This document shows positions 1-64,000 of a DNA stretch of 64,000 nt, piece after piece (position 1 is the stretch's first letter; each line of letters opens with the position of its first letter). Source of the stretch: Minisyncoccia bacterium (GTDB lineage: Bacteria > Patescibacteriota > Minisyncoccia > Phycocordibacterales > Phycocordibacteraceae). Below the pieces are notes generated by a model. That model did not search any database, was not told the DNA's origin, and worked only from the letters and a program-made list of their open reading frames with translations. The translations under genes were made by a program, and so were the position numbers. Location of the stretch: NCBI GenBank assembly GCA_038912545.1, contig JBCLFD010000001.1, positions 18,956 to 82,955 of the forward strand. Reading direction: 5' to 3'.

Positions 1-1
1 C

Positions 2-1120
2 GACGAGCTCTCCTCGTTCAAACCTCACCACATCGAGTGGAAAGAGGTGAAAGACGAGAAAGACCTCGACGGCGTTCCGGAGAAGTTCGTCAAGAAAGTC
101 GGCAAGGCGACGCACTACGTCGTGAAAGTGCCGAACGTCTACGACGGCTTAGCCTCTGGCGACACCGTTGCCATGGTGCTCGGCGGCTCGGGCGATTGCT
201 TGGCATACGCCCTTGCCAATCGTGGCGAAGAGCTCGGCGCGCGGGTTCTGCGTCTGCCGCCCTTCGTGCTTTCGAAAAAACGCGATGAGCGGCGTGCGGT
301 GCTTAGCGTAAAGGGGGAAGAGTCGAAAAAGAAAGACGACGACGCCACCTTGCTCGCTGAGCTCGCCTCCGGTCAGCCCCATCTGTTTTACACGGTGGAG
401 CAGGCCGACCGCGATCTTATCTGGCTTCGCGAGTGCCTTCGGGCACGGACGGACGCCATGAAGGCGCGCATCGCCTGCGAGCAACGGCTCCGCCAGCGGG
501 TTATCGGCTCGGTGTTCTGCACCGAAGCCGGAAAATTTCCCGCCGGCGGCATCGAGAAGTTTTTCGACGAGAAGAAAGCAAGCGATGTGATTCTCGTGGC
601 GCTCGAAAAAGAAGAAGCATCTGCCGAACGCTCACTTGCGAAGGCGACCGAAAAACTCGCCATCTACAGCGAAGTACTCGGCAAGGTCGAAGGCTGTGGA
701 GTGATGATTGCCTCGCGCATCATCGCCTCGGTCATCGACATCCGGCGTTTCGAAACGGATGCGAAGCTGAAGGCCTTCATGGGCGCCCACGTGCAGGAAG
801 ATGGCCGTTTCCCGCGCAAGCGCACAGGGACTGTCGCCAACTGGCACAACGACGCGCGGCAGGCGCTCTATCTCATCGGAGATCAGTTCAACAAGCGCCC
901 GAATTCGTACTGGGGAAAATACCAGCGTGCGATGAAGGCAAACTTGCGTGGCCGCCATCCGGAAGTGGTCGTCGAGAACGGCAAGAAACGTTACACCGAC
1001 GCGCACATCCTCAAAATGGCCAGCTGGCGGACGCTTACGCGTTTCATCGAATGGCTTTTCAAAGAGTGGTGGGCGCTGGAGCGGGCGCGTTCCGCGATTC
1101 CGCTTCGCAAGGCGGCGTAA
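2..1120 (+). CDS. IS110-family transposase (5'-partial; the frame is open to the window start)
   Basis: C-terminal region CGVMIASRIIASVIDIRRFETDAKLKAFMGAHVQEDGRF...RQALYLIGDQF matches the IS110/Piv transposase_20 domain pattern. There is no stop between base 2 and the listed Met at 47. Confidence 0.7.
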   Translation, partial: DELSSFKPHHIEWKEVKDEKDLDGVPEKFVKKVGKATHYVVKVPNVYDGLASGDTVAMVLGGSGDCLAYALANRGEELGARVLRLPPFVLSKKRDERRAVLSVKGEESKKKDDDATLLAELASGQPHLFYTVEQADRDLIWLRECLRARTDAMKARIACEQRLRQRVIGSVFCTEAGKFPAGGIEKFFDEKKASDVILVALEKEEASAERSLAKATEKLAIYSEVLGKVEGCGVMIASRIIASVIDIRRFETDAKLKAFMGAHVQEDGRFPRKRTGTVANWHNDARQALYLIGDQFNKRPNSYWGKYQRAMKANLRGRHPEVVVENGKKRYTDAHILKMASWRTLTRFIEWLFKEWWALERARSAIPLRKAA

Positions 1121-1254
1121 GGAAATAGGTTTGGAGCGGGACGATGCCGCAATTGCTTGCAAAAAGCGATCTCTCTACTGTCCCGCCCCACCTTTTTAAT
1201 TAACAGACGATACTGGCGCTGTTACCTCAACGAAAAGTTCTTTGTCTGTTAATT

Positions 1255-1287
1255 GCCCCGCTAGCGATAGCGGGGTTTATTTTTGTA
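1255..1287 (+). terminator. Rho-independent terminator-like hairpin (CCCCGCTAGCGATAGCGGGG + TTTATTTTT)
   Basis: GC stem with a GCGA loop followed by a T-run, downstream of the transposase gene. Confidence 0.45.
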
Positions 1288-1310
1288 ATGTTATAGTTAT
1301 TTCCAATAAC

Positions 1311-2462
1311 ATGCGTACCGTTCGCGATATACGAGTGCTTGAGAATATTCCCGTATTGGTGCGCACGGCATTGAACGTGCCGGTAGAGAATGCGGGCGTC
1401 ATAAATGATTATCGTCTGCGCCGTGCCGTACCGACCATTCAATTTCTTGCGAATAAGGGTGCGCGCGTGGTGCTTATAAGCCACATCGGCGAGCGTGGCA
1501 CCGAGACGCTTGCTCCAGTTGTTGAAGTGCTCAAACGACTCGTGCCAAATGTGTCCTTCTGTCCTGAAACGGTCGGTGAAGGTGCACGCAAAGCGGTGCG
1601 CGAACTGGCACCAGGTTCTATCCTCGTCCTAGAAAATCTCCGGCGACACGCGGGGGAACGAGCAAATGATTCTGCCTTCGCGCGCGAACTCGCCGAGCTC
1701 GCCGACGTATTTGTTCAAGATTCTTTCGATACGTGCCACCGTTCTCACGCATCAATCATCGGCGTCCCTCAATTGCTCCCCTCATATGCTGGCTTTCTGC
1801 TTGAAGAAGAAGTCACCGCGCTCCAAGGAGCTCTCACTCCGCCCACGCCGTCGCTCGCGATTATCGGCGGAGCGAAATCTAGTACGAAAGAAGTCCTGCT
1901 CGCACAACTCATTACGATTTATACGCATGTATTCGTGGGTGGTGCGCTCGCGCATGATTTTTTAAAAGCAGATGGTCAAGAAGTGGGGAAGTCCCTTGTC
2001 TCCAGCACCGACTTTTCACCGCTTACGGCACTTCTTAAGAACAAGAAGCTCATACTCCCTATTGATTCAATAGTCATCCCCGCATCTGCGGAAGGCAAGG
2101 CGGATGCCCGCGGACAGGCGCGCGTGCGCGGACAAGGCGAAGTACAGCCGGACGAAATCATTTTGGACCACGGTCCCGCCACGCGCGCTCTGCTCGTCGA
2201 CTTTGTGAAGAAGTCAAAAGGCATTCTCTGGAACGGCCCGTTAGGGAATTATGAAAATGGATTCATTGATGCGACTGATGCGCTCGCGCGCGCCATCAGT
2301 GTGTCTGGCGCGCATTCGGTCGTCGGCGGGGGCGATACAGTCGCCTCAATTCAGAACCTCGGTCTTCTCTCGCACTTCTCTTTCGTCTCCACGGGCGGGG
2401 GTGCAATGCTTGAATTTCTCGCCAAAGGATCCCTCCCCGGCATTGAAGCATTAGGAAACTGA
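1311..2462 (+). CDS. pgk: phosphoglycerate kinase
   Basis: PGK-like throughout (VLISHIGERG, GGGDTVA, STGGGAMLEFL). Start trimmed to MRTVRDI. Confidence 0.9.
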   Translation: MRTVRDIRVLENIPVLVRTALNVPVENAGVINDYRLRRAVPTIQFLANKGARVVLISHIGERGTETLAPVVEVLKRLVPNVSFCPETVGEGARKAVRELAPGSILVLENLRRHAGERANDSAFARELAELADVFVQDSFDTCHRSHASIIGVPQLLPSYAGFLLEEEVTALQGALTPPTPSLAIIGGAKSSTKEVLLAQLITIYTHVFVGGALAHDFLKADGQEVGKSLVSSTDFSPLTALLKNKKLILPIDSIVIPASAEGKADARGQARVRGQGEVQPDEIILDHGPATRALLVDFVKKSKGILWNGPLGNYENGFIDATDALARAISVSGAHSVVGGGDTVASIQNLGLLSHFSFVSTGGGAMLEFLAKGSLPGIEALGN

Positions 2463-2780
2463 TGTGTCGTTGAACTTCCTTGGAATGAGATGCATATGCA
2501 CGTGCGGGACATCTTTCCCTACAATGGAGAGTTGTACGTAATCGGCATTCATTTTTTCCTTCAATTCCGCTGCGAGTTTTCGTGCGACTTTAAAAAGATC
2601 GTTCGCAACATCGTCAGGCAATTCCCAGAACCACGTATAGTGTGCCGCTGGAACCACAAGTGTATGGCCCGGCCACACCGGATGATAATCGGGAAACGAA
2701 ACAATCTTGTCGTCCTCGTGATGCGCTTTTTCACTTGGAACTTCACCCGCAATTATCTTGCAAAAGATGCATTCTTTCAT
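2451..2780 (-). CDS. HIT-family (histidine triad) hydrolase
   Basis: MKECIFCKII...HVHMHLIP histidine-triad motif. Start trimmed from the long ORF to MKECIFCK. Confidence 0.8.
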   Translation of the reverse strand: MKECIFCKIIAGEVPSEKAHHEDDKIVSFPDYHPVWPGHTLVVPAAHYTWFWELPDDVANDLFKVARKLAAELKEKMNADYVQLSIVGKDVPHVHMHLIPRKFNDTSVS

Positions 2781-2806
2781 TACTAAACAGTATACAATGG
2801 CGTGAC

Positions 2807-4531
2807 ATGTTTCCGTTACACGACTCACTTGATGAAAAGATACGAAAAGAACTGGGCGCATATGACGATCTGACTGCCGCATTACTGTCGCGGCGCGGAG
2901 TGGTGACGAAAGCAGATGCGCAAATGTATTTACAACCGTCATACGATTTGCATCTGCACGATCCACTTATGATGACGGACATGCCGAAAGCCGCCGAGCG
3001 GCTTTCCCGTGCAATTCTTTCAGGAGAAAAAATTGCGGTGTGGAGCGACTACGACTGCGACGGCATTCCGGGCGCGGTCCTGCTCCACGATTTTTTGAAA
3101 AAAGTCGGTGCACAATTTGAAAATTATATTCCGCATCGACACTTAGAAGGGTACGGAATGAATGTGGCCGGCGTGGAGAAGCTGGCAAAAAATGGCGTCA
3201 CATTAATTGTGACGGTTGACTCGGGCATTACCGATGTCGCGCCAGTGACTCGTGCGAATGAGCTTGGTATAGAAGTCATCGTCACTGACCATCACTTGCC
3301 AGGTGAAACATTGCCACCCGCATACGCCGTGGTGAATCCAAATGCTCGCCCCGATGAAAAATATTTGTACAAAAGTTTGTGCGGTTCGGGCGTCGCATGG
3401 AAGCTCGTCTGCGCCGTGCTCGCTACCAATCCGATAGTGCGTGAACGGGTTCCTGTCGGCTGGGAGAAATGGTTGCTGGACATGGTCGGGCTCGCGACTA
3501 TTGCGGACATGGTGCCTCTCACTGGCGAAAACCGTTTACTTGCTACGTATGGACTGCTCGTTATGCGAAAGTCACCGCGGCTCGGTCTACAGAAACTCTG
3601 TCGCGGAGCGCGCGTTGAACAACGAAACATATCAGAAGACGACGTTGGCTTTATGATTGCACCTCGGGTGAATGCTGCGAGCCGTATGGGGGATGCGCGC
3701 GACGTCTTCACGCTCTTCACGACTACCAATGAATCAGAGGCCGACGAGCTTGTTAAAAAATTAGAGAAAGCGAACAGAGAGAGAAAAGCATCTGCTGGTG
3801 CTATCACGCGCGCCGTGCATACGCGAATCAGGGAGAATGGCGCCGTTGCCGATATCATCGTACTCGGCGACCCCGAGTGGCGACCTGGACTGCTCGGCCT
3901 CGTCGCGAACACGATTGCCGAGGAATATGAGCGTCCTGTTTTTCTCTGGGGACGTGAAGGGAATATGAGCATAAAGGGGTCGGTGCGGAGCGGAGAAGTG
4001 CATGCGCTCCACCTTATGCGTTCGGCCGGTGATGTGTTTGTTGAATTCGGCGGACATGCCGCGGCGGGCGGTTTCACTGTGCGTGATGGCGCAGTTTTCT
4101 CTCTAGAAGAGCGCCTGATGAAAGCGCACGCAGAACTTCGCGCGAGGGTGGCAGACGAGGACCCGCTCGTCGCGCGTGCGGATGCGGAACTCAATCTTGA
4201 AGAAATTTCTCCATCGTTCTTTGAGAAGGTCTCTCTGCTCGCCCCCTTCGGCATGGAGAACCCAAAACCTTTGTTTCTGCTCCGCAACGTTGTTGTGAAC
4301 AATATTTCCACATTCGGAAAAGCGAATGAACATCTTAAATTGAATATTGGAACCGAAACGGGCAATCGGTCATTTGACGCCGTGACTTTTTTTGCAAAAG
4401 GAAACATTGCGCGTGTAGCAAAAATGCTGACCCGTGGAGGTCACGCGCATCTGCTCGCACACATAGAACGCGATTCTTTTTCCCGCGCACATCCGATTCG
4501 CCTGCGACTGATTGATATCCGCGCGGTATAA
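2807..4531 (+). CDS. recJ: single-stranded-DNA-specific exonuclease RecJ
   Basis: DHH/DHHA1 motifs (DYDCDG, VTVDSGITD, VTDHH). Start trimmed to MFPLHDSLDEK. Confidence 0.85.
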   Translation: MFPLHDSLDEKIRKELGAYDDLTAALLSRRGVVTKADAQMYLQPSYDLHLHDPLMMTDMPKAAERLSRAILSGEKIAVWSDYDCDGIPGAVLLHDFLKKVGAQFENYIPHRHLEGYGMNVAGVEKLAKNGVTLIVTVDSGITDVAPVTRANELGIEVIVTDHHLPGETLPPAYAVVNPNARPDEKYLYKSLCGSGVAWKLVCAVLATNPIVRERVPVGWEKWLLDMVGLATIADMVPLTGENRLLATYGLLVMRKSPRLGLQKLCRGARVEQRNISEDDVGFMIAPRVNAASRMGDARDVFTLFTTTNESEADELVKKLEKANRERKASAGAITRAVHTRIRENGAVADIIVLGDPEWRPGLLGLVANTIAEEYERPVFLWGREGNMSIKGSVRSGEVHALHLMRSAGDVFVEFGGHAAAGGFTVRDGAVFSLEERLMKAHAELRARVADEDPLVARADAELNLEEISPSFFEKVSLLAPFGMENPKPLFLLRNVVVNNISTFGKANEHLKLNIGTETGNRSFDAVTFFAKGNIARVAKMLTRGGHAHLLAHIERDSFSRAHPIRLRLIDIRAV

Positions 4532-4539
4532 TTCACCCG

Positions 4540-4959
4540 ATGAAATTCACCATCCATGCCGACGGGGGAGCGAGGGGGAATCCGGGGCCCTCCGGAGCGG
4601 GTGCGATGATACGCGATGAGCTCGGCAATTCGGTCAGAGCGGTCTCTGCCTACCTCGGACATCGCACTAATAACTATGCTGAATATGAAGCGGTCATTCG
4701 CGCATTTGATGAATTGCTTAAACTGGTGCCGGCAGGCAAACGTAACAAAACAGAAGTCGCAGTAAAAATGGACAGTGAATTGGTCGTGAAGCAAATGCGT
4801 GGAGAATATAAAGTGAAGCATCCGGTCTTGAAAGAACAGTACGCGCGACTCGTACACAACATCGGTGCATTCGGCAAAGTCACGTTTATGCACGTCTTCC
4901 GCGAAGAAAACTCTGACGCCGACGCCCTCGCGAACGCCGCGATGGATAGGGGAGCATGA
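4540..4959 (+). CDS. rnhA: ribonuclease HI
   Basis: ADGGARGNPGPSG...NNYAEYEA...SDADALAN is the RNase H fold signature. Confidence 0.8.
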   Translation: MKFTIHADGGARGNPGPSGAGAMIRDELGNSVRAVSAYLGHRTNNYAEYEAVIRAFDELLKLVPAGKRNKTEVAVKMDSELVVKQMRGEYKVKHPVLKEQYARLVHNIGAFGKVTFMHVFREENSDADALANAAMDRGA

Positions 4960-6509
4960 TCGGACTTGTTGCTATCGTTACGGGTTTTGCGAGCGGGATA
5001 TTTTCCCGCTCGTTGCTTTTTGAGAGTTGGTGGCCGATATTTTTTGCGCTCTTGCTCGCGCTTATATTTTTTGTCGCAAGTTTTCTAACGACGCGCCGAG
5101 CGTACACGCTCGGCGCGTTGTTTTGTATGTGCCTCGTGCTCGGCGGATTGCGTGCTGGGCTCGCCGAGTCGCCGTTACCGAGCACCTTTCTCGCCGACCT
5201 GAAGCATCGCGTCACGTATGAGGCGCTCGTCGTGGGCGATCCTGACCTGCGCGATACGAATCAGCGTGTCGCACTCTTGGTTACGAAAGGAGATGCAAAA
5301 GTAAAAATGCTCGCGGTCGCGTCGCGCACGTCGGAAGTGAAGGTGGGAGACACGGTCAACGTCTCCGGCACGCTCTCGGTCCCCGAATCGTTTGCTGACG
5401 ACAATGGTCGTATTTTTCGTTACGACAAATATCTGGAGCGCGACGGCATTCGCTTTATGCTGAATTTCGCCTATCTGCGTGTCGTGCAGACGGCTCCACG
5501 ATATTCCATACCTGCTGTGCTTGCGCGAATAAAACATTCATTCCTTGACGGACTCCAAGCATCCTTGCCGGAGCCATACGCATCGCTTGCAGGAGGAGTC
5601 GTGATAGGAGGAAAGTCCGGTCTTGGAAATGAACTGAAAGATGCGTTCACGCGCTCGGGGCTCGTGCATATCGTCGTGCTCTCGGGCCACAACGTAATGA
5701 TTGTTGCGAGTTGGGCGATTGCATTCTTTATTTTCTTCTTCGCCCGAGCCGAAACTATCTTTAGAGTTCGCATCCCGCGCGGTGCAAGCATCGTAGCCGG
5801 AGCACTTGCGCTCATTCTCTTCGTCGGCATCGCGGGATTCTCGGCGACGGCAATCCGCGCGGCGCTCATGGCTCTCATCGCGCTCTATGCTCGGGCGACC
5901 GGCCGGACCTATGCGGCCGGTCGCGCGCTCCTTGTTGTTATTTTTCTTATGCTCCTTTGGAATCCCCTCTATCTCGTTTTTGACCCAGGATTCGGTCTCT
6001 CAGTTGTCGCCACTGCAGGGCTCATCTGGCTTGCGCCTATCATTGATACGTTTTTGCCGATGAGAAATGCTTTCTTGAAAAATATATTGGCAACAGCGCT
6101 CGCGGCGCAAGTCGCCGTTCTCCCTCTTCTTTTGTACTTCACTGGCAATCTCTCACTCGTCGCCATTCCCGCAAATATTGTTGCCGCGCTCGTGGTTCCG
6201 TTTGCCATGGCGTTTTCTTATCTCGCCGGCTTCGGCGGAATACTCTTCGGTTCGACTGCGCTCACCGCAGGCGGCTCCTCTACAGCGTTTCTCGCCATCA
6301 TTCTTGGCATGCCCGCGTATGGTGCGGCGACGGCCCTCATTGAGCTCGCACGAGCGAGCGCAGCGCTTCCATTCGCCGCTGTTATGCTCCCGCCCTTCCC
6401 ATTTTGGCTCGTACTTCTCGCGTATACGGCGCTTATTTATTTCGTTGCGTCGTCGTATCGTTTCTCAACGACTGACCAATTAAGGTTCGCGAAAAATGCA
6501 TCCACGTAA
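4956..6509 (+). CDS. comEC: competence protein ComEC/Rec2 (DUF4131 + Competence domain, no MBL domain)
   Basis: Polytopic membrane protein. LAGGVVIGGKSGLGNELKDAFTRSGLVHIVVLSGHNVMIV matches the ComEC core. Confidence 0.75.
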   Translation: MIGLVAIVTGFASGIFSRSLLFESWWPIFFALLLALIFFVASFLTTRRAYTLGALFCMCLVLGGLRAGLAESPLPSTFLADLKHRVTYEALVVGDPDLRDTNQRVALLVTKGDAKVKMLAVASRTSEVKVGDTVNVSGTLSVPESFADDNGRIFRYDKYLERDGIRFMLNFAYLRVVQTAPRYSIPAVLARIKHSFLDGLQASLPEPYASLAGGVVIGGKSGLGNELKDAFTRSGLVHIVVLSGHNVMIVASWAIAFFIFFFARAETIFRVRIPRGASIVAGALALILFVGIAGFSATAIRAALMALIALYARATGRTYAAGRALLVVIFLMLLWNPLYLVFDPGFGLSVVATAGLIWLAPIIDTFLPMRNAFLKNILATALAAQVAVLPLLLYFTGNLSLVAIPANIVAALVVPFAMAFSYLAGFGGILFGSTALTAGGSSTAFLAIILGMPAYGAATALIELARASAALPFAAVMLPPFPFWLVLLAYTALIYFVASSYRFSTTDQLRFAKNAST

Positions 6510-7039
6510 TTCTTTTTATCTGCCGGCACATAATCAACCATAAAGGCGTGCTCCCACATATCCAGTGCGAGAAGTATCGGGAGCCCGGCAAGCTGGCCGA
6601 TCTCATGATCACCCACGAACACAGTATGTAATGTCTTGCCCACGGCATCGTAGTACACGATGACCCAACCGATACCGCGCGTCCCCGCAACTTCTTTCAC
6701 ATGTCCTTCTAACCCCGCGTCGCCATATTTTTCTTTCGCCATTTTTGCCAGACCGCCTTCTGCTTTCTGCATACTGCCTACTGTTTCTAGCTGTTCAAAA
6801 TAATATTCATGCATGCGCATACCGTCAAACTCAAAAGCGAAACGCCGGCGCAATTCGGCGACGGGGTATGGGTCAAGTTCAAGCGTCCCTGCTCGCACGG
6901 CTCCGAGTTTTTCTGCAATTAGATTCGCATGCTTCACATAGCCCTCATAGAGACCGAGATGCACTTTGATTTGTTTTTCTGAAAGTCCCGTCAGTACGGG
7001 GAGGTTAAATGCTTTTGGTTGGTAGGTCATGGGACGCAT
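6437..7039 (-). CDS. Fe/Mn superoxide dismutase
   Basis: LALDMWEHAFMVDY (DxWEHAYY motif) plus N-terminal PYxLP...HLxxH-like region. Confidence 0.9.
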   Translation of the reverse strand: MRPMTYQPKAFNLPVLTGLSEKQIKVHLGLYEGYVKHANLIAEKLGAVRAGTLELDPYPVAELRRRFAFEFDGMRMHEYYFEQLETVGSMQKAEGGLAKMAKEKYGDAGLEGHVKEVAGTRGIGWVIVYYDAVGKTLHTVFVGDHEIGQLAGLPILLALDMWEHAFMVDYVPADKKNYVDAFFANLNWSVVEKRYDDATK

Positions 7040-7051
7040 TATACTAGAATT

Positions 7052-7642
7052 ATGATTCGCTCGCTCTCGCGAACTATTCTCGTCTTGGTCATTATCGGAT
7101 TGACTGCAATAAATGCGTTGGTGTGGCGCACCGCACTTGCACCGCGCGTTTTGACTGTGACGATATTTGAAACGGGGAAGGGGAAGGCCGTTCTCGCGAC
7201 AACTCCTTCTGGTCGTACGTTGCTAATTGATAACAATTCTGACGCGAGCATTCTGCGTTCTCTCGGTAGTACACTCCCGCCTTGGCGCCGCTCGCTTGAT
7301 GTCGTCATTCCCCTCAAAGTTGGCGCGGGTCTCTCTGAAGTCCAAAATCGCTATCACATCACACGTCTTATGCGCTCGCTCACTCGCGGACAACGCATCA
7401 ACTTTCACGACGGCACTTTCATAGATGTCCTGTGGCCCCCGAACAAAGTGGGCGAGGCTCCAGTATTCCTCTTGTCTTACGGCACCACCTCTTTCCTCAT
7501 CAAGCCGCTTATATCAGCGCGTACCGAAAAATATCTCGCTTCTATTTCTTCATCTCTCCCTTCGCCCTCTTTTGTTATCTCCTCCAGCACCCCTGCTGGC
7601 GTTTTCATCTCAAACGGCGTCACGGTCTCAACCAACAAATAA
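7052..7642 (+). CDS. ComEC-C-terminal-like MBL-fold protein (degenerate, HxHxDH motif absent)
   Basis: VTIFETGKGKAVLATTPSGRTLLIDNNSD resembles the ComEC lactamase_B segment, but the metal-binding His are missing. TM at the N-terminus. Confidence 0.4.
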   Translation: MIRSLSRTILVLVIIGLTAINALVWRTALAPRVLTVTIFETGKGKAVLATTPSGRTLLIDNNSDASILRSLGSTLPPWRRSLDVVIPLKVGAGLSEVQNRYHITRLMRSLTRGQRINFHDGTFIDVLWPPNKVGEAPVFLLSYGTTSFLIKPLISARTEKYLASISSSLPSPSFVISSSTPAGVFISNGVTVSTNK

Positions 7643-7751
7643 ACATATCCCAAATAATCCACGGTCGTAGCATTTATGGGATATATCTCGTGTACCTTAA
7701 TTCACGCTATAGCGTAAATTAAGGTTATGTGGAGTTTGATATAATGGTTTT

Positions 7752-8426
7752 ATGGGAATGGAAGGCGAAAAGATAAATTTGAATCGTAGGGAATTTCTTA
7801 AAGTTCTTGGTGCCACGGCCGTTACTGGGATGTTGCCTATAGAAGATGCTGGAGCCGTTGAAAAAAAGAAACCGATATCACCGAGCTTGAGAGGTTCACC
7901 TGAATCACAGAGGAGACAGAACGAGAAAGCCGACAAAGTGAACCTCTCTCGTATCAAGGATGATGCTCAACTGGAAAAGTTTAAGGAATTGAAATTGCTT
8001 GTTCCAATTCCGCAGAACGAGACAGTTCAGATTGATCCTCGACTAGCAGAAAAGTGGCGCTGGGTTCGTCCGTGGACAACAAAATTTCTCAAAGATATCG
8101 GGCGAGAATACTATAGCCAATTCAAAAAACCGATACAGGTAAATTCTGCGGTGCGAACAGTGGAGCGCCAGAACGAACTGCGGGGTACAAACAGAAATGC
8201 GGCGTCAACTGAAGGAGATAAAAAATCATCCCATCTGACTGGTGCGGCTATTGATATTGCGAAGATAGGAATGTCACCCACAGAGCTTGTGTGGATGCGT
8301 AATCGATTGCTCGCTCTTGAGAAACGCGCATTAATTGAAGCAACCGAGGAGAGAAGGCAGCTTGTTTTTCATATCATGGTGTTCAAAAACTACTCCCGTG
8401 TGGGGAGTGTTTCGAAAACTAAATAA
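7752..8426 (+). CDS. Tat-signal secreted peptidase M15-like / DUF5715-like protein
   Basis: RREFLK twin-arginine motif. SSHLTGAAIDIA fits the SxHxxGxAxD zinc D,D-peptidase motif. Confidence 0.5.
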   Translation: MGMEGEKINLNRREFLKVLGATAVTGMLPIEDAGAVEKKKPISPSLRGSPESQRRQNEKADKVNLSRIKDDAQLEKFKELKLLVPIPQNETVQIDPRLAEKWRWVRPWTTKFLKDIGREYYSQFKKPIQVNSAVRTVERQNELRGTNRNAASTEGDKKSSHLTGAAIDIAKIGMSPTELVWMRNRLLALEKRALIEATEERRQLVFHIMVFKNYSRVGSVSKTK

Positions 8427-8458
8427 CCCCGACTTTTGAGAGCGCGGCAAAGGCACCG

Positions 8459-8740
8459 TTAACGGCGTTTTTCCATCTCTTGGTACACGACAGAACGGTG
8501 AAGAATGGCGAAAATGAGAACTTTGCTAGATTGAATACGAAAAACAACTCGGTAGTCGCCGACACGGAGCTTGCGATATCCCTTCAGAGAACGGCGCAAT
8601 GGTCTGCCAAAGAAGTCAGGGCTCGTGGTGAGCTTTTCATCAATCGCGTCGCGAATCTTTTCTCGCCATGCTGGCGCGAGGTGGGGGATGTCGAACTTAA
8701 CGACGATGTCGCGATAAACAACTTCAAACATTAGCGCCAT
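8459..8740 (-). CDS. RelE/ParE-family type II toxin
   Basis: KLRVGDYRVVFRIQSSKVLIFAILHR matches RelE/StbE. It overlaps the upstream antitoxin gene by 10 nt. Confidence 0.75.
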   Translation of the reverse strand: MALMFEVVYRDIVVKFDIPHLAPAWREKIRDAIDEKLTTSPDFFGRPLRRSLKGYRKLRVGDYRVVFRIQSSKVLIFAILHRSVVYQEMEKRR

Positions 8741-8952
8741 GCCTCTTCGTGAGAAATGAATGTGGCGCCCTTCGTATCACGACTCATTGCAACGAAATTC
8801 AGCACTTCGTCCTCTTCAAGCTCAAGTGCCTTTATCAACAGGTGTTCGGCTTTCGTCGCTTGAGGCATCTGATCGCGTTTCGCGAGCCGTCCAAGCATAG
8901 TATCGAGCTCGCGAGAGACACTGATATTAATACGTTTCTTGGTAGTAGCCAT
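8731..8952 (-). CDS. RHH/RelB-type antitoxin
   Basis: 73 aa, ribbon-helix-helix-like N-terminus (RINISVSRELDTMLGRLA), immediately upstream of and overlapping the toxin. Confidence 0.65.
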   Translation of the reverse strand: MATTKKRINISVSRELDTMLGRLAKRDQMPQATKAEHLLIKALELEEDEVLNFVAMSRDTKGATFISHEEAWR

Positions 8953-8959
8953 ATACTAA

Positions 8960-9018
8960 AGTGTATCAGAAGTGTATCACCTGTGCAACTTCTTCCCTGT
9001 GGACACTAAGTGTCCACA
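8960..9018 (-). promoter_or_regulatory. putative TA operator: tandem direct repeats AGTGTATCA x2 (8960-8979) plus a perfect 10-bp inverted repeat TGTGGACACT-a-AGTGTCCACA (8998-9018)
   Basis: Repeats sit immediately 5' of the antitoxin start on the minus strand, typical of RHH autoregulation. The palindrome could alternatively terminate rpmB. Confidence 0.4.
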
Positions 9019-9021
9019 AAA

Positions 9022-9264
9022 TTAAATACGACCGGCTTTTTTGAGAGCAGCGAAGGCGCCGTTCTTTTTTATCGTTTTAAGGCCGTTCGCCGAGACGTCA
9101 ATGATAATCGTCTTGCCGAGCTCTGGCACATAGATGCGACGGCGCTGAAGATTCGCCTTACGACGCACCTTGCCGGTGGGGTTAAACTGCGTCGCACGAG
9201 TACGGTTAGAATACCGCCCGCCGACTTGCGTGCTCTTACCAGTTATTTCACAAGCGCGTGCCAT
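9022..9264 (-). CDS. rpmB: 50S ribosomal protein L28
   Basis: MARACEITGK...VSANGLKTI matches the L28 family. Confidence 0.85.
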   Translation of the reverse strand: MARACEITGKSTQVGGRYSNRTRATQFNPTGKVRRKANLQRRRIYVPELGKTIIIDVSANGLKTIKKNGAFAALKKAGRI

Positions 9265-9302
9265 AGTCGCAACATGGTAGCATGGGATTCAAAACGAGCA
9301 AA

Positions 9303-9935
9303 ATGACTTTACTTCTCGCCCTCATCGTTCTCATTCTCTCCATTATCCTCCACGAGGTGGCGCACGGCTACGCTGCCGACTCGCTCGGCGACCCGACCGC
9401 GCGTCTCGCCGGTCGCCTGACTCTTAATCCGGTCCCACATATTGATCTTATGGGTTCCATCGTACTTCCGGCATTACTGGTATTCACTCAATCGCCGATT
9501 CTCTTCGGTTGGGCGAAGCCGGTTCCCTATAATCCCTATAATCTGCGCAATAAGCGCTGGGGGGAGGCGCTCGTCGCTGTTGCGGGCTCGGCAACGAACA
9601 TTCTGCTCGCCATTATCTTTGGTCTCATTGTGCGCTATGGGGCGGGGCTTGGCTTTGATGCCACCGCACTTTCTCTGGCTTCCACGATTGCATTCGTCAA
9701 TCTCTTTTTAGGACTCTTTAATCTCATCCCGATACCCCCTTTAGACGGCTTCACGACTCTGCGCGCGCTCCTGCCATGGAATCTCGCCCAGAGTCTTATT
9801 CGTTTTGAAAATCAAATCCGCGCTGGAGGTGCTCTCTCACTCATCCTCTTCCTCCTCATTTTCTACTACGTTCTTGCTGTCCCTTTCTTCAAGCTTGTTA
9901 TGTATCTCTTCGGTCTCCTTATTGGTGGCGTGTAG
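9303..9935 (+). CDS. site-2 protease family (M50) zinc metalloprotease
   Basis: HEVAHG HExxH motif in TM1, LNPxxHxD, multiple TM segments. Start trimmed to MTLLLAL. Confidence 0.7.
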   Translation: MTLLLALIVLILSIILHEVAHGYAADSLGDPTARLAGRLTLNPVPHIDLMGSIVLPALLVFTQSPILFGWAKPVPYNPYNLRNKRWGEALVAVAGSATNILLAIIFGLIVRYGAGLGFDATALSLASTIAFVNLFLGLFNLIPIPPLDGFTTLRALLPWNLAQSLIRFENQIRAGGALSLILFLLIFYYVLAVPFFKLVMYLFGLLIGGV

Positions 9936-9974
9936 TCGTACAGAGAGGCGCGGGCGACTGTTATAATAAAACCG

Positions 9975-10418
9975 ATGGAGTACCAAGTTCCGCAGTTTAT
10001 TGAAGTGGAGGATAAGGTCGTTGGACCACTGACGCTCCGACAATTTATCTATCTCGCCGGCTCTGGCGGTATCTGTGTCATCCTCATCGCCTACCTGCCA
10101 CTCGTTTTCGCGATTCTGCTCTGCATCCCCGTTGTTGCGCTCGGTGCCGCGCTTTCTTTTTATAAAGTAAACGGTAAATCGTTTATAGAAATTCTTGAAG
10201 CGGGCTTCAATTATTACACTGGAGCAAAGATGTTTCTCTGGAAGCGGGAAGCGCCGAAAGCAGAGAAGCCCGGCGCTGCAGCGGCTGCTGCCGCAGCCGC
10301 TGAGGCCGCGCTTCATCCAAAACACGCTCCGCGTCTCACAAGCGGAAAGCTCACCGAGCTCGCGTGGTCGTTAGATATTCAGAAACCAGACACTAACATC
10401 CTAGAGCCAAAATCCTAA
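9975..10418 (+). CDS. PrgI/VirB3-like small membrane protein (T4SS-associated)
   Basis: Two adjacent TM helices after a short N-terminus, poly-Ala/Lys tail, position directly 5' of the VirB4 ATPase. Confidence 0.55.
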   Translation: MEYQVPQFIEVEDKVVGPLTLRQFIYLAGSGGICVILIAYLPLVFAILLCIPVVALGAALSFYKVNGKSFIEILEAGFNYYTGAKMFLWKREAPKAEKPGAAAAAAAAAEAALHPKHAPRLTSGKLTELAWSLDIQKPDTNILEPKS

Positions 10419-10423
10419 TTTGT

Positions 10424-11062
10424 ATGTCTACTCCAACCATCGGCGCCACACAGCATTTCGTTCCCGTTAAAGAGATCCGGAACGGTACCATTATCCTGAA
10501 TGATGGCGGGTATCGCGGTATCCTTATGTGCTCCTCTATCAACTTCGGTCTCAAGTCGGCCGACGAACAGCACGCCATCACGCTTGGATTCCAAAACTTC
10601 TTGAATATGCTTGATTTCTCTATTCAAATCGTTATCAACTCGCGCAAAATGGACCTGCGTCCCTATCTCGCACTCTTAGAGGGGAAATCCGCCGACCAAA
10701 AGACCGAACTAATGCGCATTCAACTGCGTGAATATGTGGAATTCGTCCGTTCGTTCGCCGATCAGGCGAATATTATGACGAAAATGTTTTATATCGTTGT
10801 GCCGTACGCGCCGAGAGCGAGCGTGGCAAATGTTCTGCATACAATCAGCTTTCTCGGCGGGAAGAAAGAAACTCAAGCGGTTCGTGACAGCTCTTTTGAA
10901 GAAGACCGTATCCAGCTTGAACAGCGCCTCTCGCTCGTTGCAGGAGGACTTGAAGGCACCGGCGTGCGCGCGGTCCCTCTCGGCACCGAAGAAGTGATTG
11001 AGCTCCTCTATCGGGCGTTCAATCCGGGCGAGCTGGAGAATCCGATTCGTCTTGATGCATGA
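10424..11062 (+). CDS. VirB4/TraC-type ATPase, N-terminal domain fragment (separate ORF)
   Basis: VPVKEIRNGTIILNDGGYRGILMCSSINFGLKSADEQ matches the start of the CagE_TrbE_VirB N-domain. Ends 36 nt before the ATPase ORF. Confidence 0.6.
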   Translation: MSTPTIGATQHFVPVKEIRNGTIILNDGGYRGILMCSSINFGLKSADEQHAITLGFQNFLNMLDFSIQIVINSRKMDLRPYLALLEGKSADQKTELMRIQLREYVEFVRSFADQANIMTKMFYIVVPYAPRASVANVLHTISFLGGKKETQAVRDSSFEEDRIQLEQRLSLVAGGLEGTGVRAVPLGTEEVIELLYRAFNPGELENPIRLDA

Positions 11063-11098
11063 TTATGATGTGTAAACTTTTAAATATTTAAATATTTT

Positions 11099-12913
11099 AT
11101 GTCCTTACTCGACTTTCTCAACAAAAAGAATCAAGAAACGCCGGAGATTGTGCCGGTCCTGCCGAAAGACATCTACCGACAGGGGACACTGAATCTCGTT
11201 GATACGATAGCGCCAACCGCGCTGAAGATCGGCTCGCGCGAGCTGGAGCTCGGAGAGAAGTTCGTCCGTGCATTTTATACAATCTCCTATCCGCGTTTTC
11301 TAGCGGACAGCTGGTTCTCGCCAGTGGTGAATCTGGATAAAGTGCTGGATGTCTCAATCTTCATCCACCCGATAGACACCGAGCAGGCGCTCCGCAATTT
11401 CCAGAAAAAGGTCGCCGAGGTGGAGAGCCAGATTAATGAACGCGAGACGAAGGGCCTTGTGCGCGATCCGATGCTTGATACCTCCCACCAGGACCTTGAG
11501 TCGCTCCGCAACAATCTCCAACAGGCGCAGGAAAAACTTTTTGATGTCGGTCTTTACCTTGCGCTTTACGGCGACTCCCGAGAAGAAATTGACAAAACCG
11601 AGGGCGATATCCGCGGGATTCTTGATGCGAAGCTCGTTTACACCAAGCCCGCGCTCTTCCAACAGGAACAAGGATTCCGCTCCTGCCTCCCACTCGGCAC
11701 CGATGAACTCTTGGTTAATTCTAAACTGAATTCGTCGCCCCTCTCGTCGTTCTTCCCCTTCGTTTCGTTTGACCTCACGAGCGATCGCGGGATTCTCTAC
11801 GGGATAAATAGGCATAATTCATCCCTCATCCTCTTTGACCGCTTCTCGCTGGAGAATTACAACTCGGTCGTCTTCGCAAAGTCTGGCTCGGGCAAGAGTT
11901 ATGCGACGAAGCTGGAGGTACTTCGTTCGCTTATGTTCGGCACCGACGTCATCGTCATTGACCCAGAGCGCGAATATGAACAGCTCGCCGAGGCCACCGG
12001 CGGTCGTTCCTTCAATATCTCGCTCTCATCCGAACATCACATCAACCCTTTTGACCTCCCTCCGGTAAAGGAGGATGAGGACCCTCGCGATATCCTGCGC
12101 TCTAACATTATCAATCTCGTCGGGCTTTTCCGCCTTATGCTCGGCGGGCTCTCGCCAACCGAGGACGCGATTATTGACCGTGCCATCAGCGAGACGTATG
12201 CACTTAAAGACATCACCGGCGACGCAGACTTCACCGGTGCGGAACCGCCCTTGCTCTCCGACTTTGAACAAGTGCTCTCTGGCATGGAGGGAAGCGAATC
12301 CCTCGTGGAGCGACTCTCCAAATATACACGCGGGACGTGGTCGGGGTTCCTCAACCAGCCGACGAATATCAATATCAATCAGCAGTTCGTCGTCTTCTCG
12401 GTACGTGATATGGAGGATGAGTTGAAACCGATTGCGATGTATATCACGACGCACTACATCTGGAACGCGATACGTCACGAACTGAAGAAACGCCTGCTCA
12501 TTATTGACGAGGCATGGTGGATGATGAAGAGCGAAGACACAGCGAGCTTCCTCTACAGTATGGCAAAGCGCGGACGCAAATATTATCTCGGCGTCTGCAC
12601 CATCACGCAGGACGTGGAGGACTTCTTAAAGAGCCCGTACGGGAGGCCGATTCTCACAAACTCTTCACTTCAGCTCCTCTTGAAACAATCACCGACGACA
12701 ATTGATGTGCTCCAGCAGACATTTAATCTCACCGACGAAGAAAAATATCTCCTGCTGGAAGCGGGTGTGGGGGAGGGGCTCTTCTTCGCAGGGCTGAAGC
12801 ACGTCGCGATAAAGGTCGTCGCGAGCTATACCGAGGATCAAATCATCACCTCCGATCCTTCCCAGCTCATTGCGATTAAACAAGAGAAGGATCGCCATGC
12901 CGCGCAACAATAG
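11099..12913 (+). CDS. VirB4/TraC-type conjugal-transfer ATPase (core)
   Basis: FVRAFYTISYPRF N-domain continuation. Walker A AKSGSGKSY, Walker B LLIIDEAWWMM. Confidence 0.8.
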   Translation: MSLLDFLNKKNQETPEIVPVLPKDIYRQGTLNLVDTIAPTALKIGSRELELGEKFVRAFYTISYPRFLADSWFSPVVNLDKVLDVSIFIHPIDTEQALRNFQKKVAEVESQINERETKGLVRDPMLDTSHQDLESLRNNLQQAQEKLFDVGLYLALYGDSREEIDKTEGDIRGILDAKLVYTKPALFQQEQGFRSCLPLGTDELLVNSKLNSSPLSSFFPFVSFDLTSDRGILYGINRHNSSLILFDRFSLENYNSVVFAKSGSGKSYATKLEVLRSLMFGTDVIVIDPEREYEQLAEATGGRSFNISLSSEHHINPFDLPPVKEDEDPRDILRSNIINLVGLFRLMLGGLSPTEDAIIDRAISETYALKDITGDADFTGAEPPLLSDFEQVLSGMEGSESLVERLSKYTRGTWSGFLNQPTNININQQFVVFSVRDMEDELKPIAMYITTHYIWNAIRHELKKRLLIIDEAWWMMKSEDTASFLYSMAKRGRKYYLGVCTITQDVEDFLKSPYGRPILTNSSLQLLLKQSPTTIDVLQQTFNLTDEEKYLLLEAGVGEGLFFAGLKHVAIKVVASYTEDQIITSDPSQLIAIKQEKDRHAAQQ

Positions 12914-13523
12914 TAGTCCGCCACCACCGCCCGTGATGACGTGGGGCAAAGCATCTCCGATTCTCATCGTCTCCGGCATTTTTGATGCTCTTCGTTATAT
13001 GTTTTTGATGTTTTGGTTTTTCGGACCGGCTCTGGCAGCCCTCTACTGCACCGTCAAAACTAGCGCGGTGGTCGGGACGACTATAGGAGGGTTCGCGTGT
13101 ACAACAGGAGCTGCGGTGGTTGGTTTCTACGGGGCGCCCATCTTTGCCGCCTTTGGTACTATCATGGCGATGGCGACTGCGCTCGCTGGATTCCTCACCG
13201 TATTCCTTCTTCTCGCCATTATGAATAGTCGTGTATTCAAAGAGCCAACGACAATTTTGTGGGCATTGTTCGGCCTTACTATCAGCATCACCGTCACGGT
13301 GTGGCGGCTCTACAGCGCGCAGATTAAAACCGAAAAGGCTGCCTATAAAAAATGGGAAAAGGAAACTGCAGATGCGCGTGCGCGCGAACAACAACAGCGC
13401 GCTCTACAAGCTCAGCAAGCCCAACAAGCCCAGCAGATGCAACAGACGCAAGCGGAGCAAATTGCTGAACAAGAAGAAACACAACAAGAGGAACAAAAGA
13501 GTCGCGCGGAGGCGTTATACTAG
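12897..13523 (+). CDS. polytopic membrane protein with Gln/Glu-rich C-terminal coiled tail (T4SS-cluster protein)
   Basis: 3-4 TM helices, then QQQRALQAQQAQQAQQMQQTQAEQ. ATG at 12897 overlaps the VirB4 stop; an alternative start is at 12936. Confidence 0.5.
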   Translation: MPRNNSSPPPPPVMTWGKASPILIVSGIFDALRYMFLMFWFFGPALAALYCTVKTSAVVGTTIGGFACTTGAAVVGFYGAPIFAAFGTIMAMATALAGFLTVFLLLAIMNSRVFKEPTTILWALFGLTISITVTVWRLYSAQIKTEKAAYKKWEKETADARAREQQQRALQAQQAQQAQQMQQTQAEQIAEQEETQQEEQKSRAEALY

Positions 13524-13527
13524 AGAC

Positions 13528-14505
13528 ATGCGATATGCGCTTCTGATAGGACTTATGCTCGTGGCGCCGATGATGGTGTCGGCGCAGTATATGACGAGTA
13601 CGGATCCATTCAACCTCACGGTCACGCCTCAGTATCCCGTACCGAATAGTTCTGTCACTCTCACCGCACTCTCTGCGGGCATTGATCTCGCGAACGCGAC
13701 AATGGATGTTTCTGCGAACGGTACGTCGGTCTACAAGGGCTCGGTACGCGCGGTTGATGTCCCAGTCCTAGGCGCCGGCGTGCTCATTAATATACGAGTA
13801 GTGATAACGAGCAATGGCGCGAGCGCGAGCCAGACGGTTTCTGTCCGCCCGCAGGACCTCGTGCTTATAACTGAACCGCTCGCGACCGCACCACCGCTCT
13901 ATCTCGGCAAAGCACTTCCGCCTCTCGGCGGGAGTGTGCGCATTGTCGCCGTAGCAGGATTTAAAAATGGAAGCGGTACCGCGCTTGACCCCGCGAAACT
14001 CTCGTATGCGTGGAAGGTGGACGACGCTCTCCAGGCGAATATGTCGGGTATCGGTAAGAGCGCGATTATCGTCGCGACACCGCTTCAATATCGCAATCGC
14101 AGTGTGTCGGTGGTCGTCCAGAGCCAAGACGGCTCTCTCGTGACCGGCGCATCGCTCTCGCTCGCCCCTCACGAACCGACCGTTCGTATTTATGAAAATG
14201 ACCCCCTGCTCGGCATCCGCTTTGACCGCGCACTATCGTCTTCATACTCCATCACTGATGCAGAATCCTCGCTCTATGCTGGCCTCTATTCATTCCCGAC
14301 TGGAGCGGGCACATCCGCGATTAATTGGTATCTAAATGGTGCACTCGCACAGAGCGGTACAACGATAACACTCCGTCCCACGGGGCTAGGGAAGGGGAAT
14401 GCCTCTCTTTCGCTCGTCGCGGCAATAGGCGACCTTGTGAGCGCAACACAATCGCTTCAAATATTATTCGGGGCGAAGCCCACATCTAATTTCTTCGGCT
14501 TATGA
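13528..14505 (+). CDS. secreted protein (signal peptide, Ala/Ser/Val-rich, beta-rich)
   Basis: MRYALLIGLMLVAPMMVSAQ signal peptide. The listed N-terminal extension is basic read-through, so the start is trimmed. Confidence 0.5.
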   Translation: MRYALLIGLMLVAPMMVSAQYMTSTDPFNLTVTPQYPVPNSSVTLTALSAGIDLANATMDVSANGTSVYKGSVRAVDVPVLGAGVLINIRVVITSNGASASQTVSVRPQDLVLITEPLATAPPLYLGKALPPLGGSVRIVAVAGFKNGSGTALDPAKLSYAWKVDDALQANMSGIGKSAIIVATPLQYRNRSVSVVVQSQDGSLVTGASLSLAPHEPTVRIYENDPLLGIRFDRALSSSYSITDAESSLYAGLYSFPTGAGTSAINWYLNGALAQSGTTITLRPTGLGKGNASLSLVAAIGDLVSATQSLQILFGAKPTSNFFGL

Positions 14506-15458
14506 TGAGAAAAACTTTTATAACTTTGTCGCTCTTCGCCATCGCATTTGTGGCAACGTCCGCGCACGCTCAAGAATTCATCCCGCTCGCGCCCATTCCG
14601 GGCCTCACCACAGGAATAACAGCAGATCAGGCGGGTCTCGCGAACTTTTTAAATAATCTTTACAAATATCTCATTGGTCTTGCTGCTGTTATCGCGGTGG
14701 TAGAGATTATCTGGGGCGGTCTCCTCTATTCCACACAGGATGTGCCGGGATCGAAAACGAATGGAAAAGAAAAAATCCAGAATGCACTCCTCGGCCTCGT
14801 CCTCGTCCTCTCCCCCGTCCTTGTCTTCTCCATCATCAATCCAAGCATCCTGAATCTCTCCATCAATCTCCCGGAGCTCGACACAAAATCCGGCGCTCCG
14901 AATCAAACAGGGGGTACGGGAGGAACTGGGACTCAAACTGTTGATGCTACAACTAACTGTACTGTGACGGGCACGATTGGCATCCTCCAGATTGCGACTT
15001 GTCCAACAGAGTCTGCATCAAAAACATGGGGGGCGACGTGTACGTGGGGTAATTTGTCGTCAATTGAACCCCTCACGATTAGTGCTGGTGGTGCCGTTGC
15101 ACAAAATACAATTTCCTGCTCTAACAAAAACAGTTATGTATTCATAGAGACGATAGGTGTAGTAAGCTTTTCGAAAGCAATAAATACTCTTCGTCCATTA
15201 GCCCAGACTGTCGACAATTCCGAGAATGCATCATCTGCAATTTCGTTTGCGAATATTTGTAATGCAGCAGGACGAAAAACATGCATAAGTGACATCCCTA
15301 AGGTTACTTTTTCCGTTGAGTGTTTACCAAAACCAATGACACAAATTCCTGCCTCATCCGGAGGAAGCGGCAAATGCTATAAAGAGACACTTACTTGTGA
15401 AAATGTAAGCGGAAATACAAAGTGTGTTGCAACTCCTGATTGGACACCATTCCAATAA
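14502..15458 (+). CDS. TrbC/VirB2-like pilin-fold protein with Cys-rich C-terminal extracellular domain
   Basis: Signal peptide, two hydrophobic helices (YLIGLAAVIAVVEIIWGGLLY; ALLGLVLVLSPVLVF), then a ~190-aa domain with 12 Cys. Confidence 0.5.
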   Translation: MMRKTFITLSLFAIAFVATSAHAQEFIPLAPIPGLTTGITADQAGLANFLNNLYKYLIGLAAVIAVVEIIWGGLLYSTQDVPGSKTNGKEKIQNALLGLVLVLSPVLVFSIINPSILNLSINLPELDTKSGAPNQTGGTGGTGTQTVDATTNCTVTGTIGILQIATCPTESASKTWGATCTWGNLSSIEPLTISAGGAVAQNTISCSNKNSYVFIETIGVVSFSKAINTLRPLAQTVDNSENASSAISFANICNAAGRKTCISDIPKVTFSVECLPKPMTQIPASSGGSGKCYKETLTCENVSGNTKCVATPDWTPFQ

Positions 15459-15460
15459 AT

Positions 15461-17095
15461 ATGCGACGGACACTTACCATCATCGCAGTTGTGATAGTCC
15501 TCGGAGGACTTGTGGTGTGGGCGTATTTCTCATTCTTCGCAAATCAGGCGGGCATTACGGTCGCGCCAACGGGTACGACGAGCTTGCCGGGAGCAGGGCA
15601 GGCGACTACCCCCACTCAGGGCGAGACGGCGTCTCCGGCGACGACTGCGGTCACTACAGCGGCTGGTGCACGGTTGGTGAAGATAAGTGCGGGGCCGGTG
15701 GTGCCGAGCCCTATTGTTTACAGAAGCACGTCAACAACAACACCAGGATTCTTTGTAAACTACATTGAGCGACAGAGCGGAAACGTTTTCTCCTATTCGT
15801 CTGTCACCCGTTCATCCACGAGAATAAGCAACAAAACCGTTCCGGGAATCCAGTTGGCAGTGTGGCTTCCGAGTGCCCAGACGGCGTTTGTGCGCTATCT
15901 ATCGGGCACTGATTCTACAACTATCAATACGTACGCTCTGAACGCGGACGGTTCCGACGGTTTCTTTTTGGAACAAAATCTCGCTGATATCGCCGTTTCT
16001 TCAACCAGTATTTTGACTCTCGCGTCTGGCGTAACCGGCTCGGTCGCGTCCACCCGCCGCACCGATGGGACGCGCTCGGTTGAAGTGTTTTCTTCGCCAC
16101 TCTCCTCTCTCCGAGTCGCCCTCGCCGGTAAGAATCGTTATTTCGCCTTTACCAATCCTTCGTCATCTCTCGGTGGAGCGGTATTTCTTGTTGATGGTGC
16201 TGGTCGGCTCTCTCGCATCGCCGGTCCTCTAAACGGACTCGTCGCTCTCCCGAGCCCTTCGGGCGCGACCGTGCTCGTGAGCTATGTGGTCGGCGGCGCG
16301 ATGCAGATGGAGCTTGTGAACACCGCGACCGGCGCCGTGACTCAACTCCCGGTCGCTACTATCGCCGACAAATGTGTCTGGGCTGCTGACAACTTGGCGG
16401 TCTATTGTGGTATCCCAATGAACCCTCCGGCGAACTACACCTACCCAGACGACTGGTACCAGAGCGCAATTTCATTCTCTGATCGTATCTGGAAGATTAA
16501 TGTCGCCGGACGCTATGCTGAATTGGTCCTTGATTTCTCAAAAGAAAATGATATCGCTCTTGATGCTGTGGCTCTTTCTATTGATTCTGCCGGAACGGCA
16601 CTCTCCTTCATCAATAAAATAGACGGCTCTCTCTGGGTATATTCACCACAAATATCGTATCAAGAAGCATCGCAAACATCGCCAGCCCCAACCATTCAAG
16701 TGCCAGTTTCACAAAAAACACCATCAATCAATCAAAATACACCCTCCTCAACAAACAATTCAGAAGTAAATACCCCTCCCGTTTCAACAGGAGCACAAAC
16801 TAACAATCAACTAACGCCAAATCCAACAACATCCGTACCGTCAAGCGTTTCTGTAAACATACAAGGTTTTGCGTTTAATCCCTCAACACTGACAATTAAA
16901 AAAGACACAAAGGTTACGTGGACTAATAATGACAGTGTAATTCATACTGTAACTTCTGATTCCGGTAATCTTCTAAATTCGCCAACACTTTCTCCTGGAA
17001 CATCTTTCAGTTTTACTTTCGCCAACACTGGTTCACTAACCTATCATTGTGCTGTTCACCCGACTATGAAAAGCACAATTATTGTTGAAAACTAA
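15461..17095 (+). CDS. membrane-anchored protein with C-terminal amicyanin/plastocyanin-like cupredoxin domain
   Basis: N-terminal TM, Thr/Ser-rich linker. C-terminus KVTWTNNDSVIHTV...YHCAVHPTM carries type-1 Cu ligands His, Cys-x2-His-x2-Met. Confidence 0.65.
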   Translation: MRRTLTIIAVVIVLGGLVVWAYFSFFANQAGITVAPTGTTSLPGAGQATTPTQGETASPATTAVTTAAGARLVKISAGPVVPSPIVYRSTSTTTPGFFVNYIERQSGNVFSYSSVTRSSTRISNKTVPGIQLAVWLPSAQTAFVRYLSGTDSTTINTYALNADGSDGFFLEQNLADIAVSSTSILTLASGVTGSVASTRRTDGTRSVEVFSSPLSSLRVALAGKNRYFAFTNPSSSLGGAVFLVDGAGRLSRIAGPLNGLVALPSPSGATVLVSYVVGGAMQMELVNTATGAVTQLPVATIADKCVWAADNLAVYCGIPMNPPANYTYPDDWYQSAISFSDRIWKINVAGRYAELVLDFSKENDIALDAVALSIDSAGTALSFINKIDGSLWVYSPQISYQEASQTSPAPTIQVPVSQKTPSINQNTPSSTNNSEVNTPPVSTGAQTNNQLTPNPTTSVPSSVSVNIQGFAFNPSTLTIKKDTKVTWTNNDSVIHTVTSDSGNLLNSPTLSPGTSFSFTFANTGSLTYHCAVHPTMKSTIIVEN

Positions 17096-17187
17096 CCTAA
17101 TTGTTTCGCTCTAAATTCCGATTGTCTCATTATTTCTACGGTCGTAAGTAAGTTGTGCTGATTAACATGTTTGGTCTGTTGGGTTGT

Positions 17188-17940
17188 TTACTCGGGAATG
17201 GTAAGAGATTTTGAGGCAGAACCCTTGGCGAGAGAGCGGCGCATATGCAATTCTTGGAGAGATCCGACGAGGTTTGTGGTGATGAAGTACAAAGCGAGGG
17301 CACTTGAAGTTGTATAGGAAATAATGCCAATAAGGAAGGGAAATACATATTTGAGCTGGAGGCCCATAATCTTTTGAAAGTCACCCTGCATACCGCCCGT
17401 GCTGGAGGGTTTCATCGTTCCTGCGAGAGAGAGATGTGCTTGAAGATATTGTGTGAGCCCTGCAAGTACTGCGAGCACAATACTCTTGCCCGTTACCGCA
17501 ATAATACCAAGTAGATTGAGCGATACCTCATCAGGAACTGGAGTAAATGAATATAAAAGTGCCGTATTTGCTCCCGAAAACGGTTCATAAAAGAATACCC
17601 AATAGAGAGCGAGAAGAACAGGGATTTGAATAAACACCATTAAGATACTGGCAAAAGGATTCACTTTTGCCTCTTTATAAAGAGAGAGTGTCGCTAGTGC
17701 TTCTTTTTCTTTATTCCCTTTGTGGATTTCCTTGAGCTCTTTTAGTTTCGGTTCCAAGTCTCTCATAGCGTGCTGTGTGCGCGCTGCAGCGAGAGAGAAT
17801 GGAAGAAGAATAAGCCGAATGACTATCGTGAGGAGGATAACGGCGATGCCGATGTCCGAACCTGGTACAAGCGCCACAAGCGCCACAAGCGCATTGTAGA
17901 TTGGATCATAAAAAACGGCGTGGAAAAATGCAGATATCAT
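17188..17940 (-). CDS. yidC: membrane protein insertase YidC (short form)
   Basis: YidC/Oxa1 core TM pattern, plus synteny with rnpA-rpmH-dnaA. Confidence 0.85.
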   Translation of the reverse strand: MISAFFHAVFYDPIYNALVALVALVPGSDIGIAVILLTIVIRLILLPFSLAAARTQHAMRDLEPKLKELKEIHKGNKEKEALATLSLYKEAKVNPFASILMVFIQIPVLLALYWVFFYEPFSGANTALLYSFTPVPDEVSLNLLGIIAVTGKSIVLAVLAGLTQYLQAHLSLAGTMKPSSTGGMQGDFQKIMGLQLKYVFPFLIGIISYTTSSALALYFITTNLVGSLQELHMRRSLAKGSASKSLTIPE

Positions 17941-17950
17941 GTGGTAAGAA

Positions 17951-18250
17951 TCACGAAATAAGTTTAGTAAGTTCTAATTGCATTTCATCATACCTCATGT
18001 CCTTAACTCCCGCTCGCGGAAAGACAATTAGGCCCTTAGGGAGAGGAAGTGTCCGAAGAACTTCCAGTATTCGCCGTTTGATACGGTGGCGCGTCACTGC
18101 GAGGCGGGCTATCTTCTTCGACACGACGACGGCATAACCGGATTCTGTTTCGGACCGAACGATGGAAAAATGTGTAGAGGAATGGCGTTTGCCTGATTTT
18201 AATGTAGTCTCAAAAACCGTGCGAGAGAGCCGATTTCGGCGCTTAAACAC
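17951..18250 (-). CDS. rnpA: ribonuclease P protein component
   Basis: HFSIV...GYAVVVSKKIARLAVTRHRIKRR. GTG start chosen 7 nt after the rpmH stop; the longer listed ORF runs through rpmH. Confidence 0.7.
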   Translation of the reverse strand: MFKRRNRLSRTVFETTLKSGKRHSSTHFSIVRSETESGYAVVVSKKIARLAVTRHRIKRRILEVLRTLPLPKGLIVFPRAGVKDMRYDEMQLELTKLIS

Positions 18251-18257
18251 AGGACAT

Positions 18258-18395
18258 TCAGGCGGTGAGCTGGGTACGGCTGGCGCGACGCCGGCGGCGT
18301 ACAATCTTACGCCCAGAACTCGTCTTCGCACGCACCCGAAATCCGTGGGTCTTCGCGCGTTTTCTCTTTTTTGGTTGATAGGTTCGTTTAGCCAT
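18258..18395 (-). CDS. rpmH: 50S ribosomal protein L34 (not in the ORF track, under 60 aa)
   Basis: Manual translation of the minus strand gives [45 protein letters not shown]. Confidence 0.8.
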
Positions 18396-18486
18396 GATGA
18401 AATATAGTTATACACACCATACTAACAGGTTCTCCCCAAAACGCTAGAGTGCTTGTCTTTTTGAGAAGCGTATAATCAAGAACACT

Positions 18487-19839
18487 ATGGATAAAAGAAA
18501 TACGAAGGAGCTCTGGGAATATATCCTCGCCCAGGTTGAGCTCTCTGTTTCTCCTGCCAACTTCAATACCTGGTTCCACAACAGTTTTATCGTTAAAATC
18601 GGCGATGATGGAGTCGTCCATCTTGGGGTGCCAAGTCAGTTCTTCAAAGATTGGTACACAAAAAAATTTCATTCGCTCTTGCTCAAAATCCTGCGCGACA
18701 TTTCTTATGAATTCCGAAACATAGAGTATGTAATCATTAAGGATGAGCGCCGAAAGGCGTCCAGGGAGGTTAAGAATACGTGGGGGGCGCTTGAGCTTCC
18801 GCTAGATGAGTTCTATATCAACCGAGCAGATAATTTAAATCCGCGATACACCTTTGACACGTTCGTCGTGGGCGACTTTAACAGTCTCGCGCACGCGGCG
18901 TCTCAGGCGGTGATTAATCGTCCGGGTATTACCTACAATCCTCTTTTTGTGTACGGCGACACCGGCAGAGGGAAGACCCATCTCATACAGGCGATCGGGA
19001 ATCAATTTAAAAAACAGTATCCGGGCCGAAAAGTATTTTATCTCACTTCGGAAAAATTTACCGTTGATTACACCGACTCGGTGCAGGCGGGGACCGCTAA
19101 CCGTTTTAAAGATAAGTATCGACAGTACGATCTTCTTATTATGGACGATGTTCAGTTCTTATCAAAAAAAGAAAAAACTGAGGAGGAACTATTTCATCTC
19201 TTCAATGCGCTTCATGATGCAAATAAACAGATAATTTTCTCTTCGGATCGCCCCCCAATCGCAATCCCCGATATCGCCGAACGGCTGAAGGGGCGCTTGG
19301 CGAGCGGAATGTCAGTAGATATTGGCGAACCGGATTCTGAAAGCCGTATGGCGATCGCACGGAAGAAGGCCGCCTCGCATGGAGTTATGCTTTCCGACGA
19401 AGTAATAGAGTACGTCGCGGTCTCTCTTTCGGGCTCAATACGTGAATTGGAGGGTTTGGTGAATAATCTTATTTGTAGTGCTCAAGTCAAGGGTGTTGCT
19501 CCGGATATTGCGGAGGTGCGTAAATCACTCCGTTCGTTCACTCGTCCGCAGAAAAACATCTCTGTAAAAAATATTGTGGATAAGGTTGCGGAGTTCTATG
19601 GTATTAATGAAGAGAGTATTTATGAAAAAACCCGTAGAAGGGAGGTGGTGCGCCCTCGCCAAGTTATTATGTATCTTCTAAGGGAAGATTTTAATATTTC
19701 ATATCCAACTATTGGTTCAAAAATCGGCGGTCGCGACCACACAACAGTTATCCACTCATGTGAGAAGATAAAGCGTGAGGTGCTTGTGGATAACGTCTTA
19801 GCAAAAGAGATTCAGAATATACGAAGTCTTCTTGTATGA
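18487..19839 (+). CDS. dnaA: chromosomal replication initiator DnaA
   Basis: AAA+ GDTGRGKTHL, and C-terminal DNA-binding domain (RDHTTVIHSCEKI). Confidence 0.95.
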   Translation: MDKRNTKELWEYILAQVELSVSPANFNTWFHNSFIVKIGDDGVVHLGVPSQFFKDWYTKKFHSLLLKILRDISYEFRNIEYVIIKDERRKASREVKNTWGALELPLDEFYINRADNLNPRYTFDTFVVGDFNSLAHAASQAVINRPGITYNPLFVYGDTGRGKTHLIQAIGNQFKKQYPGRKVFYLTSEKFTVDYTDSVQAGTANRFKDKYRQYDLLIMDDVQFLSKKEKTEEELFHLFNALHDANKQIIFSSDRPPIAIPDIAERLKGRLASGMSVDIGEPDSESRMAIARKKAASHGVMLSDEVIEYVAVSLSGSIRELEGLVNNLICSAQVKGVAPDIAEVRKSLRSFTRPQKNISVKNIVDKVAEFYGINEESIYEKTRRREVVRPRQVIMYLLREDFNISYPTIGSKIGGRDHTTVIHSCEKIKREVLVDNVLAKEIQNIRSLLV

Positions 19840-19951
19840 AAACTTCTCATTCTCTTATCCACACAATGTGTTTGGTATATACTAAAAAATATCCTTATAA
19901 CCATTCGTATATTAAGTTTTTCCACTTATACACAGGACTAATAGCATCTAT
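19840..19951 (+). promoter_or_regulatory. candidate oriC / DnaA-box region (TTATCCACA at about 19855-19863; TTATACACA at about 19926-19934; AT-rich stretch between them)
   Basis: A perfect consensus DnaA box and a one-mismatch box in the dnaA-dnaN spacer. Another TTATACACA lies upstream of dnaA (about 18404-18412). Confidence 0.5.
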
Positions 19952-21052
19952 ATGAATATTTCAATAGAAAAAAAGAAATTTATAGAGTCTGTGCATATCG
20001 TCGCGCGATTTGCACAACGCAAGGAGGGGACGCTCGCTGCACTTTCGTCCATTCTCATTATCGCCAGTGATGATGGAATTAAAATGCGCGCCACTAATCT
20101 TGAGACCGGTATTGATCTCACTTTAGAAGGGAAACATACAACAAATGGCGCAGTAGCGATCCCCGCAACCATTCTCGGACAAATTGCACACTCTATTTCT
20201 GGAGAAGGATTCATTACACTTGAACACATTGGCGACGTCGCCACTCTTAAAAGCGGAACTGGAAAAAGCTCTATTAAAACAGTCCCGTACGAGGATTTTC
20301 CATCTATTCCTTTCCCCGAGAATCCAAAAAACAGGATTGTTATTTCAGGAACTCTCCTTAAAAATCTTTTTAGTTCCATAGCACCTTGTGCATCCACATC
20401 AACCATTCGTCCAGAATTGGCGAGTGTGTATCTCTCTATTGAGGGCGGAATACTCACTATCGCCGCAACTGACTCTTTTCGTCTTGCTGAGAAAAGGGTC
20501 CCATTAAGCAACAATGGAATACAAGGAAAATTTCTCATCCCAGCAAAAAACGCACTTGATATATCACAGGCGCTCCCAGATGAAGATATTATTATGTCGT
20601 TTGACGAGCATCAATGCGCTTTTATTTCGCCAAGCAGTATGATCGTCTCTCGTCTTACAAGCTCTGTATATCCAGACTATCACCAAATTATTCCAAAAGA
20701 ATCAATCGTTGATGCTGTCATTCTACGCAAAGATTTTGAATCGGCATTGAAGTGCACATCCATCTTCTCCGATACGTATCAGAAGGTGCGCATAAATTTT
20801 GATCCAAAAAAGAATCAATTCAGTATTTATGCACACAATACCAATATTGGAGAATCACTAGAAACACTCTCAGCACAAACACACGGCAGTCCTCTAGACC
20901 TTTCGTTTAATCACCGCTACCTATCAACAATACTCTCACTCACTTCTGCAGAGAGTATTTCGTTCACCGCTGCTGGTATAGGCCGACCACTTATAATTAA
21001 AGGTGTCGGCGACGCCTCACTCCTCTATCTCGTCTCACCAATGAATCAGTAA
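19952..21052 (+). CDS. dnaN: DNA polymerase III beta sliding clamp
   Basis: Three-domain beta-clamp pattern, position after dnaA. Confidence 0.9.
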   Translation: MNISIEKKKFIESVHIVARFAQRKEGTLAALSSILIIASDDGIKMRATNLETGIDLTLEGKHTTNGAVAIPATILGQIAHSISGEGFITLEHIGDVATLKSGTGKSSIKTVPYEDFPSIPFPENPKNRIVISGTLLKNLFSSIAPCASTSTIRPELASVYLSIEGGILTIAATDSFRLAEKRVPLSNNGIQGKFLIPAKNALDISQALPDEDIIMSFDEHQCAFISPSSMIVSRLTSSVYPDYHQIIPKESIVDAVILRKDFESALKCTSIFSDTYQKVRINFDPKKNQFSIYAHNTNIGESLETLSAQTHGSPLDLSFNHRYLSTILSLTSAESISFTAAGIGRPLIIKGVGDASLLYLVSPMNQ

Positions 21053-22056
21053 CGGATAATGGTAGATGTTGAGACTGGTTGCTGTGGAGCTTCACTAAGC
21101 TCGTTGTAGGATATGTTTTTAGTATACAACTCTGTCGCAAGAGGTATGCCAAAATAACGCCAATGCCATGGTTCATATATATATTCATTAGCACTTCCGG
21201 ATTGAAATGTTGCTGGATATGAGAGATTGAAACCATAACGCCACGCATTCTGAGTGAGCCACACAGACTCTAGAGTTGAAGCGAAATTATCAGTGGAACA
21301 ACTATACTCAACCGACGATCCAGTAAGATCAATCGCCGTACCAATCTGATGTTCGGAGTGGTAAGGCTGTGCCACCTCATTAAATGCCAATGTTCCTTTT
21401 ATAGCTAACCACTGATTTAAAACATAATTCTGTATATTGGGACCACGGTATCCTGAACAGACTCTCAAAGAAATGCCATCTGTGCGAGCGGCACGAAAGA
21501 GGTTGACTAATGCATCTGCGGTAGACTGCTGAACACAAATGATTCCACTCGTCCTCACTAATGCAGAGATATCTACCAAGCCAGTTGGGATATAGGACTG
21601 TGGCAGACCGTTCTTGCGCGTAACATGTATAAGCGAGAGATCGGGCGACGAAGTATCCGCAACAGGACAGAGTTGTTGATAAAACAACCGGTTCAAAATT
21701 TCACGTGTCGCCGCATCAAATATTCCTGTTTGAGCGAGCTGATACTCATTTTGGAAACGGAGGAAAGCGCTTTGGGTAAACGAACCCCAATAACCACTCA
21801 CAATTCCTTGGGGATAGATACTGGGGTCAGTTGCGAATGAACGCTGCACAAGACTTACATCAGTTCCACTTGAACCGCCGACCAACGTTCTGACAAACCC
21901 TCCCAGGCTCTGCCATAGCCGAAGCGTTGGAATATCAATCTGGCCGATAGCCGCTCCAAGAAACCGCAATGGGGTTAATAATTCTTTTGGAAATAGTAAT
22001 CCGAGTCCGAGAATAAGAAAGACGACTCCTCCAAGTGCGAGCGACCACATCTTCAT
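21046..22056 (-). CDS. D-alanyl-D-alanine carboxypeptidase (peptidase M15B/VanY) with peptidoglycan-binding domain
   Basis: PG_binding_1-like LRFQNEYQLAQTGIFDAATREIL. VanY motifs SGYRG, HSEHQIGTAIDL, EPWHWRY. Confidence 0.75.
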   Translation of the reverse strand: MKMWSLALGGVVFLILGLGLLFPKELLTPLRFLGAAIGQIDIPTLRLWQSLGGFVRTLVGGSSGTDVSLVQRSFATDPSIYPQGIVSGYWGSFTQSAFLRFQNEYQLAQTGIFDAATREILNRLFYQQLCPVADTSSPDLSLIHVTRKNGLPQSYIPTGLVDISALVRTSGIICVQQSTADALVNLFRAARTDGISLRVCSGYRGPNIQNYVLNQWLAIKGTLAFNEVAQPYHSEHQIGTAIDLTGSSVEYSCSTDNFASTLESVWLTQNAWRYGFNLSYPATFQSGSANEYIYEPWHWRYFGIPLATELYTKNISYNELSEAPQQPVSTSTIIRY

Positions 22057-22078
22057 AAGAATATAATACCAGTTTTAG

Positions 22079-24268
22079 TTAGGTAGAGGTCGCAATGGGC
22101 TCAGTTGGTACAGGAACAGAAAGTGGAACAGGAAGCATCACTCCGCCGGAGAAAAGTTCCGGACGAGAGGAGTACAACGCACTGACGCCATATTCCCAAG
22201 CGGCGAACTGGGGATCTTGTTCGGGATTCGCCAGTGGCGGGCCTTGTGGATTATTTTTATCTGTCCAATATAAAAGACTATGTGGAATGATTTGGCCGGA
22301 CGCATCAATGATACGCCAATTCCCCTGAAGAATTGGTGGTACCGACGAGAATATAGGACTCGGCTGACTGAAATATGTCCGCGGATACTTAGAGAGAGCA
22401 TATGCCATCGACTCATTCCACATCGGTGCGGCAATAAGTCCCGCGGTCGATTTTGCTGGTGTATTCTCGTTATTGCCGACCCAAACACCAAGCGCGATGG
22501 ATGGGGCGTAGCCGATCGTCCACGCATCCCGAGAATTATCTGTCGTACCAGTTTTGACCGCCACATCGTATCCCGGAATAGTGAGAATACCATTAAGAGG
22601 ATATTCAGGAACACGCGCGGGATCGTCGGAGAGCATTGCTGATATATCACGCGCGATATTTTCAGGAAGTACACGCGATGGATTATTGGTGAATGATTGA
22701 AGGACGCTTCCTTGTGCATCGGCAACTTCTAGGATGCCGGTGGGGATGTTCTTCACACCATCATTCGCGAAAGCCGCATACGCGCCGACCATATCAAGTA
22801 GACGCACCTCGCCACCTCCAAGGACGACCGTGAGACCATATTGCGAAGCGCTCCCAAGAGTAGTGAGACCCATAGACTTCGCCAGATCAATCGCTTTTTG
22901 TATGCCGACGAGGTAGAGAACTTTGACGGCGGGTACGTTAACAGATTGTGCAAGCGCAGTCTCAAACGTCATTGGACCGCGATATTTATTATCATAATTC
23001 CTTGGTGCATAGCAGGGTGCCGTTCTATTGAAGGTGTCGGAGGGTTGGCAGCTGGTGGAGAATTGTGTGGGAACATCAAAGATGACGGTGTTGCGCGTAT
23101 ATCCACTCATTAATGCGAGAGAATAGATAAACGGCTTCATGGTGGAGCCCGGTTGGCGAAGTGCGAGCGCCGCATTATATTGACCATCAATTTTTTTATC
23201 AAAAAAATCGCGTGAGCCGACCATCGCCAAAATCTGTCCAGTCGCAGGATCAATAGCGACAAGGGATCCATTCTTTGCCCCACCACCCGCTTCGTTTTTA
23301 AGTGCATACTTATTTACAATAGATTCAGCTTTCACTTCCAGGTCTGCATCAAGCGTCGTCGTCACTTTCAATCCAGAGACGAGCGCGCTCGTGCCATACT
23401 TCATTTCAAGTTGACTTAAGATGTAGAACACGAAGTGTGGCGCTACAATGGTGTTCCGGCCGGTCGGCGCAAAGGAGACCTTCTTAGTCTTCGCTGTCGC
23501 GTAATCGTCGTCACTGATGAATCCGAGCATGCGCATACGTTCCAGTACGAGATTCTTGCGCGCGTCCAACTCATCGCGGTTAGGGCCATAGGGAGAGAGG
23601 CGACTCGGCGCCTGGATCATCGCCGCGAGGTACGACGACTCCGCGACCGGTAGGTCTTTCGCTGACATGCCGAAGTGTGACTCGGCCGCCGCCTCAATGC
23701 CGTAAAGAGTACCACCATATGGAGCACTATTTAGATAGGTCTCAAGAATTTGGTCTTTTGAATACACTTGTTCCAATTTGATAGCGAGTATGAGCTCGTG
23801 AATTTTCCGGATGATGCTTTTTTTGCTCGTAAGAAGAGTGTTTTTCACTATCTGCTGGGTGATGGTTGATCCACCTTGTGCCAAGGACCCGCCGAGGGCG
23901 TCGGCGAGCATTGCGCGGATGATGGAAGTGATACGGATGCCACCATGCCCGTAGAAACTGGAATCCTCTATAGCAATAGTTGCGTTAATCGCGCTTGGCG
24001 ACACAGCAGCAAGCGGCACCACTTCGCGCCTACTGTCACGATTGTAGTCGTAGAGCAATACCTGGCCGGTGCGGTCGTAGATCTTGGTGGACTGATTCAC
24101 TTGGCGATTGGCAAACGATCCAATACTCGGCACGGGCGTAATTGCAACAGTAATGAGAAGCGCCCCAGCGAGAAAGAATCCGACGCCAAGGAGAGTAAAA
24201 ACCACAATAAGAATAATATGGTGCGTTGGTCCGCGCCGGCGGGGGAACATTAGAGCGTATGCTACCAC
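22079..24268 (-). CDS. class A penicillin-binding protein (transglycosylase/transpeptidase, PBP1A)
   Basis: GT51 motifs (EDSSFYGHGGI), transpeptidase SxxK/SxN/KTG (STMKP, KTGTT), N-terminal TM. Confidence 0.85.
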   Translation of the reverse strand: MVAYALMFPRRRGPTHHIILIVVFTLLGVGFFLAGALLITVAITPVPSIGSFANRQVNQSTKIYDRTGQVLLYDYNRDSRREVVPLAAVSPSAINATIAIEDSSFYGHGGIRITSIIRAMLADALGGSLAQGGSTITQQIVKNTLLTSKKSIIRKIHELILAIKLEQVYSKDQILETYLNSAPYGGTLYGIEAAAESHFGMSAKDLPVAESSYLAAMIQAPSRLSPYGPNRDELDARKNLVLERMRMLGFISDDDYATAKTKKVSFAPTGRNTIVAPHFVFYILSQLEMKYGTSALVSGLKVTTTLDADLEVKAESIVNKYALKNEAGGGAKNGSLVAIDPATGQILAMVGSRDFFDKKIDGQYNAALALRQPGSTMKPFIYSLALMSGYTRNTVIFDVPTQFSTSCQPSDTFNRTAPCYAPRNYDNKYRGPMTFETALAQSVNVPAVKVLYLVGIQKAIDLAKSMGLTTLGSASQYGLTVVLGGGEVRLLDMVGAYAAFANDGVKNIPTGILEVADAQGSVLQSFTNNPSRVLPENIARDISAMLSDDPARVPEYPLNGILTIPGYDVAVKTGTTDNSRDAWTIGYAPSIALGVWVGNNENTPAKSTAGLIAAPMWNESMAYALSKYPRTYFSQPSPIFSSVPPILQGNWRIIDASGQIIPHSLLYWTDKNNPQGPPLANPEQDPQFAAWEYGVSALYSSRPELFSGGVMLPVPLSVPVPTEPIATST

Positions 24269-24277
24269 GCATCCTGC

Positions 24278-24754
24278 TTATGAGTGGGGAAGGCTGATGG
24301 AGAGGCCGGCGATGCCCACCGCGATAGCATCTAACTCATCATCCATCCGCTTCTTTTTTGATAGAGCGACAAGATGCGGAATCATTCGGGCGATAGCTTT
24401 TTTATCCGCTCCACCGTGGCCGGTGACGGCAAGCTTCACTTGTTGGGGCGAGCATTCAATGATGGGGATTTTTTTGCTACCCACTGCAGCGAGAATGGCA
24501 CCGCGAGCTTCAGCAACACCAAGAGCGGTACGTACATTCGTACTAAAAAAGAGTGTCTCTATGGCGAGAGCATCAGGAGAATATTTCTTAATAGCTTTTA
24601 CCACCGCTTCATACACGCACGCGAGGCGTGCCTCGCGTGCGCCCGAGGGAGGTTGAATACAGTCGCTCATAACAACCGTCGGCCGCGACGGATCTCCTTC
24701 AACCACCGCCACTCCAAGCCGGTCGTATCCCGGGTCAATCGCCAGTATTCTCAT
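24278..24754 (-). CDS. ruvC: Holliday junction resolvase RuvC
   Basis: MRILAIDPGYDRLGVAVV. Start trimmed from the longer ORF. Confidence 0.85.
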   Translation of the reverse strand: MRILAIDPGYDRLGVAVVEGDPSRPTVVMSDCIQPPSGAREARLACVYEAVVKAIKKYSPDALAIETLFFSTNVRTALGVAEARGAILAAVGSKKIPIIECSPQQVKLAVTGHGGADKKAIARMIPHLVALSKKKRMDDELDAIAVGIAGLSISLPHS

Positions 24755-25292
24755 ATCCACGCGCATTGGTGTAGACGCACTGCACCTCGTCGTGTTCATC
24801 AAGTGCATTCAGAATCATTCCCAATTTTTCGCCGTCCTCGTCAGAGAGATCCATAAGTGGCTCGTTCGGCTCATAGGCGCCTTCGTAATCCTTCGTGAAT
24901 GCCCAGCTCGCGGCACCTGGATTCGCGAGCTCCACGCCGTTTAAAACAAGGAGGTGTTTTATTTCTTGGGTCGTACGGTTTTTGTTATCAGTGAAAGCAT
25001 CCACAATAAACGCGGTGCCACCTGGGCCGTATGCTTCATAGATAACTTGTTCTAGAGTGCCCGCGTCCTTTGACGTGCCTTTCGCGACCGCGCGTTCAAT
25101 GTTGTTTTTAGGCATATTCGCGGCCTTCGCGCGCGCGATAACTGCTGAGAGGCCGGGTGAGGTCAATATTCCATTCGCTTTTTTAGACTCAACAGTGATG
25201 GTGCGCGCGAAGCGCGCGAAGATACGGCTCTTCGCCGCATCAGTGACGCCCTTCTGGCGCTTAATCTGTGACCATTTGTTGTGTCCGGACAT
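24735..25292 (-). CDS. YebC/PmpR-family transcriptional regulator (short form)
   Basis: MSGHNKWSQIKRQKG...YEAYGPGGTAFIV. The long upstream extension was rejected. Confidence 0.8.
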   Translation of the reverse strand: MSGHNKWSQIKRQKGVTDAAKSRIFARFARTITVESKKANGILTSPGLSAVIARAKAANMPKNNIERAVAKGTSKDAGTLEQVIYEAYGPGGTAFIVDAFTDNKNRTTQEIKHLLVLNGVELANPGAASWAFTKDYEGAYEPNEPLMDLSDEDGEKLGMILNALDEHDEVQCVYTNARGYENTGD

Positions 25293-25347
25293 AAGATAGT
25301 AAGAAGTAAGCAGTAAGCAGTTTGCAGTAGGCAAAGAGTAAATGCAA

Positions 25348-26367
25348 TCAGAATAATTCTGTTGACTCACCCTGAAGATATTCGCGGCCTTTTGAAGTGA
25401 GGATGCGTCCGCGCGAGGAACGTTCAATGAATCCAAGGCGAAGCAGGTACGGCTCGTAGACGTATTCAATTGTGTCGGGGTCTTCGTGGAGCGCGGCCGC
25501 GAGCGCGCGGATGCCCGCCGGCCCGCCACGGAAGCTCTTTTGGAGCGTCTCCAGATAGCGCCGATCGTCTTTCGTGAACCCAAGCGCGTCAATGCCAAAG
25601 AGTTCGCACGCTTCGTCGCAGAGTTCTGCCGAGAGCGGGCGATTATGAACCTCGGAAAAGTCGCGGACGCGCTTCAGGAGTGAGTTGGCAACGCGCGGAG
25701 TAGCACGGCTCCGCGCAGCGACTCGCTCAATGACCTCTTCGGGCGCCTTAAGCTTCAGGAGTTTCGCAGATCGCCGTAGGATGTCGCGAATGTCGGCGTC
25801 TTCATAAAAATCCAGTTGGAAGATACCACCGCCGAAGCGCGAACGGAGAGGGCCGGATAGATCTGCGACGCGCGTCGTCGCGCCAACGAGCGTGAAGGGT
25901 GGGAGTGCGAGTTCCACTGTTCGCGCCGACGGGCCCTTCCCGAGGATGAGGTCCAAATGAGAACTCTCCAGCGCGGGATACAGAAGTTCTTCAATCTTAT
26001 GCGACAGCCGATGGATTTCATCTATAAAAAGTACGGTTCCCGGTTCTAGATTGGTGAGAATAGCGGCGAGGTCGCCCGCGCGTTCAATAGCGACACCTGA
26101 GGTGCTCTTCAGTGGGGTGCCGAGCGTTACGGCGACCAAGTACGCAAGCGTCGTCTTACCAACCCCTGGTGGTCCATAAAAAAGAATGTGTTCGGGCATC
26201 CCTCCGCGCTTCTTAGCGGCATCAATAGCGATGCGGACATTCGCCTTTACCTGCTTCTGTCCGACATATTCGTCCCAGTGCGATGGGCGTAGGGCGGCGT
26301 CCAAGTTTTGTGGCGAAACATAAGAGACGGAGGGGCCTTGGCCCGAGCTTTGTCGAGGGGTTGACAT
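25348..26367 (-). CDS. ruvB: Holliday junction branch-migration ATPase RuvB
   Basis: GPPGVGKTTLA Walker A, RuvB sensor regions. Confidence 0.9.
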   Translation of the reverse strand: MSTPRQSSGQGPSVSYVSPQNLDAALRPSHWDEYVGQKQVKANVRIAIDAAKKRGGMPEHILFYGPPGVGKTTLAYLVAVTLGTPLKSTSGVAIERAGDLAAILTNLEPGTVLFIDEIHRLSHKIEELLYPALESSHLDLILGKGPSARTVELALPPFTLVGATTRVADLSGPLRSRFGGGIFQLDFYEDADIRDILRRSAKLLKLKAPEEVIERVAARSRATPRVANSLLKRVRDFSEVHNRPLSAELCDEACELFGIDALGFTKDDRRYLETLQKSFRGGPAGIRALAAALHEDPDTIEYVYEPYLLRLGFIERSSRGRILTSKGREYLQGESTELF

Positions 26368-26570
26368 AAAATGTGACTATGCTAGCATTCTATCATAGAT
26401 TTTTGATCCTGTTCATACTCCTCTAGGCAAGGCTTGACGGCTTCGGGCGTTTCCCCAAGGACTTTCTGGTCCGCTCCTTGAGAGCGGCAGCTGGAATCAT
26501 CCTCAGGTGATTCGTTCACCCCACTTCATTGTGGGTTATTGCCTTGAGGACTATGGACGGGATTTTGTAT

Positions 26571-28223
26571 TTAATGGGGGAGGTCAACCGTAGAGGCGAC
26601 TTCGGAGAGGGAGGTGATGCCGGCGAGGGCTTTGACGATGCCGTCCTGCGCCATCGTGAGATACCCCTGTTTCGCTGCCATTTTTGCGATGTCATTTGAA
26701 GAGGGATTGTCGCGGAGGAATTGTGCGAGCTCATCGTCCATAAATATCGCTTCGTAGAGGCCGACACGGCCTTTGTAACCCGTTTCGTCTGCACTCGCGG
26801 GGGCTGGTTCCCACACCGTTTCTATTTTTTCTGGTATCAAACTCTTATCGGCAAGTGGTTCAAAAACTTTTGCAATCATTTTTTTCTCTTCGTCGGTAAG
26901 CGGGCGTTCTTTTTTCTGTTCCGGATGCAGGCGGCGCACAAGTCGCTGTGCCATAGAGACCGTGATGGAGGAGCCGAAGGATTTCGGGTCCGCGCCGAGG
27001 TCTGCGAGGCGCGGATAGGTGCCTGAGGCATCATTAGTGTGGAGCGTAGAGAAGACGAAGTGCCCCGTAAGCGCGGCTTGAATAGCGATGTTCGCGGTCT
27101 CGCCGTCGCGGATTTCTCCGACCATAATCACATCCGGGTCCTGGCGCACTATTGAGCGGAGCCCTTCGGCGAAGGTATATTTCTTAGCATCCACCTGCGT
27201 CTGCACAATGCCGTCCAAGTGATATTCAATCGGATCTTCTATTGTAATCACTTTTATTTCGGGCGATTGAATCTCGCGAAGGAAAGAATAGAGAGTGGTT
27301 GTCTTACCGCTTCCCGTAGGCCCCGTGGTGAGCAACATCCCGTTCGGTCGTCTAATCTCGGTCTCTAACCGCGCAAGGAGTTTCGCATTAATACCAAGCT
27401 CAGCATACGACACCTTAGTACTCTTAGGGTCCAAGATACGCAGGACGACCGACTCTCCGTAATTGCCTGGGATGAATGAGGAGCGCATTTCGATCTCAGT
27501 GTCGCCACGCGCGACAGAGAAGCGTCCGTCCTGCGCACGATTTGAAATGTTGAGCTTCACCCCGGATAGCAGTTTGATGCGCGAATTCAGTTGATGATAC
27601 ATAGCGGGCTCAAAAAAATAAATATCAGTGAGGAGACCGTCAATGCGCATCCGAAGACGCGTTTTATCTTCTTCGGGCTCAAAGTGGATGTCGGATGCGC
27701 GAAGCTCAAAAGCGCCGGCGAGCACGGTTTCTAGGATGTGAGTGACGCGGTCAAGCGACTTCAGTGCGGCGCCGGCCTCCAATTCTGCAACGAAGGCATT
27801 GCGAGACGCGAACGTTGTGTGTGGCAGGACGAAGACCCCCGGCTTTGATTCAACCGCGTGCGAGAGGTCGGCGTAGCGAGCGAAAGCGCGGTCCAGCGAC
27901 TTTTGCGAGACAAGAAATTCTTTAAGTACGAAACCGCGCACCACAAGGTCTTCACGGAGTTTCGCGAGCGCTTCGTTGTTCGGATTATGAATAGCAAGTG
28001 ACAACATCTTTGCGGTACGGGCGAATGCCACCACCTCTGCAGCGCGCGCGCCTGCTTCAGGGATAACGCGGATTGCTTCGGCGTCAATATCCGCCATAGA
28101 GAGATCGGCATACTCCATACCGTACTTCTCGGAGAGGATGTGCGCGACGTCTTCTTCTTCGCGTCCGCGCACTTCGTTCAACTTGCGATTTTCCGCGTCG
28201 GTATCAAAAAGTGGGTCTGCCAT
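26571..28223 (-). CDS. type II/IV secretion-system ATPase (PilB/GspE family)
   Basis: T2SSE_N-like N-terminus, Walker A TGPTGSGKTT, Asp/His boxes. Start chosen at MADPLFD. Confidence 0.8.
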   Translation of the reverse strand: MADPLFDTDAENRKLNEVRGREEEDVAHILSEKYGMEYADLSMADIDAEAIRVIPEAGARAAEVVAFARTAKMLSLAIHNPNNEALAKLREDLVVRGFVLKEFLVSQKSLDRAFARYADLSHAVESKPGVFVLPHTTFASRNAFVAELEAGAALKSLDRVTHILETVLAGAFELRASDIHFEPEEDKTRLRMRIDGLLTDIYFFEPAMYHQLNSRIKLLSGVKLNISNRAQDGRFSVARGDTEIEMRSSFIPGNYGESVVLRILDPKSTKVSYAELGINAKLLARLETEIRRPNGMLLTTGPTGSGKTTTLYSFLREIQSPEIKVITIEDPIEYHLDGIVQTQVDAKKYTFAEGLRSIVRQDPDVIMVGEIRDGETANIAIQAALTGHFVFSTLHTNDASGTYPRLADLGADPKSFGSSITVSMAQRLVRRLHPEQKKERPLTDEEKKMIAKVFEPLADKSLIPEKIETVWEPAPASADETGYKGRVGLYEAIFMDDELAQFLRDNPSSNDIAKMAAKQGYLTMAQDGIVKALAGITSLSEVASTVDLPH

Positions 28224-28247
28224 ATGCGCAAATGGTACCATGCACAC

Positions 28248-28697
28248 ATGCAGACGCTCACTACTCTTGCGGACCTTGTTGGCGAAGCAAAGCATTTTGT
28301 AGCGTCTCTCGTTCCGGCGCCCTCCGGCGCGACCCTCGTGACTCTCTCGGGCGAGCTCGGGGCCGGTAAGACGGCTTTCGTCCAAGAGGTCGCCCGCGCG
28401 CTCGGCGTTGAAGAAGTCGTAACAAGCCCTACTTTTGTATTAGAAAAAATCTACGCTCTTCCAAATTATGAACACCGTAAGTCCCTATTTGAACGATTGG
28501 TGCACATAGACGCGTATCGCCTTGAGTCCGGCAAAGAGCTTATCCCGCTCGGCTTTGACGAACTTATGGAAGATACCGACAACTTAATCCTGCTTGAATG
28601 GCCAGAAAAAGTTGCCGATATGCTTCCCGAGCCATCGGTACGTATTTCACTCAAAGCGTTCGTGGGCGGTTCACATTCTATTTCTTATGCGCGGTAA
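28248..28697 (+). CDS. tsaE: tRNA threonylcarbamoyladenosine biosynthesis protein TsaE
   Basis: LSGELGAGKTAFV, SPTFVL, HIDAYRL. Start trimmed to MQTLTT. Confidence 0.75.
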   Translation: MQTLTTLADLVGEAKHFVASLVPAPSGATLVTLSGELGAGKTAFVQEVARALGVEEVVTSPTFVLEKIYALPNYEHRKSLFERLVHIDAYRLESGKELIPLGFDELMEDTDNLILLEWPEKVADMLPEPSVRISLKAFVGGSHSISYAR

Positions 28698-31074
28698 ATT
28701 GGGTAAAAAGCGATTAGTGCTCTTGGACACGCACGCGATTATTCATCGCGCGTATCACGCGATACCCGATTTCACCAGCCCTTCGGGGGAGCCGACGGGC
28801 GCTCTTTATGGTCTCGTCTCTATGCTTCTTAAAATCATTGCCGATTTGAAACCCGATTATATCGCTGCTTGTTACGATTTGCCGGGACCAACGATGCGTC
28901 ACGAAGCGTATGCCGAATATAAAGGCACACGAGCAAAGACCGATGATGCATTGGTATCGCAAATTAAACGCTCGCCCAAAGTCTTTGAGGCATTCGGCAT
29001 CCCCACCTATGAACGCGAAGGATTTGAAGCCGACGACCTTCTCGGTACTATCGCGCACGAGATGGCGGTGGAAAAAAATATTGATGTGATTATTGCATCG
29101 GGTGATATGGACATGCTTCAGTGTGTTGACGATGCGCGCGTGCGCGTCTACACGCTGAAGAAAGGCATAAACGATACGATTTTGTACGACGAAAAGGCGG
29201 TAAAAGAGCGATTCGGCTTCGGACCCGAACTTATTCCCGACTACAAGGGCTTGCGCGGGGACCCCTCGGACAATATTAAGGGCGTGCCCGGCATTGGTGA
29301 AAAAACAGCGACCGAACTTATCACGAACTTCGGCTCTATTGAAAAGATGTACGACGCTCTTAAAAAGGATGAAAAGAAATTTGCAGAAAAAGGCATTAAA
29401 CCAAGAATCGTCGCTCTGCTAAAAGAGCACGAAGAAGATGCGCGATTCTCTAAAGCGCTCGCCACTATCCGCACCGATGCACCCATCGCATTTACTCTGC
29501 CAGAAAAAACGTGGAGTGAGAATGTGGATGCAGGGAAAGTATTCGCGCTCTTTGACGAATTCGGCTTCAGATCACTGCGGGAGCGGGCTCGGAGCGTCCT
29601 CATAAAGTCCTCGGGAAAAGAAGAATCTCTAGAAGTCCAGCAGGAACTTATTCCTGAAGAAGTCATTGACCCTACACGTTTAAGTGAGGCACAAGTAAAA
29701 CTGTGGTTGCTGGCTTCTGATTTCACAAATCCGACTCTAGATGACATCCTCGCATATACAAAGAAAACATCATTTGCCGAGGCAGACGCCGAGCTGACCA
29801 AGCTTATCCGCGCCGCGGAGCGAGTGAATAACGTGTATGAGCAGATAGAAAAACCGCTTATTCCCATCGTGCGCCTTATGGGAACGCATGGCGTACTCAT
29901 TGACTCAAAGCTGTTAGCCGGTCTCGCGAAGACCTATACTGCTGAGCTAAAGCAAATAGAAAAAAGTATTTATGCGCATGCGGGACGCGAGTTCAATGTC
30001 AGCTCGCCCAAACAGCTGGGCGAAGTGCTTTTTGACGAATTGCAGATTATTCCAGAACGACAGAAGAAGACCGCAGGCGGGGCTCGCTCTACGCGCGAGA
30101 GTGAGCTGGAAAAGATTCGCGACGCACATCCGATTGTGGCTGACATCTTAGAGTATCGCGAGTTGAAGAAACTTCTCGGCACCTATATTGAAAATCTCCC
30201 CCTAATGCTTGATAAAGAAAATCGCCTTCATGCAGAATTTCTCCAATCAGGCACGACCACCGGTCGCATGGCCTCACAGAATCCGAATCTGCAGAATATC
30301 CCCATTCAGTCAGAGCGCGGACGCGCTATTCGTCACGCCTTCATCGCCCCCCGTGGGTTTGAACTCGTTGCGTTGGATTATTCGCAGATAGAACTACGCA
30401 TCGCCGCAATACTCTCTGGCGACGAGAAACTCTGCGCCATTTTTAAGAATGGTAGGGACGTACATACCGAAGTGGCGGCGCAGGTATTTCATGTTGCGCC
30501 AGAGACAGTGGACTATGAAATGCGTCGGCGAGCAAAGGTTATTAACTTCGGCATCCTCTATGGTATGGGCATCAATGCCTTGCGCCAGCAACTCGGTACG
30601 ACAACTGCCGAGACACACGCCTTTTATGAAGAATACTTCGGACAGTTCAAGACGCTTTCTGAATATCTAGAAAAGACAAAAGGATTCGCACGCAAAAACG
30701 GCTACACCGAAACCCTTTTTGGCAGACGCAGACAGTTTCCAGAAATGAAGTCGGCACTCCCGTATGTTAGAGCACAGGCGGAGCGCATGGCGATTAATGC
30801 GCCGATACAGGGCACGCAGGCAGACATCATTAAGCTCGCTATGGTGCGCGTGGATGAAATGCTAACGAAAGAAGGCGCAAAAGATGACACACATTTGATT
30901 CTTCAAGTACACGATGAACTTGTGTATGAGATACGCGAATCGCGCGTGAAAGAACTCACCAGTAAGATTCAGCACATTATGGAAAATGTATTGCCGGAGA
31001 AAGAGAGAAGAGGTGTGCCGATTGTCGCAGTGCCAAAAGTAGGAAGTAACTGGGGAGAATTGAAACAGATATGA
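28687..31074 (+). CDS. polA: DNA polymerase I (5'-3' exonuclease + polymerase domains)
   Basis: 5' nuclease LLLDTHAIIHRAYHA. Polymerase motifs A (DYSQIELR), B (RRRAKVINFGILYG) and C (QVHDEL). Confidence 0.9.
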   Translation: MRGKLGKKRLVLLDTHAIIHRAYHAIPDFTSPSGEPTGALYGLVSMLLKIIADLKPDYIAACYDLPGPTMRHEAYAEYKGTRAKTDDALVSQIKRSPKVFEAFGIPTYEREGFEADDLLGTIAHEMAVEKNIDVIIASGDMDMLQCVDDARVRVYTLKKGINDTILYDEKAVKERFGFGPELIPDYKGLRGDPSDNIKGVPGIGEKTATELITNFGSIEKMYDALKKDEKKFAEKGIKPRIVALLKEHEEDARFSKALATIRTDAPIAFTLPEKTWSENVDAGKVFALFDEFGFRSLRERARSVLIKSSGKEESLEVQQELIPEEVIDPTRLSEAQVKLWLLASDFTNPTLDDILAYTKKTSFAEADAELTKLIRAAERVNNVYEQIEKPLIPIVRLMGTHGVLIDSKLLAGLAKTYTAELKQIEKSIYAHAGREFNVSSPKQLGEVLFDELQIIPERQKKTAGGARSTRESELEKIRDAHPIVADILEYRELKKLLGTYIENLPLMLDKENRLHAEFLQSGTTTGRMASQNPNLQNIPIQSERGRAIRHAFIAPRGFELVALDYSQIELRIAAILSGDEKLCAIFKNGRDVHTEVAAQVFHVAPETVDYEMRRRAKVINFGILYGMGINALRQQLGTTTAETHAFYEEYFGQFKTLSEYLEKTKGFARKNGYTETLFGRRRQFPEMKSALPYVRAQAERMAINAPIQGTQADIIKLAMVRVDEMLTKEGAKDDTHLILQVHDELVYEIRESRVKELTSKIQHIMENVLPEKERRGVPIVAVPKVGSNWGELKQI

Positions 31075-31787
31075 TTTACCTTTTTTACGGCAGTGACAGC
31101 GAGAAAGCGCGGCGTAAGGCGTTTGAGTGGGTGGCGAAAGCGAGAGAGAAAGAGCCGAATCTGACGTATGTGCGTCTCGCACGCGAAGATTTAAGCGCGG
31201 GTGCGCTTCTGGAAGCCGTGACCTCTAACAGTTTATTCGCGAAGCGCACGCTCACGCTCATTGACGACCCATATGTTGGACGTACGACGTCCCACAATGA
31301 AGAAATAGAAGGAGAGGGGAGCGAATCGCCATCGAGCTCGGTGCTGGACGATTATATAGATATGCTCGCAGAGTCAGAAAATGCAATCGTGATTCTCGCA
31401 CCTTCCGCCAGAGGCGGATCCGCCTCTGGCGGAAAACTAAAGAGGCTAGCGGACTTGGCTGAAAAAGTATATAAATTTGACGCGCCCGTCACGCAAGAAT
31501 TTAAGCGAGGTTTTAATTCAGGACTGGTGGATGCGCTCGGCGCGAAGAACCGTGAGAAACTCTGGCTCGAAGTCGTCCGCGCGCTCCGCGCCGGCGACGC
31601 GCCCGAGAAGCTCCATGGTCTCTTGCACTGGAAAGCGCGTGATTTAATGGATAAAGGTAGTCGCGCCTGGAAGCCGGAAGAATCGCGAGCTCTTTCTCTC
31701 AATCTCATCGGCCTCCTCCAATCCTCCCGCCGCAAGGGACTGGACCTCTCCGAATCTCTGGAGCGATTTGCGCTACATGTAACTTAG
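31071..31787 (+). CDS. DNA polymerase III delta-subunit-like protein
   Basis: MIYLFYGSD...LFAKRTLTLIDDP resembles the HolA N-terminus. Weak match. Confidence 0.4.
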   Translation: MIYLFYGSDSEKARRKAFEWVAKAREKEPNLTYVRLAREDLSAGALLEAVTSNSLFAKRTLTLIDDPYVGRTTSHNEEIEGEGSESPSSSVLDDYIDMLAESENAIVILAPSARGGSASGGKLKRLADLAEKVYKFDAPVTQEFKRGFNSGLVDALGAKNREKLWLEVVRALRAGDAPEKLHGLLHWKARDLMDKGSRAWKPEESRALSLNLIGLLQSSRRKGLDLSESLERFALHVT

Positions 31788-31814
31788 CAATTCTTAGGTA
31801 GGTTTAAGAAGTAA

Positions 31815-32237
31815 ATGAAAATCGGCTTGGTTTGTAGCGCGTTTGATATGCTTCATGCAGGTCATATGCTCATGTTGAAAGACGCAAAGGATCATTGTGA
31901 TGTTCTTATTGTAGGTCTGCAAGATGATCCATCGGTCACCCATGCTTCTTATCGGGGGAAAGTAAAAGAACAACCCATTTTATCTCTGGAGGAGAGAAGA
32001 ATTATCCTCGAAGGCACTCGGTACATCGATAAAATCTTCGAATACGATACCGAAGAGAATCTTTTTGAAATAATAAGGAATCTAGAGCCGCACATCAGGA
32101 TCTTAGGGAGCGATTGGCGAGGGAAGCATGCTACCGGGCAAGAGTTTGCACAAACTATGTATTACCATGAACGAACCCATGGTTATTCGACGACAGAAAT
32201 AAAAAGACGAATTCACGAACGCTACTCTAGCAAGTAA
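31815..32237 (+). CDS. adenylyl/cytidylyltransferase-family protein (HxGH nucleotidyltransferase)
   Basis: GLVCSAFDMLHAGHMLML is the (H/T)xGH motif of the cytidylyltransferase-like fold. Confidence 0.6.
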   Translation: MKIGLVCSAFDMLHAGHMLMLKDAKDHCDVLIVGLQDDPSVTHASYRGKVKEQPILSLEERRIILEGTRYIDKIFEYDTEENLFEIIRNLEPHIRILGSDWRGKHATGQEFAQTMYYHERTHGYSTTEIKRRIHERYSSK

Positions 32238-32270
32238 CTTACACACTGGGACGGTGGTACTCATTCACAT

Positions 32271-34094
32271 ATGTGTGGAATCGTCGGCTACATCGGTAAA
32301 AAAGATGCAACTCCATTTCTTATTGAAGGATTACGAGCGCTTGAGTACCGCGGGTATGATTCGGCAGGACTCTATGTTGTCGGTTCCGGTGTCATAAAAC
32401 GCGCTGGAAAAGTTGAAGTGCTTGCGTCAGTTATTCCGAAAGATTTTATTGGGCACGTCGGGATCGCACATACCCGATGGGCAACACACGGACCTCCCAC
32501 AGAAGCGAATGCTCATCCGCACAGCGACAGCACCGAAACTATTTGGTTGGTGCACAACGGCATTATAGAAAACTATGCCGAGATACGAGAGGCACTCATT
32601 CAAAAAGACATCACCTTTTCGTCGGACACAGATACTGAAGTTCTCGCAAAATTAATTGGAGAAAAATATAAAACTAATGTTCTTCTCGAACACGCCGTTG
32701 AAAAAGCGCTTGAAGAAGTGCGCGGTACCTATGGCATCGCGGTCGTCTCGACACGAGAACCCGAGAAAATAGTCGCGACCCGTATGGGGAGCCCACTGCT
32801 TATAGGAGTGGGCCCCGATGGTTATTATCTCGCCTCGGACGCGACTCCTATTCTCCCGCATACGCGTGACGTTATCTATTTAGATGATGGCGAAATAGCG
32901 ATCCTCACACCGACCACGTATAGCATTCGCATACGAGCTGGAGATCAGGTGCAGAAAACCATAGAGACCCTCGAGTGGGATTCTGAAGCGACCAAGAAAC
33001 AAGGATACGAGCATTTCATGCTGAAAGAAATCATGGAGGTGCCCGAGGTTATCCGAAACACGCTTCGCGGACGTCTGGACTCAAAAGAGGGAACCGCCGT
33101 ACTCGGTGGCCTTCGTGATGTAGCAAACCGCCTTGTTGATGTACGACGCATCATCATTACCGGATGCGGAAGTGCGTATTATGCCGGACTTGTGGGGCAG
33201 GAGCTTATTGAAGAATTCTCTAGTATCCCGGTTGAAGTAGAGGTGGCGTCAGAATTACGGTATCGGCGTTTTACCGCGGATCAGGAGCACACGATTCTTA
33301 TCGCGGTCTCACAGTCGGGTGAGACCGCAGACACGCTTGAAGCCATTCGTATCGCAAAAAAACACGGAATGCTCACTCTCGGAATCGTAAATGTCGTTGG
33401 ATCTTCGATCGCACGCGAGACCGACGCCGGAGTGTATAACCACGCTGGTCCAGAAATAGGCGTCGCCTCAACCAAAGCGTTTGTCTCGCAAGTTGTCGTC
33501 CTCTCCTTAATTGCACTTATTCTCGGCCGTACTCATGGAATGAAAAAAGAAGAAAGACTAAAAATAATACAGGCGCTCTCTAAACTTCCGGAGAAAGCAG
33601 AGTTGGTCCTCGGCTCGAGAGATTCCATCGCGGCTCTCGCAAAAAAATATTCGCATGTGCAGAACGCATTGTATATCGGACGGAAATATCAGTGCCCGGT
33701 TGCCTATGAAGGAGCTCTGAAGCTTAAAGAGATTTCCTATATCCACGCGGAGGGCTACGGAGCGGGCGAAATGAAGCACGGCCCCATTGCGCTTATTGAT
33801 CCATCGTTCCCCACCATCGCTCTGGCTCCCAGAGATTCGCTTTACGAAAAAATGTGCTCCAACATAGAAGAAATCAGAGCGCGTGGCGGGGAGGTGCTCG
33901 CGGTGACCACCGAAGGTAATGAAGACATCAAACGGCTTACCCAGGATGTTATGTATATACCCGAGACGCACGAAGCCCTCTTACCGGTACTCACCACGAT
34001 ACCGCTCCAGCTTTTTGCTTACTATGTGGCGAAAGAACGCGGGCTTCCTATCGACAAGCCACGCAATCTCGCAAAATCTGTCACAGTGGAATAA
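32271..34094 (+). CDS. glmS: glutamine--fructose-6-phosphate aminotransferase
   Basis: N-terminal MCGIVGYIG Ntn Cys, two SIS domains, C-terminal SVTVE. Confidence 0.95.
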   Translation: MCGIVGYIGKKDATPFLIEGLRALEYRGYDSAGLYVVGSGVIKRAGKVEVLASVIPKDFIGHVGIAHTRWATHGPPTEANAHPHSDSTETIWLVHNGIIENYAEIREALIQKDITFSSDTDTEVLAKLIGEKYKTNVLLEHAVEKALEEVRGTYGIAVVSTREPEKIVATRMGSPLLIGVGPDGYYLASDATPILPHTRDVIYLDDGEIAILTPTTYSIRIRAGDQVQKTIETLEWDSEATKKQGYEHFMLKEIMEVPEVIRNTLRGRLDSKEGTAVLGGLRDVANRLVDVRRIIITGCGSAYYAGLVGQELIEEFSSIPVEVEVASELRYRRFTADQEHTILIAVSQSGETADTLEAIRIAKKHGMLTLGIVNVVGSSIARETDAGVYNHAGPEIGVASTKAFVSQVVVLSLIALILGRTHGMKKEERLKIIQALSKLPEKAELVLGSRDSIAALAKKYSHVQNALYIGRKYQCPVAYEGALKLKEISYIHAEGYGAGEMKHGPIALIDPSFPTIALAPRDSLYEKMCSNIEEIRARGGEVLAVTTEGNEDIKRLTQDVMYIPETHEALLPVLTTIPLQLFAYYVAKERGLPIDKPRNLAKSVTVE

Positions 34095-34106
34095 TCTCTC
34101 CTTGAT

Positions 34107-35954
34107 CTACCGCCCTCTATTCTGATAATTGTTTTGAATTTTTTCTTTAACTTGATAACCATAATTATTTTCATTTTGTCTGCGTGATTCAGAATTACTT
34201 TCGGTATGATCAGAAGGCTTCCTGGTATACGGAAGAGTTATAGGTAATGTGATAGGTAGTATAATTGGTTTTATAATGGTTGGAATTGGGGAAAATGTTG
34301 GCAAAGGAAGTATTGTTGGTGCTGGCATTATGATGGGCGTAGGATCTGGAGATAAAACTGGCACAGTAGTTGTGGGTGTGGTTGTTATAGGAGTTGTTGT
34401 AACTGGTGCAATTGTGGTTGGTGGTGTTGTAGTAGCAACAGGCGTGGTAATTGGGGTTGGGTATAGTTGATTCGCCATAGTGATTGCTTTGTCAGCTTTA
34501 ACCAAACCATAACCGTGCCATTTATCATACCCAACTGTTCCAATATCTATGGCGGAACTATCAAGAATATTTCTAATTTCATCATTTATTCTTCCGTTAC
34601 CATTTGAGTCAGTGATGTTCATTCCCATAAGTAACGCTGCTACACCGGTAACATGAGGAGCTGCCATAGATGTTCCATTGTATAAAATATTACCTCCACC
34701 AAGTTTTGTTGAGTTAATATTTACTCCAGGTGCTGATAGTTCTATTTTATTACCCGTTGCGGAAAAACAGGGACGAGCATTTGATGAATCAATTGCAGCC
34801 ACAGCAATTACTGAAGAATACATCGCTGGATACTCTGTAGTATTTGTATCGCCAAGACAAGTTCCAGAATTACCAGCCGAGGCCACATTGATAATTCCCT
34901 TGGCTTCTAATGCGGTAAAAGCTGACTCAAGTCCATTGCCAGGATTGGTTGGTGTACCATAACTACTATTTGTAATTTGTATACCGTTATTGACTGACCA
35001 TTGTAACGCTGCAATAATATCACTCGTATATCCCTTTCCTTGAGCATCTAAAACTTTCAAAGCATAAATTTTTACATCAGGTGCTACACCAATAACACCA
35101 ACATTGTTTTTTATAGCCGCAATAGTTCCAGCAATGTGTGTACCATGCCCATTATCATCAAGTGGATCCGCTGTACCATTTACGAAATTAAACCCACCAG
35201 CATAATTTAAATTTAAATCCGTATGGTTGTAGTCAATACCAGTATCTAGGACTGCCACTTTAATTGTCTTTCCTGTTTGACCAGAAGCATGCGCAGAATC
35301 AGATCCAATGTGCAAAACACCCCAAGTATTTGTGTATTCTTGAACAGCACGAATGTAAACTAACTCGTCTATTTCAACAGAAGCAACATTAGGATCTTTA
35401 GAAAGATTTATTACTTCTGAATCAGAAACTTCTGCAGCAATAGCTGGAATAATGTTAAACGTGTGTTTTCTTTTTCCACCTCTAGAAAAAATAAAATCCT
35501 CGTCTGCTTTAATTGGGTTTCTTTTATAGTTAATGATGACTCTTTTTGTAGTTGTAGGTGTAGAGGACACTGCAACATTTGTGGTTTGAGAATTAATTGG
35601 GCGATTTTCTAAAAATGAAGGAGACTCTAATTTGGCAATGGGGTTAGCATTAGTAGATTTAGTTAACGTATTTAATATACTTAAAGTTTTTGGACCGACT
35701 ACACCAACGGTTTCAACGCCATATTTTTTTTGAAAAGCTGTAACAGCTTTTTTTGTTAGTAGGCCATAATAACCAGTAACCAGACCTTCTGGATATATAG
35801 AAATATCTGTAGACAAAAGTTTTTGTAAATTTGAAACATCTTCACCTCTAGATCCAAGAGTAAGATTTCTTGTAAAGGTTGCAGAATCTGCCAAAACTGA
35901 TGAGGTAAATAAAAATGGAACTACTAATAAAAATGGTAATAATTTTTTTTTCAT
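34107..35954 (-). CDS. subtilisin-family (S8) serine protease with N-terminal peptidoglycan-binding domain and Thr/Pro-rich C-terminal linker; the gene is AT-rich
   Basis: Signal peptide. PG_binding_1 (LQKLLSTDISIYPEGLVTGYYGLLTKKAVTAFQ). Asp/His/Ser triad (DTGIDYNH, HGTHIAG, GTSMAAPHV). TTPPTTIAPVTTTP repeats. Confidence 0.8.
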   Translation of the reverse strand: MKKKLLPFLLVVPFLFTSSVLADSATFTRNLTLGSRGEDVSNLQKLLSTDISIYPEGLVTGYYGLLTKKAVTAFQKKYGVETVGVVGPKTLSILNTLTKSTNANPIAKLESPSFLENRPINSQTTNVAVSSTPTTTKRVIINYKRNPIKADEDFIFSRGGKRKHTFNIIPAIAAEVSDSEVINLSKDPNVASVEIDELVYIRAVQEYTNTWGVLHIGSDSAHASGQTGKTIKVAVLDTGIDYNHTDLNLNYAGGFNFVNGTADPLDDNGHGTHIAGTIAAIKNNVGVIGVAPDVKIYALKVLDAQGKGYTSDIIAALQWSVNNGIQITNSSYGTPTNPGNGLESAFTALEAKGIINVASAGNSGTCLGDTNTTEYPAMYSSVIAVAAIDSSNARPCFSATGNKIELSAPGVNINSTKLGGGNILYNGTSMAAPHVTGVAALLMGMNITDSNGNGRINDEIRNILDSSAIDIGTVGYDKWHGYGLVKADKAITMANQLYPTPITTPVATTTPPTTIAPVTTTPITTTPTTTVPVLSPDPTPIIMPAPTILPLPTFSPIPTIIKPIILPITLPITLPYTRKPSDHTESNSESRRQNENNYGYQVKEKIQNNYQNRGR

Positions 35955-36076
35955 ATATTAATTATATCATACATTACTCCACTCCACGCGTCAGACCCGA
36001 ATGTCTTGCCTTGCCTCGAAAAAACGAATGAAGACATTCATTTGTTACTCGGCTCGTTAGGTAGTAGGGTGGCGGG

Positions 36077-37528
36077 ATGGGCAAAGAAGAAAGCGTTATA
36101 CGATTTGAAGGGGTTTCCTTCGGATACGGAGTGAATAAGCCGATATTGGATGCGGTGGATTTTCCTATTCGCAGAGGAATGAAGATAGCGGCGATGGGCC
36201 AGAATGGCGCGGGGAAGTCCACTCTCTTCGGTCTCATGACCGGCGAACTCTCGCCCGACGCTGGAGAGATACATCGCGCGACAGGACTCACAGTCGCAAC
36301 TGCTGTACAGACGATACCGCGTGGCGACTTGGAACTCACGGTTCGTGAATTCTTTGAGGAATGTTTTAAGGAGAAAGTGTATGACATTGATCCGAAGATA
36401 GATGCGGTGCTGGAGGCGGTGAACTTGAAGGCGCCCAACGACCGCACCGTGAAGAGTTTCTCGGGCGGCCAGCAAGCACGACTTCTCCTGGCCTCGGCGC
36501 TCATCCAGAATCCTGACCTGCTTCTCTTGGACGAGCCCACAAATAATTTGGATACCGCAGGCATTGAACACCTCACGAATTTTTTGATTGAATATCCGAA
36601 GTCAGTCATCGTTATCTCGCACGACGCAGACTTCTTAAATGCATTCACTTCGGGCGTGCTGTATCTGGATGTCTTTACACGGAAGATAGAGCAGTATTCA
36701 GGGAACTATACCGACGTGCAGGCGGATATTCTTGCGCGTATTGATCGTGAGAATAGAAAGAATGCGCAGTTAGAGAAAAAGATCCAAGAAAATAAAGATA
36801 AAGCGAACTTCTTCGCGCAGAAGGGCGGGAAGATGCGTCTCGTTGCGAAGAAAATGCGTACGGAGGTTGAAGAAATGGAAGAAGCGAAGGTGGATGTTCG
36901 GAAGGAGGACAGGACGATTCGACCATTTATTATTCCGGCACAGCCAGCATTGAGCGGTACGGTGCTTTCGCTTACGTCATATACCGTGCACAAGAATCAT
37001 AAGCCGGTCACGAAGAAGGCGAACATCTCACTACGAAAGAATCAACACCTGCTTTTGAAAGGTCCGAACGGCATCGGCAAGAGCACACTCTTGGAGCGCA
37101 TCGTGCTCGGAACACCGGAAGGGTCAAAGATTACGGCAGGAGTGAAGGTTGGTTATTATCGACAAGACTTCTCCACTCTGGACTTTGACGCCACCGTTTA
37201 CGACGCACTACGCAAGGCGATGGGGAAACCCGACGACGAGCGCATGCGCGCGACCGCTGCTGGATTTCTAATCACCGCAGATGTCATTCATACAAAAATC
37301 GGGAGTTTGTCAGAAGGGCAGAAGGGCTTGGTGGCCTTCTGCTCGCTCGTGCTAGAAAGGCCGGGACTTTTAATATTAGACGAGCCGACGAATCACATCA
37401 ACTTCCGTCACCTGCCCATCATCGCGAAGGCGCTCTCTGCGTATGAAGGCGCGATGATACTCGTTTCACACGTGCCTGAATTTGTGTCCAAAATCCGCAT
37501 CGACGACACGCTGGATCTCGGCGCTTAA
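36077..37528 (+). CDS. ABC-F family ATPase (tandem ABC domains, no TMD)
   Basis: Two Walker A sites (GQNGAGKST; GPNGIGKST), two signature motifs (FSGGQQ; LSEGQKG), inter-domain linker. Confidence 0.8.
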   Translation: MGKEESVIRFEGVSFGYGVNKPILDAVDFPIRRGMKIAAMGQNGAGKSTLFGLMTGELSPDAGEIHRATGLTVATAVQTIPRGDLELTVREFFEECFKEKVYDIDPKIDAVLEAVNLKAPNDRTVKSFSGGQQARLLLASALIQNPDLLLLDEPTNNLDTAGIEHLTNFLIEYPKSVIVISHDADFLNAFTSGVLYLDVFTRKIEQYSGNYTDVQADILARIDRENRKNAQLEKKIQENKDKANFFAQKGGKMRLVAKKMRTEVEEMEEAKVDVRKEDRTIRPFIIPAQPALSGTVLSLTSYTVHKNHKPVTKKANISLRKNQHLLLKGPNGIGKSTLLERIVLGTPEGSKITAGVKVGYYRQDFSTLDFDATVYDALRKAMGKPDDERMRATAAGFLITADVIHTKIGSLSEGQKGLVAFCSLVLERPGLLILDEPTNHINFRHLPIIAKALSAYEGAMILVSHVPEFVSKIRIDDTLDLGA

Positions 37529-37908
37529 ACATTCTTTCTTTTTTGTTCGCGGTCGCGGACTTCGTGCTCGTCCATGCCGAAGTGGTGCGCGAATTCGTGC
37601 CAAATCGTATCGGCGACTACGTCGCGCACGTCCTCGTCGTCCTCGCGCGCCGCCTCCTCAATCGGTTTCTGATAGAGCGTGATGGTGTCTGGTAGCGAGA
37701 GGTCGTCGCCATAATTGCGTGCAGTGAGTGGGACACCCTGATAGAGCCCGAGAAGGGTCTCGCCCTGCCCGAGCTGTTCCAGCTCGCGCACCTCTGCCGA
37801 CGGCTCGTCCTCGATGAGGATGGCGACATTCTTAATCTTCTCGCGGACCCAGTTGGGCAATCGCTTAACGCCCTCGCGAACTAGCTGTTCAAATTCTATA
37901 CGGTTCAT
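37525..37908 (-). CDS. metallopeptidase-family protein (Zincin_1-like, HEFAHH motif)
   Basis: NVAILIEDEP...LGLYQGVPL...TIWHEFAHHFG. The listed N-terminus is the translated tRNA-Lys and was trimmed. Confidence 0.6.
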   Translation of the reverse strand: MNRIEFEQLVREGVKRLPNWVREKIKNVAILIEDEPSAEVRELEQLGQGETLLGLYQGVPLTARNYGDDLSLPDTITLYQKPIEEAAREDDEDVRDVVADTIWHEFAHHFGMDEHEVRDREQKRKNV

Positions 37909-37919
37909 GTATCTTGTTG

Positions 37920-37992
37920 TGCGCCCGGTTGGGATCGGACCAACGACCTCATCCTTAAAAGGGATTTGCTCTACCAACTGAGCTACGGGCGC
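37920..37992 (-). tRNA. tRNA-Lys (anticodon TTT)
   Basis: Cloverleaf folded by hand. 7-bp acceptor, GTAGCTCAGTTGGTAGAGC D-arm, anticodon loop CTTTTAA, T-arm GTTGG/CCAAC. Confidence 0.85.
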
Positions 37993-38102
37993 GAAGTGAG
38001 GTCAGGAACATGATGTATTTAATCATATTCCTGCGCCGAACGAGCGGCCGTATGTAATCATACGGGCGCGTAGGTATAACTTACTCTATTTCTGTAGTTT
38101 AT

Positions 38103-39047
38103 CTAGTACGAGAATGCATCAACTGTGTTACCGAGCGTGTCCACAAGTTTTACGATTTCGTGCTTGGTGCGCCACATGCTCGTGGAGCGACCGAGATAAA
38201 TGCGCCACGTGTCGCCCATAAAGTCGACATCATTTTTGTGCGTTTCTACGCACCCGTTATAATTCAGATATTTAACGAGGAATGCTTGGCAGGAACCGCT
38301 TAACCCCACGGGCGGAGAGAGTGTGACCTGACAGCGCGAAAGCCTATTCACATACTCAATGCATGCCACATCGCGTATGTAATTGTTGCCGTAGAGCGCA
38401 GGAAGTTCGTCGGCTGGCACGGGACAGTTTTGTGGGAGAGACGGCGAGAATTTCTGGAACGTGCTGAAGTAGCCGATACATTTATTCTCGCGGAAGGAGG
38501 CACCGATGGGCGACTGACCGCTCACGATAATCGCGCGCTTGCCGGGCGCGAGCACAATGTCTTGTATCGCATTCACGACGCCCGAGGTCGGCACCTCGGT
38601 ACCTTTCGGTATGATTGAAGATGCACCGGTCGCTTCGCTCATAATCCTCCATCCTGAGATATTAATCGGAACTCTGGAGTTGTAGGAGGCCTGAAGTTCA
38701 ATCATTTCGTTTGCCGGATTGCTTGAGCCCGCGCTACTCACCGAACGGCTCATCGTGACGAGTCCGCGATATTCCGAAGGAGGACCGAAAACGCCTCCTA
38801 TAATCGTTGGGAGCGCTTGGTTTGGAACAGTCCCGCCACCGCTTGAGGAGTCGGACAGAGAAACATTAGAGCCACCAATAGTGAATGGCGCGCGCGGGAG
38901 CGAGAGATAAGTTCCACCACCGAGCACGCCAGGTTGAGCGAGCCGAGGACCGGTGAATGCGAGCGGATGAGTCGGACCGCCGGTTGCTATCCAAATGAGA
39001 AAGATGAAGGCGAATACTCCGACGAAGAACCACGCATCATGTTCCAT
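38103..39047 (-). CDS. membrane-anchored secreted protein (possible lamin-tail-like beta domain)
   Basis: N-terminal TM. Gly/Ser-rich. ISGWRIMSEATGASSIIPKG resembles LTD domains. Weak match. Confidence 0.4.
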   Translation of the reverse strand: MEHDAWFFVGVFAFIFLIWIATGGPTHPLAFTGPRLAQPGVLGGGTYLSLPRAPFTIGGSNVSLSDSSSGGGTVPNQALPTIIGGVFGPPSEYRGLVTMSRSVSSAGSSNPANEMIELQASYNSRVPINISGWRIMSEATGASSIIPKGTEVPTSGVVNAIQDIVLAPGKRAIIVSGQSPIGASFRENKCIGYFSTFQKFSPSLPQNCPVPADELPALYGNNYIRDVACIEYVNRLSRCQVTLSPPVGLSGSCQAFLVKYLNYNGCVETHKNDVDFMGDTWRIYLGRSTSMWRTKHEIVKLVDTLGNTVDAFSY

Positions 39048-39066
39048 ACTTTAAATAGTAGCAGTA

Positions 39067-39612
39067 TTAATTAGAGAGCGAGAGTGCCGCTTTCAGCCGT
39101 GCCTCCTTCCCGCGTGTGGAGGGAGGGAGTGCGGAGAGCGCGCGGCGCGCCTCGCGCTCGGTGTAGCCGAGCGCGACAAGTGTATCAAACACTTCACCGT
39201 CGGCATTGTCGTGTGCGGCGTCGCCCACCTTTTCAGAGAGTTCCACCAGCATCTTCTCGGCGCTCTTCTTGCCGAGCCCGACAACCTTGGTGAGATATTC
39301 CAAATCGCGCTTTCCAATCGCTCCCTCGAGCGCCTCGCGCGGCGCTCGGCGCAAGACCGAGAGCGCCGTCTTCGGTCCCACTCCCGAGACGGTGAGCATA
39401 AGCTCAAAGAAATCGCGGTCGGCGGTCGTGGTAAAGCCGTAGAGCTCCATACCGTCTTGGCGGACGACGAGGTGCGTCGCGAGCGTCGTCTCGTGTCCGA
39501 CGGTGAGGTCGTCGGTCGCGGTCATTCGCACTTCAAGACCGAGACCGGCGACTTCAATAACGGCGCTCGTCACTCCCGTCTCCAGCACCCTCCCACGTAT
39601 CTGCTGAATCAT
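39067..39612 (-). CDS. ruvA: Holliday junction DNA helicase RuvA
   Basis: MIQQIRGRVLE...LYGF...FELMLTVSGVGPKTAL. Start trimmed. Confidence 0.85.
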   Translation of the reverse strand: MIQQIRGRVLETGVTSAVIEVAGLGLEVRMTATDDLTVGHETTLATHLVVRQDGMELYGFTTTADRDFFELMLTVSGVGPKTALSVLRRAPREALEGAIGKRDLEYLTKVVGLGKKSAEKMLVELSEKVGDAAHDNADGEVFDTLVALGYTEREARRALSALPPSTRGKEARLKAALSLSN

Positions 39613-39666
39613 TCGCTTATGATACAGGTTTGCGAAGTTAGAACCAATACAGTAGTATGCGCTCAC

Positions 39667-39933
39667 ATGGCAATCACCAGTTCCGCGAAGAAGGCGATAC
39701 GCTCCTCGGCAAGGAAGCACGTCTTCAACCTGCGCCGTAAGAACGTGCTCACTGACACGACCAAGGCGTTTATGAAGGCACTTGTAGCGAAAGACATCGC
39801 TGGTGCGACGAAGATTCTCCCCACGGCGTATAAGGCAATAGATAAAGCCATGAAGACCGGAGTTATTAAAAAGAATACGGCGGCGCGCAAGAAGTCCCGC
39901 CTCGCCCTCTCCCTCAAACGCGCTCGCGCATAA
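39667..39933 (+). CDS. rpsT: 30S ribosomal protein S20
   Basis: MAITSSAKKAIRSSARKHVFNLRRK. Start trimmed from the long antisense-of-ruvA ORF. Confidence 0.85.
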   Translation: MAITSSAKKAIRSSARKHVFNLRRKNVLTDTTKAFMKALVAKDIAGATKILPTAYKAIDKAMKTGVIKKNTAARKKSRLALSLKRARA

Positions 39934-40036
39934 CTTTTTCCAGAACGCAAAACGTCAATCGCCCGTAAGGGCGATTGACGTTACTGTGCGTCAGGCATAG
40001 AGTGGCGGTTGGTTCTTTTATAGAAAGGGGTTCCAA

Positions 40037-40699
40037 GTGAAAAACGGACATTTCAAATCGTGTGTTACACCACATGACTGCTGGTGTGAGATGTGGCTGT
40101 ATGGAGGCGTACTTAGCCTCGGAGTTGGAGTCCTTATCGTACAGATTGTTGGAGGGCTTCTCTCGGGGAGTCTTGCCCTTCTTGCGGACTCCGGACATGT
40201 GGCGGTCGACAACCTCGTCCTCGTTGGTGTCCTCGTCATCGCCTACTTAGTGAAGAAGTACCGACACCAAGAGAAGATGATTAGGATGTGGGGTGGCTAT
40301 GCTAATGCGTTTCTTATGCTCGGCATCGGTGTGTGGGTGTTGGTAGAAGCCATCGACCGATGGCAGTACCCTCTGCCTATCCAGAGTCCAACACTCATTG
40401 TGTTCGCGACACTTGGAGGATTTGGTAACTGGTTACAGTACTCGCTACTTGCCACATTAGCATCCGCCCGGCATACGGTGACCAGCAAGAGCGCACGGCT
40501 ACACGTTCTGTCAGATCTGTGGCAAAGCGTAGCGGTAGTTATTGGCGGTGTGGTTGTGTATGTGACGGACTGGTCGAGGGTCGACACGGTACTGTCTTTC
40601 ATCATTAGTGCCGTCATGTTCTATTGGGCCGGCCAGATCTTCTGGTGGAGCAAGAAGGGAGTTCTTTCTGCGGGGCATCATGGGCACCATCACCACTAG
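40037..40699 (+). CDS. cation diffusion facilitator-family transporter (TMD only, His-rich tail)
   Basis: SLALLADSGH...D motif, 5-6 TM segments, natural HHGHHHH C-terminus. Confidence 0.7.
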   Translation: MKNGHFKSCVTPHDCWCEMWLYGGVLSLGVGVLIVQIVGGLLSGSLALLADSGHVAVDNLVLVGVLVIAYLVKKYRHQEKMIRMWGGYANAFLMLGIGVWVLVEAIDRWQYPLPIQSPTLIVFATLGGFGNWLQYSLLATLASARHTVTSKSARLHVLSDLWQSVAVVIGGVVVYVTDWSRVDTVLSFIISAVMFYWAGQIFWWSKKGVLSAGHHGHHHH

Positions 40700-40714
40700 C
40701 ACCTGTGTGCATTT

Positions 40715-40745
40715 GAGACCGGACTTGTTCCGGTCTCTTTTTATA
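40715..40745 (+). terminator. Rho-independent terminator (GAGACCGGA-cttgt-TCCGGTCTC + TTTTTAT)
   Basis: Perfect 9-bp GC stem plus a T-run right after the CDF gene. Confidence 0.6.
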
Positions 40746-40784
40746 CTACTTTTGTACGCGCACTACGAAGCTTTAGCGAAGTAG

Positions 40785-40856
40785 TGCTCTCGGTCAGAAT
40801 CGAACTGACATTGGCCCCTTCGGAGGGGGCTATCCTATCCGTTGAATGACGAGAGC
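40785..40856 (-). tRNA. tRNA-Arg (anticodon CCG)
   Basis: Hand fold. Acceptor GCTCTCG/CGAGAGC, anticodon stem GCCCC/GGGGC, loop CTCCGAA, T-arm GTCAG-TTCGATT-CTGAC. Confidence 0.8.
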
Positions 40857-40939
40857 ATTCTTTCTCCATATTACTCCTCATTAGATTTGGCACAGGCGGG
40901 GAGCCGCATTGGTGCTTGCCCCGTAGCTAACGCGAAGCG

Positions 40940-41488
40940 TTATGGTACTGGGGACAATGCATTCTTGATTTTTTCTTTAACTTGTATAGGAACGTCTTTA
41001 TCCTCAGCAAGTTTTGTGAAAAATGGATATAGGTAACGCCGATTATTTTTTGAGATTAGCAACTGAAAAAATTTATCTGTATAGAAATATGTGTCAGAAG
41101 CATCAAAATCATACATTACAAGTTTTGAAACATTGATATCATCGTAATCATTGATAGAAATCCAACCAATTTTACTCCCATATTTTATACCGGTCGCCCT
41201 GCTGAAAAAACAGCCCGCGGGGCAATCTCGAGCCTCGCCATAATTTATTTTAAAAACTTTCAGATTTTGTGTCGGAACATTGACAAGAATATTAACCCGT
41301 TGACTTTTGGGGAAATCAGCACTTTTAACAAAATTATTAATAACATCGTCGGAACCTATAGATGCTAGAAAATATGGCAAAATTATGTCTCCCTGTTTTT
41401 GTATAAAAATATAACCAACCACACCAAGAATGATAATGATTATTCCAATCAAAATTATATTCACAAATCCTTTTTGATTTATTTTCAT
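40940..41488 (-). CDS. membrane-anchored protein of unknown function (AT-rich gene)
   Basis: MKINQKGFVNIILIGIIIIILG TM anchor. The listed N-terminus overlaps tRNA-Arg(GCG) and was trimmed. C-terminus ...IQVKEKIKNALSPVP. Confidence 0.5.
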   Translation of the reverse strand: MKINQKGFVNIILIGIIIIILGVVGYIFIQKQGDIILPYFLASIGSDDVINNFVKSADFPKSQRVNILVNVPTQNLKVFKINYGEARDCPAGCFFSRATGIKYGSKIGWISINDYDDINVSKLVMYDFDASDTYFYTDKFFQLLISKNNRRYLYPFFTKLAEDKDVPIQVKEKIKNALSPVP

Positions 41489-41597
41489 AGATTTATTAGT
41501 TATAATTTTCGACTTTATGATTAAAAAATTTTCTTCCCCCAAAATTAAAATACGGTTCAAGCCGATGTTTCCCGAGCCTATTCTACCATATCCTATT

Positions 41598-41672
41598 TGG
41601 TGCTCTCGACAGGAATCGAACCTGTATTGGTAGCTCCGCAAGCTACTGTCCTATCCGTTGAACGACGAGAGC
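41598..41672 (-). tRNA. tRNA-Arg (anticodon GCG), CCA encoded
   Basis: Hand fold. Same acceptor/D-arm as the CCG isoacceptor, anticodon stem GTAGC/GCTAC, loop TTGCGGA, T-arm ACAGG-TTCGATT-CCTGT. Confidence 0.75.
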
Positions 41673-41705
41673 AATATCGTGACTCTACCGTGTCTGCTCA
41701 TTTTT

Positions 41706-42179
41706 TCAAAACCCGACCCACGCGGCGACGACGTCCGACATCGCGTGGTGGTGTTCGCCCTCATCTACTTTCTCTAAGAAGTATTCGTACACCGCGTCTG
41801 CGTCCACACCGTCAAGCGGTATCATCAAGTGTGGCGAGAGCCAGCTGTCAGTTTTGATAGAAAGAAGAGGAGGAAGCCGGTCCTCAATATCTTCAAGTGC
41901 TGAGAATGAGGTCATCCGCTCAAAAGGGTGGAGCTCTTCGCCAATCATCAATCCTTGTTCAATGATGCGAAAGGTGTGGGTCGGCGGATGCTTCGTGCTG
42001 TGAAGCGCGATAACGACCGTCGCGATGACGATGAGTACCGCGAAGAGATAGTTGCTGAATAAGATAGAAGCGATTGTCCCGGCGACCGCGATGATGCCGA
42101 GCGCCCAGTACCAGTCGGCGCTCTTCGGATTCGGGTCGTATTCTCTGCCTTCCCATTCAAAAAGGACCTTTTGAGCCAT
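41706..42179 (-). CDS. small two-TM membrane protein of unknown function
   Basis: MAQKVLFEWEGREYD...WYWALGIIAVAGTIASILF...LFAVLIVIATVVIAL. Upstream extension rejected because a sigma70 promoter for the opposite strand lies there. Confidence 0.45.
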   Translation of the reverse strand: MAQKVLFEWEGREYDPNPKSADWYWALGIIAVAGTIASILFSNYLFAVLIVIATVVIALHSTKHPPTHTFRIIEQGLMIGEELHPFERMTSFSALEDIEDRLPPLLSIKTDSWLSPHLMIPLDGVDADAVYEYFLEKVDEGEHHHAMSDVVAAWVGF

Positions 42180-42234
42180 GGAAAAATGATAGCATAAAGA
42201 CAGAACAGCTTGTTGTGACGTCTTGCACAAGTCC

Positions 42235-42263
42235 TTGACAAAACAAGATGTTGGGTGTATACT
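42235..42263 (+). promoter_or_regulatory. sigma70-type promoter (TTGACA - 17 nt - TATACT)
   Basis: Consensus -35, exact 17-nt spacer, near-consensus -10, about 55 nt upstream of the lipoprotein gene. Confidence 0.55.
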
Positions 42264-42320
42264 ATTCAAGTTAGCTTGTCCTTTTCACTCTGAATTACTT
42301 GGCTCAAGGAGGGCCCAAAT

Positions 42321-42752
42321 ATGTTCAAAACTATCATCGCTTTGTTGTTCGTCGCGTTTGTTGCGGCAGGTTGTGTGTCTGTGCCGGTCGATGATCGACC
42401 GGTGGTTGCGGGCTTGCATCTCGGCAAGAATATTTTGTCGAGACCACTTGCTGCTGATGCACGACTGCCTCGTGGCTGCACGTACGATAACGACGGGACA
42501 AAGTACGGTTCCGTGCTCTGCGAGCAGGCACGCGCACCGGTTCGACAATACGTCGAGACGCCCGTCTACGTAGCGCCGGTTTGCGGGCCGTATGGATGTC
42601 CCGTTGTGGCGCCCGCGTACTCGAGCGTACAGATCTGGCGCGGGGGATTTGCAGTTCAATCGGGGCCCATGTATGGGCCAATGTTCGGACCCGCATACGT
42701 TCCCGTTCGGCAGTGCAACATGTGGTGGCCGTACAACTGCTGGTACCGATAA
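42321..42752 (+). CDS. Cys/Pro/Tyr-rich lipoprotein
   Basis: Lipobox LLFVAFVAAGC, 9 Cys, repeated PxY(G)P motifs, terminator immediately after. Confidence 0.5.
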   Translation: MFKTIIALLFVAFVAAGCVSVPVDDRPVVAGLHLGKNILSRPLAADARLPRGCTYDNDGTKYGSVLCEQARAPVRQYVETPVYVAPVCGPYGCPVVAPAYSSVQIWRGGFAVQSGPMYGPMFGPAYVPVRQCNMWWPYNCWYR

Positions 42753-42778
42753 AACTATCGCCCTCCGATAGTTCGCAA

Positions 42779-42808
42779 CGCTAAAGGGCATCCGATGGAT
42801 GCCCTTTT
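42779..42808 (+). terminator. Rho-independent terminator (AAAGGGCATCC-gatg-GATGCCCTTT + TTC)
   Basis: Perfect 10-bp stem with flanking A/T runs; could act bidirectionally. Confidence 0.6.
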
Positions 42809-42921
42809 TCTATTGTAGGATTGTGGTTGCCATATTTGACTTATTATCTCAATAATATCATTTTTCAGCTCACTAAACCATTGCATTAATTTTATACCTT
42901 GTGTATACTATAGTTATCACT

Positions 42922-43614
42922 ATGAAATCAACACAGCAACAAAATATGTTCGGTTTATCTAATAAACAGACTGGTTATTCTGTTTATAACGAGGATGCAA
43001 AAAAACGAGCAAAGCAAAATACACTCTCGGAACTTTATCCTAAATTGCCGAACAAAAAATTTGATGTAATTTATGCTGATCCACCTTGGGATTATAATGG
43101 TAAGTTGCAATTTGATAAAAGTAGTACAAATGTAGAAAATCTGGATTTGTCGCGGAAGATATTTATCAGTTCGGCTTCATTTAAATATCCGACACTAAAA
43201 ACAACTGAACTAATGAAATTACCTGTTCAAGAAATTGCAAAAGGTGATTGCTTATTATTCATGTGGACATCAAATCCACATTTGGCTCAAGCGATAGAAC
43301 TTGGTAATGCCTGGGGTTTTGATTATAAAACTGTTGCTTTTGTTTGGGATAAAATGAATCACAATCCTGGGCAATACACACTTTCAAATTGTGAGATATG
43401 TCTAGTATTCAAAAGAGGCAAGATACCAAGACCACGCGGAGCAAGAAATATAAAACAGTTGGTTAGAAGTCCGAGAAAAAAACACAGCGAGAAACCAATG
43501 GAGGTAATTCAAGCAATAGAAAAAATGTTTCCTAATCAAGAACGCATCGAATTATTTGCAAGACGAAAAACGGACGGTTGGTCAGTTTGGGGATTAGATG
43601 TGTTTAACGAGTAA
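42922..43614 (+). CDS. MT-A70-family N6-adenine DNA methyltransferase (R-M system M subunit)
   Basis: DVIYADPPWDYNGK (DPPW motif IV), MT-A70-like fold order. AT-rich. ATG at 42922 preferred over the listed GTG at 42901. Confidence 0.75.
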   Translation: MKSTQQQNMFGLSNKQTGYSVYNEDAKKRAKQNTLSELYPKLPNKKFDVIYADPPWDYNGKLQFDKSSTNVENLDLSRKIFISSASFKYPTLKTTELMKLPVQEIAKGDCLLFMWTSNPHLAQAIELGNAWGFDYKTVAFVWDKMNHNPGQYTLSNCEICLVFKRGKIPRPRGARNIKQLVRSPRKKHSEKPMEVIQAIEKMFPNQERIELFARRKTDGWSVWGLDVFNE

Positions 43615-43624
43615 AACAAATAGT

Positions 43625-44236
43625 CTACATCAGCAAACGCTTCAATTTCTTATTGAAATGGTCAACTAGAGATTTTCCATTTAACGAATTACTCCACATA
43701 AAGAAATGGCCAGAATGGCCTGTATACCAACAGTGAATTTCTCTTACTCTTTTTGGATCTCTAGCAATATCACCTTGAAATACGACCCAAAAAGGTAAAA
43801 CATTCTGACCAAGTTTTCCTTGTTCTCTTAATATCTTCAATAGACCCGGGGTAAAAAACTTATTGGATCTTTCATGGGCATTTCCTCTACCAGCTTTTCT
43901 TGGCTTTCCTTCTACCCACCCGTCTTGTCTTTTAACTTCCACATAAAGAGTCTTTTTAGTCTTTAGATTATCAATAGCAAAATCTGGCACTACTCCATGA
44001 ACCCAAGTTTCGTTCGGATTATAAATTGCAGATAAAGTTTCTTTGCTGAGTTTTATTTTTGAATAGATATCTTTGAATTCTCGTGGTTTAGAACGAACTC
44101 TAAAATCGGTACCCTTGAATTCTTTTGAGAGTATTTCATAAAAATTTTTCTCAGCAATCCCAGCCTTACCTCCGCTAGCATTTTGCCAATTCTCTCTTTT
44201 TCGTAATGCTTTTGTTCCCATAAATTTATTTTTCAA
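43625..44236 (-). CDS. putative Type II restriction endonuclease (PD-(D/E)xK)
   Basis: VPDFAIDNL...YVEVKRQ fits PD...ExK. Convergent with the MTase, directly downstream of and overlapping a C-protein gene. Confidence 0.55.
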   Translation of the reverse strand: MKNKFMGTKALRKRENWQNASGGKAGIAEKNFYEILSKEFKGTDFRVRSKPREFKDIYSKIKLSKETLSAIYNPNETWVHGVVPDFAIDNLKTKKTLYVEVKRQDGWVEGKPRKAGRGNAHERSNKFFTPGLLKILREQGKLGQNVLPFWVVFQGDIARDPKRVREIHCWYTGHSGHFFMWSNSLNGKSLVDHFNKKLKRLLM

Positions 44237-44444
44237 AAATCATTAGTTTATCAAGTGAGATCTCAAGAGCTTTAGCAATTTTTTCTATGTTTTGGAGTGT
44301 GATATTTTTTTCTGCACGCTCAATCATTCCAACATAGGTTCGATGGACACCTGCTCGTGAAGCTAATTCTTCCTGAGACAAATCTAAGGATAATCGTTTT
44401 TCGCGTACTTTATTTCCAAACTTTACCAACACATCTTTTTTCAT
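44226..44444 (-). CDS. controller (C) protein, XRE-family HTH regulator
   Basis: 72-aa HTH_3 (LSQEELASRAGVHRTYVGMIERAEKNITLQNIEKIAKAL); overlaps the R gene start by 11 nt. Confidence 0.7.
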   Translation of the reverse strand: MKKDVLVKFGNKVREKRLSLDLSQEELASRAGVHRTYVGMIERAEKNITLQNIEKIAKALEISLDKLMIFEK

Positions 44445-44448
44445 AATG

Positions 44449-44462
44449 ATAACTATAGTATA
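44449..44462 (-). promoter_or_regulatory. C-box-like operator/promoter element TATACTATAGTTAT, 5 nt 5' of the C-protein ATG (second copy 42904-42917 5' of the M gene)
   Basis: Identical 14-mer (21-nt near-identity including ATGAAA) in the same orientation relative to both genes. Contains the palindrome ACTATAGT and a TATAGT/TAGTTAT -10-like hexamer. Confidence 0.45.
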
Positions 44463-44574
44463 TGCTCTTGCTAATTTAAGCTCTACATACTACAGTTAGC
44501 ATATATGTTAATCTAATTATTAGACGACGCTTCGCGCCGACCCCATTTCGGCTTCCAATTCCGATTTCCAATTT

Positions 44575-44661
44575 TGGCGGAAGGGGTGGGACTCGAACCC
44601 ACAAGGGCTTGTGACCCGCCAGTTTTCAAGACTGGTTCCTTACCATTCGGAGCACCCTTCC
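44575..44661 (-). tRNA. tRNA-Ser (anticodon TGA), class II, CCA encoded
   Basis: Hand fold. Acceptor GGAAGGG/CCCTTCC, anticodon stem CCAGT/ACTGG, loop CTTGAAA, long variable arm, T-arm GTGGG-TTCGAGT-CCCAC. Confidence 0.85.
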
Positions 44662-44690
44662 AAGTAGTAATTGTACGCTACACTTATACC

Positions 44691-45104
44691 ATGAGATATC
44701 TCGGTATTGACTATGGGAGCCAAAAAGTCGGCCTCGCGCTCTCGGACGAAACGGGAGTTATGGGCTTCCCGCACAGCATCGTCCCGAACACCCCTCGGCT
44801 TGTTGATGATGTGTGCAAGCTTATTGCTAAAGAGAATGTTGGCGCGGTAGTGATAGGGGAGTCACGAACGCTCGCGGGCGGAGAAAATGCGATTGCCAAA
44901 GACGCGGTCGCGTTCGGCGACCTACTCGCCGAACGCGCGGGCGTGCCGATTTTTTACGAATCAGAAGTATTCACGACGGCAGAAGCGCGTCGCCAGCATG
45001 AACCGAGCGGGAAAACGCGCGCACCTAAAAAACATGTAAACGTGGACGATTCCGCCGCCGCGCTTATTTTAACGAGTTATCTCGCGCGGGCGCGCTATAC
45101 TTAA
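44691..45104 (+). CDS. ruvX: Holliday-junction-resolvase-like nuclease YqgF/RuvX
   Basis: MRYLGIDYGSQKVGLALSD. The listed N-terminus is translated tRNA-Ser antisense and was trimmed. Confidence 0.8.
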   Translation: MRYLGIDYGSQKVGLALSDETGVMGFPHSIVPNTPRLVDDVCKLIAKENVGAVVIGESRTLAGGENAIAKDAVAFGDLLAERAGVPIFYESEVFTTAEARRQHEPSGKTRAPKKHVNVDDSAAALILTSYLARARYT

Positions 45105-45108
45105 ATGC

Positions 45109-46206
45109 ATGACCGTCGCTTTCGGTGAACTGATACGCACGGCGTTTGAGCCCCCGCGTTATTTGTCGTTCCCGTTTTCTGGAATTGACCTCTCAACGAG
45201 CGGGGTGAAAGTTGTGCGGTTGAAAGAAACGATGCATGGATTCATCCTCGCGAACTATGCGCAGACGCGCATGCCGGTAGGCGCATATGTGAACGGCGAC
45301 ATCGTTGACCACGCGGGTATTGTTGATGCGGTGAAAACGACATGCAAGAAGGCCGACGTCACAAAAGCGAATGCAACACTCCCTGAATCCAAGTCATATC
45401 TCTTTGAGACCGAGGCCGTCGGAACGGGGAAATCACAGTGGCGCATCGCCGTAGAACAGCACATTGATGAATTCGTACCTCTCCCGCCCCAAGAAATCGC
45501 TTTTGACATTGTCGACGTCGGACGAACGAAGGATGGCAATACGCAGATTGCGGGCGTTGGCTTCGCTCGCCGTGTAGTGGGGGACATCCTTTCAGTATTT
45601 GACGATGCTCGTATCTCCATACGCGCACTTGAGGGCGAGGTCTTCGCTATCGCGCGGGCGCTCCTGCCACCGGGCGATGACTCTACCGTGCTCATTATTG
45701 ATGTCGGGAAAACGACGACAAAGGTTTCAATTGTGGAACGGCGTATCCCGCGCTTCGCGACCACGGTCGGCATCGGTGGCCACGCGCTCACACTCGCCGT
45801 ACAGAAATATTTCGGTGTCACCGAGATTGAGGCGCGGAAGGTGAAGGTAGAACACGGTATCGTTCCCGCTCCGGGGAATGAAGAATATCTCGCTGCGATG
45901 CTTTCCTCAGTTTCTGCCATTCGCGATGAGATTGTACGCCGGCTTGAGTACTGGCAGAGTCGCGCTGCTCTCACCGGACTCCATAAGCCCATTGAACGGG
46001 CAATTCTTGTTGGTGGGAACGCGTCGGTGCGCGGGCTCCCAGAATATTTGGAAGGCGCGCTCCACATTCCGGTGATAACCGGTGATGTATTCACCAATCT
46101 TGCATCGCGCGATCGGTGGGTGCCGGAGCTTGATTATACCGAGTCACTCGCGTACGCGACTGCCATCGGTCTCGCGCTCTACGACCGCAACCAACCCTAT
46201 GCGTAA
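45109..46206 (+). CDS. pilM: type IV pilus assembly protein PilM (actin-like ATPase)
   Basis: FGIDLSTSGVKVV, paired actin-fold segments, followed by PilN/PilO-like genes. Confidence 0.75.
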   Translation: MTVAFGELIRTAFEPPRYLSFPFSGIDLSTSGVKVVRLKETMHGFILANYAQTRMPVGAYVNGDIVDHAGIVDAVKTTCKKADVTKANATLPESKSYLFETEAVGTGKSQWRIAVEQHIDEFVPLPPQEIAFDIVDVGRTKDGNTQIAGVGFARRVVGDILSVFDDARISIRALEGEVFAIARALLPPGDDSTVLIIDVGKTTTKVSIVERRIPRFATTVGIGGHALTLAVQKYFGVTEIEARKVKVEHGIVPAPGNEEYLAAMLSSVSAIRDEIVRRLEYWQSRAALTGLHKPIERAILVGGNASVRGLPEYLEGALHIPVITGDVFTNLASRDRWVPELDYTESLAYATAIGLALYDRNQPYA

Positions 46207-46753
46207 CGGACTCACCAATCTCGTTCCGATTGAACGCCAGCGCATATTCTCACGCGACTATCTCCTACGGCTCGGTGTCGTGAGTGTCGTACTCGCGAAT
46301 GTGCTCGTCGTCGTGGCGGGAATTCTTCTTATACCGACCTATGTATATCTGGTGGCAACCACTGACGCCAAGACGATTCGTCTGGCGAACATCGAGACGG
46401 TACTCGCTTCTGGAGATGAAAAACAACTTTCTGATAGGCTCGCTGTGCTCGCGAACGATGCAGACATTTTAATCACGCTTCAGACACTGCCCTCAGCGAG
46501 CGCTACCGCGCGCGCACTGCTCGGCATCTCGCGTCCGGGCATCACGCTCACGGGGATTACGTATGCGCCCGCCGACGAGACGAAGAAGTGGGTCCTCGCG
46601 ATTACCGGCATTGCCGTCACGCGTGACGCACTCCGAAATTATCAACTCGCTCTTACGAGTGCTTCATTTTCGCGCGGAGCCGATCTACCGATCTCGGTGT
46701 ATGCGAAAGATTCAAATATTCCGTTTACAATCACCGTCACTCTTGCGCCATGA
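46199..46753 (+). CDS. PilN-like pilus assembly protein
   Basis: Single N-terminal TM plus periplasmic domain. Overlaps the pilM stop by 8 nt. Confidence 0.5.
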   Translation: MRNGLTNLVPIERQRIFSRDYLLRLGVVSVVLANVLVVVAGILLIPTYVYLVATTDAKTIRLANIETVLASGDEKQLSDRLAVLANDADILITLQTLPSASATARALLGISRPGITLTGITYAPADETKKWVLAITGIAVTRDALRNYQLALTSASFSRGADLPISVYAKDSNIPFTITVTLAP

Positions 46754-47277
46754 AAACATCACTCATTCATTTCAGCATCGCATTAATTGTTTTCATCACG
46801 ACATTCTCGGTCTACGGATTCTGGTACTCAGCCATCGCGAAGAAGAGCACCACCGTCGCAATGATGGAAAGTCAGATTAAAACGAAAACGGAAACGGCGA
46901 GCCGTATTGCGGCGGCGCGCGTAGCACTCGCCGACATTTTAGGAAGCGAAACGAAGATGCAGAATTATTTCGTTTCTGAAAGCGAGATTGTCGCATTTAT
47001 CAATGATCTAGAAGCGCGCGGACGCGCACAGGGGACACGTGTGGCAGTGCTCTCGGTCTCTACCGCGAGCGAGGACGGGCATCCGACGCTCACGCTCACG
47101 CTCAAGGTGATAGGAACTTTTGAAGCGGTCATGCGTACGCTCGGGTCAATTGAATATGCTCCCTACTATCTGCGCGTAGGGACGCTCTCCCTCGGTCTTG
47201 AAACAAAAGATGAGTGGCATGCCGACCTGTCCATTGTGGTTGGATCCACAGCGCCTCTTGCAATCGCGGTCCCATAA
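46750..47277 (+). CDS. PilO-like pilus assembly protein
   Basis: N-terminal TM, coiled segment, ferredoxin-like C-domain; 4-nt overlap with the upstream gene. Confidence 0.5.
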   Translation: MKTSLIHFSIALIVFITTFSVYGFWYSAIAKKSTTVAMMESQIKTKTETASRIAAARVALADILGSETKMQNYFVSESEIVAFINDLEARGRAQGTRVAVLSVSTASEDGHPTLTLTLKVIGTFEAVMRTLGSIEYAPYYLRVGTLSLGLETKDEWHADLSIVVGSTAPLAIAVP

Positions 47278-47283
47278 CTATCT

Positions 47284-47589
47284 ATGACTTTTGATTCTTT
47301 AAAAATATATCTGAAGAAAATGTTCTCTGGCGTGCGACTTGATCCGATGCGTGATTGGCTTGTCCTCATCACTCTTTCTGCGATGGTGCTTGCGGGTATT
47401 ATTGTGTGGAATGTATGGGCCTTTGATACGGTGGCCGACGGTGGGGTTATCGGAGGACAAGCGGCAAGCTCGCCACCACTCCTCAGCCAATCGTCCATTG
47501 ACCGCATTCATACGATTTTTACGAATCGCGCCGAGGAAGAATTGAAGTATCAGACCGGTGTGTATCGCTTCAGCGACCCTTCGCTTTAA
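47284..47589 (+). CDS. small single-TM protein (pilus-cluster, unknown)
   Basis: LVLITLSAMVLAGIIVW TM, co-directional with pilMNO. Confidence 0.3.
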   Translation: MTFDSLKIYLKKMFSGVRLDPMRDWLVLITLSAMVLAGIIVWNVWAFDTVADGGVIGGQAASSPPLLSQSSIDRIHTIFTNRAEEELKYQTGVYRFSDPSL

Positions 47590-47617
47590 TCAGTTAAATG
47601 CGCTAGATTTTCAGTAC

Positions 47618-47692
47618 GCCCTCATAGCACAATGGATAGTGCAAGAGACTTCTAAGCTCTTGATGTAGGTTCGATTCCTGCTGGGGGCACCA
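47618..47692 (+). tRNA. tRNA-Arg (anticodon TCT), CCA encoded
   Basis: Hand fold. Acceptor GCCCTCA/TGGGGGC, D-arm GCAC/GTGC, loop CTTCTAA, T-arm GTAGG-TTCGATT-CCTGC. Confidence 0.8.
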
Positions 47693-47698
47693 AGTGTA

Positions 47699-47724
47699 AA
47701 AAGTGAACTGCTTCACTTTTTTAA
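47699..47724 (+). terminator. Rho-independent terminator (AAAAAGTGAA-ctgc-TTCACTTTTTT)
   Basis: Hairpin flanked by A-run and T-run, symmetric, so possibly bidirectional. A second perfect palindrome AATTCAATTGC-gacg-GCAATTGAATT at about 47839-47866 lies 3' of the response-regulator gene. Confidence 0.5.
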
Positions 47725-47890
47725 ACATTGGTGCCAGCCGCAGCGATGTTTTGTGAGCGACCAAAATCTCTTGAGCGAAGCGATTAGAGATTGGAAGTAC
47801 TCTTGTGGTGCAAGCAAAACTGCGAGGCGGGGTCGCGAAAATTCAATTGCGACGGCAATTGAATTATTCGTGACCACCAACGAGCGAATG

Positions 47891-48706
47891 TTAAATCCGA
47901 CCTTTCTTTTTTAACAAAGTATTTATTCTTTCGGCCACCTCTTTAAGGGTGACCTTGGCTTTGATGAAATAGTCGTCTGCTCCGAGTTTCTTGCCGTCTT
48001 CTATTTCGTTATCTTGACCAAGGTTTGAGAAAATGATAACCGATATGTCTTTGGTGCGTGGATCAGCCTTCATTTTCTTCAGCACTTCTAAACCGTTTAT
48101 ACCTGGCATCAAAATGTCCATAAGAACAACGTCAGGAATAGTACTCTCAAAAAATTTAAGAGCCTGCTCACCGTCTGATGCTAACGATACAGAGTACCCC
48201 TCCTTACTCAGGCGAGTAACGGCGATAGACGAAAGGAATGAGTCGTCCTCGACAATCAGTATTTTTACCCCGTTCAGCGACTTTTTAGTTTCTTCCTGAA
48301 CGATTGATTTATTCTTTAAGAACCTTCGCATCTTCTCGAGTACCTCTTCGGGGCTGAACTGGGCCTTGACGATATAGTCCTTGGCGCCCAGTTGCAGGAT
48401 TCTATCGATCTCCATTGTCTGTCCAGAGTTCGAAATAACGATAACGGGGATTTTCTTGAGCTCCTCATCTTTGTTCATTGTTTCTAAAACCTCGTATCCG
48501 TTCATTTTAGGCATCACGATGTCGAGCAAGACAATGTCTGGCTTCACCTTGCGCATTTTCGCGAGCCCTGCTTCACCATCTTTTTCCCAAAATGCATTGT
48601 AGCCCTCGGATGTTATCTTGCTCAACAGTATTTCCCCGAGGATATTCTCATCCTCAATTATGAGGACCGTCTCGCCGTCTAGGGGAATCACATTGTTATT
48701 GTTCAT
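47891..48706 (-). CDS. response regulator with two tandem receiver (REC) domains, no output domain
   Basis: Two copies of the D...D...K receiver pattern (LLDIVMPKMNG; LMDILMPGING). Confidence 0.8.
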   Translation of the reverse strand: MNNNNVIPLDGETVLIIEDENILGEILLSKITSEGYNAFWEKDGEAGLAKMRKVKPDIVLLDIVMPKMNGYEVLETMNKDEELKKIPVIVISNSGQTMEIDRILQLGAKDYIVKAQFSPEEVLEKMRRFLKNKSIVQEETKKSLNGVKILIVEDDSFLSSIAVTRLSKEGYSVSLASDGEQALKFFESTIPDVVLMDILMPGINGLEVLKKMKADPRTKDISVIIFSNLGQDNEIEDGKKLGADDYFIKAKVTLKEVAERINTLLKKKGRI

Positions 48707-48742
48707 GAAGACAGTGTATCAGATTAATGACATAGATATTCT

Positions 48743-50482
48743 CTATGGTATCACAGAAACCGGTACCGTGAAATGGAAAGTCGTCCCCACATGCTCGACG
48801 CTTTCGAACCACATAGCACCGCCGTGCTTCTCCACAATGCTCTTCGCGATGAAGAGCCCAAGTCCTGAACCGTTAGTTTGGATTTTCAGGGCGTTATCAG
48901 CACGGAAAAACTTATTGAAGATGCTTGTTTGCTGAAGCTTCGGTATCCCCACTCCATTGTCCTGTATTGCTACCTCAATCGTACCTGGAGTAAAGGAACA
49001 CGACACCGTTATTTCACCGCCGTCATTTGTATATAACATCGCGTTCTCCATCAGGTTTTGGATGACAGAACGTATTTTGTCAGGGTCCGCATACATAAAC
49101 GGCAGGGTAGGGGTCGGCTTATTGAAGACGAGTTTAATCTTGCGAGTCCCAGCCGGCCCAACGAAGTCCATGAGGGCGCTCTCTATGATGTCTTCGATGT
49201 GAACGGGAACTTTCTTGTATTCTACCTTGCCTGATTCTATGCGCGTCACCACCAGCATGTCATTAATGAGTCGAATGATGCGCTCATTGCTTTCATACCC
49301 CCTCATGAGTAAAGTACGCTGCTCGGTTGTGAGGTTTTCGATACTCTCTTTCTCCATAAGAATTGAGAGCGTCCATTTTATGGCAGAGAGCGGAGTACGG
49401 AGCTGGTGCGCAGCGACTGAAATGAAATCGGATTTTGCATTATCGAGCTGTTGCAACCGTTCGTTCGCCATTTTTAGATTATCGACAGTATGCGCTAATT
49501 CTTTCGTCCGTTTTGCTACGTCAGTCTCGAGCTTTTCCGTGTTGAACATAATGCGCTCAGCCATCTGATTGAAGACGGTTCCCAATTCGCCTATTTCATC
49601 TCTGCTATCAATGCTTGCGTGCATTGAAAAGTCACCCTCCGCAAGCCTGCGCGCGACGGTACGGAGCCGTGTGATTGGCCTAATAATGACATAGCGAGCG
49701 AAGAAAATGCTCACTAAGAGCGATAAGATGAAACCGACTAACATAATCGTACTGGTCGCAAAACGGACATCACTTTCGATCTTCTTGAGCGCACTCGTAG
49801 CTGCTTTCGTTTCGTCATTTGACGTAGCTACCATCTCACGCAGATTTACTATAACGAGATCTGCATAATAACGCGCGATAGTCATATGCTTCTTTGATTC
49901 GACCCTTGCGACTTCGGCCTGCTTTATATTTCCAGCACGTAAGGACGTAAGGTACTCTCTATGACTTTTGGTCGCCAGTGTAACATGATTGACGAACCCT
50001 TCATAATAGAGAGTTGCCTGAGCGGCGAAGTCGGTCTGTTTAGGCGACGACTCTCTCAGCACCAATGTGCCTTGGAGCGCGTTCTGTACCCATGCATCGT
50101 GATTCTGCCCACCACCGGATTTCTTGAATGCTTCTGTCTCGCTACCCCAAGTAATCGCCGACATAAACATTTTGAAGTGAACGGCCGAGGCATTGAAGTC
50201 GTTTTGGAGCGTATTCAGCTTGCCGATAAGTGCAGAATCGTCGATGTCGAGCGCTTGCTCTGCGGTAGATTGTCCAGTCACCATCAACGACAATGCCTCT
50301 TGAATGCTGCGGACCAGGGGCGTTTGTTCCAGCGTGATGATGTCAGAACTTTCTCCAATTCGTACCAATCCATAAAAAGATACTGCGGCGATTGCAATCA
50401 AGAAACATGACACAAACGCCAGCAGAAGAGTCATCTTCCACTGTATCCCGAAACGTAACAAAGAAGGTGCAGATGGCTTCAC
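48743..50482 (-). CDS. sensor histidine kinase (TM-periplasmic-TM, HAMP, HisKA, HATPase_c)
   Basis: H-box SVAAHQLRTPL; N, G1 and G2 boxes (NLMENAMLYT, QDNGVGI, GSGLGL). Confidence 0.8.
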   Translation of the reverse strand: MKPSAPSLLRFGIQWKMTLLLAFVSCFLIAIAAVSFYGLVRIGESSDIITLEQTPLVRSIQEALSLMVTGQSTAEQALDIDDSALIGKLNTLQNDFNASAVHFKMFMSAITWGSETEAFKKSGGGQNHDAWVQNALQGTLVLRESSPKQTDFAAQATLYYEGFVNHVTLATKSHREYLTSLRAGNIKQAEVARVESKKHMTIARYYADLVIVNLREMVATSNDETKAATSALKKIESDVRFATSTIMLVGFILSLLVSIFFARYVIIRPITRLRTVARRLAEGDFSMHASIDSRDEIGELGTVFNQMAERIMFNTEKLETDVAKRTKELAHTVDNLKMANERLQQLDNAKSDFISVAAHQLRTPLSAIKWTLSILMEKESIENLTTEQRTLLMRGYESNERIIRLINDMLVVTRIESGKVEYKKVPVHIEDIIESALMDFVGPAGTRKIKLVFNKPTPTLPFMYADPDKIRSVIQNLMENAMLYTNDGGEITVSCSFTPGTIEVAIQDNGVGIPKLQQTSIFNKFFRADNALKIQTNGSGLGLFIAKSIVEKHGGAMWFESVEHVGTTFHFTVPVSVIP

Positions 50483-50505
50483 GTCAGTACATTCGTCACG
50501 AGCGA

Positions 50506-51204
50506 TTACAGCTCGCTCTTTATCGAAGACACGTCAAACACTCCCTTCAAGACACCGATGACATTCTGCGTGGAGGGATCAATAATCGGGAGATAGATGG
50601 ATATTGCTTCTGTCTGAGAGCTCTTGTCAAACTCGATGTTCCCGTGGAACGTCATCCCGACGCCACCATTAAAACTATTTACCCACCAAGCTTCGTCCGC
50701 TTGGTAGTAGTCACTGGTCTTACCGGTCTGTCCCACATTCAGTCCGTAGATGTCTGTCACAAAGAGCTCGTTCAATCCTGGGGTGCTCTTTTTGTATGCA
50801 TTTAACTCGCTAGAAATTTTATTATTAAGGATTTTCTCAATAAAAGGCGTTATGCTTTTTGAAGCTATCCAAGCATCGTCGAGAACGGTAATGTCAGACA
50901 TCGATAGATTTTTATTCGTTTCATTGACAGCCAGAATCTCAGACGGCGCTGCCGAAGCAGATAAGAACTTCGTCAGCCCCTCCATTTTCTTTGCGAGAAT
51001 TCGTTCCACCTCTGGAGCGAGCGGTATCTCTTTGACCTTGGCTGCTTGCTCTCGAGTCATCGGCTGTCTCGGAGTGAGTCGAATCTCATTCATTGCCTTT
51101 TCCGAAACAGCAGACGGGGCTGAGACCGGCGTCCGACTTATATAGTAATAGAATCCCACACCAACGATAATCAAGACCGAGACAAAAAGTAATAATTTGT
51201 TCAT
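50506..51204 (-). CDS. membrane-anchored periplasmic protein (Cache/PAS-like sensor fold, unknown)
   Basis: N-terminal TM. Co-directional and 24 nt upstream of the kinase gene. Confidence 0.35.
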   Translation of the reverse strand: MNKLLLFVSVLIIVGVGFYYYISRTPVSAPSAVSEKAMNEIRLTPRQPMTREQAAKVKEIPLAPEVERILAKKMEGLTKFLSASAAPSEILAVNETNKNLSMSDITVLDDAWIASKSITPFIEKILNNKISSELNAYKKSTPGLNELFVTDIYGLNVGQTGKTSDYYQADEAWWVNSFNGGVGMTFHGNIEFDKSSQTEAISIYLPIIDPSTQNVIGVLKGVFDVSSIKSEL

Positions 51205-51436
51205 AAATTTAGGTGAGTGCGTATTAAGACCCGCAGTGAGTCAAGTTAATTATACACAATAGTACCGAAGGGAGCCGTTCCCTCTGTGGATATTCGCAAA
51301 ACATAAGAACGACCACAAATCAAACCCCAGACCGAAAGGCTTCAATCTGGTATGCTGAAACTCGCCAGAAGGCCTTTATGGGGCCTTCCACGGACCGAGC
51401 CGTGGCACAGCTGGCATGAGGCGAGCGTAGTAATAT

Positions 51437-51520
51437 GGGCATGTGGCGGAACGGTATACGCGCACGGTTCAGAACCGTGTCCCGAAAGGGTTGGAGGTTC
51501 AAATCCTCTCATGCCCACCA
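51437..51520 (+). tRNA. tRNA-Leu (anticodon CAG), class II, CCA encoded
   Basis: Hand fold. Acceptor GGGCATG/CATGCCC, loop TTCAGAA, long variable arm, T-arm GGAGG-TTCAAAT-CCTCT. Confidence 0.85.
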
Positions 51521-51521
51521 C

Positions 51522-51594
51522 GCGCGGTTAGCTCAGCTGGTAGAGCGCTTCGTTTACACCGAAGATGTCGCAGGTTCGAGTCCTGCACCGCGCA
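51522..51594 (+). tRNA. tRNA-Val (anticodon TAC)
   Basis: Hand fold. GCGCGGT/ACCGCGC acceptor, GCTCAGCTGGTAGAGC D-arm, loop TTTACAC, T-arm GCAGG-TTCGAGT-CCTGC. Confidence 0.85.
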
Positions 51595-51633
51595 CTTGAA
51601 ACCAAAAGTCATGGTATACCAGTTGATACGTAT

Positions 51634-52332
51634 ATGAATGAACGCGCAGACAACGTGATACCGGCTTGCGTCGGCATCATTATGGACGGCAATCGCCGTT
51701 GGGCGAAGGCGAAGGGTCTGCCAACATTAGAAGGACATACTGCCGGTTTCGCGAAAGCGAAAGAAATCGTTCAACACGCATTTGACCGTGGTGTGCAGAC
51801 CGTTGTCGTCTATGCCTTCTCTACCGAGAACTGGAATCGCGCGGCTGAAGAAGTTGGCTATCTGATGGACTTGTTCGCAAAGGCACTTGAGCGAGAGCTC
51901 GCTGAGCTCTCACGCGAAGGAGTTCGCGTACATTTTATTGGGGATCTTTCATATCTTCCCGAAAAACTGCGCAGTGCGGTAGAAAAGTTTGAAAAAGAAT
52001 GCGCGCAGAATGCGCGCGGTAAAACACTTGGTGTCGCGCTCTCCTACGGCGGCCGCGCCGAGATCGTTGCCGCGACAAACAAACTACTCCACGCGGGGAA
52101 GGAGGAGGTGAATAAAGAAGAGGTACATGCGGCGCTCTGGAGCGCAGACGTACCGGAGTTCGACCTCATCGTCCGCACCGGAGGCGCGAGACGTCTCTCC
52201 AACTTCTTCCCTTGGCAATCGGCATATAGCGAACTCTTTTTTGTTGATAAATACTGGCCTGATTTCACAACCGAAGATTTTGACACCATCCTCGCCGAAT
52301 ATGCCGAACGCGAACGACGTAATGGAAAATAA
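51634..52332 (+). CDS. uppS: undecaprenyl-diphosphate synthase
   Basis: IIMDGNRRWA, YAFSTENWNR. The listed N-terminus overlaps tRNA-Val and was trimmed. Confidence 0.85.
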   Translation: MNERADNVIPACVGIIMDGNRRWAKAKGLPTLEGHTAGFAKAKEIVQHAFDRGVQTVVVYAFSTENWNRAAEEVGYLMDLFAKALERELAELSREGVRVHFIGDLSYLPEKLRSAVEKFEKECAQNARGKTLGVALSYGGRAEIVAATNKLLHAGKEEVNKEEVHAALWSADVPEFDLIVRTGGARRLSNFFPWQSAYSELFFVDKYWPDFTTEDFDTILAEYAERERRNGK

Positions 52333-52969
52333 TCTTCCGATTCTATACGAAGACGCAGATGTAATCGCAATAGCGAAGCCATCTGGTATTCTCACAACCG
52401 AACTTCACTACGGTGTTGGGTACGTCCATCGGCTTGATCGCGACACTTCGGGCGTGCTCGTCTTCGCGAAGAATCAGATCGCGTATGACTATTTGCGAAA
52501 AGCATTTCACGACCGGGACGTGAAGAAAACGTATCTCGCATTCGTATATGGCGTACCGAAGGAGAAGAAAGGGACGATTGATTTCGATATCGGCCGTTCA
52601 CGCAAGGACTTCCGTCTCCGTTCGGCACAGCCGAAGGCGAAAGGGCGCCTGCGCGACGCGCTCACACGCTACGAAGTAATCGGGAAGACTCCGGACTTCG
52701 CCTTACTTAAAATGAACCCCGAAACAGGACGGACGCACCAGATTCGTGTACACCTAAAGGCGATTCACCACCCGATTGTATGCGATCCTCTCTACGCCCC
52801 GAACCAGAAACCAGCTCTCGGCATCTCGCGCCTCGGCCTCCATGCGTATCAATTAGATCTTCCACTCCCATCAGGCGGGCGCACGGATATCACGGCTCCC
52901 ATCCCCACCGACCTCGCCACAGCATTCGTTCACTTTACCGATTTGAAAGAAAAATTTGCTCTCGCATAG
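52322..52969 (+). CDS. RluA-family pseudouridine synthase
   Basis: HRLDRDTSGVLVFAK catalytic-Asp motif, TYLAFVYG, HQIRVHL. Start trimmed to MENNLPIL. Confidence 0.8.
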   Translation: MENNLPILYEDADVIAIAKPSGILTTELHYGVGYVHRLDRDTSGVLVFAKNQIAYDYLRKAFHDRDVKKTYLAFVYGVPKEKKGTIDFDIGRSRKDFRLRSAQPKAKGRLRDALTRYEVIGKTPDFALLKMNPETGRTHQIRVHLKAIHHPIVCDPLYAPNQKPALGISRLGLHAYQLDLPLPSGGRTDITAPIPTDLATAFVHFTDLKEKFALA

Positions 52970-52994
52970 TAGAGATGCTACAGTGCGCCGATAT

Positions 52995-53498
52995 ATGCAA
53001 AAGGTTAAACAGATGATAATGACGTCAGTAAATGTGGACGGGCGCGCGAATCTCGGCATTCGCGCGGGTGATACCGTGCGCGTCATCCAGAACATCGTTG
53101 AGCTCAAGAAGGGTCGCGGGACCGATAAGAAGGAGAAGACGATTAAGAATGCGCGCAAACAGACCTTTGAAGGTCTTGTCATATCTATGAAGCACGGCAG
53201 GGAGGCGGGCGCGACCTTCACGGTCCGTACGACGCTTTCCGGAATTGGCGTAGAGAAGACCTTTCCACTCTACTCGCCGATGATTGACTCTATTGAAATA
53301 GTGAAGCGCTCCAAGGTTCGTCGCGCGAAGCTCTACTTCATCCGCGAGAAGGCGACCAAGGCAGTGCGCCGCCAGCTACGCAATGCGCGTATGATGAATC
53401 AGAAGAGTGACGAAACGCTCCCCGTCGCGGCAGTTCCTGAAGAAGAGGACGCCGGTGAGGCTCCAGTAACAGAGACGAAAGAAGCGGTCGCAGTGTAG
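52995..53498 (+). CDS. rplS: 50S ribosomal protein L19
   Basis: GDTVRV...FEGLVIS...TFTVR...GVEKTFPLYSP...VRRAKLYFIR. Confidence 0.85.
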   Translation: MQKVKQMIMTSVNVDGRANLGIRAGDTVRVIQNIVELKKGRGTDKKEKTIKNARKQTFEGLVISMKHGREAGATFTVRTTLSGIGVEKTFPLYSPMIDSIEIVKRSKVRRAKLYFIREKATKAVRRQLRNARMMNQKSDETLPVAAVPEEEDAGEAPVTETKEAVAV

Positions 53499-53532
53499 AC
53501 ACTAGTTTGTTATAGTTTCCGAGTGCGCATCT

Positions 53533-53617
53533 GCCCGGGTGGCGAAATTGGTAGACGTATCACCTTGAGGTGGTGACGCCTGTAATGGGCATGGAGGTTC
53601 AAGTCCTCTCCCGGGCA
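53533..53617 (+). tRNA. tRNA-Leu (anticodon GAG), class II
   Basis: Hand fold. GCCCGGG/CCCGGGC acceptor, loop TTGAGGT, long variable arm, T-arm GGAGG-TTCAAGT-CCTCT. Confidence 0.85.
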
Positions 53618-53650
53618 CAAAAAGAACGCCGAAAGGCGTTTTCTTTTTGT
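53618..53650 (+). terminator. Rho-independent terminator (GAACGCC-gaaa-GGCGTT + TTCTTTTT)
   Basis: GNRA-loop hairpin plus T-run directly after the tRNA-Leu. Confidence 0.55.
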
Positions 53651-53708
53651 GCTGTAATTTAGCTTGTCATGAGCGAAGTCGAAATCGGAATTAAAACTGC
53701 TATAGTAA

Positions 53709-54086
53709 TTGCATATGGAAACAAATAAAAACAATGTACTTATTATTGGTCTTCTTACCCTCATGCTCGGTCTCGTCATCGGATACTTTGTCGGTACAAG
53801 TCGTCCTAATGGAATGATGGGTTACAACACCAACGCTCCGACTACTATGCACGGTGCAATGGGTGGAATGATGGCTGGCTTGGAGGGCAAGACGGGAGAC
53901 GCTCTTGGTTTAGCATTCCTTGATGGAATGATTATTCACCACGAAGGAGCAGTGGAGATGGCAACCGTAATTCTTCAAGACACAAAACGACCAGAACTTT
54001 TCAAGCTCGCCAACGACATTATCACTGCTCAAACGCAAGAGATTGGAATGATGGAACAGTGGCGTAAGGATTGGTTCAACAAATAA
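53709..54086 (+). CDS. DUF305-domain protein (metal/copper-resistance-associated)
   Basis: N-terminal TM; HHEGAVEMA and later Q..EI..M motifs typical of DUF305. Confidence 0.65.
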   Translation: MHMETNKNNVLIIGLLTLMLGLVIGYFVGTSRPNGMMGYNTNAPTTMHGAMGGMMAGLEGKTGDALGLAFLDGMIIHHEGAVEMATVILQDTKRPELFKLANDIITAQTQEIGMMEQWRKDWFNK

Positions 54087-54107
54087 TTCTATGCAGAAAA
54101 ACTACTT

Positions 54108-54497
54108 ATGAACAATTCAAAAATCATAGAATGGGTTTTGCGAATCGCCGTATTCGGTACATTTTTTGGACACGGCGTATTTGCGTTACAGGGAAAAGAA
54201 AAGTGGATTCAGTGGATAATGGACTTTGGTGGCTGGGACATAGTTCTAGCTACACAGCTTTTGTTTGCCGTTGGACTTCTTGATGTAGTGGTTGGTCTGA
54301 TTGTGCTCTTTAGGCCAATTCGTGCAGTTTTGCTTTGGGCTATAATATGGGCATCTTGGACCGCATTTATGCGTGTTCTACCTTTTATTGGAGATCCCGT
54401 CTGGGATTTCGTGGAACGATGGGCAAATATAGGCGCGCCATTGGCCCTACTCCTTCTTCTTGGTTGGCCAAAAAACTGGAGAGAATGGTTCAAATAA
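54108..54497 (+). CDS. DoxX-family membrane protein
   Basis: 4 TM segments, RIAVFGTFFGHGVFAL N-terminal helix characteristic of DoxX. Confidence 0.6.
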   Translation: MNNSKIIEWVLRIAVFGTFFGHGVFALQGKEKWIQWIMDFGGWDIVLATQLLFAVGLLDVVVGLIVLFRPIRAVLLWAIIWASWTAFMRVLPFIGDPVWDFVERWANIGAPLALLLLLGWPKNWREWFK

Positions 54498-54570
54498 GAA
54501 ATAACGGCACATATATTAAGGGCTCGAAACGCATAGCGTTTCGAGCCCTTGCCGACCCCAAATCTTGGGG

Positions 54571-54741
54571 TCAACGGAGTCCGAAGACCCAGTTCCAATC
54601 AATGTTGATGTAGAGAGTGGCGAGAACGATGCCCACTACGACCAACATCAAGTCATTTCGGGTCATCCTCCCCAGGCATGGGACCTTCTGGTCCCACCAG
54701 TTCTGACGGAACTGGTTTTCACGATAGTCTCTCATATCCAT
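54571..54741 (-). CDS. small (56 aa) membrane protein not in the ORF track
   Basis: Manual minus-strand translation gives MDMRDYRENQFRQNWWDQKVPCLGRMTRNDLMLVVVGIVLATLYINIDWNWVFGLR. GGAGGAG RBS 4 nt upstream; hairpin terminator downstream. Confidence 0.4.
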   Translation of the reverse strand: MDMRDYRENQFRQNWWDQKVPCLGRMTRNDLMLVVVGIVLATLYINIDWNWVFGLR

Positions 54742-54834
54742 AACTCCTCCAAATGTTGAACCAGAAGTTATATGATAGCACTATCCGTATAAGAAGTCAA
54801 TAGCACCTAAAAACGAGGTGTATACTAGGGTTCT

Positions 54835-55371
54835 ATGGCTTTATTTACTGGCAAAGGCGATGGAGGTACGACAAAGGTTTTTGGCTGTAACCAACAGAGG
54901 ATTTCTAAATCGTCAGAATTACCCGAGGCGCTCGGCGCGTTGGATGAGTTGAATACCTATCTTGGATTTGTAAAAATGCGTGCAACGGGGTCGCTACACA
55001 TTGCAAAAGAAGTTCGCGCGGTGCAAGAAAATCTTTTTATCATCCAAGCGCAAACGGCGGGCGCGGATAAAAAATTAGCACCCACGATAGTGGGGGAGAT
55101 GGAAAAGTTTATTGGAGACATAGAAAAAGAAATTCCGCCGATTACCGGTTTCTCTATTGCCGGCGGTACCGAACTCTCTGCGATTCTAGACGTTGCGCGC
55201 ACTATTTCTCGACGCGCTGAACGCCGACTCATCGCGGTAGAAGAGAGCGGGTTGCGCACTATGCCACCCGAGACCAAAGCATATATGAACCGCCTTTCCT
55301 CACTCCTCTTCGCACTCGCCCGCCTCGCGAATCACGAGCAGGGCGTGAAAGAGGAAAACCCGCGGTATTAG
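54835..55371 (+). CDS. PduO-type ATP:cob(I)alamin adenosyltransferase
   Basis: MALFTGKGDGGTTKVFG...ALDELNTYLGF matches Cob_adeno_trans. Confidence 0.8.
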   Translation: MALFTGKGDGGTTKVFGCNQQRISKSSELPEALGALDELNTYLGFVKMRATGSLHIAKEVRAVQENLFIIQAQTAGADKKLAPTIVGEMEKFIGDIEKEIPPITGFSIAGGTELSAILDVARTISRRAERRLIAVEESGLRTMPPETKAYMNRLSSLLFALARLANHEQGVKEENPRY

Positions 55372-56084
55372 TGATTCGTGTGCTCCGCGTGCAAGCCGAT
55401 TTCGTGGATAGAACGGTTGCGATGCACTAACTCATCGTTACGAACCGAACAGAAGAATTCATATTCGGAACGTGGGTGTCGCCCGTACCACGCGAGGAAT
55501 TCGCTCGTGATAGAACGTTCTCGTAACGTGTGTTCATTTTCCTTAAGGAAGCGCGAATATTGATCAAAAGCATGCTGCTCAAAGAGATAGTTCGTTTCAA
55601 GCGACCAGCGCGGACAGACGAGGTAAAGCAGGTACGAAATCCAGAAATAGAAGAACGCAAAGAACATCGGAACGAAGGTATAACGGAAGAACCCAGTGCG
55701 CGAGTGTGTGCGGGCGAGTGCAGATATTACCACCACATGCATCGTCTCGTTGTCGCCAGCGAAACGGACGAAACGCGAAACGGTTGAAAGTCGTAGTGCC
55801 CGCGTCTCGTCCGCGTAAAAGAGTGTAAGCAAGGTAAAGATTGCTGAGTCCCACGAGTGGTAGGGGACACGCGCAATCACCTCTATGGCACGAAACTTCA
55901 GATACGAGGGTTTGTTACCATAGAAAATATTTCCGCACGCTATAAGGAATCCGCCGAACAGGCGCGGGAAGAGTGCGGGATGATAATTATCATACGGCGC
56001 TGCATAGTCGGCGCGTGCCGTATCGTCGTTGAGCGACTCTACAAGCTGTTCGAAATCGGCCTGTTCATGAAGCATCAGATGCAC
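55368..56084 (-). CDS. alternative-oxidase-like di-iron carboxylate protein (AOX/PTOX family)
   Basis: Four-helix ExxH-type ligands: IEVIARVPYH, GDNETMHVVV (compare NERMHL), LETNYLFEQHAFDQY, LHAEHTNH. Confidence 0.55.
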   Translation of the reverse strand: MHLMLHEQADFEQLVESLNDDTARADYAAPYDNYHPALFPRLFGGFLIACGNIFYGNKPSYLKFRAIEVIARVPYHSWDSAIFTLLTLFYADETRALRLSTVSRFVRFAGDNETMHVVVISALARTHSRTGFFRYTFVPMFFAFFYFWISYLLYLVCPRWSLETNYLFEQHAFDQYSRFLKENEHTLRERSITSEFLAWYGRHPRSEYEFFCSVRNDELVHRNRSIHEIGLHAEHTNH

Positions 56085-56157
56085 AATACCACGGAACGAG
56101 AGCGTAATCGTAGTATTCGTGTTATAAAAATTGAGTCTGCCAGCTGGCGGATAACAT

Positions 56158-56230
56158 GGCGGCTATGGTGTAACGGTTAACACTGGAGCTTGTGGAGCTC
56201 TCAATTCGGGTTCAATTCCCGATAGCCGCC
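56158..56230 (+). tRNA. tRNA-His (anticodon GTG) with encoded G-1
   Basis: Hand fold. Extra 5' G pairs with discriminator C73; loop TTGTGGA; T-arm TCGGG-TTCAATT-CCCGA. Confidence 0.85.
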
Positions 56231-56271
56231 CTAAACGTTTGTGTTAGCATAGCGCTACAATGCTTTCGCAT

Positions 56272-56913
56272 ATGAAAACACTTTTTTACGGCACTCTGCT
56301 TATTATTCTCATCGGATTCGGCGGGTTCATGTACCGCAACGCCGTGGAGCGCTCTTCACAACCGATTGCCTGTCCGATGGATGCAAAAAAGTGTCCAGAC
56401 GGCACTGAGGTCGCACGCATCGGTCTTTCCTGTACGTTCTCTGCATGCCAGCCGCCGAATGTAACACTGCCGGACGTTGGCATTTCTTATGCCATACCCG
56501 AAGGATTCGTGCTGACGACACTGTCGGACGGCGCGAGCGTTGTTGAGTACGAAATGCCCGGCCAGACTCCAGAGGAACCGTCCGGCATCGTGGTCCGCCG
56601 ATACGCGATTCCCGCATCGTCAACGGCACTCGCGACTATCCAACAAACCGCAATCGGGGGCGCCTCCGGCGAGCCAGTACCAGCCACGTTATTCTCGTCA
56701 TCAATCATAGATGGACGCCGCTTCACCGTTGTTTCTATAGAGCGGTTTGAAGGAGTGATTACCACATCCTATTATCTTGCGCGCGGAACCGACGTACTCC
56801 GCTTTGACGCGATTGATCGCGGTACCGATTGGACCAATCCGCAATTGGATATTTCAACGCTCCCCGCGCACAAGGCACTGGTGAAGCTACTTGGTGGACT
56901 GCAAGGCATATAG
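56272..56913 (+). CDS. membrane-anchored protein of unknown function
   Basis: MKTLFYGTLLIILIGFGGFMY TM anchor, Cys-containing extracytoplasmic domain. Confidence 0.4.
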   Translation: MKTLFYGTLLIILIGFGGFMYRNAVERSSQPIACPMDAKKCPDGTEVARIGLSCTFSACQPPNVTLPDVGISYAIPEGFVLTTLSDGASVVEYEMPGQTPEEPSGIVVRRYAIPASSTALATIQQTAIGGASGEPVPATLFSSSIIDGRRFTVVSIERFEGVITTSYYLARGTDVLRFDAIDRGTDWTNPQLDISTLPAHKALVKLLGGLQGI

Positions 56914-56933
56914 GGAAGTGGTATGATGACCTT

Positions 56934-57716
56934 ATGCATGACTTCTTCGGTAATAACGGCGCCCGCATCGCCATCGTCGGCACGCTCGCTATCCTCTCGC
57001 TCTTTCTTCTTGCGCAGACGGTGAATATCGCGCAGACCTTCGGTCGTCCTGGTGTGCCTGCCACCGATACGATTACGGTGACCGGACAGGGCGAGGCAAC
57101 CTTGGCGCCAGACGTCGCGCGCGTCTCCTTCTCGGTAGAGAACACTGCCGAAACCGTCTCTGACGCACAGACGGCGACGACTAAGCAGGCGAATTCCGCG
57201 ATTGACCTCGTGAAAAAGCAGGGCGTCGCGGATAAGGACGTGAAGACGCTCTCGTATAACATCTCGCCACAGTATTCATATTCAGATTGTCCTTCGGGCG
57301 CATATTGCCCAACACGCTCGCCGAAAGTGACGGGCTACACGGTGTCCGAGACAGTGCAGGTGACGGTGCGCGACTTGACGAAAGTCGGCGACCTCTTGGT
57401 AGGACTCGGGAAGCTGGAAGTGCAGAACCTGAACGGCCCCGCATTCGCGCTTGATGATTCAAGCGTCGGTTACGACGCCGCGCGCGCCGACGCAATCGCG
57501 AAGGCGAAAGCGCAGGCAGGACTCCTCGCGAAACAACTCGGCGTGCGTCTCGGCAAGATTGTGAACTTCAGCGAATCCTCGGGCGGATATTCGTATCCGA
57601 TGATGTACGGCCTTGGCGCCAGTATGTCCGAAAAATCATCTGGACCAACACCAGACATCCAACCGGGCGAGAACACCTACAACGCTTCGGTCTCCATCAC
57701 CTACTCAATTCGTTAA
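56934..57716 (+). CDS. SIMPL-domain (DUF541) periplasmic protein
   Basis: TVTGQGEATLAPDVARVSFSVE...ADAIAKAKAQAGLLAKQLGVRLGKIVNFSES matches SIMPL. Confidence 0.7.
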   Translation: MHDFFGNNGARIAIVGTLAILSLFLLAQTVNIAQTFGRPGVPATDTITVTGQGEATLAPDVARVSFSVENTAETVSDAQTATTKQANSAIDLVKKQGVADKDVKTLSYNISPQYSYSDCPSGAYCPTRSPKVTGYTVSETVQVTVRDLTKVGDLLVGLGKLEVQNLNGPAFALDDSSVGYDAARADAIAKAKAQAGLLAKQLGVRLGKIVNFSESSGGYSYPMMYGLGASMSEKSSGPTPDIQPGENTYNASVSITYSIR

Positions 57717-57749
57717 AGTTAGGACATCCGATGTCCTAACTTTCAGCGC

Positions 57750-57808
57750 TTGACGTGCAGAGCAGGGCATACTATATTAGGGCTATTAGAGCCCGCAGGG
57801 GCTTTTTA
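57750..57808 (+). promoter_or_regulatory. candidate sigma70 promoter (TTGACG-17-TATATT) immediately followed by GGGCT/AGCCC/GGGCT alternative hairpins + U-run, upstream of secE
   Basis: -35/-10 spacing exact. The three 5-nt elements allow mutually exclusive stems, the 3' one followed by TTTTTATTT. Confidence 0.35.
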
Positions 57809-57827
57809 TTTACCAACATACTTCAAT

Positions 57828-58013
57828 ATGACCTCACCTTTCACCTACTTGAAGCACGTTCGCGAAGAGTTCACCCACATCGTGTGGCCTTCTAATCGCA
57901 CGGCCACAGGGCACACACTCGTCGTCATCTTCATTGCGATTGTTATCGCGATTATAGTCGGTCTCTTGGACTATGTGTTCAGCTCTCTGGTGAGCCGTAT
58001 CGCGGGCGGATAA
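57828..58013 (+). CDS. secE: preprotein translocase subunit SecE
   Basis: 61 aa; VREEFTHIVWPS + single TM; immediately 5' of nusG. Confidence 0.8.
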   Translation: MTSPFTYLKHVREEFTHIVWPSNRTATGHTLVVIFIAIVIAIIVGLLDYVFSSLVSRIAGG

Positions 58014-58017
58014 TAGT

Positions 58018-58629
58018 ATGGACGAAAACCAAGATGAAATGGGCATGGCAGATATCGCGCCGTCTGTCATTAAAGAAGTGCGTGACGAAACAGCGCCGAA
58101 AGAAGAAGATGCTCGCTGGTACACCATTCACACGTACGCCGGCTATGAGAATGCGGTGGAGCGCAATTTGAAACAGCGTATTGAATCGCTTGGTATGGAG
58201 AATAAGATTTTTGATGTCATCGTCCCGACCGAGAAGAAAATCCGCGTGAAGGGCGGGAAGCGCTTTGTTGAGGAGGAGAAGATTTATCCGGGCTACATCC
58301 TCGTGCGGATGATAGTGGATGACGATTCGTGGTTCGTGGTGCGCAATACGCCAAGAGTTACCGGATTCGTCGGGAGCGGTAACACGCCGGTGCCGATGGA
58401 GGAGGGCGAGGTCGCGACACTCACGAAACGCATGCATGCAGAGGCACCGAAGCACCGCATTGATCTTGTGAAGGACGATCCTGTCGTCATTGCCGACGGC
58501 CCGTTTAAAGATCTTGAGGGTAAAGTTGGAGAGATAGATGAGGACCGCGGGAAGGTGAAGGTTATGGTCTCTATGTTCGGTCGCGAAACTCCCGTTGAAT
58601 TAGACTTTTTGCAAATTAGGAAACTCTAG
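58018..58629 (+). CDS. nusG: transcription termination/antitermination factor NusG
   Basis: WYTIHTYAGYENAV NGN domain, C-terminal KOW (GPFKDLEGKVGEIDEDRGKVKVMVSMFGRETPVEL). Confidence 0.9.
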   Translation: MDENQDEMGMADIAPSVIKEVRDETAPKEEDARWYTIHTYAGYENAVERNLKQRIESLGMENKIFDVIVPTEKKIRVKGGKRFVEEEKIYPGYILVRMIVDDDSWFVVRNTPRVTGFVGSGNTPVPMEEGEVATLTKRMHAEAPKHRIDLVKDDPVVIADGPFKDLEGKVGEIDEDRGKVKVMVSMFGRETPVELDFLQIRKL

Positions 58630-58647
58630 CGTAAAGTCACATTCATC

Positions 58648-59064
58648 ATGGCAACTGTAGTAAAAAAGATTAAACTCCAAATCCCCGGTGGGAAGGCGAC
58701 GCCTGCGCCTCCTGTCGGTACCGTTCTCGGACCCGCCGGCGTGAACATCGGTCAGTTCGTGAGCCAGTTCAATGAACAAACCAAAGATAAGCAGGGAATG
58801 ATTATCCCCGTAGACCTCTCGGTCTATGACGACCGCTCGTTCACTTTCGTTCTCAAGAATCCGCCGGCGTCGCGTCTCATATTGAAGGCAGTCGGTATTG
58901 AAAAGGGTTCGGGCAAGGCACCGTCAAAGGTGGGCGAGATTACCAAGGCGCAGATATCGGCGATTGTGGACGAGAAGATTCCGGACATGAATGCCTCGTC
59001 AAAAGAAGCAGCCGCGCGCACCATCGCGGGCACCGCGCGAAGCATGGGCGTGGAAGTGAAATAA
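58648..59064 (+). CDS. rplK: 50S ribosomal protein L11
   Basis: [28 protein letters not shown] matches L11. Confidence 0.9.
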
Positions 59065-59095
59065 ATAAATAATTAAGTTTAATATAAAAGGGAAT

Positions 59096-59125
59096 CGCGA
59101 CGACCGGTGGTCGTCGCGATTTTCA
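59096..59125. terminator. bidirectional terminator hairpin (ATCGCGACGACC-ggtg-GTCGTCGCGAT) between rplK(+) and folA(-)
   Basis: 12-bp perfect stem flanked by A/T-rich runs on both sides. Confidence 0.45.
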
Positions 59126-59623
59126 TTTCCGCTCCAGCGTTACAAAGCGATGTGACGGGTCGCCCACGCCAATCTCGTCAGAGATTATTTTGAAATCGTT
59201 TTCATACGGCGGAAAAAATACATCACCATCAGCATTGTCATCAACAAGGGTAAGGTACAGGCGGTCTGCGAAGGGGAGAGCGACGGCGTAGATCTCACCT
59301 CCGCCGATGACAAAGATTTCATCGGATCCTTCCGCATGCGCCGCAACGGTGAATGCGTCTGACAGCGAACGTGCGAGCGTAGTGCCTTGCGTCGTGTAAT
59401 CCTTCTGACTCGAGACAACGATATTTGTCCTCCCCGTGAGCGGGCGGAATCGTTCAGGGATAGATTCCCACGTTTTGCGCCCCATGATGACCGGGTGGCT
59501 CATAGTCAGTGCCTTGAATCTCTGCATGTCGTCCGGCAGATGCCAGAGCAGCTTCCCGCCCTTCCCGAGAGCATAGTTTTCTCGTCCCAGTACGGCGATG
59601 ATTGAAACGATTGAGTTGTTCAT
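59123..59623 (-). CDS. folA: dihydrofolate reductase
   Basis: IIAVLGRENYALGKGGKLLWHLPDDMQRFKALTMSHPVIMGRKTWES. Confidence 0.85.
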   Translation of the reverse strand: MNNSIVSIIAVLGRENYALGKGGKLLWHLPDDMQRFKALTMSHPVIMGRKTWESIPERFRPLTGRTNIVVSSQKDYTTQGTTLARSLSDAFTVAAHAEGSDEIFVIGGGEIYAVALPFADRLYLTLVDDNADGDVFFPPYENDFKIISDEIGVGDPSHRFVTLERK

Positions 59624-59749
59624 AATTTCTCCTAAAGATCACGGCAAATTGCCGCCTGTATGAAACACTACACCATCGGTTTGCTTTTTGCTTATTCGGC
59701 GCGTACAGTTCGTCTGGGTTAGAAGTTCTCTGGCAGTTTAATTTTATCA

Positions 59750-60685
59750 ATGGAGGCAGTGATGTCTAAGAAAATCGTAGTGGTAGTAGGAAAGTGGGTC
59801 AATAACCCAAATGAGGCGCAATATCTCGAAGCCCTTTACGACACTCTCGTGTATGGCGATGTTCGGAAGACACGAAACGGAAATACCCGAGCAATATTTG
59901 CTCGGCACATGCGTTTCAATCTCCCCGATGGATTTCCTGCTCCTTCGACGAAACAACTTGCGTTCAACTCAGTGTTGGCGGAACTCATATGGTTTATTGA
60001 GGGCGGGAAAGATTCTCCCACCCCATCCCGTCTTTCGATTGGTCGGCTCAATCAGCTGATGGGGCTTCCCGAAGACGCGCACAACCCTATGTGGTCTCAC
60101 GATCAACAACGATTTGTCGCGAGCGGTAAGGCACAGTTCCCGGGCGACTGCGGCGTAATTTACGGTTCGCAATGGCGCAACTTCAACGGTAAGGGTGTTG
60201 ACCAGCTCACAACGGTGATTGAAGCGCTCAAAAAAGATCCGTTCAGCCGGTATCATGTCATCACCGCGTGGAATCCGCTCGAGATGGGGAACATGTGCCT
60301 GCCTCCGTGCCATATGAAGATGCAGTTCTTCGTGCGACACTCACGTCGCAAAGACGGGAAGAAGTATCTCTGCGTAGCGATGGATCAGCGGTCATGTGAC
60401 ATGTTCCTTGGCGTGCCATTCAACATCGCTTCGTATGCGATATTGGTGCATATCATCGCGCAATGTGTGGGGATGCTTCCGGGCGAGCTCATCATAACCC
60501 TGAACGATTGCCACATTTACAGTTCGCACCTGAAGCAGGTGCGGAAGCAGTTGGAGCGCGACACGTATGTAGCTCCGAAGCTGTGGGTCAATCCCGAGAT
60601 CAAGTGTATTGATGATTTCGGAATGAACGACGTCAAATTGATTGACTACAAACACCAAGGACGTATTCAGGCGAAATTGCAGTGA
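59750..60685 (+). CDS. thyA: thymidylate synthase (ThyA type, with N-terminal extension)
   Basis: RTGTGT-like NGNTRAIF, LPPCHMKMQFFV active-site Cys, DMFLGVPFNIASYA. Confidence 0.9.
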   Translation: MEAVMSKKIVVVVGKWVNNPNEAQYLEALYDTLVYGDVRKTRNGNTRAIFARHMRFNLPDGFPAPSTKQLAFNSVLAELIWFIEGGKDSPTPSRLSIGRLNQLMGLPEDAHNPMWSHDQQRFVASGKAQFPGDCGVIYGSQWRNFNGKGVDQLTTVIEALKKDPFSRYHVITAWNPLEMGNMCLPPCHMKMQFFVRHSRRKDGKKYLCVAMDQRSCDMFLGVPFNIASYAILVHIIAQCVGMLPGELIITLNDCHIYSSHLKQVRKQLERDTYVAPKLWVNPEIKCIDDFGMNDVKLIDYKHQGRIQAKLQ

Positions 60686-60813
60686 GACATCGGAAGAAGG
60701 TTCATTTGCGACGGTTTCGGCCGTCGCTTTATTTTTGTTAACGCAATTTGCTTTTTATATTGTACGCGCGTAGCATTCTTACTGGAACAACAACCAAACG
60801 AAAGGGGCACATT

Positions 60814-61419
60814 ATGCCATTTATGATCTTTGAAGGTGGGGAAGGGTCTGGGAAGGATACCCAGATTGATTTACTCAAACAGAAACTCAATCCTAAACAT
60901 ACTGTTTTTACCCGTGAGCCGGGCGGAACGGATGTCGGCGAGAAGTTGCGCAGTATTGTTCTCGGTACGCAGATGGAACCCGAGACCGAATTACTTGTCT
61001 TTCTCGCGGCGCGTGCCGAGCTCGTACGAACGGTCATACGGCCGGCGCTTGAAGCGAGGAAACTGGTGATCTCAAACCGTTTTGGACTTTCCACGATTGC
61101 GTATCAGATTTACGGTCGCAATCGTCCGCACCTTCTGCCTTTTCTCATGGATATATCCAAACAGGTTTTTGGCGACATCGAATCGCCCTACTGCCTCCTG
61201 CTTGATATCCCTCCTGAAATTGGGTTGGAACGCGTCAAAAGACGTGGCGATGGCAAAACGCGCTTTGATGCAGAGAAGCTCGCCCTTCATCGCCGCGTTC
61301 GTCAAGGATATCTTAATCACCACAATGACGACGGCCGCGGAGAGTGTATTAATGCTCTCGCTAGTAAAGAGCATGTCACTCTTGCAATCGCGAGTCAGAT
61401 GAAACGGTGGAACTTGTAA
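60814..61419 (+). CDS. tmk: thymidylate kinase
   Basis: MPFMIFEGGEGSGKDTQ P-loop, TREPGGT. Start trimmed. Confidence 0.85.
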   Translation: MPFMIFEGGEGSGKDTQIDLLKQKLNPKHTVFTREPGGTDVGEKLRSIVLGTQMEPETELLVFLAARAELVRTVIRPALEARKLVISNRFGLSTIAYQIYGRNRPHLLPFLMDISKQVFGDIESPYCLLLDIPPEIGLERVKRRGDGKTRFDAEKLALHRRVRQGYLNHHNDDGRGECINALASKEHVTLAIASQMKRWNL

Positions 61420-61447
61420 TTCTCGCGACGGCTCCGGTCGTCGCTTT

Positions 61448-62122
61448 TTATTTCTTAATATCTCGATCAAGATACAAGCGCGGAAGCATTTGTTCGGGTC
61501 GCCACTCTTTCTTTAATTTCTTCATGTCCTGCGTTGATTGATATTTCCCAGAAACAGCGTAATCGCTATCAAGAATTGGTCCAGTTTCAAAAAAAACGAT
61601 TTGTGCGATACGACGACCGACCACGAGTGGAATGAGATAATTTTTAGAATTATTCGTTATTTCCATTGTCCAACGGTTCATGTAGCCGACATCGCCCCAG
61701 CCGGCGCATTTGCAGACTTCAATAAAATTTCGCCCGAGCGACGAGCGCGCCTTCATCATCGTGGTGATGTGATCTCTTCCGCCGATGAATTCATTCGTAT
61801 GCGCAAGAATCGTTTCGCCTGGTCGAAGTAGAATTACTTTGTCTCTCGGACTGATACCGTCCCATTCAAAATTGTACTTTTCAAACGCTTTTTTTGCTGA
61901 CACTGCTCGTTCCGGTCTCTTAGCACCCCAGACATGCTCTACGTGCGCTTTGCTCCAAATATTGTACAAGCCGTGGTTGTAGTTCGGTGACTGTTCGCGA
62001 AAGTACCACTCGCCGAGTGTTACGTCATAGCTGGACGTCGCGAGATTCTTCTTATTGAAAGGATCAATGACGATAGATCCTTTTTTCATTTCTTCCAGGA
62101 TTCGCCGGTCGGAGAGTGCCAT
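61448..62122 (-). CDS. dcd: dCTP deaminase (dUTPase superfamily)
   Basis: MALSDRRILEEMKKGSIVIDPF; trimeric dUTPase-fold motifs. Confidence 0.75.
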   Translation of the reverse strand: MALSDRRILEEMKKGSIVIDPFNKKNLATSSYDVTLGEWYFREQSPNYNHGLYNIWSKAHVEHVWGAKRPERAVSAKKAFEKYNFEWDGISPRDKVILLRPGETILAHTNEFIGGRDHITTMMKARSSLGRNFIEVCKCAGWGDVGYMNRWTMEITNNSKNYLIPLVVGRRIAQIVFFETGPILDSDYAVSGKYQSTQDMKKLKKEWRPEQMLPRLYLDRDIKK

Positions 62123-62164
62123 AGGTGGTGTGAATGGTAGCACAAGTGATGCTACACTCGTTTT

Positions 62165-63781
62165 GTGGAAGAGAAGATTACAGAGGCGATACAGAGCGCG
62201 CTTGAGGGAGCGGGCGTGATGGGAGCGACCGTTGCCCTGAAGCGGCCGCCAGATCCCGCCTTCGGCGATTATGCGGTCTTTATCGGGATGGAACAGGCGC
62301 CGGTGATTGCCGAAAAAATTAAAGAAACACTAAAAGGAACTGTTTTTAGTGTTGATGTAGTTAAGCCAGGATTTCTTAACATTAAGCTCTCGCAGGGGGC
62401 TGTAGCGTCTGTCGTTGCCGAAGCAGATGTGAAAGGTGATGAATGGGGGAAGAGCATTACAGAAGAAGGCAAGCGCGTGATGATTGAATATTCAAACCCG
62501 AACGCTTTTAAGGAGATGCATATCGGGCACCTCGTCGGCACTATTATTGGGGAATCTCTAGCACGACTTATTGAAAATGAGGGCGCAACGGTTGTGCGCG
62601 ATACCTTCGGCGGGGACGTCGGACCGAACGTCGCAAAAGCGCTCTGGGGATTACAGAGTGCCGGCATTACCGAGCCGACGAGTTCGAAAGAAATCGGCGA
62701 GGCGTATGCCGAAGGCGCTCGAATGTATGAGGAAGACGAAAAAGTAAAAGCTGAGATAGATGCGCTCAATCAGCAGGTGTATGCAGGAATTGACACGGTA
62801 CTTATGAACCTATGGCGTACGGGCCGGGAAATTTCTATGAAAGAGTTTCGCCGGATTTGGAAATTGCTCGGCACGCATTTTGATTATGAATTTTTTGACA
62901 GTGACACTGTTGAAAACGGCATGCGACTCGTCCGCGATGGATTGGAAAAAGGAATATTCAAAAAGAGCGATGGCGCAATTATTTATGACGGCGAGAGTAA
63001 AGGCGTGCACACGATGGTCTTCATCACCTCACACGATACACCGACGTATGAGGCAAAAGACATCGGCCTCGCATTCCTGCGCGAAGAGCGGTGGCCCTCC
63101 GATCAAGTGATTATCATTACAGGGAATGAACAAACAGGGCGTTTCAAGACGATTCTCGCGGCGCTCGCGGAGCTCGCCCCGCATCTGGCAAAGAAAACAT
63201 CGCACGTCGCGACCGGATTTCTAAAACTAACGACAGGCAAGATGTCATCGCGCGAAGGGTATGTCATTACCGCCGCAGAATTTATTACGGACATCATCAC
63301 GAAAGCGATGGAGAAAAATTCTGACCCCTTAATTGCTGAACAGGTCGCTATTGGGGCGATTAAATATATGGTGCTGCGACAGGCGCCCGGACAGGACATC
63401 CTTTTTGACCCGGAGAAATCGTTATCGCTTGAAGGCGATTCGGGTTCGTATCTGCAGTATGCGCTCGTACGTGCGCGCAAAATTCTCACGTATGGAGCGA
63501 CGGGTGAGGGCGGCACTGAGACACCACCTACGCCTTACACTATCGAACGACTCATTATCCATTTCCCCGCAGTCGTCGCGCGCGCAACGCGTACGCAGAC
63601 ACCGAGCACGCTCGTGACCTATTTGACTGAGCTCGCCGCCGAGTGGAATTCTTTTTATGCGAGAGAACAGATTCTCGGCAGTCCTGAAGAAGCGTACAAA
63701 CAGCGTGTCGCACGCGCCTTCGCGAACACAATGAGCAACGGCCTTCGCCTTCTCGGCATTCCTGCACCTGAGAAAATGTGA
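62165..63781 (+). CDS. argS: arginine--tRNA ligase
   Basis: Class I HIGH (EMHIGHLVG), anticodon-binding DALR-type C-terminus. Confidence 0.9.
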   Translation: MEEKITEAIQSALEGAGVMGATVALKRPPDPAFGDYAVFIGMEQAPVIAEKIKETLKGTVFSVDVVKPGFLNIKLSQGAVASVVAEADVKGDEWGKSITEEGKRVMIEYSNPNAFKEMHIGHLVGTIIGESLARLIENEGATVVRDTFGGDVGPNVAKALWGLQSAGITEPTSSKEIGEAYAEGARMYEEDEKVKAEIDALNQQVYAGIDTVLMNLWRTGREISMKEFRRIWKLLGTHFDYEFFDSDTVENGMRLVRDGLEKGIFKKSDGAIIYDGESKGVHTMVFITSHDTPTYEAKDIGLAFLREERWPSDQVIIITGNEQTGRFKTILAALAELAPHLAKKTSHVATGFLKLTTGKMSSREGYVITAAEFITDIITKAMEKNSDPLIAEQVAIGAIKYMVLRQAPGQDILFDPEKSLSLEGDSGSYLQYALVRARKILTYGATGEGGTETPPTPYTIERLIIHFPAVVARATRTQTPSTLVTYLTELAAEWNSFYAREQILGSPEEAYKQRVARAFANTMSNGLRLLGIPAPEKM

Positions 63782-63804
63782 CGAAAATGTTAGAATAGGA
63801 AGAT

Positions 63805-64000
63805 ATGGCAGAAAAGTCAGAGGCAGCAAAAAGGGAAGAGAAGATTCTTGAATTCTGGGAGCGCGAACGCATCTTTGAGAAGTCGCTCGCGAAACATTCT
63901 CCGAAAGGCGAGTTCGTGTTTTATGAGGGTCCGCCGACGGCTAATGGCAAGCCGGGTATCCATCATCTTGCCTCGCGAGCATTCAAGGATGCTATTCCGC
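63805..64000 (+). CDS. class I aminoacyl-tRNA synthetase, probably isoleucine--tRNA ligase (3'-partial)
   Basis: Manual translation gives [27 protein letters not shown]...[26 protein letters not shown] (PxxANG..HxGH); the frame runs off the window. Confidence 0.5.

Follow-up and report, generated by a model that had tools for sequence, protein, structure and literature searches.

Whether a restriction-modification (R-M) system can establish itself in a new cell rather than kill it depends on its controller (C) protein circuit. To our knowledge, no more than a handful of these circuits have been dissected, and all of those come from cultivable bacteria. In the Esp1396I system, the methyltransferase gene (M) and the controller-endonuclease unit (C-R) are convergent. 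One C dimer site on the strong M promoter (P_M) excludes RNA polymerase, while a 35-bp double operator, consisting of an activating site (O_L) and a repressing site (O_R), lies at the weak C-R promoter (P_CR) (Bogdanova et al. 2009, PMC2691842). The Esp1396I leaders are conventional, at 27 nt with a Shine-Dalgarno sequence for C and 20 nt for M. In BclI and EcoRV, too, the C protein not only controls R but reduces expression of the methylase (PMC2094064, PMC2691842), and a 2025 review describes repression of M by C in some systems (PMC12707154). In EcoRV the genes are divergent, and a single C-box serves both promoters by interference.

C-boxes of the PvuII/AhdI type span 35 bp. Each contains a pair of palindromic operators that lie about 15 bp apart, together with a TGTA-like spacer in the center and outer bases that are complementary, and the distance from the box to the C start codon is short and fixed. 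Leaderless C transcripts are also known from such systems (PMC2632904; Mruk et al. 2007, PMC2175313); mRNAs are termed leaderless when the start site lies 0-3 nt from the start codon (PMC2632904). Upstream of C genes, Sorokin et al. (2009, PMC2632904) could not identify a -10 element reliably; they list C.MunI among the C proteins with known binding sites.

An AT-rich island encodes a MunI-type cassette

The window, which is the whole 64-kb stretch of DNA analyzed, contains an AT-rich island at 42810-44560 that holds an entire M/R/C cassette, as delimited by a composition profile, a terminator scan and a tRNA scan. Over its length of about 1.75 kb the island has 32-37% GC, compared with 52-59% in its flanks. 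It is bordered on one side by a host terminator-like hairpin (42783-42807) and on the other by the 3' end of a host tRNA-Ser(UGA) gene (44575-44661, minus strand), which was detected by ARAGORN and the Rfam tRNA model. An Rfam scan of 42500-44800 returned no structured RNA besides tRNA.

The gene order is M-> <-R<-C, so that the M and C-R units converge as they do in Esp1396I. M (42922-43614, plus strand) encodes a 230-aa DNA methyltransferase of the MT-A70 family (Pfam PF05063, E 7e-24) and is 75-81% identical to the M genes of four MunI-type cassettes among related loci (L002, L004, L008 and L019). R (43625-44221, minus strand; 198 aa) is a restriction endonuclease of the MunI family (Pfam PF11407, E 5e-68) and aligns over its full length with R.MunI, which recognizes CAATTG (PDB 1d02; E 1e-60, residues 1-197 on 1-201). 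The third gene, C (44226-44444, minus strand), encodes a 72-aa controller protein of the Xre/HTH_3 type (Pfam HTH_3, E 2.6e-17). It lies directly upstream of R in the same direction, with a 4-nt gap between its stop codon (44226-44228) and the R ATG at 44221; in the MunI system, too, a C gene precedes R. The closest solved structures are C.AhdI (E 4.7e-13), C.BclI (E 1.1e-12) and C.Esp1396I (E 2.6e-08); judged by these matches, the island's C is a bona fide controller-protein homolog. An earlier sequence-only reading of this DNA had called an M, an R and a C gene here, and the family matches bear out all three. The enzymes are unrelated to those of Esp1396I. The stop codons of the convergent R and M genes are just 10 nt apart and, unlike in Esp1396I, no terminator hairpin lies in this gap.

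M and C both start within copies of a 24-nt element

The sequence TATACTATAGTTATCA(C/T)TATGAAA occurs twice in the window, at 42904-42927 on the plus strand (TATACTATAGTTATCACTATGAAA) and at 44439-44462 on the minus strand (TATACTATAGTTATCATTATGAAA). Both copies were recovered by a pattern search and by a repeat finder, and they agree at 23 of 24 positions. The sequence-only reading had reported an identical element on the start codons of M (ATG 42922) and C (ATG 44444, minus strand), and it is present exactly as stated. The agreement given there, 20 of 21 positions, is correct through the ATG, but it was said to include the first two codons, for which the figure is 23/24. When up to three mismatches were allowed, the element matched only at these two places in the 64-kb window and never in 100 dinucleotide shuffles. 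A search for the core palindrome to which the earlier reading had drawn attention, ACTATAGT, likewise found it at the two element copies only. Identity between the copies ends abruptly on both sides (upstream ccttgtg versus aagagca, downstream TCA versus AAA).

The repeat finder describes the copies as a 24-nt inverted repeat, 96% complementary, with arms 1511 nt apart. Inverted copies that flank nearly the whole cassette, in an AT-rich island adjoining a tRNA gene, could be terminal inverted repeats, with the M-R-C genes moved as part of a small mobile element. We give this explanation next to no weight: both copies overlap start codons, many related loci have an M-side copy without a C-side copy, and the repeats would leave outside them the 35-bp C-box, the -35 of M and, on either side, some 90 nt of AT-rich DNA. 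At the island borders, the repeat finder detected neither direct repeats nor att-like copies of the tRNA-Ser 3' end, and the open reading frame list contains no transposase or integrase.

A conserved double C-box precedes C

For comparison, we assembled 80 loci encoding relatives of the island's C, a protein with about 6400 homologs; a few near-duplicates among them (L073/L074 and L069/L075) slightly inflate the counts given below. A 31-nt C-box core (GCTAACTATAGTATGTAGAACTAAAGTTAGC) precedes C in 71 of the 80, and the window's version has four mismatches to the family consensus. Comparison with this consensus places a 35-bp double C-box, ATGCTAACTGTAGTATGTAGAGCTTAAATTAGCAA, at 44468-44502 on the minus strand. 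In its length, its two palindromic operators, their spacing, the central spacer, the complementary outer bases and the short distance to the start codon, it resembles the PvuII/AhdI-type boxes. The repeated element had been proposed to be the C-box itself. It does contain a putative operator, but the main predicted regulatory site is this conserved double box upstream, which had been overlooked.

Within the box, the O_L core ACTGTAGT (44489-44496, minus strand; family O_L consensus tGCTAAcTATAGTATGTAG) is centered near -42.5, and O_R is centered near -27.5. As at the weak C-R promoter of Esp1396I, O_L is predicted to activate and O_R to repress. A weak -35-like hexamer read from the sequence, TAGAGC (44480-44485, minus strand), lies inside the box, 17 nt upstream of the hexamer TATACT, and matches the consensus at three of six positions.

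An inverted copy of the left operator overlies the predicted M promoter

The element on the M side contains a single putative C-protein operator, O_M (GTATACTA-TAGTTATC, 42903-42918, plus strand), found as a match to the inverted O_L consensus. The earlier suggestion that the element resembles C-box half-sites is well founded, as its operator agrees with the inverted left operator of the family C-box at 15 of 16 consensus positions. O_M is centered near -5.5 and overlaps both the M -10 hexamer and the predicted start site; the family O_M consensus, as reverse complement, reads TGCTAACTaTAGTATACA. In Esp1396I, one site for a C dimer lies on the strong M promoter, and the island's putative site would be its counterpart.

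Related loci carry this operator in one orientation and on one side. Searched with at most one mismatch, the 12-mer operator gave 36 matches downstream of C on the antisense strand, where shuffles gave 0.72, and none in each of the three other strand/side classes of the related loci. Counted by locus, 36 of 65 have the same operator at the promoter of their convergent gene. The open reading frames directly behind M-side operators encode DNA methyltransferases in 39 of 39 cases and fall into five Pfam families (16 N6_N4, 9 D12, 7 MT-A70, 6 C5 and 2 Eco57I/N6, the window's M included). Because the operator recurs at convergent methyltransferase promoters, the locus is best read as one in which a single C protein regulates both M and C-R, as the sequence-only reading had proposed. 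Repression of M by C, as predicted here, would be shared with BclI and EcoRV. The layout differs from that of EcoRV, however, in that a separate operator copy sits on a distant, convergent M promoter.

The window's O_M carries the outer half-site variant TTATC, whereas the commonest form at M promoters of the family is TTAGC. In Bacteroidota-type loci the operator reads CATACTATAATTAGC. Bacteroidota promoters follow a different consensus.

A third putative operator lies on the C-R core promoter

The C-side copy of the element contains a third putative operator, O3 (ATATACTA-TAGTTATC, 44448-44463, minus strand), which overlies the C-R core promoter with its center near -5.5 and has the same TTATC variant. 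Its outer half-site, AGTTA[GT]C, follows the C-box at a constant distance in 22 of 71 loci, compared with 0.2 in shuffles, and in 30 of 71 if that distance may vary by 1 nt. The family O3 consensus, as reverse complement, is tGaTAACTaTAGTATA. About two thirds of family members lack O3, so it is not essential to the circuit. In the window, O_M and O3 have a common 15-bp core (ATACTATAGTTATC) and differ at the outermost base alone (G versus A); C should therefore repress C-R at about the same concentration as M. Such similar concentrations would sit awkwardly with the order known from Esp1396I, in which M is repressed first, and Esp1396I lacks a third site on its C-R core promoter.

Since the O_L, O_M and O3 consensus sequences agree, the repeat is best read as a conserved TATACT -10 hexamer fused to a single putative C-protein operator, that is, an inverted O_L copy with TATACT in its inner half-site. 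A -10 hexamer built into the operator at both promoters distinguishes the island from Esp1396I, as does the operator sequence (GACT-TAT-AGTC type in Esp1396I, GCTAACTA-TAGT in the island).

We considered it improbable that the copies represent just a shared core promoter and translation-start context (-10, initial transcribed sequence, ATG and AAA) to which C does not bind. TATACT would serve well as a -10, genes with short leaders are expected to have TAnnnT motifs nearby, AAA is a common second codon in the C family, and at the C promoter the outer half-site is missing from some family members that still have TATACT or TATAAT. However, AGTTA[GT]C downstream of the -10 is an exact C-box outer half-site rather than a promoter element, and it is conserved ahead of methyltransferase genes of five unrelated families, with flanks and leader lengths that vary. 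The presence of CATACTATAATTAGC in Bacteroidota-type loci and the 36 versus 0/0/0 distribution over strands and sides likewise argue for an operator.

The sequence-only reading had regarded the two copies as an exact duplicated module, and a recent local duplication, or gene conversion that homogenized both start regions in this genome, would explain why they match at 23 of 24 positions when most related loci with both copies match at 17-19 of 24. Against this, the family-wide operator and -10 account for 16 of the 24 bases and the ATG for three, and the remainder reflects the same short spacing and the common AAA codon; identity also stops abruptly at both ends. Moreover, L084 (C 89% identical), the closest MunI-type cassette, has the same 24-mer on both genes (TATACTATAGTTATCAATATGAAA on the C side, TATACTATGGTTATCATTATGAAA on the M side), so the arrangement predates this genome. 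In L087 (C 86% identical), the C-side copy is the 24-mer and the M-side copy is degenerate. The family-wide bases and the 24-mers of these closest cassettes make a local duplication highly improbable, and we retain the reading of the element as an operator with an embedded -10.

Core promoters and predicted start sites

Upstream of the M-side element, the sequence contains a -35-like hexamer, TTGCAT (42881-42886, plus strand), 17 nt before TATACT; at related M promoters, the spacing from TTG to TATACT is 17 nt in 17 of 36 and 16 nt in 6 of 36. Of 35 related M-side operators, 27 have TATACT as their hexamer, and on this conservation we assign it as the M -10 (42904-42909, plus strand). The C-R -10, also TATACT (44457-44462, minus strand), lies within O3 and was assigned by its fixed offset after the C-box: a TAYAMT hexamer follows the box by 7 nt in 44 of 71 loci, and in 54 of 71 within 1 nt of that distance. 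The conservation of TATACT in this C family contrasts with the report of Sorokin et al. These six bases, the first of the element, displace the TATAGT/TAGTTAT motif that had been taken for the -10. TAWAGT (TATAGT here), 5 nt downstream of TATACT, is an alternative -10 that would give a truly leaderless start at the ATG.

If sigma-70-type promoter rules are assumed for the host, which probably belongs to an uncultivated lineage, standard geometry predicts a start site for M at A42916 with a 6-nt leader (AUCACU), and one for C-R at A44450 with a 6-nt leader (AUCAUU). The latter falls 18 nt after the 35-mer C-box, the same C-box-to-start spacing as in characterized leaderless C genes (PMC2632904). 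In those systems the ATG follows the 35-mer by 17-18 nt, whereas in this C family it most often follows by 23-25 nt, so a leader of 5-7 nt is predicted rather than a start at the ATG. Leader length differs among orthologous cassettes, and the roughly 6 nt predicted here contrast with the conventional leaders of Esp1396I.

None of M, C and R has a GGAGG-like motif within 20 nt upstream (best match 2/5), consistent with the earlier observation that a Shine-Dalgarno sequence is lacking, although this test is crude and did not clearly set them apart from host genes. With leaders of about 6 nt and no Shine-Dalgarno sequence, the M and C mRNAs would be nearly, though not strictly, leaderless; strict leaderlessness had been claimed, but TATACT as the -10 would leave a short leader.

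A simple promoter scan listed neither of the proposed promoters, because each -35 matches the consensus at three of six positions. The scan's minus-strand candidate TTAGCA-17-TATCAT would start transcripts within the C coding sequence, and we rejected it as the C promoter. A further site considered as a counterpart of the island operator, (GTGTTAN5)2 of the Mollicutes C protein, proved unrelated.

A proposed circuit and its distribution

Taken together, the locus probably works as an Esp1396I-type circuit whose operator embeds the -10, with C binding, regulation and start sites predicted from the sequence. Because the module follows a TTG-type -35, the M promoter should be strong and constitutive. 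A C dimer on the module would cover the -10 box and transcription start, and accumulated C would shut the promoter down, as at the O_M site of Esp1396I. At the C-R promoter, the weak -35 embedded in the double C-box is followed by the same module; C at O_L would activate transcription, whereas C at O_R and O3 would repress it, so that C probably represses its own unit. Near-leaderless mRNAs would slow the build-up of C and delay the endonuclease.

As far as the comparison of related loci indicates, this design recurs throughout a large family of R-M systems and represents one form of a known control circuit instead of a unique duplication. From this locus and its 80 relatives, repression of M by C in the manner of Esp1396I looks common rather than a curiosity, on the basis of a clean, sequence-defined operator that has been moved before five methyltransferase families, mostly in uncultivated lineages. 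More tentatively, and with some doubt, we speculate that this very large C clade uses three sites in a manner not described for any characterized system, with an inverted, -10-bearing form of the activating operator on both the M and C-R promoters. If so, one C concentration would clamp both promoters in parallel, and the ratio of methylase to endonuclease would stay roughly constant. The C gene and its operators would then form a portable control cassette, joined to at least five unrelated methyltransferase families and spread over Patescibacteria, Chloroflexota, Cyanobacteria, Bacteroidota and others. The operator consensus could be used to annotate C-regulated methylase genes in metagenomes and to correct their start codons.

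CAATTG, the MunI recognition sequence, is mildly depleted in the window, with 12 sites compared with 21.3 +/- 3.8 expected from shuffles.

A MunI-type cassette with a repeated element on two start codons

The cassette (M-> <-R<-C) comprises an MT-A70 DNA methyltransferase gene (M, 42922-43614, plus strand), an endonuclease gene of the MunI family (R, 43625-44221, minus strand; Pfam E 5e-68) and a gene encoding a 72-aa HTH_3 protein (C, 44226-44444, minus strand). R aligns over its full length with the solved MunI structure 1d02 (E 1e-60), and the closest solved relatives of C are the controller proteins C.AhdI, C.BclI and C.Esp1396I. The convergent stop codons of M and R lie 10 nt apart, and R starts 4 nt past the end of C. 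The genes occupy an island of ~1.75 kb at 32-37% GC vs a 52-59% background, bordered by a host terminator-like hairpin on one side and the 3' end of tRNA-Ser(UGA) on the other; ORF and repeat scans of the window found no mobility gene or flanking direct repeats at the island. The MunI site, CAATTG, has 0 occurrences inside the cassette and is mildly depleted across the 64-kb window (12 vs 21.3 +/- 3.8 expected from shuffles), an avoidance that is consistent with an active CAATTG system, yet not decisive. On every testable feature, the locus belongs to the controller-protein and MunI families.

Two of the three genes carry copies of one element on their start codons: TATACTATAGTTATCACTATGAAA on M (42904-42927, plus strand) and TATACTATAGTTATCATTATGAAA on C (44439-44462, minus strand). 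The sequence-only reading had reported a near-identical element at these starts, and our scans bear this out. Its count of 20 matches in 21 positions holds if the element ends at the ATG and otherwise falls short of the full match, which is 23 of 24 with identity stopping sharply at both ends. A repeat finder describes the pair as a 24-nt inverted repeat, 96% complementary, with arms 1511 nt apart. Within the 64-kb window, a sequence scan at up to three mismatches detected no third match, the core ACTATAGT has no occurrence outside the two copies, and 100 dinucleotide-preserving shuffles gave 0 matches to the element. Scans and shuffles of the repeat, the 12-mer operator and the O3 half-site exclude a chance origin.

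A conserved double C-box and predicted promoter upstream of C

The clade of C is very large and tightly conserved: 6404 proteins in the database match it at E <= 1e-5, the top ones with 79-89% identity. As a comparison set we used 80 genomic loci encoding relatives 63-81% identical to the window's C, mostly from Patescibacteria MAGs and also from Chloroflexota, Deltaproteobacteria, Cyanobacteria, Nitrospirota and Bacteroidota. Upstream of C, 71 of these loci share a 31-nt core, GCTAACTATAGTATGTAGAACTAAAGTTAGC, which with its outer bases forms a 35-bp double C-box: two even palindromic operators (O_L and O_R) 15 bp apart, with a central TGTA-type spacer and complementary outer arms (GCTAAC...GTTAGC). 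This architecture is that described by Sorokin et al. for PvuII, AhdI and Esp1396I (PMC2632904). The window's double C-box, overlooked in the sequence-only reading, lies at 44468-44502 (minus strand) and has 4 mismatches in 31 to the family consensus.

A TAYAMT hexamer, mostly TATACT, lies at a constant distance of 7 nt after the box in 44 of 71 loci (54 of 71 within +/-1 nt). Taking TATACT as the -10 places the O_L center at -42.5, a classic activator position, and the O_R center at -27.5, where it covers a weak -35 that reads TAGAGC in the window. The predicted C-R start then falls 18 nt past the 35-mer C-box, the box-to-start spacing reported for characterized leaderless C genes (PMC2632904).

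Bacteroidota-type relatives have a different operator layout. In L062, L064, L065, L066, L070, L073 and L074, the standard double box is absent upstream of C, and O_L is followed after ~30 nt by a CATACT-type operator (e.g., gCATACTAAAATTAGCAATG) at or adjoining the start codon; Bacteroidota are said to follow different promoter rules. The C-box 18-mer GCTAACTATAGTATGTAG is present exactly in three viral contigs (IMG/VR: L081, L082, L083), and the C/operator family therefore extends to predicted phage or viral DNA. One relative's locus, L023, has two C-box copies (3448-3480 and 5122-5155) plus duplicated pieces matching MunI-type R and M, which suggests a rearranged or tandemly duplicated cassette.

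The element as a predicted inverted C operator

We compared three operator consensus sequences in one common orientation: that of O_L (tGCTAAcTATAGTATGTAG) and the reverse complements of those of the M-side site, O_M (TGCTAACTaTAGTATACA), and the C-proximal site, O3 (tGaTAACTaTAGTATA). Given their match, the repeated element is an inverted copy of the left operator, in agreement with the earlier proposal of a shared, putative C-protein operator on both starts. Its inner half-site has been tuned from the CATACT of O_L to TATACT, which builds the -10 hexamer into the predicted operator, whose center falls at about -5.5 at both promoters. In 22 of 71 loci (30 within +/-1 nt; 0.2 in shuffles), the O3 outer half-site, AGTTA[GT]C, has precisely the predicted offset. 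If the element were pure promoter or translation context that does not bind C, this conserved outer half-site and the O_L match would be left unexplained.

Scanning the 80 loci for the 12-mer operator at up to one mismatch, with the C promoter itself left out, gave 36 matches downstream of C on the antisense strand (0.72 in shuffles) and 0 downstream sense, upstream sense or upstream antisense. Of the 65 loci that reach 2.5 kb or further downstream of C, 36 have an M-side operator with a long ORF 0-43 nt after it. All ORFs behind such operators (39 of 39, plus the window's M) encode DNA methyltransferases, drawn from five Pfam families (16 N6_N4_Mtase, 9 D12, 7 MT-A70, 6 C5 and 2 Eco57I/N6_Mtase). 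The sole conserved feature upstream of the M-side sites is a TTG, 17 nt before TATACT in 17 of 36 and 16 nt in 6 of 36, of which the M promoter -35 TTGCAT (42881-42886) is the window's instance; what is conserved thus amounts to "-35 TTG, 17 nt, TATACT fused to operator". The M-side copy is a family trait, and this unit, independent of the controlled enzyme, looks like a regulator-binding site, not a translation signal or mobile-element end. Terminal inverted repeats are contradicted by the regulatory DNA and AT-rich sequence found outside the two copies, the absence of mobility genes and target duplications, and the many loci with an M-side copy alone.

Recent duplication is a further explanation for the pair, and the closest relatives speak against it. 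The same MunI-type cassette occurs in 5 of the 80 loci (identity to the window's R 59-81%, to its M 60-81%), with the M operator and promoter conserved and an operator-to-start-codon distance of 3 to 41 nt. The closest two of the cassettes retrieved were L084 (C 89% identical) and L087 (86%). L084 carries the full 24-mer at equal spacing, with ATGAAA, on both genes, and L087 carries it on C and a degenerate form on M. The window's near-identity was therefore inherited from the cassette lineage, contradicting the recent local duplication implied by an "exact duplicated module"; most of it is accounted for by the 16 bases under constraint, together with the matching short leader, the ATG and an AAA codon that is common. 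The L087 cassette sits in a defense-gene neighborhood (1034-2851, 4611-4988) that includes an ApeA/HEPN protein, an Mrr-like nuclease and an extra N6_N4 methylase fragment.

A proposed regulatory circuit

All functional statements on the locus derive from sequence comparison, from which we infer that the cassette works like the Esp1396I circuit. In a naive cell lacking C, P_M (TTGCAT-17-TATACT) would fire and methylase accumulate, while P_CR, with a good -10 and a poor -35, would be weak; inefficient translation of C, expected from its short leader with no Shine-Dalgarno sequence, would delay the endonuclease. Rising C at O_L (-42.5) would then activate P_CR, so that R is made, and C at O_M (-5.5) would keep RNA polymerase off P_M, an effect demonstrated directly at the one O_M site of Esp1396I (PMC2691842). 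C at O_R, and in this locus also at O3, would limit C-R expression. Established cases in which C represses M are Esp1396I, BclI and EcoRV (PMC2094064, PMC2691842, PMC12707154). Of the earlier suggestion that one C protein co-regulates M and C-R, the conserved operator on both promoters stands, and the regulation itself is a prediction.

The outer half-site of O_M is TTAGC in 28 of 35 cases, and that of O3 is split between TTATC (13) and TTAGC (11), a family pattern that, with TTAGC as the stronger form, would fit repression of M before C-R. In the window both sites have the TTATC form, so similar amounts of C may suffice to clamp either promoter. The controller-protein literature surveyed yielded no description of a C-R core promoter that bears a third operator, of a -10 hexamer within the operator at both promoters, or of a single operator spread over five methyltransferase families, mostly in uncultivated phyla.

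Predicted start sites and short leaders

The conserved -10 predicts transcription starts at A42916 (M) and A44450 (C), giving 6-nt leaders (AUCACU and AUCAUU, respectively) without a Shine-Dalgarno sequence and hence "nearly leaderless" mRNAs. The sequence-only reading had proposed fully leaderless mRNAs; the missing Shine-Dalgarno agrees with this, but a start on the ATG would require the overlapping TAWAGT as -10. We rank TAWAGT second to TATACT because its distance from the conserved TTG of M promoters is 22 nt and because it disrupts the conserved box-to-start spacing at C. Across the family, the most frequent distance from the 31-mer to the ATG is 25-27 nt, seen in 32 of 71 loci, which implies 5-7-nt leaders; other members have 30-49 nt. 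Short leaders are predicted to be common, not obligatory. Leaders in Esp1396I, the closest characterized circuit, are 20-27 nt. PvuII, AhdI and EcoRV are established cases of leaderless C transcripts (PMC2632904, PMC2175313).

The M protein from ATG 42922 has no exact sequence in a 15-billion-protein collection, in which C and R of the same contig are present, and in L084 the gene caller set the M start at an ATG within the operator (around 2601). Automatic annotation probably misplaces the start codons of such short-leader methylase genes, and the operator could serve to correct them.

Sequences around the cassette

The 10-nt gap between M and R (43615-43624) has no terminator hairpin, whereas Esp1396I has a putative bidirectional terminator there; converging transcription could therefore collide or yield antisense RNA. 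The sole terminator-like site near this junction lies within the R coding sequence (43708-43720, minus strand). A second AT-rich island (40900-41650, 32-34% GC) is flanked by tRNA-Arg(CCG) (40784-40856) and tRNA-Arg(GCG) (41598-41672). Its single ORF (40940-41641, minus strand) encodes a 233-aa protein that appears to have a membrane anchor at its N terminus, and the island looks like another small horizontally acquired insert beside tRNA genes. Between tRNA-Ser and the C-box, at 44545-44572, is a CCAATT(T)-rich stretch, ttccaattccgatttccaatttt; a relative's locus, L010, has a similar ccaatttccaatttctcaccaatttcc in place of the C-box left half, a likeness that may be coincidence or a common junction sequence.

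Follow-up and report, generated by a model that had tools for sequence, protein, structure and literature searches.

The ultra-small Patescibacteria (CPR bacteria) are commonly portrayed as fermenters without an ancestral electron-transport chain. Censuses of oxygen reductases in the group considered heme-copper and bd enzymes only, found in less than 1% of genomes (PMC7507113; PMC9938205). The cytochrome bo3/o quinol oxidase is rare, being present in 0.6% of single-cell genomes and in five MAGs, and in the few Patescibacteria that carry it a role as a stand-alone O2 detoxifier, operating without a full chain, has been proposed (PMC9938205; PMC7507113). As to the di-iron oxidases of the alternative oxidase (AOX) and PTOX type, one phylogeny included a single CPR match, presumed to result from transfer (PMC9540462). 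These three papers were the only relevant ones recovered when the literature was searched for AOX in CPR bacteria (Patescibacteria, Parcubacteria), for CPR quinones, and for actinobacterial AOX/PTOX.

We studied a 64-kb stretch of DNA (the window) in which a minus-strand open reading frame at positions 55368-56084 (238 aa) codes for a membrane di-iron carboxylate protein of the AOX/PTOX superfamily. The true start is likely the ATG at codon 4 (56075), giving a 235-aa protein, since homologues begin there. A first-pass annotation made from the sequence had reported this frame together with genes for a DUF305 protein, a DoxX membrane protein, a 56-aa membrane protein, and a PduO-type adenosyltransferase, and all five frames are present at the positions given here.

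The Pfam AOX model (PF01786), whose gathering score is 22.7 bits, matches the protein with 29.6 bits (E=7e-7). The match spans residues 111-224 only, i.e., the C-terminal half, and no second Pfam family, COQ7 and rubrerythrin included, was found at E<=0.1. The choice between AOX and Coq7 or other ferritin-like families, which had been left to a profile search, was thereby made in favor of AOX. The search for homologues returned 1,169 proteins, which bear precomputed PF01786 assignments. An AlphaFold (AF2) model of the protein (pLDDT 87.9, pTM 0.87) has the AOX fold, with six long helices and a four-helix bundle core. The best 13 PDB fold matches found with Foldseek were all trypanosome AOX (TAO; probability 1.00, TM 0.54-0.60, 218-240 aligned columns), and TAO was the only solved structure matched. 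The top fold matches among viral models were cyanophage proteins, including an annotated PTOX (E=3.7e-6 to 3.9e-4, 22-23% identity). Identity with Coq7, rubrerythrin, R2, or ferritin proteins was rejected: the TM scores were 0.31 for COQ7 (7sss_E, probability 0.13), 0.26 for R2lox, and 0.29 for ferritin (probability <=0.13 for the latter two).

A single-sequence search of PDB sequences with the protein yielded no AOX at E<=10, and a profile of its CPR clade likewise left TAO undetected at E<=10; a bridging alignment through two further clades, B and C, was therefore needed. The resulting profile (A2) reached TAO at E=8.5e-10, and all catalytic columns were in register, the TAO segments LETVAGVPG, ENERMHL, LEEEAVITY, and IRADEAEH pairing with the motifs of the family. 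In the numbering of structure 3VV9, the TAO residues so paired are E123, E162, H165, E213, Y220, E266, and H269. The protein does belong to the AOX/PTOX di-iron superfamily, in which it stands very far from the other members, and the first-pass assignment to this family is borne out by the sole Pfam match and by the trypanosome AOX fold matches.

The predicted iron ligands are E68, E113, H116, E169, E218, and H221, which follow one another in the order E...ExxH...E...ExxH on the four-helix bundle. The conserved catalytic Tyr is Tyr176, seven residues after E169, which pairs with the Tyr of LEEEAVITY; its counterparts are Y220 of TAO and Y234 of PTOX. N112 and D217, which precede the glutamates of the two ExxH motifs, are second-sphere residues. 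Three of the four ligand segments originally proposed were correctly placed, namely IEVIARVPYH (E68), DNETMH (E113/H116), and FEQHAFDQY (E169). The fourth, LHAEHTNH (residues 231-238), lies in the non-conserved C-terminal tail, and its place is properly taken by N216-D217-E218-L-V-H221, a motif invariant in both alignments, A1 and A2. In A2, which comprises 35 sequences 19-71% identical to the window protein, only nine columns show no variation over clades A, B, and C, namely E68, N112, E113, H116, E169, Y176, D217, E218, and H221. Since no other column is invariant over the 35 divergent sequences, the arrangement is far beyond chance. Within the clade of the protein itself (61-96% identity), 68 columns are invariant, and this high conservation implies purifying selection on the gene. 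By hydropathy, residues 36-55 (KD 1.35) and 137-158 (KD 1.83) form hydrophobic helices, the second of which lines up with helix alpha4 of TAO. The N-terminal two-helix region is conserved and is the protein's own.

Phylogenetic analysis, which had been named as a check on the first reading, placed the protein in a distinct Patescibacteria clade (clade A, 100% bootstrap support) whose sister is an Acidimicrobiia clade (group B, 91% support); clade A is not nested in clade C. The protein is 29% identical to group B proteins, ~27% to PTOX-type proteins, and 18% to mitochondrial-type AOX/TAO, so that, judged by sequence, clade A is nearer to PTOX than to mitochondrial-type AOX. Membership in the PTOX subfamily proper was rejected (motifs distinct, insertion before the last helix absent, separate clade), as was membership in the mitochondrial-type AOX subfamily proper (no AGVPG motif, TAO undetected at E<=10, and the 18% identity). 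Clade A is carried by at least 231 species-representative genomes and comprises more than 1,100 protein clusters; it is restricted to, yet widespread in, Paceibacteria-type Patescibacteria. Annotation pipelines label its proteins "alternative oxidase" or "ubiquinol oxidase", and the searchable literature contains no characterized member of clade A or B. At the species level, 231 or more Paceibacteria-type genomes carry this well-conserved clade of putative di-iron oxidases, whose catalytic residues are intact and which is essentially undiscussed in that literature.

The first-pass annotation joined the oxidase, DUF305 (for copper handling), DoxX, the 56-aa protein, and PduO into a single locus for oxidative and metal stress. 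These genes do lie near one another in the window, and the same set is found in one relative (L090). However, the AOX-like gene lies on the strand opposite to the DUF305, DoxX-like, and PduO genes, and genes on opposite strands do not make an operon. The DUF305/CopM-like gene (53709-54086, plus strand) is a solid call, with PF03713 at E=6.8e-19 and an N-terminal TM/signal anchor. The DoxX call did not hold up: the adjacent gene (54108-54497, plus strand) codes for a 129-aa protein with four TM segments whose match to PF07681 reaches only 15.4 bits (E=0.03), below the cutoff of 23.6. Its 2,688 homologues are CPR-wide small membrane proteins mostly without a Pfam match, PF07681 being assigned to just a few of the 120 homologues listed. 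In L091, the DoxX-like gene adjoins a glutaredoxin gene, with neither DUF305 nor AOX beside it.

These two genes make up a strain-variable cassette (53619..54517, plus strand) lying between the 3' end of a tRNA-Leu(gag) gene (53533..53618, plus strand, ARAGORN) and a conserved terminator-like hairpin (54518-54550) that has a homologue in a 96%-identical relative, L006. In a blastn comparison with L006, which lacks the cassette, collinearity is lost at 53618, exactly at the tRNA-Leu 3' end, and is back by 54571; the interval is 952 nt long in the window vs. 46 nt in L006. DUF305 and the DoxX-like gene thus constitute an indel of ~900 nt, absent also from L007 and L009; in L090 the slot is occupied by this cassette plus an extra 2 kb. 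Around the cassette, neither flanking direct repeats nor an integrase was found, only hairpins. Downstream of it, the 56-aa frame (54571-54741, minus strand) codes for a single-TM protein with no Pfam or NCBIfam match. Its counterparts, 57 aa long in L006 and 55 aa in L090, show 10-12 synonymous-only codon differences and retain the termini DYRENQFRR.WW..K.P and W.WVFGLR; a search of 80 more distant loci gave no match. The frame probably codes for a genuine small membrane protein that is restricted to the clade. On its other side, the AOX-like gene is divergent from a tRNA-His(gtg) gene (56159..56231, plus strand, ARAGORN), which separates it from a conserved hypothetical-SIMPL-SecE-NusG-L11 block in an arrangement syntenic in L006, L007, and L009.

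Across 80 loci containing relatives of the AOX-like gene, no partner gene recurs. DUF305 is found within ~5 kb of it in three loci; within 3 kb it is found in two, which is about chance level, and DUF305 was rejected as a recurrent partner. The DoxX-like gene and the 56-aa frame accompany it in none of the 80. Copper-related neighbors do occur in a few relatives, as a heavy-metal P-type ATPase (L010) or multicopper/NirK proteins (L050, L068). Other redox neighbors, which speak for an oxidase function of the AOX-like protein, are seen in some relatives and include cyoABCDE (L001/L002), heme biosynthesis genes, cytochrome b5/D1 with DsbD, and NirK, and in four loci a FAD-linked dehydrogenase gene adjoins on the same strand. 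Adjacency to the cyo operon was rejected as a general feature (0/80 loci), and tblastn of the cyoABCDE, heme-biosynthesis, cytochrome b5/D1, FAD-oxidase, and NirK proteins of the relatives against the window gave no matches. With PduO adjacency confined to one subclade (see below), the comparative context largely refutes the stress-locus reading, which we consider very improbable. What looks like a locus is a variable cassette that happens to coincide with lineage synteny: the DUF305-DoxX cassette is not part of the oxidase system, the AOX-like gene is a stand-alone unit, and DUF305, the DoxX-like protein, the 56-aa protein, and PduO are its neighbors, not its partners.

The PduO-type ATP:cob(I)alamin adenosyltransferase (54835-55371, plus strand, 178 aa) was correctly called at first pass, with PF01923 at E=3.5e-38 and TIGR00636 at 134.9 bits, above the equivalog-domain cutoff of 108.45. 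Its gene and the AOX-like gene are convergent, and their stop codons interlock in a 4-nt overlap (55368-55371). The convergent layout, with a gap of at most 25 bp, is retained in 14-16 of the 80 loci, all belonging to one Kaiserbacteria-like subclade and with AOX-like proteins at least ~64% identical to that of the window. Such retention, and the overlap in the window, could reflect a functional link within the subclade, through shared termination or antisense effects at the interlocked stops or through a corrinoid/redox connection. Yet in the remaining ~64 loci, and in L001-L005, the AOX-like gene has no PduO next to it, and the two genes, being convergent, are not co-transcribed; we regard such a link as improbable. 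The role expected of PduO is the supply of AdoCbl to B12-dependent enzymes, and we know of no link between PduO and AOX.

With the family, the fold, the conserved six ligands together with Tyr and Asn/Asp, the two hydrophobic helices, and conservation over hundreds of genomes directly supported, the product of the AOX-like gene is probably (we would put it at roughly 0.6) a functional di-iron carboxylate oxidase of the AOX/PTOX superfamily, attached to the membrane in a monotopic (interfacial) manner; it belongs to a distinct CPR clade and would have a stand-alone quinol:O2 role. Judging from its relatives, its most likely function would be that of a non-proton-pumping quinol:O2 oxidoreductase for oxygen scavenging. 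The electron donor, a membrane quinol or a lipophilic compound resembling one, would bind in a hydrophobic pocket beside the Fe-Fe center and, by homology, give up its electrons two at a time, and O2 would be reduced to water without proton pumping. In an organism without a respiratory chain, such an oxidase may serve for oxygen scavenging and as a redox-safety valve rather than for energy conservation.

Several observations count against the oxidase reading. The similarity to characterized enzymes is low, the insertion specific to PTOX is absent, and Phe83 stands in place of PTOX His151. In the 64-kb window there are no quinone-biosynthesis, NDH-2, or other respiratory genes, and complete electron-transport chains are reported to be missing from the Patescibacteria (PMC7507113). 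The same divergence, the absence of quinone-related genes from the window, and the view that the host lineage has neither quinones nor an electron-transport chain (PMC7507113) would also suit an AOX-fold membrane di-iron enzyme of other chemistry, which could hydroxylate, desaturate, or oxidize a non-quinol lipophile such as a scavenged host lipid or isoprenoid. Related di-iron sites are used for hydroxylation by Coq7 and the AcsF cyclase, and pocket residues differ from those of TAO (R118 is K63 and T219 is Q175 in the window protein). However, all residues common to AOX and PTOX are invariant, including the Tyr (Y220 in TAO, Y176 here) and the ligand-adjacent Asn/Asp, and COQ7 is a poor match both by fold and by Pfam profile at the values given above. 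PF01786 is not known to hold any family that is anything but a quinol oxidase. We therefore judge a different chemistry rather unlikely.

The quinol oxidase reading can be extended to clade A as a whole, which would then be a third, overlooked class of Patescibacteria oxygen reductases, far commoner than the heme-copper and bd enzymes counted so far, and would use quinols from the host or from scavenged lipids, or a non-quinol reductant delivered by partners. We offer this extension tentatively and consider it rather unlikely. One such partner could be the FAD-linked dehydrogenase whose gene precedes the AOX-like gene in some genomes. If the extension is true, many "strictly fermentative" Paceibacteria actively consume O2. 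Activity of the AOX-like protein would explain the aerotolerance of CPR bacteria from soil, groundwater, and sand filters, and would raise the question of the quinol source in an organism without known quinone synthesis.

Compared with known systems, the cytochrome bo3/o oxidase of some Patescibacteria is an unrelated heme-copper enzyme; it was not found in the 64-kb window, and in L001 it adjoins the AOX-like gene. The likeness to TAO (PDB 3VV9) lies in the same fold, the aligned six iron ligands and Tyr220, and two hydrophobic, putatively membrane-binding helices. The mitochondrial AOX subfamily is marked by the motifs LETVAGVPGMV, NERMHL, LEEEA, and RADEAxH; helix 1 carries AGVPGMV in AOX/TAO but ARVPYHS here, and helix 3 carries LEEEA there but FEQHA here. 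The substrate pocket differs at the two positions noted above.

PTOX shares with the window protein both the ligand pattern E / NExxH / E..HA...Y / DExxH and the helix-1 ARVPY; among the top 150 profile matches, AR.PY occurs in 98 and AGVPG in none. The cyanophage PTOX models also gave the best E-values of all structural matches. Mutagenesis of PTOX is reported to show that, besides the ligands, the Tyr at E+7 and the Asp before the last Glu are essential, and both are kept in the AOX-like protein. PTOX-type proteins are, however, longer (280-350 aa vs. ~235 aa), have an insertion before the last helix (A2 columns ~405-436) that is missing here, and in the A2 alignment show at the position of Phe83 a His, His151 in PTOX numbering. 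The PTOX subfamily motifs, LET[IV]ARVPYF, NE[LM]HHLLIME, and IRDDExEH, are related to but distinct from those of clade A, and the host here, unlike that of PTOX systems, has neither photosynthesis nor plastoquinone. Group B, the "alternative oxidases" of Acidimicrobiales/Ilumatobacteraceae, has the same invariant ligand columns, a similar length of 230-290 aa, and low Pfam AOX scores of 25-38 bits; its motifs QDNEQWHLLIL, EDHAEHEY, and IGxDERxHK stand against QDNETMHVVVI, FEQHAFDQY, and VRNDELVHRN in clade A, and it occurs in aerobic actinobacteria, which have respiratory chains of the ordinary kind.

The 238-aa minus-strand ORF at 55368-56084 matches a single Pfam family, AOX (PF01786; 29.6 bits, gathering score 22.7), over just residues 111-224. 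The ORF starts with GTG; because homologues start at an ATG equivalent to codon 4 (56075), the protein is probably 235 aa long. A 5.8-billion-protein collection contained 1,169 homologues (E ≤ 1e-3). The best 120 of these are 64-96% identical to the window protein, and the named ones among them all come from Patescibacteria (Kaiser-, Yonath-, and Nomurabacteria, Paceibacterota, Minisyncoccota). Annotation pipelines already have names for such proteins: "alternative oxidase" at NCBI and "ubiquinol oxidase" at JGI. When 1.84 billion representatives were searched exhaustively with a profile, only 417 clusters at 50% identity emerged, a tight core (n = 16, E ≤ 1e-30) followed by a tail of proteins 220-350 aa long. 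No solved AOX was detected by sequence with either the window protein alone or a profile of the Patescibacteria (CPR) clade; the clade is therefore very divergent. A bridging alignment (A2) of 35 sequences, 19-71% identical to the window protein, was drawn through the profile-search tail, and its profile matched trypanosome alternative oxidase (TAO) structures 3vv9, 9kun, and 9m2a at E = 8.5e-10.

An AlphaFold2 model was obtained from an alignment of close CPR-clade members (A1); it was confident and all-helical (pLDDT 87.9, pTM 0.87). The 13 best Foldseek matches in the PDB were all TAO chains (probability 1.00, TM 0.54-0.60, 218-240 aligned columns, 11-16% identity). Subsequent matches had probabilities of ≤0.13, with COQ7, R2lox, and ferritin at TM 0.26-0.31. 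Thus, the check for a best match to a Coq7- or rubrerythrin-like family is clearly negative, and the first-pass annotation of an AOX-like di-iron protein stands, since AOX is the only Pfam match and both Foldseek and the A2 profile reach TAO. Among viral models there were three confident matches, including "Plastoquinol terminal oxidase [Synechococcus phage S-N03]", whose E values (3.7e-6 to 1.8e-3) and identities (19-23%) were both better than those of TAO.

The 35 members of A1 share 68 invariant positions, including E68, N112-E113-T-M-H116, E169, Y176, and N216-D217-E218-x-x-H221, which shows strong purifying conservation. In A2, the invariant columns are reduced to E68, N112, E113, H116, E169, Y176, D217, E218, and H221, so that the catalytic constellation is intact. 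Of the four ligand segments proposed initially, the last, LHAEHTNH, lies in the unconserved C-terminal tail; the actual fourth motif reads NDE[LI][VI]H. In the A2-profile alignment, the family motifs pair with TAO segments LETVAGVPG, ENERMHL, LEEEAVITY, and IRADEAEH, which hold ligands E123, E162, H165, E213, E266, and H269 and the catalytic Y220. Two helices, at residues 36-55 and 137-158, are hydrophobic, as would fit an interfacial membrane protein; the second aligns with the TAO segment that forms membrane-binding helix alpha4. In the same alignment, TAO R118 corresponds to an invariant K63, A216 to A172, T219 to Q175, and Y246/W247 to W199/Y200. The predicted substrate pocket is thus conserved at some positions and altered at others.

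All five ORFs listed in the first-pass annotation were recovered at the coordinates given there, between tRNA-Leu(gag) (53533-53618) and tRNA-His (56159-56231). Profile scans bore out two of the neighbor assignments: DUF305 (53709-54086, plus strand, 125 aa; PF03713, E = 6.8e-19; the protein also has a CopM-like match at 5.5e-19, yet under the NCBIfam cutoff) and the PduO-type adenosyltransferase (54835-55371, plus strand, 178 aa; PF01923, 3.5e-38; TIGR00636, 134.9 bits versus a cutoff of 108.45). The DoxX assignment (54108-54497, plus strand, 129 aa) falls below threshold, at 15.4 bits versus a gathering score of 23.6. The 56-aa minus-strand ORF (54571-54741) matched no family in the profile scans and is confined to close relatives. 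L006, a close relative, and L090 both keep it; its termini are conserved there and 10-12 codons differ only synonymously, and it probably encodes a real small membrane protein.

The AOX-like gene lies on the strand opposite to the DUF305, DoxX-like, and PduO genes; it converges with PduO, the two stop codons interlocking in a 4-nt overlap. At ~90-92% nucleotide identity, the window is collinear with L006, whose AOX-like protein is 96% identical. Collinearity is lost exactly at the tRNA-Leu 3' end (53618) and is back by 54571; between these points there are 952 nt in the window (DUF305 and DoxX-like genes) versus 46 nt in L006. The two share a homologous terminator-like hairpin, at 54518-54550 in the window. 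Neither flanking direct repeats nor an integrase was found around the cassette, which is likewise absent from L007 and L009. L090 carries it in the same slot with ~2 kb of additional genes, and in L091 the DoxX-like gene adjoins a glutaredoxin gene, without DUF305 or AOX. The window and L006 differ by another small indel: L006 has an extra PF05635 "23S rRNA intervening sequence protein" gene between NusG and L11 (L006:809-1168), where the window has an 18-nt spacer (58629-58648). Between tRNA-His and SecE-NusG-L11, the window (56260-57716, plus strand) encodes a ~215-aa conserved hypothetical protein followed by a SIMPL/DUF541 protein with weak, sub-cutoff similarity to E. coli YggE, an "oxidative stress defense protein". 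In a Kaiserbacteria-like subclade, 9-13 of 80 loci keep this block together with the AOX-like gene, probably as housekeeping synteny.

Genomic context was surveyed at 80 species-representative loci, taking in as much as 10 kb on either side. PduO adjoined the AOX-like gene in 14-16 loci, convergently every time, and only in members ≥64% identical to the window protein; the adjacency is clade synteny. DUF305 occurred within 3 kb at two of the 80 loci; the DoxX-like gene, the 56-aa ORF, and cyo and heme genes occurred at none. De novo clustering of 859 neighboring ORFs revealed no recurrent immediate partner besides PduO, and in a Pfam scan of 148 immediate neighbors PduO (13) was followed by EamA (6) and FAD-linked oxidase (5). 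Given the opposed strands, the variable cassette, and the rarity of partners, the proposed "oxidative/metal-stress locus" is unsupported and is an ordinary coincidence; gene order indicates a stand-alone AOX-like gene beside a variable hot-spot. In L010, the best relative from the genome collection (73% identity), the gene upstream of the AOX-like gene (L010:6205-8193) encodes a heavy-metal P-type ATPase carrying an HMBD domain; together with DUF305 in the window, this shows that the way in which metal-handling accessory genes land nearby varies between strains.

Redox genes adjoin the AOX-like gene sporadically among relatives. In a Paceibacterota genome (222-kb contig), the AOX-like gene is directly followed by a complete quinol oxidase operon, cyoABCD plus heme O synthase (UbiA/CyoE), at L001:7074-11803 and L002:4494-9205, with a DUF488 gene in between and an ArsR-type regulator upstream; none of the 80 other loci has this arrangement. 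Coproporphyrin-type heme biosynthesis genes are found in L003, and a cytochrome-b5/cytochrome-D1 protein with DsbD in L004/L005. A NirK-like multicopper nitrite reductase gene lies directly upstream in two Patescibacteria genomes (L050:8674-9936, L068:237-1493), and another is present in L047 (~17555-18733). An FAD-linked oxidase (~553 aa, FAD_binding_4 and FAD-oxidase_C, GlcD/D-lactate dehydrogenase type) is encoded directly upstream on the same strand at L075:3464-5131, L087:8262-9923, L088:5045-6727, and L078:18-815, and divergently at L071:8281-9948. In a subset of Paceibacteria, its gene and the AOX-like gene apparently make up a two-gene operon; the FAD-linked oxidase is a candidate electron-input enzyme.

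The best-supported reading, to which we assign a probability of about 0.6, is that the AOX-like protein would be a non-proton-pumping quinol:O2 oxidoreductase acting as an oxygen-scavenging and redox valve. The main weakness of the quinol-oxidase reading is the electron donor, since Patescibacteria are reported to be without complete electron-transport chains (PMC7507113). The window contains no homologues of the relatives' cyo, heme, cytochrome b5/D1, NirK, or FAD-oxidase proteins, and its 40 largest other ORFs encode housekeeping or typical CPR functions, with respiratory and quinone genes absent. The main rival, a di-iron enzyme that shares the fold but has another lipophilic substrate or chemistry, seems rather unlikely.

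Several other features of the window were observed. A 551-aa protein (15440-17095, plus strand) has a C-terminal cupredoxin (plastocyanin/azurin-type copper-binding) domain; reduced CPR genomes do not usually encode blue-copper domains. Its gene is immediately 3' of one for a T4SS-pilin-like protein (14502-15458), and a TraG-like ATPase gene (11099-12913) also precedes it. A probable type II restriction-modification pair (42901-44236) consists of an MT-A70 family methyltransferase (42901-43614, plus strand) and a MunI-like endonuclease (43625-44236, minus strand; PF11407, E = 5e-68). A sharp GC trough at 34001-36000 (0.37 versus ~0.50 window-wide) coincides with a gene for a 615-aa subtilase with a peptidoglycan-binding domain (34107-35954, minus strand), and this region may be horizontally acquired. 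An IS110-family transposase gene (DEDD_Tnp_IS110 and Transposase_20; 47-1120, plus strand) occupies the left edge.

The searchable literature on CPR AOX yielded a single passing mention of one hit, read as a transfer from proteobacteria (PMC9540462). Censuses of Patescibacteria oxygen reductases considered heme-copper and bd oxidases only; these were present in 0.6% of single-cell genomes, and 5 MAGs had cytochrome o (PMC7507113, PMC9938205). The di-iron clade is present in at least 231 species genomes, and renders CPR aerotolerance and quinol sourcing testable.

Among the top 150 representatives of the profile search, the helix-1 motif was AR.PY in 98 and the mitochondrial-AOX AGVPG in none. 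Three groups could be distinguished by motif: the window's CPR clade (group A: ARVPYHS, QDNETMHVVVI, FEQHAFDQY, VRNDELVHRN); a short (230-290 aa) bacterial clade of Acidimicrobiales/Ilumatobacteraceae, 4,680 proteins (group B: ARVPYQA, QDNEQWHLLIL, EDHAEHEY, IGxDERxHK); and 280-350-aa proteins of the PTOX (plastoquinol terminal oxidase) type, part of them from eukaryotic transcriptomes (group C: ETIARVPYF, NELHHLLIM, IRDDExEH). Pfam AOX scores were 25-38 bits for groups A and B and 100-120 bits for group C. In a rough neighbor-joining tree (19 sequences, 167 columns, TAO fragment as outgroup), groups A, B, and C each had 100% bootstrap support and A+B had 91%; mean identity was 29% for A-B, 27% for A-C, and 18% for A-TAO. 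PTOX has a characteristic insertion ahead of the last helix, whereas groups A and B are without it in A2. The distinct motifs, the separate clade, and the missing insertion therefore place the AOX-like protein, as judged from these alignments, within the superfamily but outside both the AOX and PTOX subfamilies proper.
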